NCBI GenBank assembly: GCA_019058275.1
Contig: JAHLVW010000085.1
Span: 1 to 50,853, forward strand
DNA length: 50,853 nt
DNA from: Candidatus Heimdallarchaeota archaeon
GTDB taxonomy: Archaea; Asgardarchaeota; Heimdallarchaeia; JABLTI01
Direction of reading: 5' to 3'
Positions within the stretch are counted from its first letter, which is position 1, and each line of letters opens with the position of its first letter. The translations under genes and the position numbers were made by a program. This document shows, in pieces, positions 1-50,853 of this stretch. The notes beneath the pieces were generated by a model that made no database searches, was not told where the DNA came from, and worked only from the letters and a program-made list of their open reading frames with translations.

Positions 1-2
1 AT

Positions 3-266
3 TGGGTTGATATTTTAATTCCAAATTTGAAATCCATTGATAAAGCTGACTTCAATAATTTATTAAAGACCTTTGAGGAAATTAAGAATACTAATTTTCC
101 CTGTTTTTATGATCAATTTTCTTTGAATTTCAATGCACGTAAGAAACTTGATGAAGCAGTGTTACGTATTTTTAGACTAAATGAGAAAGAAATTAATGAC
201 TTAATTAAAGAAATATATCCAATAATTGCGAATGAGCTCCAAGCAATGCGAGATATGAAACAATAA
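3..266 (+). CDS. 3' end of a gene running in from the window edge; possibly the C-terminus of a type IIG/Eco57I-like restriction-modification methyltransferase
   Basis: The frame is open from base 3 (WVDILIPNLKSID...). The tail 'ARKKLDEAVLRIFRLNEKEI' resembles the R..LD..V......L...E ending of these enzymes, and the gene sits in a defence neighbourhood. Confidence 0.4.
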   Translation, partial: WVDILIPNLKSIDKADFNNLLKTFEEIKNTNFPCFYDQFSLNFNARKKLDEAVLRIFRLNEKEINDLIKEIYPIIANELQAMRDMKQ

Positions 267-660
267 TTCAGTTTATATAACATTAATTTCTACATTGTTT
301 ATACGTAAACTCAATAAGGCTTTTCTTGAATTAATGTAAAACTAACAAATTCCAGTAAATCTTTCTTTTGTTCACCTACACTAATCTGTTCCTCACGACA
401 AAATAAAAAGACCACAAAAGATGAACTAGACTTACAAATCTATCAATTCATTTTATAGTATTTGTTGTTTCAAAAAGATGTCTAGACACTTAGAAAAAAC
501 CATTTTGGAAGATATTTTTCATAAGGTGTTTTTTCTTTCTGAATTACAACTATAATTTAAATATTTAGAGTTTTAGGATGTTCATTTTCCATTTGATTAA
601 ATCAATAATTTGATTATTAGCTTTTAGTTGTTGTTGGAATTTCCTGAGAGCCTCTCTACA

Positions 661-717
661 AAGATAGATTTAAAAATCTATAATTGATTAGAAACAAGAG
701 TATAAGGGATTCAAGTA
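661..717 (+). repeat. Repeat family B copy (AATCTATAATTGA...TAAGGGWTTCRAGTA)
   Basis: 675-687 is identical to 11734-11746; 703-717 matches 11757-11771 with 2 mismatches. Confidence 0.55.
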
Positions 718-760
718 AAAAAACCATTGAATTTACTGATTCAATTACAAAATATAGTTT

Positions 761-3274
761 GTGTTGGAAAGAATGATAGAAAAGGAAAGAATGAGAATAA
801 AGCTAGTTGAAATTGAAGAACTACTTAGTCAGAATCATTATAATCAATCAATCAATCGATCATTGGATTTATTAGCAAATATATTTCTTGATTTATACAA
901 AGAATTTCTTCTAAATACATCGCCAAATAAGAAAGAGAAGCTTTTGGAAGTTGAAAAGAAAATAAATCCAAGCAAGAGTTTAGTACAATTTACATCTGGA
1001 CAGATTATACAATTAATTAAAGAAGCAAAAGTTTTAGATCATTATAAAGATAAAGATGAGCATGGTATTTTAAGAGGTAACCTATTTTTAATTAGCAATT
1101 TACGTAATAAATGCGAACATCATGGTTACAAAGCTACTGAAAGTGAAGCCTCTTTAATGAAATCTTACGTTCAAGTAATTTTAGAGGTTTTTGATATCAA
1201 TGTAGATGAATTGTTACAGGAAATTGAGGATGAGCAATCCAAAGCGAAGACAATACTGAAATTAAAAACTAATAATCTACCTAGACCCGAATACATTGAA
1301 TTTATTGGTAGAAAAGAGAAGATTGATGTAGTTCTGGAACATCTTGGACCAAAGGGAAGATCCTATATAATTTCCATTGATGGAATTGGTGGAGTTGGAA
1401 AGTCAGCATTAGCATTAGAGGTTGCTTATCTCTGTTTAAATAAAAAACTATTCGATTCTATAATTTGGGTTAGTGCGAAAACTGAACGTTTGGGAGTAGT
1501 TGGTGTTCAGACTTTAACACCTAATATAAAATCATTGGATGATCTACTAAATATAATTCTAGAGGAATTTGGAAATAAAGCTGCAATTGAAAATTTTAAA
1601 ATGGAGAAGAAAAAAAAGTTAGTTTATGAGTATTTAAGCAATATAACAGCATTATTGATTATCGATAATTTTGAAACAATAACTGATAAAAATATAGATG
1701 ATTTCTTAAAAGATATACCAACCCCTTCAAAGATTTTAATGACTAGTCGGAAAAGAATGGGAGAAGTTGAACGTGTAATAACATTAGAAGAGTTTAGTCT
1801 AGTTGAAACAGAACAATTTCTAGAATCTGAGTTTACTGCAAAAAAGATTTCTTTTCCCGAATTTAGAAAGTATTCAGATGATATTCATAAGATAACAGGT
1901 GGTATTCCACTAGCATTAAAAATGACTATAGCATGGATTATTAATGAAGGACTATCCATTGAAAAAGTCAAAGCAAAATTACAAAGTCAAGATAGTGATA
2001 TTTTGTCATTCTGTTTTGATGAAAATTTCGAGAAACACATGGATTTTAACACACGAAGAGTTTTTTGTGTCTTTCCAATTTTTAATTCTGAACCAACTTT
2101 GGAATTGCTTAAAGCTGCAACTAGATTAAATGAGGATCAACTAAATAAATCAATAGCAACATTACTGAATCTGTCTATAATTTTTGAAATAGAAACTGAA
2201 GATGAAAATCAAATAGATAATCAATATGGTATGCTGCCATTGACTATGATGTATGCTCATCAAAAATTGACTGAGCAAAGAGGACTAGATCAAGAAGCTA
2301 GAAAAGCATTAAGTGTATATTTAGAGCTTAATCAACAAACCCAAGAGGCTACAGAGCAACTTGATTTAGCACTACATGAAGTTGGTGGGCAAACACCAAA
2401 GGGAAGAATGGCAGCACAACTAGCAAATTTAGGTTTAGCCAATTTTCAAAGGGGTAATTATGAGGAAGCTGTGAATTTGTGTGAAAGAGCACTAAGAACA
2501 GCACCGAGATTATCATATTCATATCAAATTTATGCTTCAATTGAACGATTACAAGGAAATTATACAAAATCAGATGAGCTTTTCAAAAAAGCTGCTGAAT
2601 TAAATCCAAGAAATCATGTAATATGGAGCTCTTGGGGTATGTTAAAAGCTGATTGCGGTGAACTCGTAGAAGCTCGTAAAATGCTAAAGAAAGCACAAAA
2701 ATTGAATCCTGACAATCCAAGTATAAAGCAACAATTAGCTGTAGTTCAGAGTAAACTAGGACATTTCAATGAATCAGTAGAACTTGCAATGAAAAACATC
2801 ATTATTCCTCCTAGTACCAAGAAGGAAAGAATGATTAATTCAATAACAATGACAAGTTTAGCTGAAACTTATTGGAAATGGGGAATGAGAATCCAGAAAA
2901 ATAATGTCAATAAGGCTTTAGGTACATATTTTGAAGGATTGAATTATATAATTGAAAATTTCCAAAATTGTTATCAAAACAATTATAAATTAATATATGG
3001 GATGAAAAAATTACGAAGAGCTATAGGAATAATATATCGAAAATTAGGGAAATATGAAAAAGCAGAAGAGTTCTTTAATGATGTATTATATCGACGGAGT
3101 AAGCTATTTAGAAATGAAATAAAATTTAACTCAAACATAGAATTTGATAGAGTTCTTAATTTTAAATATTGGAAGAAACTGAAAAAAATGAATGAATTAG
3201 CTATAAAATCCTTTGAAAAATATGATGATACAAGATTTCTTAGATTTGCTGGTGGCTATAAATTCTCATTATGA
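761..3274 (+). CDS. STAND (NB-ARC) NTPase with N-terminal HEPN-like domain and C-terminal TPR repeats (NLR/Avs-like defence protein)
   Basis: FIGR pre-P-loop, Walker A GIGGVGKS, Walker B LLIIDNFE, MTSR and GIPLAL motifs, TPR repeats in the C-terminal third, and RNKCEH (RxxxxH) at 1103-1120. The true start may be ATG 773 or 791. Confidence 0.85.
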   Translation: MLERMIEKERMRIKLVEIEELLSQNHYNQSINRSLDLLANIFLDLYKEFLLNTSPNKKEKLLEVEKKINPSKSLVQFTSGQIIQLIKEAKVLDHYKDKDEHGILRGNLFLISNLRNKCEHHGYKATESEASLMKSYVQVILEVFDINVDELLQEIEDEQSKAKTILKLKTNNLPRPEYIEFIGRKEKIDVVLEHLGPKGRSYIISIDGIGGVGKSALALEVAYLCLNKKLFDSIIWVSAKTERLGVVGVQTLTPNIKSLDDLLNIILEEFGNKAAIENFKMEKKKKLVYEYLSNITALLIIDNFETITDKNIDDFLKDIPTPSKILMTSRKRMGEVERVITLEEFSLVETEQFLESEFTAKKISFPEFRKYSDDIHKITGGIPLALKMTIAWIINEGLSIEKVKAKLQSQDSDILSFCFDENFEKHMDFNTRRVFCVFPIFNSEPTLELLKAATRLNEDQLNKSIATLLNLSIIFEIETEDENQIDNQYGMLPLTMMYAHQKLTEQRGLDQEARKALSVYLELNQQTQEATEQLDLALHEVGGQTPKGRMAAQLANLGLANFQRGNYEEAVNLCERALRTAPRLSYSYQIYASIERLQGNYTKSDELFKKAAELNPRNHVIWSSWGMLKADCGELVEARKMLKKAQKLNPDNPSIKQQLAVVQSKLGHFNESVELAMKNIIIPPSTKKERMINSITMTSLAETYWKWGMRIQKNNVNKALGTYFEGLNYIIENFQNCYQNNYKLIYGMKKLRRAIGIIYRKLGKYEKAEEFFNDVLYRRSKLFRNEIKFNSNIEFDRVLNFKYWKKLKKMNELAIKSFEKYDDTRFLRFAGGYKFSL

Positions 3275-3355
3275 TATTAACTCACAAAAAAATACTAATT
3301 TAAAAATACAAAATAATTTTAAAAAAACATACTCGATATTTTCATATTTGATGTT

Positions 3356-3394
3356 TTCACAAACTGAACTTCTAGCTCTTAAAGAAGAAGTGTG
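3356..3394 (+). repeat. Repeat A copy 1 (3' part)
   Basis: ttcacaaactgaacttctagctcttaaagaagaagtgtg matches the 3' half of the consensus. Confidence 0.85.
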
Positions 3395-3447
3395 AGTCCT
3401 GAACATCATTATTTTCTGATGAGTTTATATACTTCTAAATACTATTT

Positions 3448-4134
3448 TTGTCGATGAATAATCATGATTTAACTTTAGAAACAACAACTCTTTGGGATTT
3501 TCCAACTCAAAATTACGGTTCAATCCCTCATGGTGATAATAAATATCCTGGAGTTACTCCTGCTTTTATTATTTGGAATTTATTACAAAGGTATACTGTT
3601 GAAAATGATCTAGTAGTAGATCCCATGTGTGGAAGTGGAACAACAATCGATGTTTGTAAAGAAGAGAATAGAAGAGTTCTAGGTTTTGATATTGTTCCAT
3701 ACAGAGAAGACATAATTCCTGCTGATGCTCGAAAGCTCCCCCTTGTAAATTCAATTGTTGACTTTATTTTCATTGATTCTCCATATTCAAATAATATACA
3801 TTATAATGATCATCCAGACAATATTGGACACATATCTTGTGAAAGTCCAAGATTCTACAAAGAATTAGAAAAAGTAGCTCAAGAATTACATCGAATTTTG
3901 AAAAAGGGGAAATATCTTGCATGGATTATTGCTGACCAAGCAAAAAAAGAAAAATTTACACCTGTAGGATATAAATTATACTCAATACTTGAAAAATATT
4001 TTACACCAGTAGATATAATCTGCGTGACGCGACATAATCAAAAATCTAATACTCCCATATGGCATCATAGAGCAAAAAAATACAATTTTTATCTGCGTGG
4101 ATTTAAATATCTTTTTATTATGAAGAAGCCATAA
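3448..4134 (+). CDS. DNA amino-methyltransferase (N4-C/N6-A type)
   Basis: Motif I DPMCGSGTT followed by a motif IV-like FIDSPY; adjacent to a restriction endonuclease. Confidence 0.85.
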   Translation: MSMNNHDLTLETTTLWDFPTQNYGSIPHGDNKYPGVTPAFIIWNLLQRYTVENDLVVDPMCGSGTTIDVCKEENRRVLGFDIVPYREDIIPADARKLPLVNSIVDFIFIDSPYSNNIHYNDHPDNIGHISCESPRFYKELEKVAQELHRILKKGKYLAWIIADQAKKEKFTPVGYKLYSILEKYFTPVDIICVTRHNQKSNTPIWHHRAKKYNFYLRGFKYLFIMKKP

Positions 4135-4138
4135 TTTC

Positions 4139-4882
4139 TTAATCAATGAACTTCTCTATATCTCCCTTTGGTTTTTCCTTCATTTTCGATTTTATCTTAA
4201 TATCATTAAGTATTAATTTCTGTAAATCATCAATGAAATGCTCGAAAAGCTTCACTCTATCACTTTCCTCTAATACTATATTTGTCAATACATAACTCCC
4301 ATCAAGATCTTCTTCTACAATAGCTCTCCCTTTGCTTGTTGGTTTTTTCCTTGTTAAAGTGCCATCTTCATCTGGTGTTATGAAATATACTTTGATATGA
4401 CTTGTTACTTCACTTTGCAGGAGTTTTAGTTTCCAATAACCCGTTTGAGCAATTCTTTCTCTTAATGTAACTTTACTTGATACAACACAAATTATATTGT
4501 AGCTGTTAGGATCATATATTATAATATCAACATCAGGAAGATGAGAACCAAATTCACCATAATGAATTAGTAGATTCCTTTTTACTTTGTCTAACTCAAA
4601 AGGAAGATTTTTGGTTCTTTCAATTTTATCACTATCAATAGCTCTTAATCCTAATTCTTCTACTTCAGAAAATATAATATGTAGAATTAATTTTTGCATA
4701 TTTTTACCTTTAAATGCTCTCCAACTTTGCTCATGATCCCCACTTTTTGTTGGATTTTTTTCCCAATCTCTTTTGTGCACTTCTTTTGCATCAATCAATA
4801 AATTTGACATATGTTTGTATGCATCTTTACCATATTTTTCTTTATATTCTTCATACATTACTTGCAGATCCTTAAATTTCAC
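4139..4882 (-). CDS. Type II restriction endonuclease, BsaWI-like (CCGG-family PD-(D/E)XK)
   Basis: QSWRAFKGK and PDVD...SSKVTLRERIAQ carry the R-(D/E)R signature of CCGG-recognising enzymes; flanked by two methyltransferases. Confidence 0.8.
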   Translation of the reverse strand: MKFKDLQVMYEEYKEKYGKDAYKHMSNLLIDAKEVHKRDWEKNPTKSGDHEQSWRAFKGKNMQKLILHIIFSEVEELGLRAIDSDKIERTKNLPFELDKVKRNLLIHYGEFGSHLPDVDIIIYDPNSYNIICVVSSKVTLRERIAQTGYWKLKLLQSEVTSHIKVYFITPDEDGTLTRKKPTSKGRAIVEEDLDGSYVLTNIVLEESDRVKLFEHFIDDLQKLILNDIKIKSKMKEKPKGDIEKFID

Positions 4883-4889
4883 TTTTCAT

Positions 4890-6206
4890 CTACTCCTTTT
4901 TTCCAACGACAATATACTCTACAGGATAGGCAATTGTATCAGCATTTTCATTACTAGCAAACCTTCCTGTTTTTTCATCTCTTAATTGTGGCAGCAATTT
5001 AGAATGAATTTCCCTTTTGATTAATCTATCAAATACGAATCCTGTGTTTTGTAAACTCTCAGCAAATACTTCAGCATTAAGAATATCTACTTTCTTTAAT
5101 CTAGTATTTCCAATAACATAACAACATCTTCCGCCTGGTTTTAATATACGATAATTTTCTTCAAAAACCTCTTGCATATCTTTATAGAAAGCTTCAACAT
5201 TACGTGAAAGTTTCTTATCATTTAGTTCTAATTCCTTCACGATCTCCTTAGCTATTTCACTACCCAGCTTGGCATCTTCATACTTTTTGGCTGCTGTTCC
5301 AATGAATTCTTTTCTGTAATCACTTAAACTTTCTGCCAAATCCAACCATATTGTTGATAATTGATGTAAATCTGCATATTCATAACTGGTTACATAAGGA
5401 CTGGAAGTTATTGTTATATCAACAGAATTGTTTTTAGCTGGTTGTTTTCGTGCATCAGATAATTTGATATTGAGCAGCTTTGAGTGATTTGTCTTTACTT
5501 TATCTGAGATTATATTATAAAATGCATTATTTCCTTTTACCATTTTTTTCAAATGTCTTTTCAAAACATCATATGGATTTGGGATCTTCTTCTTCAAATC
5601 TCGAGTAGGTTTGGTACTATCCATAAGCCAGATAGAACAATTCTTTAAGCAATGACTGAAAGCTACTTTGAAGAAATCCCGAATTACTTCATCTTTCTCA
5701 TTTAAGATAACGTTAAGAATTTTACCCAATTGGAATTTCGTTTTTTCCTCAAACCAATAATCTATTCTTTCAAGATGTTTTTCTGGGATATATGGTTCTA
5801 TGTCATCTAGTTGTTCTAGTAAAGTATTTTGGGAATTAATTCTGGCAAGGAAATCCATAACTTTCTTTTTTAGATAACTTGGTTCAATTGGAGTAGCTTT
5901 TACTCGAGTAATAAGATAAGCTATCCTATTTATATCTGTACCATTTGCTTCATAACCACGAGAAATTGCAGAAACTATTGTTGTCCCACAGCCAAAAAAA
6001 GGATCATTAACAGAAGCTTTTGTTACATTAGGATCAATATACTCATCAAGTAATTTTTCTACAATTTGGGGTATAAATTTTGCAGGATATCGATGATAAC
6101 TATGTGTCCATTTTCCTCTTTCAGATGGTTTTGATTCTTTAAAAGACCATTCGTCGTCTATTGCTTTCTTTTGAAAAATATCATTAATTTCTATTGCATT
6201 ATACAT
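4890..6206 (-). CDS. DNA N4-cytosine methyltransferase (alpha class)
   Basis: THSYHRYPAKF, DPFFGCGTT and a distal TSSPY (canonical TSPPY); 7 bp upstream of the endonuclease on the same strand. Confidence 0.85.
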   Translation of the reverse strand: MYNAIEINDIFQKKAIDDEWSFKESKPSERGKWTHSYHRYPAKFIPQIVEKLLDEYIDPNVTKASVNDPFFGCGTTIVSAISRGYEANGTDINRIAYLITRVKATPIEPSYLKKKVMDFLARINSQNTLLEQLDDIEPYIPEKHLERIDYWFEEKTKFQLGKILNVILNEKDEVIRDFFKVAFSHCLKNCSIWLMDSTKPTRDLKKKIPNPYDVLKRHLKKMVKGNNAFYNIISDKVKTNHSKLLNIKLSDARKQPAKNNSVDITITSSPYVTSYEYADLHQLSTIWLDLAESLSDYRKEFIGTAAKKYEDAKLGSEIAKEIVKELELNDKKLSRNVEAFYKDMQEVFEENYRILKPGGRCCYVIGNTRLKKVDILNAEVFAESLQNTGFVFDRLIKREIHSKLLPQLRDEKTGRFASNENADTIAYPVEYIVVGKKE

Positions 6207-6368
6207 TCAATTTACTCCATATTAATTACTACTTGATGATATCCTTTCTAACCATTACTACTAATTAGGATTTTCCTTTTATATGTCTAATATTTAACTA
6301 TGTTAATATTCCAAAATGTAATCTGTTATTTTGTATATTTAAACTAAACATTTAATTGTTGACAAAAT

Positions 6369-6392
6369 CTTAGACCTTAAAGAAGAGGTGTG
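6369..6392 (+). repeat. Repeat A copy 2 (3' core only)
   Basis: cttagaccttaaagaagaggtgtg; the right flank gcagtgattctacttttt is shared with copy 4. Confidence 0.8.
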
Positions 6393-6467
6393 TGCAGTGA
6401 TTCTACTTTTTTATTGAGATTATATCAATTTTTAATAACTAGTTAGAGAATATTACAGTTAAAATTA

Positions 6468-6722
6468 TTGGAAGAAAAAACAATGAACTCTGAATTTGGG
6501 ACTGAATTAAGAATAAAACTTCTTAAAGAGGAATTTTTGCGTTTAATTAAATTATCTCAAAGAGAAATTATTTATAGAGTGAAAAAAACACACCTTTTTG
6601 CTTACGACGGTTTTGTATTTTATTGTGAAGAATGTGAGGATAGTGATTTCGATACAGTAATCGTTGGTTCAGAATTATCAAATATTAGCTTTTTCTATGA
6701 AAAAGATAGAAAGAGAAAATAA
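6468..6722 (+). CDS. Small hypothetical protein, sole cargo between repeat copies 2 and 3
   Basis: ORF fills the module; probable start ATG 6483; contains CEEC. Confidence 0.5.
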   Translation: MEEKTMNSEFGTELRIKLLKEEFLRLIKLSQREIIYRVKKTHLFAYDGFVFYCEECEDSDFDTVIVGSELSNISFFYEKDRKRK

Positions 6723-6753
6723 TAACTCTTCTTTCATATCTTCTTCAAGCGAA

Positions 6754-6830
6754 ATGTTTAGCCAGTAGGTTCTTGCCACCTATGTGTGTCCTTCCCGAAC
6801 TGGACTTCTCGACCTTAAAGAAGAAGTGTG
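6754..6830 (+). repeat. Repeat A copy 3 (full length, 77 bp)
   Basis: atgtttagccagtaggttcttgccacctatgtgtgtccttcccgaactggacttctcgaccttaaagaagaagtgtg. Confidence 0.95.
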
Positions 6831-6879
6831 TTTAGTATGCTCTCTTATTTTGTGCTTAAATTAAAGAAAATTGTTGATA

Positions 6880-7506
6880 CTAAAAGAAAGAATCTTTATT
6901 CTCCTCAGTTATAGGAATGATTCCTTCAGGATGAAGCTTCTGATTGCATTTAGAACACATCCCTAAAGCTTTTAGCCATTCATAGAAATGAACGAGATGA
7001 GCTGCTGTGCCACATAAGCTGCATTTCCCAACGATGTCACCATATAAAATGGGGCGGTTACAGACAAAACACTCAATAATCTCTCTGCCACAAGAGGAAC
7101 AAGAATTACCCCTTCTATCTAATAATTGCTCGCAAAAATAGCACCGATAATACTTCGAAGTGTCCAGTTGCATTCTAGGAAGATAGAGATCATCGGTAAA
7201 GTATTCAATGAATTGAAGATGTTCGGTGGAAATGCTCTCGGAGGGATAGGTAATTCGTTCAATGGAAAAGCCATGTTTTGCACCTAACTCCTTAGCCAAT
7301 TTGCTGGAGGCGGATTGTTTCAGTTCAGAAGCATTAATACAGGTAAAATCATAGATTTTTTGATCAAGTTTCGAAACAATGATTAAGGCAGAATTATCGA
7401 AAAGTATTTTCGGACGGGGAGTGATACGTTTGTGTAAGCCATTGTCTTCAACGAGGAAATATTCTGCTAAATTGATGCGAAATAAGTTGTTATATGTTCT
7501 ACTCAT
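6880..7506 (-). CDS. Zinc-ribbon plus RING-H2-like finger protein (Asgard-type putative E3 ligase)
   Basis: CYFC...CSSC ribbon, then CFVC-x12-CSLC-x4-HLVH-x2-EW-x6-CSKC with the RING Trp conserved. Confidence 0.75.
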   Translation of the reverse strand: MSRTYNNLFRINLAEYFLVEDNGLHKRITPRPKILFDNSALIIVSKLDQKIYDFTCINASELKQSASSKLAKELGAKHGFSIERITYPSESISTEHLQFIEYFTDDLYLPRMQLDTSKYYRCYFCEQLLDRRGNSCSSCGREIIECFVCNRPILYGDIVGKCSLCGTAAHLVHFYEWLKALGMCSKCNQKLHPEGIIPITEENKDSFF

Positions 7507-7719
7507 TGATAACCCTTCAATAGTGATATTTAAGGTTTCTATAATAAAAAAGTATAACGCTAATAAAAATCAAACTGATTCTTTAAAAAGATATAAAATT
7601 CATTATATTGCAACAATATTCTTTATTAGCTCAATTATCATCACATTAATTGTAATAAGAAAAAGAAAAGTAGATTATGGAATATTGAATAAACTTAAAA
7701 TAATGGCGGTCTACCGTTG

Positions 7720-7768
7720 AAGCGTGTCTCTTCTGAAATGGACTTCTAGACCTTAAAGAGGAAGTGTG
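7720..7768 (+). repeat. Repeat A copy 4
   Basis: aagcgtgtctcttctgaaatggacttctagaccttaaagaggaagtgtg. Confidence 0.92.
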
Positions 7769-7823
7769 AGCAGTGATTCTACTTTTTTTTTGTTTTTTAT
7801 TTGCTTAGTTGCACTTAGATTCA

Positions 7824-7844
7824 CTTGAAGAAGAAATGTGAGCA
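7824..7844 (+). repeat. Repeat A copy 4b (degenerate 3' core)
   Basis: cttgaagaagaaatgtgagca versus cttaaagaggaagtgtgagca of copy 4. Confidence 0.6.
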
Positions 7845-8351
7845 ATTGGTTTTTATTGAAAGATAGATATATTTACTGTAAGAAATCTGTGATATGTTAC
7901 ATCTCTATTTAAGTAAATTGGGGGAAATATGAGGATGATTTCAATTTTCATTGTAGTTCTCAAAGTGTTAAATGTCATGCCCTATCCTTATCGTTTCTAT
8001 GCTTTTTCTGGCTTAGGAATGATTGCTTGGTATCTTTTATTTTCTGTTCATGTTGCTTTTTCTCTTTTCTTCCTTTTACGAAACTTTTCTAAGAAATATT
8101 CTTCTTATAATCGCTTAACTACTCTCTCTCTCTCTCACCTTTACAATCACTTCCTTTCTTGCTTTTCTAGCTTCTTTTATTTTCTTCCTTTTATTTTTGT
8201 CTCTCTTTATTGAGTGGCAATACTTCAATAATTATATCCCCGAATTTTTTAAATATCTTTTACCACTCTGTTTCTTCCTCATTTTTTCTCTCAGTTTTTT
8301 CTTTTGGTTAAGATATCGTAAAAAAAACAAAGTTATTAGTAATAATGAAAA

Positions 8352-8375
8352 ACTTATTTCTAAAGAAGATGTGTG
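8352..8375 (+). repeat. Repeat A copy 5 (degenerate 3' core)
   Basis: acttatttctaaagaagatgtgtg, intergenic and in the same orientation. Confidence 0.6.
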
Positions 8376-8524
8376 AGATCGTTGCATCTTTTTGATCAAT
8401 CAATGGGAGAATAGGTTTTGTTATTAAAAATCAAAGAAGATAATCTACCATTATTTCTCATTATGGATACTGAAAATCAATGCTATATTATTAATAATCA
8501 AATTATAGGTTATAAGATGGGTGG

Positions 8525-9181
8525 TTGGCTGGTCATTATTCTTTCAATGCTTTTTACCAATTACATCGATTATTTGATTCACCAATAACTCGAAAAGAAA
8601 TACCTAAACAACTGCTTAAGTTTTTTACTTCATCAACTGAACTACCATCTAATTTCAAGAATTCTTTTTTGATAGGAGATGTCGATGATTATTACCATCA
8701 TGTTATTAATTTACAAATAAAGATAGCAAAAGAATTTTATGCTCCAGTAATTTTGTATAATATCTACTACCAAAATCATGATCTGCGACAAGACATCGAG
8801 CTGATAAATCTTACTTCAAGAGAAGCTTTTCTTATTTTTGCCAACATTTTAGCTAATGATCGTTCCTATTACTATTTCTCTGATACTCCGTTTGAGGATA
8901 CTGATGTAAATTCCGTTTTTCATAAATACCATTTTCTTTCTTATGGCGACGATTATTCTAGGTTGGTTCATTTTGGTCACAATTACTTACTTTACTTGAA
9001 AAATGCATTACTCTCTAGTTCCTTATCCCCCTATGAAATTGCTTTCCATAGAGGTATAAGATTGCTTTGTTTTCTTAGTCACCTCAAACCTGTTCAAGAT
9101 TTTGCTTACCTAATTTTAGAAGAGATTAATAATCATAATGTTTTAACTTTAAATCAAAAAATTATCTACCATTGTTTTTAG
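8525..9181 (+). CDS. Hypothetical protein
   Basis: 218 aa ORF filling the module between copies 5 and 6; no recognised motif. The frame stays open for 28 codons after the TAG, so the stop may be premature. Confidence 0.5.
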   Translation: MAGHYSFNAFYQLHRLFDSPITRKEIPKQLLKFFTSSTELPSNFKNSFLIGDVDDYYHHVINLQIKIAKEFYAPVILYNIYYQNHDLRQDIELINLTSREAFLIFANILANDRSYYYFSDTPFEDTDVNSVFHKYHFLSYGDDYSRLVHFGHNYLLYLKNALLSSSLSPYEIAFHRGIRLLCFLSHLKPVQDFAYLILEEINNHNVLTLNQKIIYHCF

Positions 9182-9313
9182 AATGCTTTAAGCTTTTATT
9201 CAACTTTAGGTTCAAAATTAAATTTAACAGAATATCAATTCCTTGAAAAGTTAAAACAACTTAAATAAGCGATTTTAGGTTTTAATTACTCTATTATAAT
9301 ACTATTACACTAA

Positions 9314-9338
9314 TTCTAGCCCTGAAAAAAGAAGTGTG
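9314..9338 (+). repeat. Repeat A copy 6 (3' core)
   Basis: ttctagccctgaaaaaagaagtgtg. Confidence 0.8.
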
Positions 9339-9600
9339 GTTAATAATAGACTAAAAGGAATTATGCAATTAAAAATTCATGCCAGAAAATACATTAAATT
9401 AATTATTATTTAAAACTTACAATTCTATCTTATTTTGTAAAGGTCAATTTACCAAATTAGTCTGTTAATAGAAAGTTAGGTTTATCTAACTTTTTATATC
9501 TATTATCAAAATTTCACTAGCATTTTTAAAAGGAAAAACTCATTCTACAACGATTTCAAAAAAATAAAAATTTGTTTTATTTTGATGAGGTATAAAAATA

Positions 9601-10833
9601 ATGTTAACTAATATCAGTAAATATATGATGACTAAATCCTTTAAAAAAACAAAATATCAGTTTACGACAATTCCCTCACTGTCATTTAGCAAGGATGTAG
9701 GCATTTATATTCATGTTCCTTTTTGTTATAGTAAATGTTCCTTTTGTCCTTTCTATAAAGAGCTTTATTCAGCTGAACTAAAAGATCAATACATTAATGC
9801 TTTAGTTAAGGAAATATCCTCTGCTCCACTTGAAGGTAATTCAAAATGGATTTATTTTGGAGGTGGGACTCCAAATACACTCACTCTTGAAGATTTCACT
9901 AGAATTATTAACGCTCTCAAATCTAAAATAGAAATAACAAATATGGGAATCGAATTATTGCCTTCTCTTGTAACACAAGAATATCTTAAAGGACTAGTTT
10001 CACTCGGATTCACTAAAATCAGTATTGGTATTGAAACATTCTCAAAAAAAACTCATCAAAAAACAGGACGAAAAAGTGCCGGATACAATCACATTCTTGA
10101 AATTATTACTTATGCAAAATCAATAGGTTTAAGTGTTGCTGTTGACTTAATGGTTGGATTGCCTGAGCAGACAGCTTATGTTTTTGCTACTGATATAACT
10201 AAAATCATCCAGATAAAACCCGACCAAATAACCATCTATCCCTTTATGATAATTCGTGGAGTAAAAGCAACTCCAAGTTGTTCCACAAAAGAGCAATTCA
10301 TATCTATTGAAACTGCAGCTTTAAAATTGCACGAAGCTGGTTATTCACGAAAATCCGTTTGGATTTTTGTTTTGCCAAATACTACTACAAATGATGTCTA
10401 CGATTCCTCAAAAGACGAACTAGTTAATGATTATTATGGTTTTGGTCCTGCTTCTTTCTCAACCTCACACCAATGGAAAGTTGTTAAACCTGAATTATCT
10501 GTATGGTTGAAAAACATTCACAATAATGAATCATTTTCATTTATCGCTCCTAAGAAAAAAAGTACTGATGATTGGAGAAAGTTTGCTAATAGGATTTATG
10601 ATCTCAAACTTGATAATTCGTATCACTTTCCTTTTTATATTAGATTATTTGATTTCCTAATAAAAACAGCAGGATATTATCGAAATGGTTATTTAAGCAA
10701 AAAAGGACGGTATTTTTCACATGAAATTACTAAAGCTGTTGTAGAATCATTACCCTTTCCAGTTCAAAATCCTGATTGTGTGGAAAATCATGAGGATTAT
10801 TTAGTCTACAAAAGGAGTATTCATGATTTATAA
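9601..10833 (+). CDS. Radical SAM protein, HemN/HemW-like family
   Basis: YIHVPFCYSKCSFC (CxxxCxxC), YFGGGTP, DLMVGLP. Confidence 0.9.
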   Translation: MLTNISKYMMTKSFKKTKYQFTTIPSLSFSKDVGIYIHVPFCYSKCSFCPFYKELYSAELKDQYINALVKEISSAPLEGNSKWIYFGGGTPNTLTLEDFTRIINALKSKIEITNMGIELLPSLVTQEYLKGLVSLGFTKISIGIETFSKKTHQKTGRKSAGYNHILEIITYAKSIGLSVAVDLMVGLPEQTAYVFATDITKIIQIKPDQITIYPFMIIRGVKATPSCSTKEQFISIETAALKLHEAGYSRKSVWIFVLPNTTTNDVYDSSKDELVNDYYGFGPASFSTSHQWKVVKPELSVWLKNIHNNESFSFIAPKKKSTDDWRKFANRIYDLKLDNSYHFPFYIRLFDFLIKTAGYYRNGYLSKKGRYFSHEITKAVVESLPFPVQNPDCVENHEDYLVYKRSIHDL

Positions 10834-10947
10834 AAACCAATTGCCACTCATTTTAATCAATCCTAAATAGTATTTCTCGAATCTAAGGTGATTGATTCAG
10901 ATTGGAATTTATGATATATAGGAATCATTCTTTTAAACCCCATTCAG

Positions 10948-11634
10948 TTAAAATGAAAAAGTCGATCCAACACAAACCTGATGGAATTGTTTGGGAAATT
11001 GCTTTTTTAATAATTCTAAATGTCTAGTACAATGACAAGCGCCAATTACTTCAATATTATCAAAATATGAAAATTTATTAAAACCATGAAATCCCCCAAT
11101 AATTGCTTTAATTTTACCTAATTCTCTAGCTTTGACAATAAATTTTTCCAAACCAGGATGAGTGCATCCTACTAAAATAACAATTTCTTTCTTTTCAGTC
11201 TCTAAATAGAGTGCTTATTCTTTTATAAATGAACCAATTTGACCTGAAGAAAAAACATTTTTTTCGATTTTCGTAAAATCTGATACTCCAATAACATTTG
11301 CTTTAGAATAAGTTCGTACAAAGTTATACTTATTTTGATGAGGAACATAAATTTCTAGATTTTTATTATGGGTATAAATAGTTTTTAATACTCCAGAGTG
11401 ATCATGATTATTATGGGAAATTATAATTTTTGTAATTTGTTTTGGTTTAATACTAAGTTGTTTTAAATTGTGAAGTAAAATACGACCATTTCCACCAGTA
11501 TCAAAGAGCAAATAAGTATCAGTCTTTCTATTTAACACTAAAGAAGAAAATCCAAATCCTTCTGTAAATCTTAGTTTTTTACAAAGGTTATCATAGATAA
11601 TAGAAATTTCAAAGATTAGCAATTGACTACCCAA
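10948..11634 (-). pseudogene. MBL-fold metallo-hydrolase (COG1237-like) with an internal stop
   Basis: LFDTG, SHNNHDH, GCTHPG, GGFH and CHCT all lie in one frame, interrupted by TAA at 11215-11217. Confidence 0.85.
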
Positions 11635-11708
11635 AGAATAATTATTTTTATCTCTTAAATAAATTTCACAAATACTTATTTATTTTGATTAATATTTTTC
11701 TAACCAAT

Positions 11709-11771
11709 CATGTCTTTCTCGAACTAGGTTTTTAATCTATAATTGAATTGTCAAGTTAAGGGTTTCGAGTA
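11709..11771 (+). repeat. Left half of repeat A (catgtctttctcgaactagg) joined to a repeat family B copy
   Basis: 11709-11728 resembles cgtgtccttcccgaactgga; 11734-11771 matches 675-717. Confidence 0.55.
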
Positions 11772-11801
11772 GTTAAAAAGTAAAAGGAAACAAAGAAAAA
11801 A

Positions 11802-12382
11802 TCAATCTTTTCTTCGTTTAAGAACAATTATTATTGCAAACAATGCTATACCAGAAAGAAGACCAAAAGTTAAAATGCTATTCCTATTGATTCTGTAAAA
11901 GTTTCAATTATGGTTTCATTAGGAGGAGTTATAGTAACTGGCGTGGAGTTATTGTCACAGGGGGAACAGTGGGATAATCATCTGGATCAAGTGGGTAGGT
12001 TTCTTGAATAATTTCTATATTATCGGGATAATCGTCTCCATCGGTATCAGTATCATTAGGATCCGTTCCGTTTGTAACCTTATCATCATTTAAACCATCC
12101 TGATCACTATCATAATCATTTGGGTTAGTTCCGTTAGCAATTTCATCATTAACTTTTAGGTTATCCGAATCTATGTCCTCACTATTAGAATCAGTAAGAT
12201 AACCATCTGCTCCTGCAATAACTTCTTCACCATCTTGAATTGTATCATCATCTATATCGTCATCTAACGGATCAGTTAAACTAAACAGAACTTCATAACC
12301 ATCTGATAAACCATCATCATCAGTGTCAAAAACTATTGGATTCGTTAGGTAAAAGTTAATTTCATCATAGTCTTCAGTTGAG
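11802..12382 (-). pseudogene. 5'-truncated surface protein with Asp-rich Ca-binding (TSP3-like, DxDxDG) repeats and a frameshifted C-terminal TM anchor
   Basis: Repeats such as DTDDDGLSDG.E and TDP.D.DTDGD. The anchor FGLLSGIALFAIIIVLKRRKD* is in a shifted frame ending at 11802. The ORF-track start MVSTCW is read out of repeat copy 7. Confidence 0.8.
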
Positions 12383-12459
12383 ATGCTCAGCCAGCAGGTA
12401 CTTACCACCTATGCGTGTCATTGCTGACCTGCCCTTCTGCCCCTTAAAGAAGAAGTGGG
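12383..12459 (+). repeat. Repeat A copy 7 (full length, 77 bp)
   Basis: atgctcagccagcaggtacttaccacctatgcgtgtcattgctgacctgcccttctgccccttaaagaagaagtggg. Confidence 0.93.
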
Positions 12460-12497
12460 TGCGTGTGTTGTATCTTATACCTTTGTTAAGCTTTAAA

Positions 12498-12534
12498 GGA
12501 TTGATAATAAGAAGTGAATGTTTTTATAAGCAAG
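12498..12534 (+). promoter_or_regulatory. Archaeal TATA promoter block shared with 15708-15744
   Basis: 35/37 identical to the block upstream of vapB; TTTATA lies 42 bp before ATG 12565. Confidence 0.75.
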
Positions 12535-12564
12535 AAGTAGTAATAATAATGTAAGTGATTGAAG

Positions 12565-12804
12565 ATGGCAGATGATTGGAAAGCACAAATAAGCTCAAAA
12601 GTAACGATTTGTCACGGGAAGGTTTGTATCAAAGGCACTCGAGTTATGATCTCTGTTATCCTTGATTGTTTAGCAGAAGGGATGACTGAGGACGAGATTC
12701 TTATAGACTATCCATCATTAAAGAAGGGTGATGTTAATATAGCCATACAATATGCTGCTTCTCTAGCACGAGGAGAAAGGATTCCAATACGAGCAGAAAG
12801 TTGA
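12565..12804 (+). CDS. DUF433 family antitoxin
   Basis: ICHGKVCIKGTRVMISVIL..LAEGMTEDEILIDYPSL matches the DUF433 consensus. Confidence 0.9.
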   Translation: MADDWKAQISSKVTICHGKVCIKGTRVMISVILDCLAEGMTEDEILIDYPSLKKGDVNIAIQYAASLARGERIPIRAES

Positions 12805-12814
12805 AGGTGGGATT

Positions 12815-13180
12815 ATGAAATTCAAGCTCGATGAGAATATTCCCTTTTCTCTAAAGAAGCATTTAGAATCATCTGGTGACCATCAACTAGAGAGTGTCTT
12901 TCATGAGAAGAAAACAGCTATAGATGATCATTCCCTACTAAAACTATGCTTAAAAGAGCATAGAATACTCATTACACTGGATAAAGATTTTAATAATCCT
13001 ATCCTACATCCCCCAGACTCATTTTATGAAATTATTATTCTTCGTCCAACTACCCAAGGGAAAAAAGCTGTTTCTACCTTATTTGCAAATTTCTTGGAAA
13101 GTTTTGCACTTGAAAAAGTCTTCAAGAAAGTCTTACTTGTTGAACTTGAAAATATAACTATACGTTGGGATTGCGTCTAA
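12815..13180 (+). CDS. DUF5615 family PIN-like toxin (VapC45-like)
   Basis: MKFKLDENIP...D...RILITLDKDF; directly downstream of DUF433. Confidence 0.9.
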   Translation: MKFKLDENIPFSLKKHLESSGDHQLESVFHEKKTAIDDHSLLKLCLKEHRILITLDKDFNNPILHPPDSFYEIIILRPTTQGKKAVSTLFANFLESFALEKVFKKVLLVELENITIRWDCV

Positions 13181-13198
13181 TATTATTTCCTCCTTCTA

Positions 13199-13247
13199 AA
13201 GCGTGTCCTTCCCGAACTGGACTTGTAGCCCTGAAAGAAGAAGTGAG
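13199..13247 (+). repeat. Repeat A copy 8
   Basis: aagcgtgtccttcccgaactggacttgtagccctgaaagaagaagtgag. Confidence 0.93.
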
Positions 13248-13362
13248 TGTAATATTTTTTTTCTATCTTTAATCCTGGTTGTTACAAGTCGAATTTAATA
13301 ATTTTAAGCCTTAAGGGTTGTCAATAGTATATCACATCATTTAAGCTAAATTGTTGTATGCT

Positions 13363-13593
13363 CTATGATTGCTTTGTTAATTTGAAAAACTCTTCTTTTG
13401 ATAATTTGGAGTCATTGATAATTTTTAACAACAAGCCTTTTCCTAATTCTTCTCCTTTGTGTTCAGGAACTACAATTAATCTACCGTCTGGATGATTTAA
13501 AATTACATGACTTCCTTTTCTTCGAGTAATCACAAAACCGATTTTGGTTAAAGTTTTAATAACTTTTTTTGCTGTTAGAGGTCTCAGTTTCAT
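13363..13593 (-). CDS. hicA: HicA family toxin
   Basis: L.KIGF...RRKGSHVIL.HPDGR..VVP.H...LGKG.L..I. Confidence 0.92.
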   Translation of the reverse strand: MKLRPLTAKKVIKTLTKIGFVITRRKGSHVILNHPDGRLIVVPEHKGEELGKGLLLKIINDSKLSKEEFFKLTKQS

Positions 13594-13826
13594 TCATTTG
13601 GAACCTCTATGAATTGAATGCCTACAAAATCCTTTTGTAAATTTCTTTTGAACTCTGAATCAACAGTTTTTAAATAAAGATCTACTGCTTCTTCCATTCG
13701 TTGAATTAATTGACTTAGAGATTTTGCTTGTGTATAACAACCTGGTAGTTCTGGTGCAGAAGCAATAAAATATCCATCCTGGTCTTTTTCGATTAGAATG
13801 GTGATTTTCTTCATATCTGCTGTCAT
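13590..13826 (-). CDS. hicB: HicB family antitoxin (short form)
   Basis: IEKDQDGYFIASAPELPGCYTQAKS...MEEAVDLYL; overlaps the hicA start by 4 bp. Confidence 0.92.
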   Translation of the reverse strand: MTADMKKITILIEKDQDGYFIASAPELPGCYTQAKSLSQLIQRMEEAVDLYLKTVDSEFKRNLQKDFVGIQFIEVPNE

Positions 13827-13900
13827 TTCTTTTACGCTCCTTTAATACTATTACTCGAATATAATATATAAATAAAATTATTTCTTTAAATAACATTCTT

Positions 13901-13957
13901 TATCCATTTATGCAAGTTCTTCCCGAACCGGACTGCTAGCCTTCAAGAAGAAGTGTG
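13901..13957 (+). repeat. Repeat A copy 9
   Basis: tatccatttatgcaagttcttcccgaaccggactgctagccttcaagaagaagtgtg. Confidence 0.9.
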
Positions 13958-14089
13958 TGTCCTTAGTATCAATATTTTTTACATCCATTAATTTGACACT
14001 AGCATTAATATAAGCTAACATTTTTAGTATAATTGCACATGTTCGGAGAAAATTAATAAAAAAGATTCTTTACATAATTACTTGTTAGA

Positions 14090-14545
14090 TTGTTGGTTGA
14101 GAATATTTTGAGAATTGGTAAAATAACTGCTAAAGCAATAATAGAATGTGTTGAAGCAATAGACTATCTTTCATCAGATTCAAAAAAGCCAGTAACATCT
14201 GAAAAAATACATGAGTATCTAAGAATGAGCTTTGAATATGTTAATGATGCAATTGAAGTAGCTATATTAATGCAATTTGTTAGTAATGGTACTAAATTAA
14301 CGCTGTCTTCTGATGGATAGAAGCTAATTAAGTCAACAACAAAACAATCACGAATATTATTTGAAAAACTAATGCAAAAAACACCCCCTACAAAACAATT
14401 GATTAAATTACTACGTGATGGAAATAAACTCAAAGATATAATTAGAAATATTATAAAACGCTATGAGATCCAAGGTAATGAAAAAGAGATTTCATATTCA
14501 TTAAGGAATTTACTAATATTTGCTAACATAATTGGACCTGAATGA
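14090..14545 (+). pseudogene. Winged-helix-like protein with an internal TAG; paralog of 20380-20799
   Basis: TAG at 14318-14320 where the paralog has AAG; the frame continues to TGA 14543-14545. Confidence 0.8.
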
Positions 14546-14699
14546 GTTATTAACAAAGAATAAACAGGTGATAAAACTCACTATCGCCTTTTTTATCATT
14601 TGTATTTATTTTCTGAGCATTGATTATATAAGTGTGAAACCTAAGTATCATTTCTTTTTATACGAAATTTATAAATGAGTTAGAAACAAATTATTTTGT

Positions 14700-15515
14700 A
14701 TGCACAAAGAAAAGAACTATCATACTAGAAAGTTTTCACCTACAAGAATGATCCTTGCAGACTACAATGCTGTAGCTGCTTCTTTAAACAGGGTTTTTGC
14801 GTTAATTGAAATTGATATTACAGACGCTTTAGCAAAGATAGAGGAAATTGAGAAACAAGAAAACTATAAAGTCTCTATGACTGCTTGGGTGGCTAAATGT
14901 CTTAGTCAAGCTGTTATGGAAAATAAACGTTTGAACACTTTTCGTAGAGGACGAAAACTTGTGGTTTTTGATGAGGTTGACATAAGTATAATTATCGAAA
15001 TTACTACTAAAGCAGGTAAAAAGATTCCCTATAATTATGTTATCCGTAAAGCAGAAACAAAAAGTGTTAAAACTATTACAGACGAAATACGATCTTATCA
15101 GGATAAAAAAATCAATGAAAAGGAACAACTTACAAGAGATACAACTCCTTATATGTCGTTTTACACCCTCTTACCAAAATTTTTCAGAAGATTTGTAATA
15201 AGAAAAATGATAACAAACCCTTTTAGATTAAAAAAATTGATTGGTACAGTTGGTATAACTTCGCTGGGAATGTTCATTAAAGGTCAAGGCGGTTGGCTCG
15301 TACCTTTTTCTGATAAATCTTTGAATGTTGCTCTTGGAGGAATTAAGAATCACGCTGTTGTGCGAAATGGTAATTTAGAAGAACGAAAACTTCTTTGCAC
15401 TACTTTTCTGATAGATCATGATATCATAGATGGAGCTCCTGGAGTGAGATCCATTTCTAGATTATCAGAATTGATGAGGGATACCTCCTACCTAGAGGAC
15501 CTAGAAAAGATTTAG
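14700..15515 (+). CDS. Stand-alone 2-oxoacid dehydrogenase E2-type acyltransferase catalytic domain
   Basis: GTVGITSLG and DHDIIDGA (HxxxDG); no lipoyl domain. Confidence 0.85.
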   Translation: MHKEKNYHTRKFSPTRMILADYNAVAASLNRVFALIEIDITDALAKIEEIEKQENYKVSMTAWVAKCLSQAVMENKRLNTFRRGRKLVVFDEVDISIIIEITTKAGKKIPYNYVIRKAETKSVKTITDEIRSYQDKKINEKEQLTRDTTPYMSFYTLLPKFFRRFVIRKMITNPFRLKKLIGTVGITSLGMFIKGQGGWLVPFSDKSLNVALGGIKNHAVVRNGNLEERKLLCTTFLIDHDIIDGAPGVRSISRLSELMRDTSYLEDLEKI

Positions 15516-15619
15516 AGAAAAAAAGACCTTTTCTTTTTTTCATTGGTCACTGAACTAATTTCACAATAAAATAAAAAACCACAGAAGGAAAATTTATCTT
15601 ATAATTTATCAAAAAAATA

Positions 15620-15681
15620 TACTTACCACTTCAGCGTGTCCTTTCCGAACCGGACTGCTAGCTCTTAAAAGAAGAAGTGTG
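15620..15681 (+). repeat. Repeat A copy 10
   Basis: tacttaccacttcagcgtgtcctttccgaaccggactgctagctcttaaaagaagaagtgtg. Confidence 0.93.
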
Positions 15682-15707
15682 TGATTTGACCATCATTGAT
15701 ATTTTAG

Positions 15708-15744
15708 GGATTGCTAAGAAGAAGTGAATGTTTTTATAAGCAAG
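15708..15744 (+). promoter_or_regulatory. Archaeal TATA promoter block shared with 12498-12534
   Basis: ggattgctaagaagaagtgaatgtttttataagcaag; TTTATA lies 43 bp before ATG 15776. Confidence 0.75.
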
Positions 15745-15775
15745 TTAGAAGTATAATTATTGCAGAGGTTGTAGT

Positions 15776-16009
15776 ATGGCTGAAAAAACGATCAAAGTAT
15801 CTGAAGAAGTTTATGCAATTTTGGAATCCTTACGTAAAGAGAATGAATCATTGGAAATGTTGCTCTTACGTTTATTACCCATAAAAGATACAAAAATAAC
15901 AAAAGATATGTTTTTCAGCAAATGGATTGGCTCCGATGAAGAAATTGACTCTATTTTCACAATTATTAATTCTACTTGGAAAGATTGGAGTAATTCATTA
16001 CAAACATAG
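15776..16009 (+). CDS. vapB: VapB family antitoxin (archaeal DUF217-like)
   Basis: KTIKVSEEVY..L..L....ES....L.RL; upstream of a PIN toxin. Confidence 0.8.
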   Translation: MAEKTIKVSEEVYAILESLRKENESLEMLLLRLLPIKDTKITKDMFFSKWIGSDEEIDSIFTIINSTWKDWSNSLQT

Positions 16010-16023
16010 GAGAAATAAAAGCT

Positions 16024-16416
16024 ATGTTTTGTTTAGATAGTGATAGTCTTATTGCTTATCTTCGAGGCAGTCAAACTGCTAAGGAGAGAATTACCGAATT
16101 TGAGAAACAGGGATTGGTATTTATTACTCCTATTAGCGCTTACGAATTATATTTTGGAGCTTATTTATCAAGTGAATCAGCAAACAACCTTCAAGCAGTC
16201 TCTGCTTTACTATCCTATTTCTCAATTCTTCCATTCTCCCAGAACGAAGCAAAACTTGCAGGTGAATATTCTGCCCTGTTACAAAAGGGTGGTTTATCCA
16301 TAGGTATTCGTGATTGTATGATTGCTAGTATAGCAAAAACACATAATAAGATCATTATAACTCGAAATACTAAACATTTCTCCAGTATTCCGAATTTGAA
16401 GATAGAAAAATGGTAG
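16024..16416 (+). CDS. vapC: VapC PIN-domain toxin
   Basis: LDSD..I, E L..G, D.MIASIA, TRN.KHF..I..L.IE.W. Confidence 0.92.
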   Translation: MFCLDSDSLIAYLRGSQTAKERITEFEKQGLVFITPISAYELYFGAYLSSESANNLQAVSALLSYFSILPFSQNEAKLAGEYSALLQKGGLSIGIRDCMIASIAKTHNKIIITRNTKHFSSIPNLKIEKW

Positions 16417-16431
16417 CTATTATTATTTCCA

Positions 16432-16487
16432 ACCACCTAAGCGTGTTATTACCGAACTGGGCTTCTAGCCCTTAAAGGAGAAGTGTG
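16432..16487 (+). repeat. Repeat A copy 11
   Basis: accacctaagcgtgttattaccgaactgggcttctagcccttaaaggagaagtgtg. Confidence 0.93.
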
Positions 16488-16711
16488 GGTCCTGAATATT
16501 TCATTGGATAATTAATTTAGTTTAATCTTCTGTTAACCAATCATCTTGATCTAGCTTTTCTAGCTTATTTAATAAGTTGATTAGAACTATTTTCTCATTT
16601 GCTACTGGGAATAATTTCTTAATCTTGTCCTCATTAAGTAACTCTTAATAAACGATAAAAAGATCCAATTTATGTTTTTGCTAATAACATAGTAAAGAAA
16701 AAAAAGAGAGA

Positions 16712-17419
16712 TTAGAAGAGCATTTTCTCTTCCGCATGAGGATTTATCATTAGTATTTGTTCATTCATTGCTTTTTGCCAAATATAGTCGGTATAAATGA
16801 AATAGAAACTTAATACCATTCCTGTTAATAAGCTAGCTACTCCTAAAGCAATGAATAATCCCATTAACCAAAACTCGGAGTATACCATTGGAAGTATTAG
16901 TAGGTTCAATAAAACTGTTCCAATTAACATCATAGAAAACATAAGAATTGATAAGCTTATTTGCTTCTTCCCTGATATTGGCATAGTTTGATTTTTCACT
17001 GAATTATATCCCAAATACTTGTAGAATTTATCATATTTCCAATATCTAACAATAATCATGAAAAATGGAATAAAGGTAGAAAGAATTATGTAAATTAACA
17101 CATTATTTTTGTCAGTTTTTAATGATGGTCCTTCTTTAGGAGGTCTTAATTGTACTAAGTTATTCAGATCTTCAAAATTGAAGTATAAATAGATCAGATA
17201 AATTGGACTAGCTACATAAGATAATAACCACCAGATTAAGAAATTCCTTCTAACTAATACAGGCAAGTTGGGTTGATAAGGTGTCGGTTGAGGTTCAAGT
17301 ATAGGAATACTCTTCTTTTCCAATCGATTGAGTTCAGTCCCACAATTCATACAAAACAAATGATTATCTTGATTCTCCTTTCCACATTCTGGGCAATATT
17401 TCAAATTTGTTCTCCTCAA
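16712..17419 (-). CDS. Zinc-ribbon membrane protein (DUF4234-like TM region)
   Basis: N-terminal CPECG...FCMNCG followed by about 4 hydrophobic segments. Confidence 0.75.
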   Translation of the reverse strand: MRRTNLKYCPECGKENQDNHLFCMNCGTELNRLEKKSIPILEPQPTPYQPNLPVLVRRNFLIWWLLSYVASPIYLIYLYFNFEDLNNLVQLRPPKEGPSLKTDKNNVLIYIILSTFIPFFMIIVRYWKYDKFYKYLGYNSVKNQTMPISGKKQISLSILMFSMMLIGTVLLNLLILPMVYSEFWLMGLFIALGVASLLTGMVLSFYFIYTDYIWQKAMNEQILMINPHAEEKMLF

Positions 17420-17484
17420 ATAACATACACTAAATACTAGCTTGTATTTAAGCTAGTAAGTATTTAAAATGTACCAATCCTAGT

Positions 17485-17561
17485 ATGCCCAACCAGCAGG
17501 TACTTCCCACTTCAGCATGTCCTTCCCGAAATGGACTTCTAGCCCTTAAAGGAGAAGTATG
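17485..17561 (+). repeat. Repeat A copy 12 (full length, 77 bp; last copy seen)
   Basis: atgcccaaccagcaggtacttcccacttcagcatgtccttcccgaaatggacttctagcccttaaaggagaagtatg; 38/77 G+C. Confidence 0.95.
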
Positions 17562-17735
17562 TGGGAGTTTTCTACTTTTTTCTTTTTTTTACTAAATTTA
17601 TCTTTCGTCTACTGAGTTATTCAACTAAGGATTTCTATTAGATAAGTAGGTTGAGATTTTGTTATAAGATAATTAATACTGAATTATTTATATTCAATAA
17701 ATCAAAAATAAATATATGACTATTGGGGGAAAATA

Positions 17736-19676
17736 ATGAATTCAAAAAAATTACTTTCTAAATTATTAATAATAATTATTTTTGTTACATCTTTCACACC
17801 TCTAGTAATTTCATCAGAAAAACCAAACACAGAATTTGAACTTACTCCAGAACCTCAGCAAACAAAAAACTGGACATTTATGATATATTTCTGTGCTGAT
17901 ACTCGAGATGATTATGTAACAGCTGATTTAGATAATTCAGCTAACTGGCTTGCAGCTGCAATGTTAGCAACAATAAATGCTTTGTATTGGTATGATTTAG
18001 AACCAGGTTCGGAATCTAATTTAAATGTTATAGCTCTCTTTGATCATCCCTACTCAGCAAGCTATCCTTATGGACAATGCAAACTCTACGAAGTTCAATA
18101 TAATAATCTAATTGAATTAGCTAATTATGGTGCCAAGAATATGGGTAATCCCTATACTTTGCGGGATTTTATTAATTATCCAGCAAATAATTATGCTCTA
18201 GTATTAAATGACCATGGACGTGGATATGCTGGCGTGTGCTATGATTATCACGCTACTCACGAATCCTGGGAATACGCCTTAGGTGATTGCCTTTCTGTGC
18301 CTGAACTAGAACTTGCTTTATCATTGTCTGGTGGAGTAGATGTACTCATTTTTGATACTTGTTTAGGTGGTTCCTATGAAATGATGTGGCAACTAAGAGG
18401 AGATGTTAAATATGTTGTTGCTGGTGAAACTTTGCAAACGCATCGTGCACTTTACCACCCTCGAGATATTCTTTATACTCTTAGTAGAGATACTACTATG
18501 ACTGCTTTAGAATTAGCTCAAGTGGCATACGATTTTGCAGTTAATCCTGTAAAGGTACCAACAGACCCCTATTATTCACCTCAATGGCCTACAGCTACAC
18601 TTTATGATCTCCCAAGTTTTGAATCATTACCATTAACGGGAGGCTACAGTCTTTTCTATGCATTTAATAAGCTGACTGAGTATTTGTATGGTGAGGTTTT
18701 ACATAATCTTACTTATGCTCGAGAAGTTTTTAGACCTATCAGAGATAAACTGACCTATCCAATATCAGCGTTTAGATCTAAAGCAATGATGGTTGATCTT
18801 GGAGATTTTGTAACTACAGTTCTAGAACATTCAGACCAAATGTACTATCAAACAGAAATAGAAGATTATGGAGGCCAAGTACTAGCTCGTCTTGTACCTT
18901 CATCCACTAATGCAATAATAAGTCATACCTATAAGCCTTCATATGAAGGTGATAATCTCACTGGATTTAGTATTTGCTTCCCGTACACAAGAGACATCTA
19001 TCAAGAATACTTGTATGCGAACTTGTATGATGATTTTGATATCTCAGCTGATACATATTGGGATGATTTCATATTCAATATCTACCCACCAAATGAAACA
19101 ATTTTTTATTTTCCAATTCCTGAATATTACGAGGAGTGGCATTTCTTTTTAGATCCTATTGATCCAACAATTAATCTACACGTTTTCATTGATACTGGAC
19201 CTTTTGAAAAACCATTACATATTGGTTATTCAGGACCAGATACTGGCATTGGTATGGGTATTGAAATTGGTATAGAAGGTGCGTCATTCGAAGATACGCT
19301 GATGTTTGGTTCCACTATGATTATAATACCTGCTGCTAGTATTCCCAGTTTGACTAAAGATGTTGTTCAAAATATTCAAGTTGTAGTAAACGCTTTAACA
19401 GCTGCAAGTGCATCTCAAGACGTTAATTTAACCGTTCGTCATGTTGATTCCATAGGTATATTATGGGAAGAATCTAAAACTTCCAACATAGAAATTGGTC
19501 AAATAATCAGCACAACTATCATAACTGATGATGAATGGACAGATTGGGAAGAATTAGCACCACCACTAATTACTAAAAAATTCAGTGGTTTTGACACAAC
19601 AATAACTTCAGTTTCAATAATATTTACATCGATAATTGCTTTTATTATAATAAAGCGAAAAAAGAAGGAAAAATAA
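17736..19676 (+). CDS. Clostripain-related (C11) cysteine peptidase, secreted and C-terminally anchored
   Basis: Signal peptide, WTFMIY, catalytic NDHGRG and FDTCL motifs, C-terminal TM plus KRKKKEK. Confidence 0.85.
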   Translation: MNSKKLLSKLLIIIIFVTSFTPLVISSEKPNTEFELTPEPQQTKNWTFMIYFCADTRDDYVTADLDNSANWLAAAMLATINALYWYDLEPGSESNLNVIALFDHPYSASYPYGQCKLYEVQYNNLIELANYGAKNMGNPYTLRDFINYPANNYALVLNDHGRGYAGVCYDYHATHESWEYALGDCLSVPELELALSLSGGVDVLIFDTCLGGSYEMMWQLRGDVKYVVAGETLQTHRALYHPRDILYTLSRDTTMTALELAQVAYDFAVNPVKVPTDPYYSPQWPTATLYDLPSFESLPLTGGYSLFYAFNKLTEYLYGEVLHNLTYAREVFRPIRDKLTYPISAFRSKAMMVDLGDFVTTVLEHSDQMYYQTEIEDYGGQVLARLVPSSTNAIISHTYKPSYEGDNLTGFSICFPYTRDIYQEYLYANLYDDFDISADTYWDDFIFNIYPPNETIFYFPIPEYYEEWHFFLDPIDPTINLHVFIDTGPFEKPLHIGYSGPDTGIGMGIEIGIEGASFEDTLMFGSTMIIIPAASIPSLTKDVVQNIQVVVNALTAASASQDVNLTVRHVDSIGILWEESKTSNIEIGQIISTTIITDDEWTDWEELAPPLITKKFSGFDTTITSVSIIFTSIIAFIIIKRKKKEK

Positions 19677-20379
19677 TTCCTTCTATTTTTTTCCTCTCAA
19701 ACTGTTTCTAAACTTTGGAGAGAGATTGTTTAATATTACTTGAGACTATAGATACTCATCATATATATTATCTTATCTTGATGAATTACTATATGATTTT
19801 TTTCTTGAAGCGACTTGATGATATCATTAATTGTATAGAGACCACAATATCATGCAAAAGGTTTGAAGATTTTTTTAGCAAAGTTCGTATAAGCAAGATC
19901 TTGAAATAAAAAAATGACTTTTAAATTACAATCTCATATTCTTCCCGTAATACATCAGTTCATAGATTCCCGTAGATTCATACTGTTCTTTCTTACCATC
20001 TTTTTCTACAACCAATTTTGATTTTCCTAAAAATCGGTGATACTAGGGATTTTTACACATTTGGTTGAAAAATAAATGAGGGCTGTTCCCTAATAGTAAA
20101 TTTTGTAGTACTAAATCTTTATTTCGTTGAAGATTCAATGTGAATTTAATTTTATCATCATCATAATTGAACTCTAATGAATTAGAGACCATTTTTTTGG
20201 TCTTAGGATGTTTTTCAGTTTGTTTATAAGTAACAGTTATTGTTTTAGTATCATCTGTTAGAATGCTTGTCTTATCTAATAATATCATGTATGACATTTG
20301 TTTTTGTCTGCTTGCGAAGAAAATTAATAAAAGTGAATCTAATACATAATTACTTGTCTGATAATGGGTTTGGAATATT

Positions 20380-20847
20380 ATGAGAATTGGGAAAGTAACT
20401 GCTAAAGCAATAATTGAATGTGTAGAAGCAATAGAATATCTTTCATCAGATACAAAACAGCCAGTAACATCTGAAAAAGTACATGAGTATCTAAGAATGA
20501 GTTTTGAATACGTTAATGATGCAATTGAAGTAGCTCTATTACTGCAATTTATTAGTAATGGTAATACATTAACACTATCACCTGATGGAAAGAAATTAAT
20601 TAAGTCAACAACAAAGCAATCACGAATATTATTTGGAAAACAATTGCAAAAATTACCTCCTACTAAACAATTGATTGAATTAATACGTGATGGAAATAAA
20701 CTCGAAGATGCAATTAGTAATATTATAAAATGCTTTGCTATCCAGGGCAATGAAAAAGAGATTTCATATTCATTAAGAAATTTACTGATATTTGCTAATG
20801 TTCCATCTGCATCAAGATCTGCAACAGTTAGAGATGACTCAACATAA
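20380..20847 (+). CDS. Winged-helix-like protein, paralog of 14090-14545, with its 3' end replaced after about 20799
   Basis: Collinear high nucleotide similarity to 14045-14526, including the upstream region. Confidence 0.7.
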   Translation: MRIGKVTAKAIIECVEAIEYLSSDTKQPVTSEKVHEYLRMSFEYVNDAIEVALLLQFISNGNTLTLSPDGKKLIKSTTKQSRILFGKQLQKLPPTKQLIELIRDGNKLEDAISNIIKCFAIQGNEKEISYSLRNLLIFANVPSASRSATVRDDST

Positions 20848-21011
20848 TCACCTGTAGGGAAATTCCATAATTGATTCACTCACATTGTTGGAGGTAGAGG
20901 ATCACTATTAATTATTATCTCTTCATTCTTCGCTACAAAATTCATAGGCTTAGTAAAAACTACTACCAATAATAAGAAAATTATTACTAAATTTCTTTTA
21001 CCTTTTGTCAA
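20795..21011 (-). pseudogene. N-terminal fragment of a secreted FG-GAP/VCBS-repeat protein
   Basis: TTG 21011 start, signal peptide, in-frame TGA at 20880-20882, then LWNFPTGDYVESSLTVADLDADGTL, which is cut off by the paralog above. Confidence 0.7.
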
Positions 21012-21160
21012 ATTATACCCAACCTCAAAAACTATATAGCATAAAACTTCTAGATTCATTTAGTTTTCAGTGATAAGAAATAGAACTGTCATTGAAGAAT
21101 CTCACTCTAATGATAGTAAATACCGAAAGAGTTTTCTAGCAAATTTAGGAGGATATTAAA

Positions 21161-22627
21161 TTATAGTGTTTTTACTGGTTTAATATCTTTTAATCTGAAG
21201 TCAGCGAGCTTAAATTGGACTCGAGTAGATTTTGGTTTTAGTATCTGTCGTACACCTAAGCTTACTAATATTACAGGAATTATTCCTCCTAAAGCTATGA
21301 GACTAGCAATACTCATTCCCCCAAAAGTTGCTTCTGTAACAGACCAAAGCTCATTTAGTGTTGAATTGAGTCCTAGATTAATTCCTAGGATGCTAATAAT
21401 CTTTGGAACGAAACTTGCAAGTATCCCAAAGTAAGCAACAACTCTCGCAAAACGGGGATCTACGACTTTTGCTTCTAAATCAATAGTATGAATTTCTTTT
21501 CCTTCATTTATGAACTTGATATGTCCAAGAATCTTACCTTTAACTCCAGGAGTAACAAAAAATGTTAGTTCATCCTCAGTTTGAGTGAAATCTGTATCAA
21601 TATCTCTAGGAACAACACTGCATCCAGGAATAGTAGGACGAACTGTAATGATAGGATCTTTTAATGTCACATCCATTTCAGATTGCTTTTGGATTTTACG
21701 TTCTCCAGTTATTGGATTTACAACTGGAGTCATTCTCTCTTTGATGATATCTGTTATATTGATGGTCATTGGATAGTAATTTTGTGGATTCATTCGATCG
21801 AAATATTCCATAGAAATATGCTTTAGATAATCCTTTTCCTCTTCTACAATTTCTTCTCGCATTTCCACTTTTTTTGTATCTTTAAAAGCAGCTTTTTTCC
21901 TTTTTGGTGCTGTAGGTGCAAACCCGGGTGCACCAGCTAGTGTTGGTGCTAGTAAGTCTTCAATTTCCTCAACTTCTTTTAGCTCTTCAGTTACCTCAGC
22001 TTTTACTATTCTTTCAGCTTCTTTCATTACTTCAAGTTCGATTGTATCAGGAGCTATTTCATCTTCTATAGGTTCTTCTGTTAACTCAGGCTCAAGACCT
22101 ACTTCATCTTCTATCGATTCTTCTACTTCATCAAAACTATCCAAATCCATAGATTCAACTACTGGAGGTTGAGGAATTTCTCTTTCATCTCTTAAATCTT
22201 GAAGTTTTTCAAACACTGCCCCAACAGGCTGACCAAAGCTTTGTTTTTCTTCTTCTGCTTTATCTAGGTCAATTTCATCATCAACTTCTTTTTCAGTAGG
22301 AATTTCTAGATCAAAGATTATTATGAATACCTTTTCTCCTGAGTCCTCTATCACACCGGATTCAAGATACTTGCCAGGTAGTCCTGGTTGCTCAGCTTCA
22401 GATTGAAGGCTATTAACTTCACTTATCCAAGCATTTTCCGCTGAGAAAATACTGGAAAACCCTTCATTATTATAGACCTTAATCTGTACTTTTTTGTTTG
22501 TTAATTTTTGAACTCCATCAAATAGCCAATAATTTTGAGCTTCAGAAAGGAGATTTGAGATTTCATATTCATGTTCTAAGGTAATTGAGTCACCTTTAAC
22601 ATAAGGACATTGCATCATCTTTATCAC
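21161..22627 (-). CDS. Membrane protein with a kinase N-lobe-like N-terminus, long acidic linker, beta domain and two C-terminal TM helices
   Basis: 488 aa ORF; domain reading is from composition and weak motifs. Confidence 0.7.
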   Translation of the reverse strand: MIKMMQCPYVKGDSITLEHEYEISNLLSEAQNYWLFDGVQKLTNKKVQIKVYNNEGFSSIFSAENAWISEVNSLQSEAEQPGLPGKYLESGVIEDSGEKVFIIIFDLEIPTEKEVDDEIDLDKAEEEKQSFGQPVGAVFEKLQDLRDEREIPQPPVVESMDLDSFDEVEESIEDEVGLEPELTEEPIEDEIAPDTIELEVMKEAERIVKAEVTEELKEVEEIEDLLAPTLAGAPGFAPTAPKRKKAAFKDTKKVEMREEIVEEEKDYLKHISMEYFDRMNPQNYYPMTINITDIIKERMTPVVNPITGERKIQKQSEMDVTLKDPIITVRPTIPGCSVVPRDIDTDFTQTEDELTFFVTPGVKGKILGHIKFINEGKEIHTIDLEAKVVDPRFARVVAYFGILASFVPKIISILGINLGLNSTLNELWSVTEATFGGMSIASLIALGGIIPVILVSLGVRQILKPKSTRVQFKLADFRLKDIKPVKTL

Positions 22628-22875
22628 ACAACTACTAAATTAACGATTTTATTTTTTTAATATTCAAAAGAAATATCCTAAACATAAAATTTGTTGACTA
22701 GGAAAATTTATGGAAAAATCAATGACAAGCAATTGTTTTAGTAAATTAAATACTCTAATTTAACTATAGGCTTGTTAAATGCTGCAGGTTAGATTAATTA
22801 TTTTGTTGCGAAACATTTTTTCATACTATCTAGAATAGTTCATTAGGATTTTAAATTCTGAAGAATTCTCTTGAT

Positions 22876-23595
22876 TTGGAAACAACTAATGAAGAAATAG
22901 AAACCGAAACTACAGAGAAGCAATTGCGAGACTTAAGAAGTGAATATGTTTTTTGTCCGAAATGTGGAAAGAAGAATTCGTTTAAAACTGCTTCAACAGG
23001 ACAAACAAAATTCTTTTGCGATAGATACTCAAGAGAATTAAGTGATCTCTGGGAAAGTTTCAAACAAGATTTATATGGGTTAATTTCTTGTTCAGTTTGT
23101 AATGAATATACTTCAATTAAAGGGAAATACTGTATTAATTGTGGAAACACTTTTGCAAAACCAAGACTTTATGGAGACAAAACGCGAATAGTTAGAAGAG
23201 CATTAATTAATCCAGATGCAACATCTATTCTTGGTCTTATATTAACTATTATAGGATTTGGATCGCTTATTGCTTATCCACTTGGTTTTTATCTTGAAGC
23301 TTCTGCATTAAGCATGGTTATATTTATTTTAATTCCAATATTTGCCATAATAACAATCATTGGTATAGTACTGGGAGCAATTTCAAGGGAGGATAGACTC
23401 GGAAAGATTGATCTAGTAGTTAATTGTGCTGTAGTTATAGGGTTTTATTATCTACATGATTGTAGCTTGGATTATTATCTTAATTCAAAATGCTTAAAGC
23501 GGGGTATGATTCAACTTAAGATTTTTCTAGATAAATTTAAAACAAGAATATTGCTGTTTATTGAGATTTTAATTAAAACTTGGTATTTGCTATGA
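22876..23595 (+). CDS. Double zinc-ribbon membrane protein; possible +1 frameshift near 23445
   Basis: CPKC, CSVC and CINC motifs plus TM helices. The third TM continues as IIYMIVAWIIILIQNA* in another frame. Confidence 0.7.
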   Translation: METTNEEIETETTEKQLRDLRSEYVFCPKCGKKNSFKTASTGQTKFFCDRYSRELSDLWESFKQDLYGLISCSVCNEYTSIKGKYCINCGNTFAKPRLYGDKTRIVRRALINPDATSILGLILTIIGFGSLIAYPLGFYLEASALSMVIFILIPIFAIITIIGIVLGAISREDRLGKIDLVVNCAVVIGFYYLHDCSLDYYLNSKCLKRGMIQLKIFLDKFKTRILLFIEILIKTWYLL

Positions 23596-23753
23596 CTCAT
23601 AATAATAACTAGAATTAAGGCTAGCGGAGAAAAAGAGGAATATATAATTGAAGAAGAAACAACAGAGATACAGCTAAATTACATTGGAGTTAAATGTGTT
23701 CAATATTTGAGTTATAATTATGCCAAAAAGGAATTATTTTTATTATTGATTAA

Positions 23754-24203
23754 ATGTATTATATATTAAGTAGTGAAAATTTAATTGAAGAAGGGTTTTC
23801 TTTGTTAGAGTTCATAAAAGAGATAACTGTCAAAAATCCCATTCCTGTTCCTTATAGCATTGCAATGCTAATATGGATGTTTCTTGGTCCAGTTCTCTTA
23901 ATTTTTCTAATTTGGTTTATAGTCAGAATAGTTAAGCATTCAAAAACTCTCCCTAAAGATAAGACAAGAACTAACTATCTAATAAAGAGTTCATTATACC
24001 TCATCTCGATTACTTTTCTAACCTTTGGTTTTTTGTTTATCCCTGATATTATCTGGTTTGCTGTTCAAGGATTTAGCTATTCATTTTCTCTCTATCTTTT
24101 CCTTGGTTTTTCTGTACCTGGTCTGATTCTTCTAATAATCGCTTTTGCTTATCAAGATTCTAATCGAAAAGATATCATAAGTATTCAGAAGCAAATAACT
24201 TAA
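23754..24203 (+). CDS. Hypothetical membrane protein (3 TM)
   Basis: Three hydrophobic segments; no motif recognised. Confidence 0.65.
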   Translation: MYYILSSENLIEEGFSLLEFIKEITVKNPIPVPYSIAMLIWMFLGPVLLIFLIWFIVRIVKHSKTLPKDKTRTNYLIKSSLYLISITFLTFGFLFIPDIIWFAVQGFSYSFSLYLFLGFSVPGLILLIIAFAYQDSNRKDIISIQKQIT

Positions 24204-24309
24204 ACTATGCAGAAAATGCTATTGCTAGAATCTAAAAATGAAATTGATTTGAAGAACCAATTCCCTTTTGGAATATTTATTATTTCTCAATAACTGTTTT
24301 AACAATTTC

Positions 24310-25179
24310 CTATGGCAATTTATTCTTCTCAGCAGATTTTTCAAAGGAAGCAACCATTCTTGGACTTATTTCAAGAGCTTTCTTAAAATAGTAAATTGCC
24401 TTATCTTCAATTCCCAATTCCAAGTACTCGTAACCTATGCTTGTCCAAATATCAAGATACCTTGCTTCCTCTTTATCCTCAAGGAATTTCCCAGCCTTAT
24501 CAAGGATTACTAGTTTCTCTTCATCATCCGCTTTTTGAAATTCAGAATAGAGTTTCCATATTGTCATCAGATTTTTCCTAATGTTAAGAATTCGACCAAT
24601 TTCTTTGATAGGTTCATCATGATACTCAATCGTAATATCAATTACTATGTCAGATCTTGTGATTCCTCCGCCAATTTTAGCAACAAATACCCTTGCGTTT
24701 TGTTTACCTCGAGCATCACCACCAGCATTATCACCAGCTTGAAGTGCTGAATAAAGTCTGTCCGTTAAAGAACCCTCAGTATTCTCAAAAGCAAATGTCA
24801 TCTTGTCTATTACTTCTGGTCCAACAAGGATGTTACCTTGACAAGCATAATCTTTGCTAGTTTTATGACCTGCCCAATGAGAGCACTTATCTCCAGTGAA
24901 AGCAAAAGTATCTCCTTCGAAATTTACCAAACTTATTTGTCTATTTTCAATGTTCTCATCTATTTCCTTGAAGTGATCCATTATTTCTGATAAGGTTTTG
25001 TTTTTCTCTAATTGCTCAAAAAATACTGCAAGGAAGGTTGATTTCCCTTGTACTTGTGATGCTATGACTCCTTTTTCAGCTATTGCTCGACAAACTAATC
25101 CTGCATTCCAAGAACAGGAAGCAATTGCAAATCCAACTTCTTTGTTTTCTTTATCTATACCTACAATTGAAAATGTCAT
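24310..25179 (-). CDS. DUF1028 family (Ntn-hydrolase-like) protein with a C-terminal TPR
   Basis: MTFSIVG.D, QGNILVG, AG..AGGDARGKQ and a terminal TPR. Confidence 0.88.
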   Translation of the reverse strand: MTFSIVGIDKENKEVGFAIASCSWNAGLVCRAIAEKGVIASQVQGKSTFLAVFFEQLEKNKTLSEIMDHFKEIDENIENRQISLVNFEGDTFAFTGDKCSHWAGHKTSKDYACQGNILVGPEVIDKMTFAFENTEGSLTDRLYSALQAGDNAGGDARGKQNARVFVAKIGGGITRSDIVIDITIEYHDEPIKEIGRILNIRKNLMTIWKLYSEFQKADDEEKLVILDKAGKFLEDKEEARYLDIWTSIGYEYLELGIEDKAIYYFKKALEISPRMVASFEKSAEKNKLP

Positions 25180-25290
25180 ATTTTCCTAAATCGCTGGTTA
25201 ATTTAAAAGGGTGGTTCACATTATGAGGTCCCCATTTATGACCTTTTAGAAGCTACCTATAAATTATATCAAAAAAACCATGAAATTTTT

Positions 25291-25668
25291 TCATTGATCA
25301 ATTCTAATTATTCTGATTGAATCGCTCTTTTCTCCACTCAGATTTGGACAACATGAATCTGCAAAAAGAGCTATTTTAAGAATTCGTGATGTAATAATAG
25401 GAAGAATCTCTTTTCCTTTAGCAGTTAAATTATAGGTTCTTATTCTTTGGTCTTCTCTTCCTTCCTTTTTTGTAGTCTCTTGTATGAATCCTTTCTTCTC
25501 CATTGATTGAAGTATTTTATAGGTTGCTCCTGGAGAAGGAGTCCAATCTAATCCTAAGTTATCCCTAATATTCTGTACAATTTCTGATCCTGAAAGCGAA
25601 ACAGGATCATTTAGTACCATTAGGAAGAAAGCTTCCATTGGTGTAGCATTAAGACCTTTACCGATCAT
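25291..25668 (-). CDS. PadR family transcriptional regulator
   Basis: SG.EI, WTPSPGATYKIL..MEKKGFI, R.Y.LT.KG. Start moved to ATG 25668 to avoid overlapping arsM. Confidence 0.85.
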   Translation of the reverse strand: MIGKGLNATPMEAFFLMVLNDPVSLSGSEIVQNIRDNLGLDWTPSPGATYKILQSMEKKGFIQETTKKEGREDQRIRTYNLTAKGKEILPIITSRILKIALFADSCCPNLSGEKSDSIRIIRIDQ

Positions 25669-25801
25669 CGTTTTTTGACTTCTTGTTTTGTCTATGTTTA
25701 ACTTATCTACAAAAAACTTTATAAATGTTTGTGCATAAGGAATATTTATAAGAAATATTCCAAAAGAATATTCTTGGGGACTAATTTCTAACTTACAAAC
25801 A

Positions 25802-26752
25802 ATGGATGTGAATGAAATGTCTGAAAAGATGATTAAAATGGAATCTTCTTCTTCCAATGAAGAAGAAAGCGATGTTTTGATTGGAAACGAGCAAGAAAAA
25901 ACAAGAAGAGAAATTCGCAAACGTTACAAAAACGTTGCAGAAGGAAAAGCCTTAGAATTACCTAAGGAGGAAGAAAAGCTAGTAAAGAAAGCAATGAAAT
26001 GCAGTCCAGCTCTCTACTCAAAAGAAGAACTCAATAAAATACCCAAGAATTCGAATCTAGGATTAGGTTCAGGTAATCCAGTTTCTTTAGCAGATATTCA
26101 ATTAGGTGAAACAGTAGTTGACTTGGGTTCTGGAGCAGGTGTTGATTGTTTTTTAGCAGCAAACAAAGTTGGTGATTCCGGTAAAGTTATTGGAATTGAT
26201 ATGACTTCTGAAATGATTGATCTTGCAAGAGTAAGTGCATTTAAAGATAATTATGAAAATGTTGAATTCAGATTAGGAGAAATTGAGCATCTGCCAATTG
26301 CTAATGAAACTGTAGATTTGATTATTTCCAATTGTGTAATCAATTTAGCTTCAGATAAAACTCAAGTTTTCAGAGAAGCATTTAGAGTTCTAAAACCTGG
26401 TGGACGATTAATCATCTCAGATATAATGTTTGCTAACGAACTCCCTGAAAAGGTTAGTAATGCATTCAAAGGAATGGCTGGCTGTGTTTCAAGAGCAGTA
26501 GTAAAGGATCAGTATCTTGGTTTTATAGAAAGTGTGGGGTTCGAGGATGTTGAAATTATAAATCAATATACTATGCAATCTCAAAAAAGAAAATTAGCTA
26601 AGAAGAAGAAAAAGGATTCTCCACCAAAAACTGTTATAATTGCAAGTGGCAAAAGGATTGAGCTTGAGCTTACTCCTGAAGAATTAGAACAAATGGATAC
26701 TGCAATAATTTCTGCACATGTTAGGGCTTTTAAACCAAAAAATAATATTTAG
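25802..26752 (+). CDS. arsM: Arsenite methyltransferase family protein
   Basis: NLGLGSGNP, VVDLGSGAGVDCFLAA, SNCVINL, GCV. Confidence 0.8.
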   Translation: MDVNEMSEKMIKMESSSSNEEESDVLIGNEQEKTRREIRKRYKNVAEGKALELPKEEEKLVKKAMKCSPALYSKEELNKIPKNSNLGLGSGNPVSLADIQLGETVVDLGSGAGVDCFLAANKVGDSGKVIGIDMTSEMIDLARVSAFKDNYENVEFRLGEIEHLPIANETVDLIISNCVINLASDKTQVFREAFRVLKPGGRLIISDIMFANELPEKVSNAFKGMAGCVSRAVVKDQYLGFIESVGFEDVEIINQYTMQSQKRKLAKKKKKDSPPKTVIIASGKRIELELTPEELEQMDTAIISAHVRAFKPKNNI

Positions 26753-26785
26753 ATTGAGTGTCAATTACAAACACTCATTCTAATA

Positions 26786-28267
26786 TTAGCTTCTTTTTTT
26801 CTTGAAAATTATCATACACATAACGACTGGTATTATTATGAAATATGAATAGGAAATTCCTACTCCATCAGTAACATGATTGCCATCATAGAACGTGTAG
26901 TTCAAGTCCACTGAAATCAACTCATTTAGTGACATGACAGTTCCGAATACTGTAGGTGTGTTTTTAGATAGTAGACTAGTAATAATGTAAACATCTCTGA
27001 TATTTTCACCTTCAACATAAATTCTAATGTCATCAGATTTCTTTTCATTTATCTCTTGTATAACAGTCCAACCATTATCGTCTTCAAAAGCAATGGAAAT
27101 GCCAAGTGCATAGGGTTGTGGATTATCTATTACAAAAGTAAAATTGTCATTTGAAGTATAGATTTTCTTTACATCAAATCCATAGTAGTAATGTCTCCTT
27201 TCCATAATGAATTCACGAACCATTGATGAAGCTGCTTGAATTCTGTAATCGACTGTCTCAAAACCATAAATTCCATCGTAGATTTCTGTGTTATCTAGTA
27301 CACAAGCAGTTATCCAATCTAAGTATAAATCATTGAATGTAAGATTATAACCGAAATGCTCGAGAGCAGCATCAACACCTATTGCGCCATCTTCCTCAAT
27401 AAACACTAATTTTTTTGTGAATTCATTTCCGAATCTATTTGCTAAATATGTTACAAAAAGATAAGCCTGTCCATAACTGGAATCCCACAATTCTCCATAT
27501 TCTCTGACAAAATGTAATAGTGAAATTTCAGGATGATAAGTGAATGAAGTAACCACTGCTGTTGTAACCCAGAAATCGTAACCAGCATAATCTACAGCAT
27601 AATTAGCTAATCCTTCGTTAATAAATTGGCAATCATTCCAGTCATTGTTATACCAAATTAGATGATTAAACTCATGAATTGTTATACAAATCGTATCATT
27701 CACATTATGCTCTGAATCTACATAAACCATTTCTCTGAGGTTAGCATAAGGGAAGCTAGGATTTTCGTTATCTAGATTAATAAAACCTAGGTATGCTTGC
27801 CCCATGTATCTTACTGTAGGGGCCAAAAAAACTGTCACTTTTGGATCTCCATCTATATCACCTAATACTCCACTAGGATGACCTGCAACTTCAATTGCTT
27901 TGGGATAAATATAATGATCAAAAGCATCTCTTAATGCTTCACACTTTGAAACAGAGTTATTTTCTCCCAATAATTCGATTGTTTCGTTCGCCATGTAAAT
28001 ATAGCAGTCATCACCAACTGCAAGACAAGTAGCTCTTATTTGAATGAATTCAGGTAGTTGAATCCAAAACAACCTTTGATCTCCAAAACTTTCTGATAAA
28101 ATGTTAGCTTGTTCAATATTTTTTGGTTGAATTATTTGTTCAAAATTCTGCTTCTCATAGAGAGATATAGTTCTACCAGAATTCTTTATGTTGACATTAC
28201 TAGAAAAAGTAAGTATAAGCATAACAATAATCAAGAAAATGGTTTTTCTTAATTTGGTCATTTCCAT
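26786..28267 (-). CDS. Secreted zinc metallopeptidase (M30-like), C-terminally anchored
   Basis: HEFNH...NEGLA, DIDGDPKV, signal peptide from ATG 28267, C-terminal TM plus KKKRS. Confidence 0.8.
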   Translation of the reverse strand: MEMTKLRKTIFLIIVMLILTFSSNVNIKNSGRTISLYEKQNFEQIIQPKNIEQANILSESFGDQRLFWIQLPEFIQIRATCLAVGDDCYIYMANETIELLGENNSVSKCEALRDAFDHYIYPKAIEVAGHPSGVLGDIDGDPKVTVFLAPTVRYMGQAYLGFINLDNENPSFPYANLREMVYVDSEHNVNDTICITIHEFNHLIWYNNDWNDCQFINEGLANYAVDYAGYDFWVTTAVVTSFTYHPEISLLHFVREYGELWDSSYGQAYLFVTYLANRFGNEFTKKLVFIEEDGAIGVDAALEHFGYNLTFNDLYLDWITACVLDNTEIYDGIYGFETVDYRIQAASSMVREFIMERRHYYYGFDVKKIYTSNDNFTFVIDNPQPYALGISIAFEDDNGWTVIQEINEKKSDDIRIYVEGENIRDVYIITSLLSKNTPTVFGTVMSLNELISVDLNYTFYDGNHVTDGVGISYSYFIIIPVVMCMIIFKKKRS

Positions 28268-28386
28268 CAGCTGGTTTACTCGAAGGAACCTAATAAAACT
28301 TAACAAAGAACTTGGAAAAAAAGATAATATTATCTCTTTTCCATGAGTAAGATTTTTGGATATAAAAGATATTATAGTTACCAACG

Positions 28387-28905
28387 GTGGTTCAGATGGA
28401 GGAAGAACTCAAAACTCAATTGAACAAAGAGGATGTCAAACGTTATATCAAGGATTTGAAAACTGGTGACACTAAAGAACGAGCTGTTGCTGCATATATG
28501 CTTGGAATCATGGGAGAAAAGGATAAGAGCATTAGACGGGCTTTAACTAAGGCCCTTACTGATGATAATTGGGAGGTACGTAAATGGGCTGCTCTTTCTT
28601 TAGGTGAGATAGGTGAGAAAGACAGTAAATTAATTCCTATTCTCATTGATGTTATGAAGCGAGATGATAGCAAGGAATTCCGCAGTCATGCTGCAATCAT
28701 TCTAGGAGAATTCGAAAAGCGAGCTGCCTCTGCACTGCCAACACTTCAAGATGCTACTCGAGATGATAATACTCGAGTTCGTGAGTGGGCTAACTGGGCT
28801 GTAAATAGAATCGCTGGAGAAACAACGAACTATCAAGTTAACTATCCTGCAGAGAGACCAAAATTGAGCGATAGACTTCGTTTTGCAGAAAAAGATTCAG
28901 ATTAA
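28387..28905 (+). CDS. HEAT/PBS-lyase repeat protein
   Basis: Repeated L.D.N..VR..AA..LG units. Confidence 0.88.
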   Translation: MVQMEEELKTQLNKEDVKRYIKDLKTGDTKERAVAAYMLGIMGEKDKSIRRALTKALTDDNWEVRKWAALSLGEIGEKDSKLIPILIDVMKRDDSKEFRSHAAIILGEFEKRAASALPTLQDATRDDNTRVREWANWAVNRIAGETTNYQVNYPAERPKLSDRLRFAEKDSD

Positions 28906-28920
28906 TGTTGCTCATCATTA

Positions 28921-29700
28921 TTATTCAAGCTCAAATTCCGCCAGTTCTCCACCTACTGTGTGATAATGAAGATCTATGCGTTTTTCTTCAGGAACTGATT
29001 GATCATCCATTTCTTTTGTAAATTTTTCTTGTAAACGAGACAACTTGCCATACATTTCTGCTATTAATTTAAGGATCTCAAATAGGTGTCGAGGAGTAGA
29101 GATTTTCAAATCAATATTACTTATGGATATACTACCAATTGGATATTGCTTGTTTTTTGGTTTAGCTCCTTTTTTAATAGCTTTTTCTATTCTTTCTAAA
29201 TTATTTATCATGAAATTCTCGAGTACGTGATTATAGGCTAATCTCTTTCTATCTCTATGTGCAGTGTCCCCTATTTCTGGATTTTTAGCCATCAAATCAA
29301 AATAAAATTTAGCGATCTCCTCATCTGTTTTGCCAGATATGACTTCATATAATTGAGTAAAAATATCTTCCATTTTCTCAGGAGGTGGTTCACTGAAATA
29401 TTTCAATGCTAGATCAGTTGGCTGATAAAAAATACCTTTTTGAGCATGAGTTTGCTCTTCATCAATTCGTAGTAATTCAGGTTTTTTAGTTAATTCCTTT
29501 ATGTGATAGTAAATAGTGGCTTCGTTTTTACTTAGTATTTTAGCTAATCTCTTAATGTTAGATGAACCAAATGTGTTAATGGCCATAATTATTGCATGCC
29601 TTGTTTCAATTTTGTAGACTTTTGATATGCGATCAAGAATCTTCTTGTCTTCCTTTATATCCTTGTATTTAACATCCAAATCCTTAATCTTCTTACTCAT
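28921..29700 (-). CDS. Winged helix-turn-helix (ArsR-like) regulator
   Basis: TR..I...IKRLAKILSKNEATIYYHIKEL. Confidence 0.8.
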   Translation of the reverse strand: MSKKIKDLDVKYKDIKEDKKILDRISKVYKIETRHAIIMAINTFGSSNIKRLAKILSKNEATIYYHIKELTKKPELLRIDEEQTHAQKGIFYQPTDLALKYFSEPPPEKMEDIFTQLYEVISGKTDEEIAKFYFDLMAKNPEIGDTAHRDRKRLAYNHVLENFMINNLERIEKAIKKGAKPKNKQYPIGSISISNIDLKISTPRHLFEILKLIAEMYGKLSRLQEKFTKEMDDQSVPEEKRIDLHYHTVGGELAEFELE

Positions 29701-29752
29701 ACTCTAATCCTCAATTCAATCTTGTAAACTTCTGTCAATTCCACTATAAAAA

Positions 29753-29839
29753 TTTAATCATCAAATTATTTTGATTATCCAATTATTTATATAGGTGATT
29801 GATAAAGATTTAATCATCAAATCGTTTTAATCATCAAAT
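29753..29839. promoter_or_regulatory. Putative operator: 14-bp direct repeats TTTAATCATCAAAT flanking a TATA box
   Basis: Exact copies at 29753, 29809 and 29826, and a 3-mismatch copy at 29770; two pairs at 17-bp pitch. Confidence 0.7.
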
Positions 29840-29848
29840 AATAAAACC

Positions 29849-30916
29849 TTGGAAGAGAAAAAAATGACTGAAACAAAAGTGGAAAAGAAACATCTAATAC
29901 AAGAGTCTGAGAACGAAGAATTTACTCTACGTCCTTTAAATCTAAAACAAGATTTCGAGGAATTGATTCCTTTTTATGATCAAATCTTCGAGAAGGAATT
30001 GTCAGCAAAGGGGGCATCAGTTAGAGCAATGCTTTCTGAGATGAAGGCATTCATGCCCTTCTTCAGATTCATGGGTTTATTTTCAAAGAATTTTAGGCAT
30101 GTTCTTGATGGCTTTGTTTACGAGAATAGTAAAGGAAAAATTGTTTCTACAGTTAATATCGGTTACAGCGGTAATTTTTGGGAGATCGCAATGGTTGCAA
30201 CTCATCCAGATTTTCGTAGACGAGGATTGGCTAAGAAACTGATCTTTGAATCATTGGATCATGCAAAAAAACATGATGCTAAAATGTGTGTTTTAGAAGT
30301 TTTAGAGGAAAACGAACCAGCCTATAGATTATATCGAAACCTTGGATTTCATCACTTTGACACTAGAATAAAAATGAGGCTTGAAAATAACAAACTAACC
30401 TCTACAGATAAGCAAGAATTACCAACTGGTTATTCTATTAAAATTCGAAAGCAAGATAAACAAACAGGCATTGACATGTATGAACTAGAAAAATGTGCAA
30501 CACCCCAATCAGTTTTGGACTATTTACCTGTTAATAAAATAAAATACCAAAAACCATTTCTAATGAGATTAATTAGACCATTTGTCAAGTTGTTTATCCG
30601 AATGAAAAGTTTCAGATGGACAATTCATTATAAGGATAGGATAGTTGGAATTTTGTTTGTAAGTGTTGGTCGATCTAAAGATAGTTGCCATGATATGGAA
30701 CTAATAGTTGATCCAAAACATCGTGAAGAAATAACACAACCACTAATTAGCTATGCTTTGAATCACATAAAAGATAACACATCCTTTGATCTAAATACAA
30801 TTACAATGATAAGGAAAGTTGATGAATACTTGCTAGAAACTTTGAATAACTTTGGCTTTGCCACTTTCGAGACTGATCATATTCTTGGATTAAAGTTCCA
30901 TAAAAATGTCAAATAG
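29849..30916 (+). CDS. GNAT family acetyltransferase (tandem domains)
   Basis: VATHPDFRRRGLA, NEPAYRLYRNLGF. Confidence 0.88.
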   Translation: MEEKKMTETKVEKKHLIQESENEEFTLRPLNLKQDFEELIPFYDQIFEKELSAKGASVRAMLSEMKAFMPFFRFMGLFSKNFRHVLDGFVYENSKGKIVSTVNIGYSGNFWEIAMVATHPDFRRRGLAKKLIFESLDHAKKHDAKMCVLEVLEENEPAYRLYRNLGFHHFDTRIKMRLENNKLTSTDKQELPTGYSIKIRKQDKQTGIDMYELEKCATPQSVLDYLPVNKIKYQKPFLMRLIRPFVKLFIRMKSFRWTIHYKDRIVGILFVSVGRSKDSCHDMELIVDPKHREEITQPLISYALNHIKDNTSFDLNTITMIRKVDEYLLETLNNFGFATFETDHILGLKFHKNVK

Positions 30917-30954
30917 AGAAATAAGCTATTGGATCGCTAGTTAATTCTACTAGC

Positions 30955-31875
30955 TTAATCCAACTTTTTTTCATAAATACCCCAAGTTGCTACTTTGCTG
31001 AGTCCTAGTGATTTTACTGCTTCTTCAAAACGCAAAACAGAATACACAACATCTACAAGAAAATACTCACCATTCTTTTCTATACTTCTGTTTATTGTTT
31101 CTATAATCAATTCTTTGAAATTCTCATCATTTTTTGCTTCAATATAAAAGGATGCAATGATTTTCTCATTAATATTGTTTGGACATGCATAAGAGTACCC
31201 TGTCAGTTCATCATTTTCACGTATTACTAAATGACTTACCAAATCCTCTCTTGAACTAATATCAAGAATGTACTTCTCTGCTTGTTCATTTGATATCAAG
31301 AAAAATTCTGCTATCCAATTAGTGCATTCCTCTAAATCCATTTCTTTATCAAATTCCTCAACTTTATTTGTTAGTCTTTCAAGCTTTCCTTTGCTTAATT
31401 CATAATTATAATAGAGTTTGTAACCAAGAGGATATTTTTGATTCTGTATAAATCCCAATTTTTCAATGTACTGTACACTTCCCTTTCTCATTGTTGATAC
31501 TCTAACTCGTACCAAATTTACTCCTTTCTCCTTTAGTGCAGAGATTATTCTTTCCATTAACAAATCTGTGGCTTTTTCATATCCTGGGAAAACCCTTGGA
31601 TAGAATATTCTTGCATATACACAGTCTTCTTCTTTCAAATCAGGTCTGATTAGTGAACTATAGCCAATTCTAGCTAAAATATAACCTACCAATTTTCCAT
31701 CTTTGAAACAAGATAACAGAAGTTTAGGATCAAAATCAGGTTGTGAACAGATATTCCTTAAACCTTCGATTGAGTGTTGGTAGGGCCAAACCCATTTTAA
31801 AGCTACTTCTGTTCCAACTTTTACTAGTTCTTCTTCCATTCCTGGTTCATATTCTTTTATCAAATACTCAGACAA
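30955..31875 (-). CDS. GNAT-fold protein (tandem, divergent)
   Basis: GKLVGYI, V.PGY, YIEKLGF pattern repeated twice. Confidence 0.7.
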   Translation of the reverse strand: MSEYLIKEYEPGMEEELVKVGTEVALKWVWPYQHSIEGLRNICSQPDFDPKLLLSCFKDGKLVGYILARIGYSSLIRPDLKEEDCVYARIFYPRVFPGYEKATDLLMERIISALKEKGVNLVRVRVSTMRKGSVQYIEKLGFIQNQKYPLGYKLYYNYELSKGKLERLTNKVEEFDKEMDLEECTNWIAEFFLISNEQAEKYILDISSREDLVSHLVIRENDELTGYSYACPNNINEKIIASFYIEAKNDENFKELIIETINRSIEKNGEYFLVDVVYSVLRFEEAVKSLGLSKVATWGIYEKKLD

Positions 31876-32074
31876 TTTTCTATCCCTTCTAAATAATTTG
31901 TTATTCAGAAAAGAATCCGACTAGCTTCTGAATAGTAAAACGAGTGATTTTAGATTATTTTCTCTTAAAATAAGGATTGTTATTTCTCTTGTCTTTTTAC
32001 TAATTTACAATACATAGTGAGTTCGCTCTCATATGCAAGTTTCCATTAGAAAAAAAAGTAAGTTTATTATAATC

Positions 32075-32530
32075 TTATTGTTGTAATGCCGCACCACAAT
32101 GACGACAAAAAGTTACATCTTTCTTAACAAGAGCTCCACATGTGTTGCAAAACATTTCATCAGCTTGTTTTTGTGGTGGTGGTGGAGAAGGAAAATGTTG
32201 TGGTGGTACTGGTGGTTGTGGGGGATGTGGTGGTGGTGATGGTGGAGTAACAATAATTGGAGTAGTTGATTTTGGTGAACCATCCCAAGATGAAACAATT
32301 CTCCCCATGCTATCTGTGAAAGAACCAGCTAAAATGATAATAAGATCAATTATAAACCATAAAAATCCAAATCCACATAATGACAATAGCAATAATAGAA
32401 TGCCAGATCCAGATTTACCGACATAAAAACGATGTGCACCAAATCCCCCAAGAAATAAACAAAGGAGAAGGGCTACAGTTCTGCTATAAGGCGAAACACT
32501 GCTCTGTTGAACGTAAACTACAGTAGTCAA
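32075..32530 (-). CDS. TM2-domain protein with Pro-rich linker and zinc ribbon
   Basis: [28 protein letters not shown]-terminal CNTCG...CRHCG. Confidence 0.9.
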
Positions 32531-32648
32531 TTAAATAACCTCTAATCACCTTTTTTTATTGTTAATTGTTTTCCATATATATAAAAGAAACTATCCAAAA
32601 TAGCGTTTAAAATGATAACATAATTCATTCTAAAGCAAGAAAAAAAGT

Positions 32649-34552
32649 TCAATTACATAAGGATATCATTTTATATCTTTTCTTTATATTATTTAAACGA
32701 ATGTAGGAAAAAGCTGTTACCATTAGTAATGCTGGGATGATTATCTCTATATTAAAACCAGAAGCTTTTGGAGTATAACCAATATCATAACCTGCAATTG
32801 TAATGTAATATCTTGCTCTGTCAAAGATCATGGTTGTATCTGATAATGTTAGGATTGCACCAAATTCCCATCTTTTGATAAATTGGATGATCTGCAATTG
32901 AATAATCTCCTCTATGAACTACATCATTGATTTCTACTCTATCAATTGCATATGAGATTGCTTTTCTTATAGCTAGTCCAACTGTGATGGATTCATCCCC
33001 TGGAGCAGGATTTGGATTGCCAATATGATCTCTATCTTCTCTCATATTATAACCAAGAAAATTGAAAGCACTTGTAACCTCTTCTTGGATAGTATAATCG
33101 GGATTTGCCAAATATGCATCTCTCTTATCCATGAAAGTACCTAATTCAACCAAATCTATTTTACCTATTTCAAATTCTAGCAATCTGGTATATAAGTCTG
33201 GAATAATTCTTATTCTCAAACTATTTACTCCATTTGAGAAATCTCCAAATCTCTCATCTGAGTTCATATTTGTTTTGTCTACTGAAGAATCTGTTAACCA
33301 ACAATCCTCAAAAATCGTTAATGTTGTATCTATACCTTCATTATAGGAACCTAACTCAAAAGGACCTGTTCCTAAGCAGTTTGTTGCGAAGGTATTCCAG
33401 GATTCATCAAGAATGTCTGGAGTAACTCCATCTGCTTCTTGTGTTTGGTTCAAGTAATGCTCAGGAAACATTTGAGTAGAAAGACGTGGTAAGAATGATG
33501 TGAATGGTTCATTTTCTAGTGTATCATGATCTCCATCAATAAAAATGTCAATTGTGTATTGATCTACAATCTTCATTTCCTCTATCCACTTATACAAGTG
33601 TTGAGTTTCTGATACATGTGCCCATGAGTATAATGAGAAATAGATATCATAGGCATCAAAGTATTCATCTGTAAATACTCTTCCAGGATCTGTTTGCCAT
33701 TTGATTCCTTCTCTACATTTTATCCTAATACAAGTATCATTCAACATTGTATAACTCTCTGCTAAATGTGGTCAAGCTTTCTGTTCAGCATCATAGTAGA
33801 TTAAGGGATCCATAATAGCGTTACTTATGAAAGCTGAAGCAGAATCAGAATAAAAGAATGGATTAAGTTCATGCCATTCATCATCTGCTACTACTAATTT
33901 AGATGAATCCTCTTGTTCAGTATGTAATCCTGTGAATTTCATTTTACCAAAGGAATTTATTACTCCATCAGAGATATTATAACCATCTAAGTTTGACCAA
34001 ATTGCCATATAATTATTTGGAACAAAGGTAGGTTGACATGGAAGAATCTTATCCATTAGGTGTTGTTGCCAGTCCCAGTAATGCTGTAACCGTTCTGATG
34101 AATCTGGTGGCATGATTAATTGCCCTTCTTTCATATACCACTTATTTAATCCCGTTCCTAGATCATCATCCCAGTCCATAGATGTGTTATAACCAAAAAT
34201 ATTGAGTGCTCCGTCCTCATTATAAACTCCTGTAAAGTCTGGATCAGCTCCCCCACCTGATATTCCTATATAGCAGATATCAAAATCTCTAAAAGTTAAT
34301 AATTCGCCCACAAATACGCCCCAATCTTGTACAATAACATCCAATTCCGATTCTTGCAAGATGCTGTTTTACAAAGTTAAGAATATCTGGTCGAACTCCA
34401 CCTCCATTTGTTTTCGCAACTAGAGTAAAGATAGGTTCAGTTGTCCCTTCAACATCAATTGGCTTTTTAATAATTTTTCCAGCATTTAAGAGGATTAGAA
34501 TAGTATAAACACAGAATATAAAATTCCTATTTTTCACTAAATTATCACCCAA
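32649..34552 (-). pseudogene. ABC transporter family 5 solute-binding protein, in four pieces
   Basis: GTGPF, RKAISYAIDR, LAESY and L..IGI motifs; frameshifts near 34345 and 32825; in-frame TGA at 33772-33774. Confidence 0.85.
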
Positions 34553-34661
34553 GAATTGGTTTTTTGATTCCTCCCTTAGATGTATTTATGACTATTACTT
34601 CATAAAAATATCGCTGAAATTTTTCATTTATCTAAAAGAATTGTATTATAATTTTTAATCA

Positions 34662-35273
34662 CTATTCAGCTTTTAATCCAACCTTTTGATACATTCTTTC
34701 TTTCCTTTCTTTTGTCAATTCCTTAGCATATTTCTTGTAGATCCATATCTCCCTATCTATAGAGGAAGAATCATCACTAACAATATATGGTTTTAAAATT
34801 TGTTTAAGAAAATCAACCCTACCAAGGAAAAACCATTCATTAAATTCATCTTTTATCTTCATTAATACTTCGTAATATTTTTTGAAATTTTCATTTACTT
34901 GCTCAATGAAAAACATTGGTTTTAAAATATTCAAATATTCTTTTCGATAGAAATCTTTCATGTCCTGATTCAATTCTTTGTCAGCTAATTTTGCTTCAAA
35001 TTCCTCGATTTTCCTGCTCGTTCTATGAATACTATCTTTGTAATTCAATTCAATTTTTTTCAGCTCAATTCTAATCAGATTTAGCTCATGTGTCATATGC
35101 CTACTGAAATACTTCTCATATTTTGCTTGTTCTGTTATTTTCTCTGCTAATTTTTGAAAATTTTTAATTTCTTGAAAGAATGATGAAACAGAATCTGAAT
35201 ATGCAAATGAAATTACTGTTTTGCAAAATTTTCTAATTTTATTTCCGTGCTTTATTCCTTTCATGGAATACAC
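34662..35273 (-). CDS. Hypothetical helical/coiled-coil protein
   Basis: 203 aa charged ORF. Confidence 0.6.
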   Translation of the reverse strand: MYSMKGIKHGNKIRKFCKTVISFAYSDSVSSFFQEIKNFQKLAEKITEQAKYEKYFSRHMTHELNLIRIELKKIELNYKDSIHRTSRKIEEFEAKLADKELNQDMKDFYRKEYLNILKPMFFIEQVNENFKKYYEVLMKIKDEFNEWFFLGRVDFLKQILKPYIVSDDSSSIDREIWIYKKYAKELTKERKERMYQKVGLKAE

Positions 35274-35372
35274 AATCTCCGATATTCTTGTTAATTCATC
35301 TTTTCCTTAAAAAACTAAGCTAAATAATTTAGGTAAATCCAGCTTTTAATAAAAAGAAAAAAAGAATAATGG

Positions 35373-36425
35373 TTATAATGGAACCAAACGAATCAATTCA
35401 TTTATTCCACGACCATTAGTCAATTCTAATTTTTCTCCATCCTTAAAGATGAACTTACCCTTGAGTTTTACCGGTAAATCATAGAAAAGTGAACTCCATC
35501 CAGGTATGTTGTCTACCATGAAATCTTCCATTCTTGTAGGTGGTTGAATAAGTTGAGGATATCTATAAGGTTCAATTGTATATTTTAGCTTCCCTTTATC
35601 AGTTCGAACATCAACGCTTTGCTCCCAAGGAATAAATCGTTTAGCTTCGTCAAAATAAACCCAGCTTTCAGGCACAACCTCAAATTTGTTTGCAAAAAGG
35701 TAATCATCTGAGTCAATCAAATAGACTTTACCTGTTTCAAAATGAAATGGACTTCCCTCATTTGTCTGGGATTCTGTGTGACAAATATAAGTATAAAGTT
35801 GATCGAAATTAGCATAAATCCAGTTCATTATTCGAATTTGGAAGAAGTTTAATTGACCAAACCAAACATGCTCAAATAAACCTGGAGCATTATCTACTAC
35901 TAATTCCTTTCCGTTTGCTTTTATTGTTCCATTTGCCCATGATAGGGATTCTATGCCAGCTACTCGAGTGTCTTCTGTAACCTCACAGAGAGCACCCTTT
36001 TCTTTGCCCCAATAAAAAATCGGTCCTCTTGGTTTTAACGTTAAATCGAGTTCCAAATTTTTATTCTTGGAAATCACTCTTCTTTGATCCTCTTTACTAA
36101 TAACTTTCATATCGCCCATTTCAACTATTAGCTGATCATTTTGAGCATCAAATCTGAAGTCATCTTCATCTATGACAAAATTGATGTCATTTTTTGGCTT
36201 CTTTAAAACTGCAACACCATTTTCTTGAACAATCTCAACCGGATCCCAAGAAAGACTAAAGAAATTTTGTTGTCCGAGAAGTGAACCCTCAGTTAACGAT
36301 AGCTTTAAGCAGTATTCTGTTCCTTCGTAAGTAAAATCTGCTGTGTGATACCAGTTGTTATACCTACTTGCTTCCCCTAAAAATTTCGGTTTTAATTCAT
36401 CAATTGTAATTTTTTGTGTAGTCAT
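35373..36425 (-). CDS. Hypothetical beta-rich protein (possibly tocopherol-cyclase/AttH-like)
   Basis: NWYH, G.FEHVW and WIYANF patterns; divergent from SCP2. Confidence 0.6.
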   Translation of the reverse strand: MTTQKITIDELKPKFLGEASRYNNWYHTADFTYEGTEYCLKLSLTEGSLLGQQNFFSLSWDPVEIVQENGVAVLKKPKNDINFVIDEDDFRFDAQNDQLIVEMGDMKVISKEDQRRVISKNKNLELDLTLKPRGPIFYWGKEKGALCEVTEDTRVAGIESLSWANGTIKANGKELVVDNAPGLFEHVWFGQLNFFQIRIMNWIYANFDQLYTYICHTESQTNEGSPFHFETGKVYLIDSDDYLFANKFEVVPESWVYFDEAKRFIPWEQSVDVRTDKGKLKYTIEPYRYPQLIQPPTRMEDFMVDNIPGWSSLFYDLPVKLKGKFIFKDGEKLELTNGRGINELIRLVPL

Positions 36426-36594
36426 TAAAATCTCTCCAACACAAAATAATCAAGTATCATTATTATGAAACCTTATAAATTTAATTGAAACTGGAAATTG
36501 GTAGTTTGAAAGGCGACAAAAATTGCAACCAAGGAAAACGTTTCACTTAAATAGTTTAAGGACTTTATAAAAGAGAATTAAAATTAAATGTCTA

Positions 36595-36948
36595 ATGGAG
36601 GAAATACTAGGAATGCCTACTCGAGAAGAAGTTGTTGATGCATTAGAAGCAGCTCGTAAAAAACTGCTTGATGAAAACGCAAAAAAAGAATTCAAAGGAT
36701 GGACAAGGACTATCCAATACCACTTTAAAGACACAGATGAATTTTGGCATTTTGATGTCATAGATGGAATACCAGGTCAACTAGTCAATGAAGAATCTGA
36801 TGATGCAGAAGTCAAATTCAATATGACAGAGGATACCTTGCTAGGGTTAATTGATGGTAAAATAAAAGGAATGGTTGCTTTTACAACAGGTAAAGTAAAA
36901 GTCAAAGCTTCAATGAAAGACATATCGAAATTGCAAAAACTCGTCTAA
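36595..36948 (+). CDS. SCP2 sterol/lipid-binding domain protein
   Basis: ...L..GKI.GM.AF..GKVKVK signature. Confidence 0.85.
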   Translation: MEEILGMPTREEVVDALEAARKKLLDENAKKEFKGWTRTIQYHFKDTDEFWHFDVIDGIPGQLVNEESDDAEVKFNMTEDTLLGLIDGKIKGMVAFTTGKVKVKASMKDISKLQKLV

Positions 36949-37014
36949 TAACCATTTTTTCTCTTTATTTTCATTTTTACATTGGGATTATTTGATATGA
37001 TTTTGAGAATGAAA

Positions 37015-38123
37015 TTAAGGTTTTGGAAATAGTGATATGCCTAGTAAATCATAACCTAAATGAATCGCTACTCCTGTGCCAATGAAATCCATTGTAAAAT
37101 TATGATTCTCTGATTTTGTTTCTAAGTTAAGTACTTCTTGTACTCGCTTGGCATCATCAATTATTATGCCATAAAAGATTATACCTTCGAGCTCTTTACC
37201 TTCAAACTCAATTTGTATAGCTTTAGCAATTTCCTGTATTAATTATTCCTTACTTCTGACTGTTTTAAAAGCTTTCAAATCACCATTATTGTTCATGTTC
37301 TCAATGATTACTGGTTTTAATCCTAGTAAATTGCCAAAGAAAGTTGTTACCCTTCTAACACATTCACTTTTCCTTAATGCTGTTAAAGAGTCTATATAAA
37401 TGTAGGAGATGTGTTTTTCTCTTACCCAATTAAGATAATTAATAATTTCTTCTAAGCTTTTTCCCTCTTCATCCATAGAGATAGCATTTTTCATCATTAA
37501 TTTCATTAAAGGATCTGTAGTTTTTGAATCAACAATTAGCACATTTTTTGCTTTATCTGGATTTTCCTTCGCTAGTAGCTTTTTAGCTTTGATTGCATTG
37601 TTAAATCCTTCACTATATCTTTTGCTAACAACGAGCACAATTATAGGCTTATCTTCTGGAGCTTTTCTAAAAGCATTTAGAAAAGATTCAACTGTAACAG
37701 GAAAACTACAAACACTTTTATCTAACATCAAATTTTCATAGACCTCTGGAAAGAACATCTCCTCATTGTAATTTCTTCTTGAACCATCATCAATGGTAAT
37801 AGTAAAAGGAAGAACATCCGTTCCAATAGCTTGACCTTCTTCTGGAGTGATTTCACTAATGGCGTTAATTATATAGTGATTTAGCAAATCGATTTTTGTT
37901 TCAATTTCTTCGATTTGTGCGTAAGCACCTCGAATAAGCCCTTCATGATCAATATATACCATTAGTTTATGTAAAGGTGTACCATGTGCAGCAATAGTAA
38001 TTCCAGCTAGACCACTGGAATATCGACCTTCTAAATCTTCTTTGCTTAAGCTAAATGATATAACTTCTTTGCAGAATGGACATAAGAGTGTGAATTGTTT
38101 AGTTTGACAATCATTTCTGTCAT
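37015..38123 (-). pseudogene. DegV family fatty-acid-binding protein with an N-terminal CxxC/H/H domain, disrupted
   Basis: ATG 38123 behind GGGGTG is one base out of frame; in-frame TAA at 37243-37245; VDSK, LLGLKP and terminal AIHLG motifs. Confidence 0.8.
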
Positions 38124-38351
38124 CACCCCAACTATTCTACTTCAAAGATTAATATATTAGTAAGTTACGTTTGTTGCAAATGATTAACGAGTATAGTGTT
38201 TTTTTGATAAGAAAGAACCGATAATTTCTTCCTTCTTTTCTTTCCTTTTTCAGTTTAAAACCAAAAAACTGTTTTTAAACAATTAAAAGAGATTCTTTAT
38301 TATAAATCATAATTAATAATAATATGGAATTAAATATGGAACTGATGTTGG

Positions 38352-39587
38352 ATGGCAATAACAATAGGAAATCGGAAATTTGATAGGGAAAAACGAAAAA
38401 AGCAGGAAGATGCAAATGATAAAGGATTCAAAGGATTCATGATTTCTCTTGCTGTTATATATCTATTAACAGCTACAATAGCTACCACAGTTTTAACACC
38501 AAGAGTGATGAAAGCAAATCGGAAATATGAAAACGGAGAAATAGTTATCTTAAATGATAATGATTTTACAATAAAGTACAACCTTCCTGGTTCAGGAGCA
38601 TTTGATGATCCTTACCGCTTAGAAAACATTACTTTGCAAACGAAAAAATTATGGGGCATATACATTGATGAAACTACAAAGCATTTCATCATTAAAAATT
38701 GTACAATTAAGGCTAACCAAACATCAATTCTCATTTTACATGTTGCATTTGGTACAGGAATAGTTGAGAATAATACTTGCATAGCTAATTCTCCTGATCA
38801 TTATTCTAGTATAATAGTTAATTTTTGCTCAGGTACAAAAATACTCAAGAATATTTGTAAGAATGGATTTTCGGATAATAATTATGGGATATCTCTATAT
38901 GGTTCACCTAATTGCATCATTTCTGAGAATATATGTAATAATTTTCGAGAAGGTATATCATGTTATAATTCTATAGGAAATTTAGACATTAGAAATAATA
39001 TTTGTAATTATAATACTGTTTCAGGAATAAACATATACAATTATGTTTATTCTGATTATTACACAATTGATAGTATTGTAATTTACAATAATACTTGCTT
39101 AATGAATTATGTAGGTTTAGATGTCACTCTTCAAGAAAGGTTCTATGTTTTTATAATTGAAAATAATTTTAGTAACAATACAATTGATGGTATATCACTT
39201 GAAGATCATGATTGTGAAAGCATAATAGCAAATAACCAAATAAGCAATAATGGTTTAGGAATCCGTTTATATTCCTCTTGGAATATTACTATAGAATATA
39301 ATCATATAAACAACAATACAGATTTCGGTATGATTTTATCTCATGTCTATAATTGTTATGTTTATCAAAACAATTTCCTGTACAACAATCTTGTAGGTCA
39401 GATTGAAGGTTTAAAACAAGCATCAGTAGAATATCAACGTTATTATTATAACCACTTTTGGTATAATAATGCAACAAAGAAAGGAAACTATTGGTCTGAT
39501 TTAGTATGGTCTGAGACAGCAATTTATAATATAACCAATACTACTGATGCTGATTTATATCCATTACAACATCCTGTGGATATATGA
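38352..39587 (+). CDS. Right-handed parallel beta-helix (NosD/CASH) surface protein
   Basis: N-terminal TM, GSG..DPY.LE, I.NN...N..GI repeats, GNYWSD, DLYPL. Confidence 0.88.
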   Translation: MAITIGNRKFDREKRKKQEDANDKGFKGFMISLAVIYLLTATIATTVLTPRVMKANRKYENGEIVILNDNDFTIKYNLPGSGAFDDPYRLENITLQTKKLWGIYIDETTKHFIIKNCTIKANQTSILILHVAFGTGIVENNTCIANSPDHYSSIIVNFCSGTKILKNICKNGFSDNNYGISLYGSPNCIISENICNNFREGISCYNSIGNLDIRNNICNYNTVSGINIYNYVYSDYYTIDSIVIYNNTCLMNYVGLDVTLQERFYVFIIENNFSNNTIDGISLEDHDCESIIANNQISNNGLGIRLYSSWNITIEYNHINNNTDFGMILSHVYNCYVYQNNFLYNNLVGQIEGLKQASVEYQRYYYNHFWYNNATKKGNYWSDLVWSETAIYNITNTTDADLYPLQHPVDI

Positions 39588-39656
39588 TTAACTCATAAAT
39601 TTTGTAACAATCTATTATTGGATGAAGAAAAAAAATTATGTCAAAAAGATGATAAG

Positions 39657-41843
39657 TCAATCATCTTTTTGAGTATCACTTACTTTAGCATCTTCTGATG
39701 GTCTGATCTTGTACTTGACTTCAACTATCTCATTTGGAGCAATTGTCTCAAATTTCCAAGTAAGTATTTTATCATCATCTTTATCAGTTATTTTTGCTTC
39801 ATGGCTGACATCAAACAAATCCAAACTAGCAGGTAGTTTTTCTTTAAGTTTGTAGTTTGTTAGTTCTGCTTCACCCATATTCTTGATTGATAAAGTGATT
39901 TCGAATTCACCTTCAGTAGCTAATGCTTGGATATCTTTACCTTTTGCAAGGTTCTTTCTTAAGTGAATTACTTCAATCTCTATTGGGTCTGCTTTAATTT
40001 CAATTGCTTTACCTAGTGGATAGGTATTTGCACTTAGAATAGCATCTGCTTGGTATAATGTTTCTCGAGTTGGTTTAAAAGCTGTGATTGGATATTTGAA
40101 CTCAATTTCGTCTCCAGGTTTCATTGGACCAGCATCTGTATCCTTTAGATTTTCAAGATTAATTGTTATTGTATGATCAGTTGTTGGATCTTGGTCTTCA
40201 GGTTCAATTTTGATTGCGTTATATGGTAAATCCATAGGACTTCCATTAACCAAAACTTCTACTTCATCTGTTTTTGGAGGTAAGAATTCTGCTTGAATAT
40301 TCTCAACAAGCTTAACTTCATTAAGATTAGCACCACCAGCGTTGGTTACTTTGCCAGTAAGAGTGAATGGTGTAACTTTAAATGAAGGTAGTTTCTCAAC
40401 ATCATAACAAATTGAACCTTCTAAAGCTGCTACTGCAAGCTCAACATCTGAGAAATTCAACTTAACTTTTGTAGCAATTTGGTGGTCAGCAACTGTGAAG
40501 AATTCAACTTTTGTTTTGAATTCTGGATAATCTCCTTCTTCAGAGGTATAAACCCATGGCTCTGATTCCCAAGTACCTTCAGCAGGAATAACTTGAATAT
40601 CTTCTGGATCTATGTCAACATATTTCACGCTTGCATCGTCATGTTTGTAGACATTTGCATTTACTAATCGAATCTTGAATTCACTTTTATTCTCAAAAGT
40701 AAATTTGCACTCATAAGAATTGGGCTCTTCTTCCAATTCTGAAGTATTGATATTAAATGAGTTGTTTGTGTAAGCATCAAATGACCCTATCTCAAGATTA
40801 CTTGCTGTCTCTGGTTTGAGATATTTCACAACGAATTTACCTGATCGGAGTTTGCTATCTTTATCAGAAACAAATGCTTGAACTCTTAGATCTAAGGTTG
40901 CTTCTTCATCTTGGACAAGTTTATCAATTTCCCAAAAGACTATTTGTTTACCTTCTTTATCCTTAATTTCAGCGTTTCCTACAGTTTGACTAAGGATTTG
41001 TGGGTTACTGAAGTCTTCAGAAATGACTTTGTAAGTAGCAATCTTAGTTAATTCACCAGATGCTTTGCTAGTTAGTTTTATTCTGATAAGAATTTCATTC
41101 TCAGCATTAACAGCTAGGGAATAAGATTCAATGTCAGGATCACCAGCAGTCGAAATAAACTCATGAACTTCTATTTCAGGTTCAACTTCAACCTCAAAGG
41201 TATATTCGAATTCTTTTATATCTTGAGGGTTTAATTCCTGTAATTTTATAGAGTCCTCTTCCATATCTGTATTTGAGATATTATTGAATTTGAGATCAAT
41301 ATCCCATAATCTATCTTTTTCAGAGTTATTGGTGATTTCCACTTTGCCAGTGCGGGTTATTTCTTTATCTGATGGTGTTCCATCATGCTCAAAGAATAAT
41401 TCTATCTTTTCATCTATTTTTATCGGAACCAATTTGGAATCCATTTCACTATCACCTAAAATTAGTTTTCCTTCTTTTTCACCAGTTTCCTTATCAAAGG
41501 TATCCTGGTCTTCTTCTAACTCTCCCTCTGTCTCATCCATTTCTTCCCCTTTCAATTCCTCTGCTTCTTCCTTTTCTTCACTCTCTTCTGCACCAAAACC
41601 TAGTTGTTTTAATTGACTTTCAATACCTTCGAAGTAATCAATTATTTCTTGTTTCTTTCCAAATAGTTCTGGTTCGTATTTACTGTTTATAGCTAATCGA
41701 ATCATATGTTTACCATCAAAGGACAAGTTATCTGTTAATTCAGGAAATCGTTCAAACAGCTCTTCAGCAGAGATATTTATTTCGATTTTCAATTTCTTGT
41801 TAATTGTTACTGTGCCCAAAGATTCCAAAATTATTGAAGTCAT
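39657..41843 (-). CDS. Large acidic multi-beta-sandwich protein (possibly mu-homology-domain-like)
   Basis: 728 aa, no signal peptide or TM, repeated W....L...E...L.Y/F strands. Confidence 0.7.
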   Translation of the reverse strand: MTSIILESLGTVTINKKLKIEINISAEELFERFPELTDNLSFDGKHMIRLAINSKYEPELFGKKQEIIDYFEGIESQLKQLGFGAEESEEKEEAEELKGEEMDETEGELEEDQDTFDKETGEKEGKLILGDSEMDSKLVPIKIDEKIELFFEHDGTPSDKEITRTGKVEITNNSEKDRLWDIDLKFNNISNTDMEEDSIKLQELNPQDIKEFEYTFEVEVEPEIEVHEFISTAGDPDIESYSLAVNAENEILIRIKLTSKASGELTKIATYKVISEDFSNPQILSQTVGNAEIKDKEGKQIVFWEIDKLVQDEEATLDLRVQAFVSDKDSKLRSGKFVVKYLKPETASNLEIGSFDAYTNNSFNINTSELEEEPNSYECKFTFENKSEFKIRLVNANVYKHDDASVKYVDIDPEDIQVIPAEGTWESEPWVYTSEEGDYPEFKTKVEFFTVADHQIATKVKLNFSDVELAVAALEGSICYDVEKLPSFKVTPFTLTGKVTNAGGANLNEVKLVENIQAEFLPPKTDEVEVLVNGSPMDLPYNAIKIEPEDQDPTTDHTITINLENLKDTDAGPMKPGDEIEFKYPITAFKPTRETLYQADAILSANTYPLGKAIEIKADPIEIEVIHLRKNLAKGKDIQALATEGEFEITLSIKNMGEAELTNYKLKEKLPASLDLFDVSHEAKITDKDDDKILTWKFETIAPNEIVEVKYKIRPSEDAKVSDTQKDD

Positions 41844-41920
41844 AAAAACAAATCCATTAAGCAGTATACAAAACAGTTGGGATTTGTATTAAAGTATTAT
41901 CAAATAGGTATATTCTTAAT

Positions 41921-43930
41921 TTATTCATTAATCCATACTTGCATAGATGATGGTTCTCTATTTGCCCAACAGAAATAAGGAATAGCAGTAAGTTTTTGAC
42001 CCAATTTATCTTCAGTAATTAGCTTATTTACACCACCAAATAGCTTTTTATCAAATTTGTATGTTAATTCTTTAGTTAGATCAATGGTTGCATTAGGTAT
42101 TGGTATTAAAGGATTATCTGGTGTTTCAAAACAATAGACAATTGGACCTTTCGAGAGAGCTATCTTATTTCTATTAGATTTTACTTTAGGATGTGCTCGA
42201 TGAATATTAATGCTCATTGGGAAATCTATTTCTATTACTGTCTCTTTCTCCCAAATTTTTGTTATTGGTTGAAACATGGAATTATAAGGAGAAAATCCAC
42301 TACCCGTTTGCATCGTTTGCAGTTTTGTGTTTTGTAGTGGCAAGTTTTTATTATTAATTTTGATTTTTGGATTATCAGTCCAACTAGGTATTCTCACATT
42401 AATTGTAAACTCTCGAGGATCAGCAACTTGAACCGTTAATTTTACCATTCCTTTCCAAGGTAACTCAGAATTCATTTGTAATTTTACTCTATAGTCACCA
42501 TTACTCAGAAAAATCTCAGTACTATTCCCTACAAATTGATGTATCCAAATATTCTTACTATCAAATGAATAGATAAACTCACCAAACGAAGCCCATATGC
42601 GAGAAATATTACTTGGACAGCAAGGAGTAGCAAACCAATATTTTCTTACAAGCTGACCATCTGATTCCAGCAGATTTTGGTAAAGGTATGAATTGCCTTT
42701 CAAGCCAATTCCAACAGACATTGCATTATAAAACTGCCATTCTAACAGATCTGAATATTTGGCTTCATTTGTTATCAATGCTAACTCCCAATTGAGCATA
42801 ATATTAGCAATCGCTGCACATGTTTCACAATAACAATATTTACTATTCAGTTCATAATCTCGTCCAACCCCCTCAACAGTTCCTAATGAACCTATTCCAC
42901 CTGTGATAAACATCTGTTTTCGTACCAAATGATTCCAAGTGAGTTCTAAAGCTTTTAGGATTTTAGAGTCACCAGTTTCTTGATAAAGCATAGCCATTGC
43001 TGTTGCTAAGTAGCCCCATCTTACAGAATGTCCGTATGGACGCTTCATTTTATGAATAGGTGCATTTTGCTGTTGATATCTACCAGTTAAATATTGGAAG
43101 AAACTTCTAAGATCTAATAAAGGAACCTCTTTCTGGTGTTTGGTTTCTCCTCCAAAGAAATTGATACTTGTTTCATTAACGACATTCTTGTTCTGCATAT
43201 CTTTCACAATATGCTTCTGTCGTTTGTTCTGATCTATTACTTGCTTAATGATTCCAATACCAAAGAAAGGAATTTTACCTCTTTTATACAGAAGATGAGC
43301 AGCTAAATCTAGGTATTTTTTTTGACTAGTAAGTCGATATAATCTGATCAATGCAATTTCAATTTCTTGATGTCCTGGAGTATATTTCGATTTAGCATTT
43401 TGGAAATCATTTACCAATAAATCAGCAGCTTTGGTAGCGACTCCCAATAATTTTTGCTTGTAAGTATCAGGCTCATTTGTTTCCATGTAACTTACTGCTG
43501 CTTCAATCATATGTCCTAAACAATACAATTCATGCTCTATCTGGATGTTTGCCCAACGACGATTTGGAAAATGAAACTGATTGTAAGTGTAGAGATATCC
43601 ATCGGGTTCTTGAACACTCTGTATAAGATCAATATATTCCTGAATTAAACCTGAGAGCTTGTTATTCACATTTGTTGTTAGAATCCGTGCTGCAGCATCA
43701 GCCCATTTGTGTAAATCTGAATCACAATAAAAGAAACCTAAACGATAACCTTCCTTTGTACCTGCTAAGATTCGAAAATTATCTTGGTTATGTGTTTCTT
43801 CTAGTTGATCCCATTGATAGAAAATTGCCAATGAATTGTTCATTTTTAGACGTTCATTCCAAAAAGCATCTTTTATTTGTACAGTTTTGAGAGGAATACT
43901 CTTTGATTTTACATAATTTGAGAGAGTCAT
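41921..43930 (-). CDS. Glycoside hydrolase family 127 (beta-L-arabinofuranosidase-like)
   Basis: DSDLHKW, HELYCLGH, GHQEIE, GHSVR, YCETCA, PCCP. Confidence 0.92.
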   Translation of the reverse strand: MTLSNYVKSKSIPLKTVQIKDAFWNERLKMNNSLAIFYQWDQLEETHNQDNFRILAGTKEGYRLGFFYCDSDLHKWADAAARILTTNVNNKLSGLIQEYIDLIQSVQEPDGYLYTYNQFHFPNRRWANIQIEHELYCLGHMIEAAVSYMETNEPDTYKQKLLGVATKAADLLVNDFQNAKSKYTPGHQEIEIALIRLYRLTSQKKYLDLAAHLLYKRGKIPFFGIGIIKQVIDQNKRQKHIVKDMQNKNVVNETSINFFGGETKHQKEVPLLDLRSFFQYLTGRYQQQNAPIHKMKRPYGHSVRWGYLATAMAMLYQETGDSKILKALELTWNHLVRKQMFITGGIGSLGTVEGVGRDYELNSKYCYCETCAAIANIMLNWELALITNEAKYSDLLEWQFYNAMSVGIGLKGNSYLYQNLLESDGQLVRKYWFATPCCPSNISRIWASFGEFIYSFDSKNIWIHQFVGNSTEIFLSNGDYRVKLQMNSELPWKGMVKLTVQVADPREFTINVRIPSWTDNPKIKINNKNLPLQNTKLQTMQTGSGFSPYNSMFQPITKIWEKETVIEIDFPMSINIHRAHPKVKSNRNKIALSKGPIVYCFETPDNPLIPIPNATIDLTKELTYKFDKKLFGGVNKLITEDKLGQKLTAIPYFCWANREPSSMQVWINE

Positions 43931-44142
43931 GCATTCACACCAATTATATAGATGGTCAATTATCCTTTATGTTAATGAAAATCATAATAATATAATAGCT
44001 AATAGCAAAATAATCTTATCATAAAATTGTAGAACAGAATTCTTTAAACATGTCTCTTACTATAATAGTAATTTGAGAAAAATGCCAATAAAAACAAGTG
44101 AAAGTAAATTTGAGCTTGAACCATATGGACTAAATCAAATGA

Positions 44143-44607
44143 TTGTTATCTTTAGTACAACTTCTAATCATAAGTGTGATCTCAGTTATTGCTGGAATTT
44201 TACTTAGTCAATACCAAGGAAGTTGGATTCTCTATCTTTTTGCAGGTATTGTTATTATCTCTGCTTGTGTTCTTTTTGGTATAAGGTATCGAAAAATAAG
44301 CTCAGGAACACTGGAAACGGTTACTATAAGTATTGAAGGCATAAGAAAGCATAATAAAAAAGATGGAACGATAAAATTCATGAGCTGGGATGATGACTTA
44401 CATCACTCTGTCTCTTTTGCTGATTTTATGGATGATGAAATAAGAATGAGTTGTCCATCAACGATTATGATAACTAGTAAAGATGATCTTTTAGAAATAA
44501 ATATCGAAGAATATGCTACTGTATTGGTTAAAGCTGATAAGATAGTTCAGGAATTTGAAAAAGCATTTAAGCATTTCAAAAAGCAACATCGTAAATTAAG
44601 CAAATGA
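44143..44607 (+). CDS. Hypothetical 2-TM membrane protein
   Basis: Two TM helices then a soluble domain; an upstream ATG at 44082 is one base out of frame. Confidence 0.6.
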   Translation: MLSLVQLLIISVISVIAGILLSQYQGSWILYLFAGIVIISACVLFGIRYRKISSGTLETVTISIEGIRKHNKKDGTIKFMSWDDDLHHSVSFADFMDDEIRMSCPSTIMITSKDDLLEINIEEYATVLVKADKIVQEFEKAFKHFKKQHRKLSK

Positions 44608-44737
44608 TTTTTTTTGAACACTTTTGATGCTTATCCTATACAAAATCTAATTTGTATCTGATTACGTGAGACAATTTACTTTGCTATATTGAAATAGATT
44701 TTTAGATTTGTAAGTGGAAATAGAATAGTTGGTCTAA

Positions 44738-45323
44738 ATGGTTAAGAATGGTAAGGATCAAGAAGATAAGAAAAAAACAGAGGGCTACTATCAAAAGGGA
44801 TTAGTCTATGGACAACAATCTGATGCAGAAGGTGCAATTGAATGTTGGCAAAAAGCAGTAGAACTCAATCCGGAATTCTTTGATGCTTGGTACAATCTAG
44901 GCAATGCATATCATATGGAGAAGGGGGATTTCAATACTGCATTGAAATGTTGGAAAAGAGCTCTTGAATTAAAACCTGATGACACAGATGTTTTATACAA
45001 TTTAGCAAATGCATACAGAGAGATAAGAGAATTTCAAAAAAGTAGTGAAAATAAATCTCAAAGATCATGAAGCATGGAATAATATGGCTAATGCACATTA
45101 TGGAAAGGGAGAACACGATAACGCTATTGAATGTTGGAAGAAAGCACTTGATATTAAACCTGACAAGATTGAAACTTGGTATAATATAGCTGTATTATAT
45201 TATGAACTGGAAAAGTTTGACTTATCAATTGAGTACTGTAAAAAAGCATTAGAAATAAAACCAGATTCAAGTGTTTTACAACGATTATTAAATGCTGCAA
45301 CCAAAGGTAAAGAAGATACTTGA
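44738..45323 (+). pseudogene. TPR protein split by a small deletion or frameshift near 45040
   Basis: The TPR periodicity (AWYNLG, VLYNLA, AWNNMA, TWYNIA) continues across two overlapping ORFs. Confidence 0.8.
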
Positions 45324-45350
45324 TCGTAGTTATTTGGAGTAACTCAAACT

Positions 45351-46139
45351 ATGCCTTATGTGAAATCGTTTGATGAGACAGATATCTATTATGAAATAGA
45401 GGGAGAAGGAGAACCATTGATCATGCTACCCAGTTGTGGTGTAACATTAGATTACTGGAAGTTTCAGAACCCTTTAGCTAAGAAATACAAACTTGTAAAG
45501 ATTGATGTAGCTGGTATTGTTAAATCTAGTAGAACTAGGAAAGAATATACTTATCCATCATTGGCTGAAGATGTGAAAGCAATAATCGAAAAAGAGCAAT
45601 TAGATAAAGTTGTTATTTTAGGTCACGGTCAGGGTGGGGCTATAGCTCTTGAAACAGCTTATCTTATGAAAAATAGAATAAGAGGGATAGTCTCCGTTGA
45701 TTCCTTACTACCTGGAACAGTCTACTATGGAGTAAAGGCAAATGATGAAGAAATAACAGAAGTCATGGACCTCTATAAAGGGAATTATCAAGATTACTAT
45801 GATAATCTACTTCGTAGTATGTTAGGGGATAGAGTTGTACCAGAATTGAAAGAATGGTTTGTATCTATTGCTGGGTATGAAATTAATGATCCAGATATCT
45901 TGAGAGAAATAGTTCGAATTATGTTACCTCACGACTATCATGATATCATTGATCAAGTCACTTGCCCAATAAAATATCTGCTTCAAGGAGGTTACAGAAA
46001 ACGAAAGGATGTATTGGAAGAGCAAAAGGACGCAAGATTCATTGATAATGTCGGTCATCCCTTAAATATTGAAGATCCTGAAACGTTCAACCAAATTATT
46101 GATGAATTTATGCAAGAGTTACTTGGTTCAGATTCTTAG
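45351..46139 (+). CDS. Alpha/beta-fold hydrolase (nucleophile motif GHGQG)
   Basis: IYYEIEGEGEPL, GHGQGG, GHPL..EDPE.FN. Confidence 0.85.
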   Translation: MPYVKSFDETDIYYEIEGEGEPLIMLPSCGVTLDYWKFQNPLAKKYKLVKIDVAGIVKSSRTRKEYTYPSLAEDVKAIIEKEQLDKVVILGHGQGGAIALETAYLMKNRIRGIVSVDSLLPGTVYYGVKANDEEITEVMDLYKGNYQDYYDNLLRSMLGDRVVPELKEWFVSIAGYEINDPDILREIVRIMLPHDYHDIIDQVTCPIKYLLQGGYRKRKDVLEEQKDARFIDNVGHPLNIEDPETFNQIIDEFMQELLGSDS

Positions 46140-47431
46140 TGGATTAGTAAGATTCTTTCATTTGGTGGATACAAAAACTCCACACCATTTTCAGTTACTA
46201 TTGCATTATCTTCAATATTGAACCGTACTTTTCTTCCACCCCAATCCTTTACAGGGGTGTATGCAATGAATTCAAATGCAAATAGGTTGTTTGGTTTAAT
46301 AATCAAATGAGCTCTATCAGGTCGAAATCCTGCTATTGAAGGTCCTGAAGCTACCTCACTGTTCCCAGTATTCCCTACACAATGACAATCAACTGTGATC
46401 TCTGTCTTTCCTGGATACTTTTGGTTTTTATTTGGTTCTAAACCTGGACCTCCACCAAGCATAGGATCAAGATCAAGGTGAATGTAAGTAAAACCTGCTT
46501 TATCAAGAGCACTTCCGATATTCTTCAGTGTTTCTTCAGCAGTTACACCTACTTTGATATTCTTTCGTATAACATCTCGAGCCTTTAGGGCTTGATCCCA
46601 ACCATTTTGAATGCCTGATGGAACTTTAGCTTCACCTTCTTGTAAAACATAAGCTACACGCTTGAAATCAGTCCCATAATTCATTGAACTAATCCCGTAA
46701 TCATATTGCATTAGATCTCCACGCTGAATGATATAGTTTTTTGATTGAGTTTCAGTCTTATCTGATTTAGCAGAATGTATAATGTGGGGAGTACAAAAGT
46801 CAAATGTGGATCTCGTTCCTTTAGCTAAAAGCTGATTCTCCATCCACCATCCAACATCTTCAAGCGATGTCTTTCCAGGAATAATTACTTCATTGGACAA
46901 TGCTCTTTCTAGTAACCTTCTTGCTGTTTCACATAACTGACCATAAAGAACAATCTCACTAGTAACTCTTCTTGTTCGGAAATCAGTAATTAATTGGTCT
47001 GCTGAGACTAATCTCTTTGCATATTTTTCTCCAAGCATTTTGATTAATTTTTGATAGCCTGTATATGATAATCCATCTGCTACTGCTAACCATTCAGACA
47101 TATTAATTGCTATATTTTTCGGATCGCGTTTAGATACAAATTTACTTAGCTCTTCCTCTGAACCATAAACATCATAAACTCCAAGTTCTTGAAGTACATC
47201 CTCATATCCACCAAAAACTGCACGTTTAACTCTCCCTTCACCACGATTTGAAAATACGAAATAACCAATATCTCCTCCCAAATCCAAAGTTAATGGATCT
47301 GGATTCCCCTCCCTTATGACATGAATCCACATATCAATCTTGTTTTCTTTCATTGCAATAGGTAAGATAATATCAAATTTCTCTTTACGAATTAGATTCA
47401 ACATTTCCCAACGTAAACGTGCTTCATTCAT
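46136..47431 (-). CDS. M24 family (Xaa-Pro) metallopeptidase
   Basis: IQRGDL..DYG, TDFKR.AY, H.VG, E, IEDN. Confidence 0.88.
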   Translation of the reverse strand: MNEARLRWEMLNLIRKEKFDIILPIAMKENKIDMWIHVIREGNPDPLTLDLGGDIGYFVFSNRGEGRVKRAVFGGYEDVLQELGVYDVYGSEEELSKFVSKRDPKNIAINMSEWLAVADGLSYTGYQKLIKMLGEKYAKRLVSADQLITDFRTRRVTSEIVLYGQLCETARRLLERALSNEVIIPGKTSLEDVGWWMENQLLAKGTRSTFDFCTPHIIHSAKSDKTETQSKNYIIQRGDLMQYDYGISSMNYGTDFKRVAYVLQEGEAKVPSGIQNGWDQALKARDVIRKNIKVGVTAEETLKNIGSALDKAGFTYIHLDLDPMLGGGPGLEPNKNQKYPGKTEITVDCHCVGNTGNSEVASGPSIAGFRPDRAHLIIKPNNLFAFEFIAYTPVKDWGGRKVRFNIEDNAIVTENGVEFLYPPNERILLIH

Positions 47432-47639
47432 TATTTTTCCACCAATACTATGAATTTGTTTGATTATTACTTTAAGATTCCTTATTTGAAATATATTTTT
47501 TGAGTAAAAATAAGTATTGTTTTTTTTTGATGTGCTCCTCTATGGTTTTCAATACTGTTATTCTTTTCATACAGTAAAAAAGCATAAGCGTTTAAAGAAA
47601 AACAATACAATAGAGTGTTGCGATTAGGAGATATTTCAA

Positions 47640-48272
47640 ATGGGATTCAACATTAATGAATTATTATCAAAAGATAGATTTTCAATCAATATCTTTTGGT
47701 TACATAACAAATCAATTTTTACTAAAGTAACATTATCAATGATCTTTGCTTGTTTAACAGGATTATTTGCACAGATTAGACTATATTTACCTTGGACTCC
47801 AATACCAATTACTTTACAGTCCTTAGCAGTTTTTGGAAGTGGAATCTTTTTAGGTTCATGGTTTGGAGGTTTGTCACAAATTCTCTATATTCTATATGGT
47901 TTAATGGGCATACCTTGGTTTGCAGGGAGAAACGCTGGAGTAAGTGTTCTATTAGGTCCTTCTGGAGGTTACATTATAGGTTTCATTTTCGCTAGTTTCT
48001 TTATTGGAAAAATAGTAGAAAAATTCAAAGAGCAAAATAAAGCTACTTTGTTAATTTCCAGTCAAATCTTCATATCAAATTATATCATAATCTATGGTTT
48101 GGGATTGACTCAATTGTATCAATGGTACTATTTTGTTGAAGGAACTAAATTAAGCCTTATAGTACTGTTATCAAAAGGAGCATTTCCATTCATTGTTGGA
48201 GATTTAATCAAGATTGGTGTTTCCATTCTTTTGCTAGCTAGATGTATGCTAATGGAATATAAAGGGGAATAA
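47640..48272 (+). CDS. bioY: Biotin transporter BioY
   Basis: PIPITLQ, GLMGIPWFAG, GPSGGYIIGF, PFIVGDLIK. Confidence 0.93.
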   Translation: MGFNINELLSKDRFSINIFWLHNKSIFTKVTLSMIFACLTGLFAQIRLYLPWTPIPITLQSLAVFGSGIFLGSWFGGLSQILYILYGLMGIPWFAGRNAGVSVLLGPSGGYIIGFIFASFFIGKIVEKFKEQNKATLLISSQIFISNYIIIYGLGLTQLYQWYYFVEGTKLSLIVLLSKGAFPFIVGDLIKIGVSILLLARCMLMEYKGE

Positions 48273-48315
48273 AACACTTTTTTAAAGAATATTGTGAACT
48301 TCTTCTTGATGCTTA

Positions 48316-49109
48316 ATGGAAATTCGACTAATAAACAAGGATGAAGTAACGATTATTGAACAATGCCAAAGGCTAGCTCAACAAAATTATCTTGATAACA
48401 TGGTGTTGTTACGTGATTTTTATCCTCCATGCATACATCTAACTAAAATCTATGGATTGTTTGAAAGTAGAGTTAATTTAGTAAGTTTTTTCGTAATCTT
48501 TGAGGGTTTTAAAGATTCTTCAATTGTATTGCCTGTAAAACAAAAGCAAAGCTATTTCACAAGTATAATGGATTTCTTGATTGAAGGTTTACCTGACAGT
48601 TTTATCTTCCTATCTCTGGAGTTAAAAAAAGAGAACATAGAAGATTACTTTCATGTAAAGGATTTTCATAGCGATTTTTGTATGACCCTAAGCTCGACAC
48701 AAGAACTACCTATAATCACATCACCCTATCTAAAAGTTGCATCTGCTCAAGATTTAGATCGAATCGATTCATTCTACAAATCCATAGGATCCTCTCCGTG
48801 GCATCCAAGTCAAATGGACAGTGGTTATTATCATTATATTGAAATAAACGATCAAATTGTAGCATGTGGTGGAACGCATTTTGAAACCCCCCAACTAGCT
48901 CAACTAGGGAATATTTTTGTTTTAGAGAAATTTCGAAGACAAGGATTTGGCTTAATCCTGACAATTGCAATTACAAGAAAAGTATTGGATGAGAAAAAAA
49001 CTGCTACTTTATTTGTAAATCAATATAACAACCTGCACAAGATCTATACAATAAACTTGGTTTTAAAATTCACAAACCTGCAAATCTCTTTATCTGCAAC
49101 AAGAGATAA
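48316..49109 (+). pseudogene. GNAT acetyltransferase with a frameshift near 49030
   Basis: FRRQGFG is in frame, but the motif PAQDLYNKLGF lies in another frame ending at TAA 49107-49109. Confidence 0.75.
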
Positions 49110-49168
49110 ATTGTGGACTAAAAAAAATAAGTAATTAAGTTTTTTAATTAAGATTAACAATTACGCTA

Positions 49169-50011
49169 GTGATTAAAATGAGATTAAAAAATGAAACTGC
49201 TATAATAACTGGCTCAACAACTGGCATAGGAAGAAAATTAGCTGAATTATTATTAAAAGAAGGTTGCAAAGTAACTATCTGCTCAAGAACTGAAGCTAAA
49301 GTAAAAAGGACTGTCTCAGAACTAAAGGAGCAATATGGCAAATCGGTTATTGGTTTCCCATGTGATGTTAATAACCCTAAAGATTTAAAGAAAATTGTAG
49401 AAAAGACTGTTGAACTATTTGGTTCTGTTAGAATATTAATAGCAAATGCTGGTCTAAATACTATCTATGGGTCTTTTGAATGTTTGACTCCTGAAATGGT
49501 TGAATCACATGCTAAAACCATTATTAGTACTAATCTAATGGGAGTAATGAATTCGATAAGTGCTGTATTGCCCCAAATGAATAAGCAAAAGTATGGTCGA
49601 ATTATAACTACTTCTGGTGGAGGAGCAGACAGACCACTAGATAACATGACAATTTATTCAGCTTCAAAGGGTGGTGCTGTTACTTTTTCGAAATGTTTAG
49701 CTCTAGAATTAGCTGCTAAAGATGAAGATATTAAGATTAACATATTTCAACCAGGTATAATAAAAACTACTCTAATGTCCAATGTTAAATATGTACCTAA
49801 TAGGAAAAGCAATCAAGAGGTAGAAGAGAATTTAGAATTAGTTCTTCAATATATTGGTGGTGATCTTGAGAAAAGTTGCAGTAAAGTCATTCCTTATATT
49901 ATGCCTAAAACTAAATCCAACGGTAAAGTTTTCCGTGGTTTCTCTCTACCAAAACTAATCTTTAATTCTATGAAATTGCAAAGAGCTATGAAGAAAAGAA
50001 AGGTTACTTGA
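49169..50011 (+). CDS. SDR family oxidoreductase
   Basis: TGSTTGIG, ANAG, YSASK. Confidence 0.93.
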   Translation: MIKMRLKNETAIITGSTTGIGRKLAELLLKEGCKVTICSRTEAKVKRTVSELKEQYGKSVIGFPCDVNNPKDLKKIVEKTVELFGSVRILIANAGLNTIYGSFECLTPEMVESHAKTIISTNLMGVMNSISAVLPQMNKQKYGRIITTSGGGADRPLDNMTIYSASKGGAVTFSKCLALELAAKDEDIKINIFQPGIIKTTLMSNVKYVPNRKSNQEVEENLELVLQYIGGDLEKSCSKVIPYIMPKTKSNGKVFRGFSLPKLIFNSMKLQRAMKKRKVT

Positions 50012-50039
50012 ATTAATTCAACTAATCCCTTTGCACTTT

Positions 50040-50852
50040 TTAGAAATGATTGTTTTTTACAAAGTCTATAAGTTGGCTCCAGTTGCCATATGAGCTTTCA
50101 TAAAAGTAATCTGGTTCCGTCTTAACCTCTTCGTTTGCAAAACCATATTCATTTAAGCCCATATCTGATGTCATTCTAATTACTAGTTTACTATATGGAA
50201 GAACAAAATACAATGGTGTTATACCTATGCCATCACCACATGTTGTTGTTCCATAAATTGTTGCAAAGTTTGATTGTTTGCAAAAAACTGCAAAAGATTC
50301 AGCAGCTGAATAGACATTATTATCTACTAGTAAAATTATTTCGCCATTGAAATCATATTGATCATAAGCAAGTGTAAATGGTGAAGTTGTATTGTATAAT
50401 TCGAAATCATCTGTTAATACTTCAGGAGGTATGTTACTAATTTTATCTTTGGGTACAGTTATTTCAATATCATGTGCTTCTCTAAAATATTGAACATATT
50501 CACCAGTCCGAAATGCCATATATGTTTTATAATTCATGGTTCCATTAGCAAGTGGATTAACTATGTTCTCTAACCAATAATCAGTAGAACCTCCTCCATT
50601 ACCTCGAATATCGATTATAAGACAGTCAAAGTCTTGAATCTGATTATAGAATGAAATTAGTGTTTGATAATCTATCGAGATATAATTATGTGGAAACGAT
50701 CGAATATGGACATAACCAACGCTTTCATTTGTCCATACTTCTGTATACAACATTCTTGAGGGATATTTCCAAATATTCATATAACCAGCATAATTTTCTC
50801 CAATAGTTTGTGTTGTTTCATGACCAGTAGTATTTCTTATAGTAAAAAGTGC
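50040..50852 (-). CDS. S41 family peptidase, C-terminal part (runs off the window edge)
   Basis: DIRGNGGG, SAAE, G..T.G; the frame is open to the window edge. Confidence 0.88.
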   Translation of the reverse strand, partial: ALFTIRNTTGHETTQTIGENYAGYMNIWKYPSRMLYTEVWTNESVGYVHIRSFPHNYISIDYQTLISFYNQIQDFDCLIIDIRGNGGGSTDYWLENIVNPLANGTMNYKTYMAFRTGEYVQYFREAHDIEITVPKDKISNIPPEVLTDDFELYNTTSPFTLAYDQYDFNGEIILLVDNNVYSAAESFAVFCKQSNFATIYGTTTCGDGIGITPLYFVLPYSKLVIRMTSDMGLNEYGFANEEVKTEPDYFYESSYGNWSQLIDFVKNNHF

Positions 50853-50853
50853 A

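Follow-up and report, generated by a model that had tools for sequence, protein, structure and literature searches.

Sedentary chromosomal integrons and CALINs, including the integrons of archaea (bioRxiv 10.1101/2022.02.06.479319), form long one-directional arrays of cassettes of about 1 kb in a site-cargo-site layout. Their sites are nearly alike within a genome, toxin-antitoxin and defence genes abound in their cargo, and strains differ by whole cassettes. The array described here shares these traits. Unlike integrons, however, it has an rRNA gene end copied as its site in place of a folded attC, it lacks both IntI and attI, its cargo lies on either strand and is often multigene, and a housekeeping RNA gene serves as its anchor. 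Islands, some of them in tandem arrays, that sit at the 3' ends of stable RNA genes such as those for tRNA and tmRNA also resemble it, with an intact target, 3' direct repeats and one site that is reused so that the oldest insert lies farthest from the gene. A phage site in ffs is an example of a non-tRNA target for integrative elements (PMC12540744). In contrast to those islands, the target here is the 23S tail and its processing stem, a genome has about 60 inserts (median, 1.3 kb), no insert carries an integrase and tails inside the row seem to be used again. Xer-dependent elements (IMEX) and pdif modules likewise carry cargo without a recombinase of its own, but the core here is not a recognisable 11-6-11 dif site, and pairing it with an enzyme is hypothetical. 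Also, the sites here are all co-oriented, whereas those of pdif modules alternate.

Variable DNA beside rRNA genes has been described as well. HVR2 of SAR11, in the 23S-5S interval, is a variable accessory island directly behind the 23S gene, but it forms a single block flanked by two conserved genes, and internal copies of the 23S tail were not described (PMC4053759). HeimM2 of Ca. Heimdallarchaeum, likewise of the Heimdall group, is a mobile element exactly beside a single-copy rRNA gene (16S), but it consists of one 8-kb element carrying a homing-endonuclease-like gene, and neither tail repeats nor an array was described (Wu et al. 2022, PMC8813620). A limited literature search found no prior description of a 23S-tail cassette array.

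Thirteen matches to the core CTTAAAGAAGAAGTGTG (at most 3 mismatches) were found in the window, which is the whole 50,853-nt stretch of DNA analysed. All were on the plus strand, and they ended at 3394, 6392, 6830, 7768, 7840, 8375, 9338, 12459, 13247, 13957, 15681, 16487 and 17561. The chance expectation was 0.33 matches, and 13 were reached in 0 of 100 shuffles. The original prediction, made from the sequence, had listed 13 copies in one orientation, and its ends agree with ours except for 7844, which is 7840 here. It had also seen no copies in the remaining 33 kb, and both the core search and a profile search were empty for 17.6-50.9 kb. Eleven of the 13 copies were clear profile matches (20-82 bits), and of the copies ending at 7840 and 8375 only a core relic is left, with 2 and 3 mismatches, respectively. 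Neighbouring copies are 72-3121 bp apart. The copies are intergenic, overlapping predicted ORF ends by a few bases at most. The GC content of 49% given for the repeat is correct for the copy ending at 17561, within a range of 0.22-0.53 for the last 77 bases of each copy (window overall, 0.316). The predicted cargo was recovered with Pfam, as seen in Table 1; the "E2 domain" is that of a 2-oxoacid dehydrogenase acyltransferase and not a ubiquitin E2.

Table 1. Features of the window from left to right
Feature	Coordinates	Strand	Content and basis
NB-ARC/TPR STAND NTPase gene	761..3274	+	Left of first tail; Pfam NB-ARC + TPR
Tail copy 1	3356..3394	+	33 nt, trailer only, exact core; b-type head next at 3395-3409
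R-M cassette	3395..6370	.	Pfam: methylase 3448-4134 (+), BsaWI-type endonuclease 4139-4882 (-), methylase 4890-6206 (-)
Tail copy 2	6371..6392	+	22 nt, core only; then a-type head
Cassette	6393..6743	+	84-aa ORF 6468-6722, no family
Tail copy 3	6744..6830	+	89 nt including 54 nt of 23S
Cassette	6831..7710	-	208-aa zinc-ribbon protein at 6880-7506; weak Pfam DZR match
Tail copy 4	7711..7768	+	49 nt; then a-type head and T-run at 7769-7790
Two-cassette block, divided by tail copy 7	7769..12370	.	Pfam: small ORFs, 218-aa unknown protein, radical SAM 9601-10833, metallo-beta-lactamase-fold fragment 11215-11634, 159-aa ORF
Core relics inside the block	7824-7840 and 8359-8375
Tail copy 7	9314..9338	+	25 nt, core with 2 mismatches
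Tail copy 8	12371..12459	+	91 nt
Cassette	12460..13169	+	DUF433 (12559-12804), DUF5615/PIN-like (12815-13180); Pfam
Tail copy 9	13170..13247	+
Cassette	13248..13886	-	HicA (13363-13593), HicB (13590-13826); Pfam
Tail copy 10	13887..13957	+
Cassette	13958..15602	+	271-aa protein 14700-15515, 2-oxoacid dehydrogenase acyltransferase domain; Pfam
Tail copy 11	15603..15681	+
Cassette	15682..16419	+	VapB (15776-16009), VapC PIN (16024-16416); Pfam
Tail copy 12	16420..16487	+
Last, oldest cassette	16488..17482	-	235-aa zinc-ribbon membrane protein 16712-17419; Pfam Zn_Ribbon_1
Terminal tail copy 13	17483..17590	+	77 nt, then native-type trailer end (TTCTAC + T-run); array far end
Clostripain-family (C11) peptidase	17736..19676	+	First gene past array; Pfam

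The repeat turns out to be a spare duplicate of the 23S rRNA gene's end, and not the different, unfamiliar site that had been proposed. The genome has a single native 23S rRNA gene (G000:C98:98488-102769; Rfam, 2340 bits), and its last bases plus the trailer can be aligned with each of the 61 other copies at ~72-100% identity. Copies extend leftward for 16-150 nt, and nearly all of them stop at one point, J, which lies 35 bases beyond the 23S gene at the outer end of the 35-nt trailer. Each copy holds the full 35-nt trailer or just its last 16-33 bases, and most also hold up to 115 bases of the 3' end of the gene. In the processing stem of pre-23S RNA the trailer forms the 3' strand, and its 11-bp helix with the leader stops exactly at J. 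In three other genera, the sole other genomic match of the trailer was the leader, on the opposite strand. When the copies were aligned, the 18 bases preceding J were 79-98% conserved, with one exception at 70%. Part of this conservation is ascertainment because the copies were found by means of the core. Conservation was about 50% in the 23S-derived part and dropped beyond J. In its conservation, the core acts like a site.

Genome-wide, 62 copies were found on 6 contigs. A further 115 tails in 37 loci came from other MAGs and metagenomes, giving 174 of 177 tails co-oriented overall and a median spacing of 1.28 kb. The predicted site-cargo-site layout in a single orientation was upheld. Copies scattered in both orientations were looked for, and a MITE/REP-like dispersed repeat was rejected since 62/62 copies in this genome lie in arrays and are co-oriented within every cluster. 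Contigs C98, C38 and C75 are linked through identical contig ends, C99 is a second branch off the C98 end, and C35 is linked to C80 by a 91% identical stretch only. These overlaps suggest one row of >100 kb that starts at the 23S gene and ends at window base 17,590. The row, probably >100 kb long, begins directly behind the only 23S gene, which is on another contig than the window, and bases 3356-17590 of the window are its far, oldest end. Left of base 1, where the recombinase had been thought to lie possibly, is the rest of the array and then the 23S gene, probably ~100 kb away. The tail-repeat array also explains why these MAGs are broken into many contigs at this locus. A row of this kind behind the 23S gene is a feature of Heimdall-group Asgard archaea.

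The far end of the row is old. The C11 peptidase is conserved in the genus, with orthologs 69-71% identical in three species. The 235-aa zinc-ribbon protein has ~70% identical orthologs in G003, G005 and G007, beside or a few kb from the C11 peptidase ortholog, and a decayed counterpart of tail copy 13 can still be aligned at the same place in all three. A last cassette, a decayed tail and a flanking gene common to four species mean that the row is old. Old tails decay, including the core.

Whole modules were found to be gained, lost or replaced between strains and between species with breakpoints at the repeat, as predicted. Public contigs showed a different cassette in place of block 7786-12371 in the main strain of run X3. 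There, depth was 0-7 in bins 8005-12006 vs 112-402 in bins flanking the block, and contigs ran into other DNA after 7772 and ahead of 12386. Run X1 had the block 7769..12370 at the depth of its flanks. Among X5 contigs, the match began at 3378, inside the core of tail copy 1, a break was seen at 6388 and one contig ended at 16502; Logan contigs break at any repeat and, thus, breaks at tails are partly expected. X5 contigs with the R-M cassette lacked the STAND NTPase gene, which is probably cargo of a cassette starting past the contig end. The start of the R-M cassette (3395 on) is also found on contig C35 after a different tail, with 91% identity. Within the cassette 13958..15602, positions 14044-14526 are an 88% identical copy of 20315-20798 in the window. 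G007 has an ortholog of the 208-aa zinc-ribbon protein (76% identical) with its own tail, and this cassette is followed directly by the acyltransferase cassette (71% identical ortholog of the 271-aa gene), while five additional cassettes intervene in this genome. Different genes occupy the position of the VapBC cassette in G007. In one duplicated cassette, homology runs to J with divergence beyond, and in two others the match begins 17-33 nt ahead of J. Homology between the duplicated cassette at C98:128209 and its counterpart on C99 begins ~50 nt past J, showing that not all breakpoints are at the core.

A recombinase had also been expected at the array end, but none was found at either end, and the search of ~375 kb of arrays turned up neither an integron integrase nor an attC-like site, and neither a reverse transcriptase nor a recombinase borne by an array. 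Pfam Phage_integrase or Resolvase had no match on any array contig of this genome, Phage_integrase had none on the tail-bearing contigs of ten relatives, and a tblastn search of another 265 kb of arrays gave no recombinase match. The one candidate enzyme found is a single-copy 352-aa XerA-like tyrosine recombinase (C55:205722-206777), whose gene is not adjacent to the array. It is ~64-70% identical in six other genus members, with a 58-aa fragment in a seventh, and has no close relative outside the genus, as identity falls from 63% to 34% among 5.8 billion proteins. These XerA-like proteins score 115-120 bits (117 in this genome) on XerA model NF040815, below the cut-off of 220, and canonical XerA of a sister family scores 270-288 bits. 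Among relatives with a solved structure, P. abyssi XerA (4A8E) is the best. Because the genus conserves no tyrosine recombinase other than a Xer-like one, it is plausible that a host enzyme acts in trans. G004 has tails but yielded no such gene, and G003 has the gene but yielded no tails; neither MAG is complete. The protein may simply be the chromosome-dimer resolvase of the genus. By eye, AGAAGAAGTG matches the reverse complement of CAGTGATTCT at 7 of 10 bases with an a-type head and at none with a b-type head. No clear inverted-arm pair around a 6-8 bp spacer was seen in the core.

Our best reading, to which we give a probability of roughly 0.5, is that accessory cassettes, each ending in a 23S tail, are exchanged at a ~20-bp core by a trans-acting enzyme. 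Cassettes would be gained, lost and swapped by recombination at this core, CCTTAAAGAAGAAGTGTG, at the outer end of the processing stem. Integration would be Campbell-fashion, with a single-tail circle entering at any tail or at the native site, and excision would take place between two tails. The enzyme would be encoded elsewhere, and the derived XerA-like protein is the one candidate found. Tails at the old far end would go out of use and decay. A more specific version, which we consider unlikely, is a second, independently evolved "integron" in one Heimdall-group Asgard genus, where a far-encoded, Xer-derived tyrosine recombinase would recombine at the outer helix of the pre-23S stem and thereby capture, stack and shuffle cassettes behind the only 23S gene. 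This would parallel IntI, another Xer relative, and its use of attC.

A site-specific recombinase is the putative agent, and homologous recombination between tails is a live alternative, possible though not likely. No dedicated enzyme would be needed, as the tails would serve as portable homology; RadA recombination among tails and with the DNA of relatives would delete, insert and swap blocks, and new tails would arise by rare duplication. This would fit the finding of no recombinase in or beside ~375 kb of arrays, the left breakpoint beyond J in one duplicated cassette and the absence of obvious recombinase-type site symmetry. Many tails are 60-150 nt long with 80-99% identity, which is sufficient for homologous recombination, and hypervariable islands between conserved rRNA genes are known, such as SAR11 HVR2 (PMC4053759). 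However, 14 copies retain ≤27 nt, a short stretch for homologous recombination to act on efficiently, and their cores are near-perfect all the same. Left truncation of tails is common and right truncation is rare, and orthologous cassettes retain private tail variants across species without homogenisation. RadA recombination also leaves unexplained why every new block has a tail ending at the same base.

Another possible explanation, although improbable, is a graveyard of viruses, plasmids or other integrative elements that targeted the 23S tail with their own integrases, as is done with tRNA genes, and then decayed. The intact target gene at one end and direct repeats of that gene's 3' part, the oldest of them lying farthest away, would all be expected, and phage sites are known in other stable RNA genes such as ffs (PMC12540744). 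The median block of just 1.28 kb and the empty integrase and recombinase searches above argue against this, as does a scan of viral contigs for the core, which gave only three chance matches in bacterial-type elements.

It is more improbable still that the tails act as RNA or terminators, pairing with the rRNA leader in read-through transcripts or insulating cassettes, and were retained on that account. Each tail has the 3' half of the processing stem and often a T-run. The best-kept tail bases are the loop, which is bulge-helix-bulge-like, and the outer helix of the processing stem, and a-type heads, which follow J, end in TTCTAC, which pairs with GTAGAA of the leader, and a T-run. Such roles would not explain cassette turnover at tails or the decay of ageing tails and their cores, the tail alone folded no better than shuffled sequence, and no reverse transcriptase was found to convert RNA events to DNA.

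Finally, a true integron or integrase-less attC cluster (CALIN) with unusual attC sites would share the co-orientation of sites, the small size of cassettes and the toxin-antitoxin and defence genes carried, but it was rejected, in line with the original view that the repeat is not attC, because the site is part of 23S rRNA, neither R'' (RYYYAAC) nor R' (GTTRRRY) boxes were found, with no GTTRRRY near any of the 13 window junctions, folding of either strand as single-strand DNA is not attC-like (z = -1.0 to +0.5 vs shuffles), and the genome's best match to the IntI model TIGR02249 was 38 bits vs a cut-off of 265 and lay off the array contigs.

If cassettes are exchanged at the core, the row would be a gene-capture platform on the end of a ribosomal RNA gene, in the archaeal group closest to eukaryotes. 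The row holds a few per cent of the genome as fast-changing defence, toxin-antitoxin and accessory genes. It shows that the integron-style site-cargo-site design can arise on a quite different site. With its core, candidate enzyme and strain variants, it offers a concrete system for learning how such platforms start and how Asgard archaea acquire foreign genes.

The repeat that delimits the array was found to be a copy of the end of the 23S rRNA gene. A repeat search with alignment placed one repeat family at 13 sites in the window, and the 17-base core CTTAAAGAAGAAGTGTG gave 13 matches at up to 3 mismatches, all on the plus strand, against a chance expectation of 0.33. The 13 co-oriented copies of the original prediction were thereby confirmed, with one shift in position, from 7844 to 7840. 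A profile built from the clear copies scored 20-82 bits at 11 of the 13, and the copies at 7840 and 8375 were core-only relics. The same profile found no match in the remaining 33 kb, as had been claimed. The window is the entire contig C80 of a 4.12-Mb genome (118 contigs, 32% GC), in which the profile search found 62 copies, confined to arrays on six contigs and co-oriented inside each cluster. The scatter of a MITE- or REP-like family, which would have contradicted the prediction, was not seen. The predicted cargo agreed at the level of Pfam, except for the "E2 domain", which proved to be a 2-oxoacid dehydrogenase acyltransferase domain.

Coordinates of the features discussed (C80 is the window; C98 carries the 23S rRNA gene; C55 lacks arrays)
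Feature	Contig	Positions	Strand
Array	C80	3356-17590	
Ends of repeat copies	C80	3394, 6392, 6830, 7768, 7840, 8375, 9338, 12459, 13247, 13957, 15681, 16487, 17561	+
Unlike stretches in X3	C80	4128-4353, 4495-4909	
208-aa zinc-ribbon cassette	C80	6831-7710	
Stretch of ~55 bases with weaker core	C80	7786-7844	
Block replaced in X3	C80	7786-12371	
HicAB cassette	C80	13248-13886	
Acyltransferase cassette	C80	13958-15602	
Relic gene copy in cassette	C80	14044-14526	
VapBC cassette	C80	15682-16419	
Last tail	C80	17483-17561	
Insertion in X1 contigs	C80	18170	
Counterpart of relic, beyond array end	C80	20315-20798	
AAA_assoc_C plus winged-helix match	C80	20380-20847	+
Three direct repeats	C80	44834-45189	
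Stretch matching right end of C96	C80	49637-49936	
Short-chain dehydrogenase core pair	C98	55152-56172	-
23S rRNA gene (Rfam)	C98	98488-102769	
LAGLIDADG ORF	C98	100717-101274	
J	C98	between 102804 and 102805	
XerA-like gene (locus L013:5720-6778)	C55	205722-206777	-

Every copy aligns to the bases immediately before a fixed point, J, which lies 35 bases beyond the end of the only 23S gene of the genome, with ~72-100% identity and a left reach of 16-150 bases. The 35-base trailer forms the 3' side of the pre-23S processing stem: pairing with the leader gives three helices (5, 6 and 11 bp) around a loop that resembles a bulge-helix-bulge, the 11-bp one terminating exactly at J. Three genomes from other genera (two are closed) each have a single copy of the tail plus trailer, and nothing else in them matches it except the leader, on the opposite strand. 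Therefore, the repeat is the tail and trailer of the 23S rRNA gene rather than an attC site, a MITE or an unknown site. The original prediction of a different, non-attC site held in that no R''/R' boxes were found at the array junctions and single-strand folding of the tails was no better than that of shuffles, but the site is not an unfamiliar one. An attC-like hairpin, in which the b-type head and GATGCTCAG of the tail would form a long inverted repeat, was rejected on the same folding result and because both parts are present in only a few copies. Rfam found nothing on the window at the gathering threshold, or on 3-18 kb at E up to 5; an isolated tail is too short to be matched by the rRNA model. 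ARAGORN also found nothing on the window. The 23S gene exceeds the Rfam model by ~1.3 kb, and the extra sequence, which includes the LAGLIDADG ORF, is presumably an intron. A 228-aa gene just upstream of the 23S gene was set aside as a member of a multi-copy membrane/zinc-ribbon family that is not tied to the rRNA gene.

Conservation across the 61 non-native copies is 79-98% over the 18 positions that precede J, with one position at 70%; it is ~50% in the 23S part and drops after J. Truncation is common on the left and rare on the right, and 14 copies retain 27 bases or fewer. A reverse-transcription origin, with its fixed 3' end and variable 5' truncation, was considered and rejected, as no reverse transcriptase (RVT_1) was found in the genome. 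The head, the bases right after J at the start of the next cassette, is a-type, that is, the native trailer end, in ~48 copies, b/c-type (..CCTG..CATC) in ~81 and of other types in ~39. Heads mostly move with the cassette on their right; as an exception, one duplicated pair begins matching only ~50 bases past J. Behind several a-type heads in the window and on contigs C35, C75 and C98, the same ~55-base stretch ends with a second, weaker core (GAAGAAGAAATGTG), a recurring tail-plus-mini-tail arrangement.

Identical contig ends join C98 to C38 and C38 to C75, C99 branches off C98 as well, through the same 141-base end, and the start of C35 is 91% identical to 3356-3526 of the window. These links suggest a single row that starts at the 23S gene, exceeds 100 kb and ends at position 17590 of the window, with two rows as the alternative. 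The right end of C96 is 97% identical to a stretch near the right end of the window, either as a link between contigs or as a repeat. Elsewhere in the genus, 8 of 10 species have the core with its flank, versus none of 30 genomes from other genera of the class. Among 185,579 species genomes it was found only in Heimdall-group/Asgard MAGs, one of which bears the label Bathyarchaeia. Ten species-genome loci and 27 metagenome loci added 115 tails; overall, 174 of 177 tails were co-oriented, at a median spacing of 1.28 kb (interquartile range 0.8-2.1 kb). None of 21 whole contigs from MAGs and metagenomes had terminal overlaps and, thus, no circles were seen. Outside the main array, 42 kb upstream of the 23S gene, two cores in the opposite orientation surround a short-chain dehydrogenase gene, and the adjoining genes look like array cassettes as well; either a rearrangement or an ectopic mini-array is present here.

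At the far end, the last tail is followed by TTCTAC and a T-run, an a-type ending that is also found behind the native 23S gene in two other MAGs (G008 and G010) and that pairs with the leader GTAGAA. The 235-aa zinc-ribbon protein of the last cassette and the next gene, a clostripain-type peptidase, have ~70% identical orthologs in three MAGs; the two genes lie side by side in G005 and are separated by 1.8-3.5 kb in G007 and G003. Intergenic DNA beside the 235-aa gene in all three can still be aligned to a decayed tail. The common last cassette, peptidase gene and decayed tail show that the row predates these species. Its oldest part is the most distant from the rRNA gene, which is the order to be expected from inserts accumulating at that gene or close to it. 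One cassette holds a relic copy of a nearby chromosomal gene, given a 484-bp stretch with 88% identity to part of a gene beyond the array end; a plus-strand frame there matches a winged-helix domain and AAA_assoc_C. In X1 contigs, the peptidase gene has an in-frame insertion of 15 bases. Farther right are three 67-base direct repeats (67-72% identity) that read like TPR units.

The original prediction called for a strain comparison, and whole modules were found to differ. In G007, nothing separates the 208-aa cassette, which has a tail variant of its own, from the acyltransferase cassette after it; the window has five more cassettes between these two, and in G007 other genes take the place of VapBC. 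Three public sequencing runs were compared as Logan contigs; no RNA data set was among the runs listed. In X3, depth over one block was 0-7 (bins 8005-12006) versus 112-402 in the bins beside it, with different DNA behind 7772 and before 12386; in X1, depth of this block equalled that of the flanks. X5 contigs start or stop matching at tails (3378, 6388, 16502 and 17479), with other DNA beyond. Since Logan contigs break at any repeat, breaks alone are weak evidence, and the depth contrast and foreign flanks are stronger. Joints with 20-43 letters on the shorter side (417>6771 and 7790>378, for instance) were left out of the breakpoints; they are most likely repeat cross-matches, and no tail is visible at 378-419. 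The main strain of X3 kept the restriction-modification cassette, with unlike sequence of nearly equal length in place of the BsaWI-type endonuclease gene and the last part of the methylase gene next to it, which looks like an allele swap inside the cassette.

Beyond the anatomy, site identity, restriction to arrays, age and cassette-wise differences that we observed, we infer that a trans-acting enzyme carries out exchange at the core, at about even odds (roughly 0.5). The short-chain dehydrogenase cassette is present twice, on C98 and inside the array on C38 (81% identity), and the homology extends to J and ends there. In two other duplicated cassettes, the match begins 17-33 bases before J. 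Homologous recombination between tails is the main rival, a possible explanation of these differences to which we give distinctly lower odds.

A recombinase had been expected outside the window, and none was found at either array end. Of the recombinase genes in the genome, six of the tyrosine and two of the serine type, none is on a contig with arrays. Searches found neither a Y1 transposase nor an integron integrase in it (best integrase score 38 bits against a cut-off of 265), and a true integron is unlikely. Pfam Phage_integrase had no match on the tail-bearing contigs of ten relatives, tblastn found no recombinase in 265 kb of further arrays, and neither Pfam nor PHROGs gave a recombinase match for the unknown proteins of a 10-kb cassette on C98. 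A graveyard of integrase-bearing elements is also unlikely. So is a role of the tails at the RNA level. The LAGLIDADG endonuclease was rejected as the array enzyme because its only copy in the genome (tblastn) is the ORF inside the 23S intron. A core scan of viral contigs gave three hits, all read as chance; two share one context, an element with PcfJ/PcfK genes of bacterial type.

The lead for an enzyme acting in trans is a single-copy, 352-aa XerA-like tyrosine recombinase. It is ~64-70% identical in six other members of the genus, with a 58-aa fragment only in a seventh, and its neighbourhood is partly conserved in another species. In a large protein collection, identity falls from 63% to 34%, leaving it without a close relative elsewhere. 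It scores ~115-120 bits with the archaeal XerA model, versus 270-288 bits for the canonical XerA of a sister family, and has ~75 extra residues in the N-terminal half compared to P. abyssi XerA. Unlike in the sister family, no canonical XerA was seen in the genus. The link to the arrays is a correlation over one lineage, no core-like site was found near the gene, and the protein may simply be the dimer resolvase of the genus.

A limited full-text literature search found no description of 23S-tail arrays. The nearest items were archaeal integrons, the HVR2 region that follows the 23S gene in SAR11 (PMC4053759), the HeimM2 element next to the 16S gene (PMC8813620) and a phage site within ffs (PMC12540744). 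To these arrays, the window contributes the far end, the evidence for age, the strain-level replacement and a candidate enzyme.
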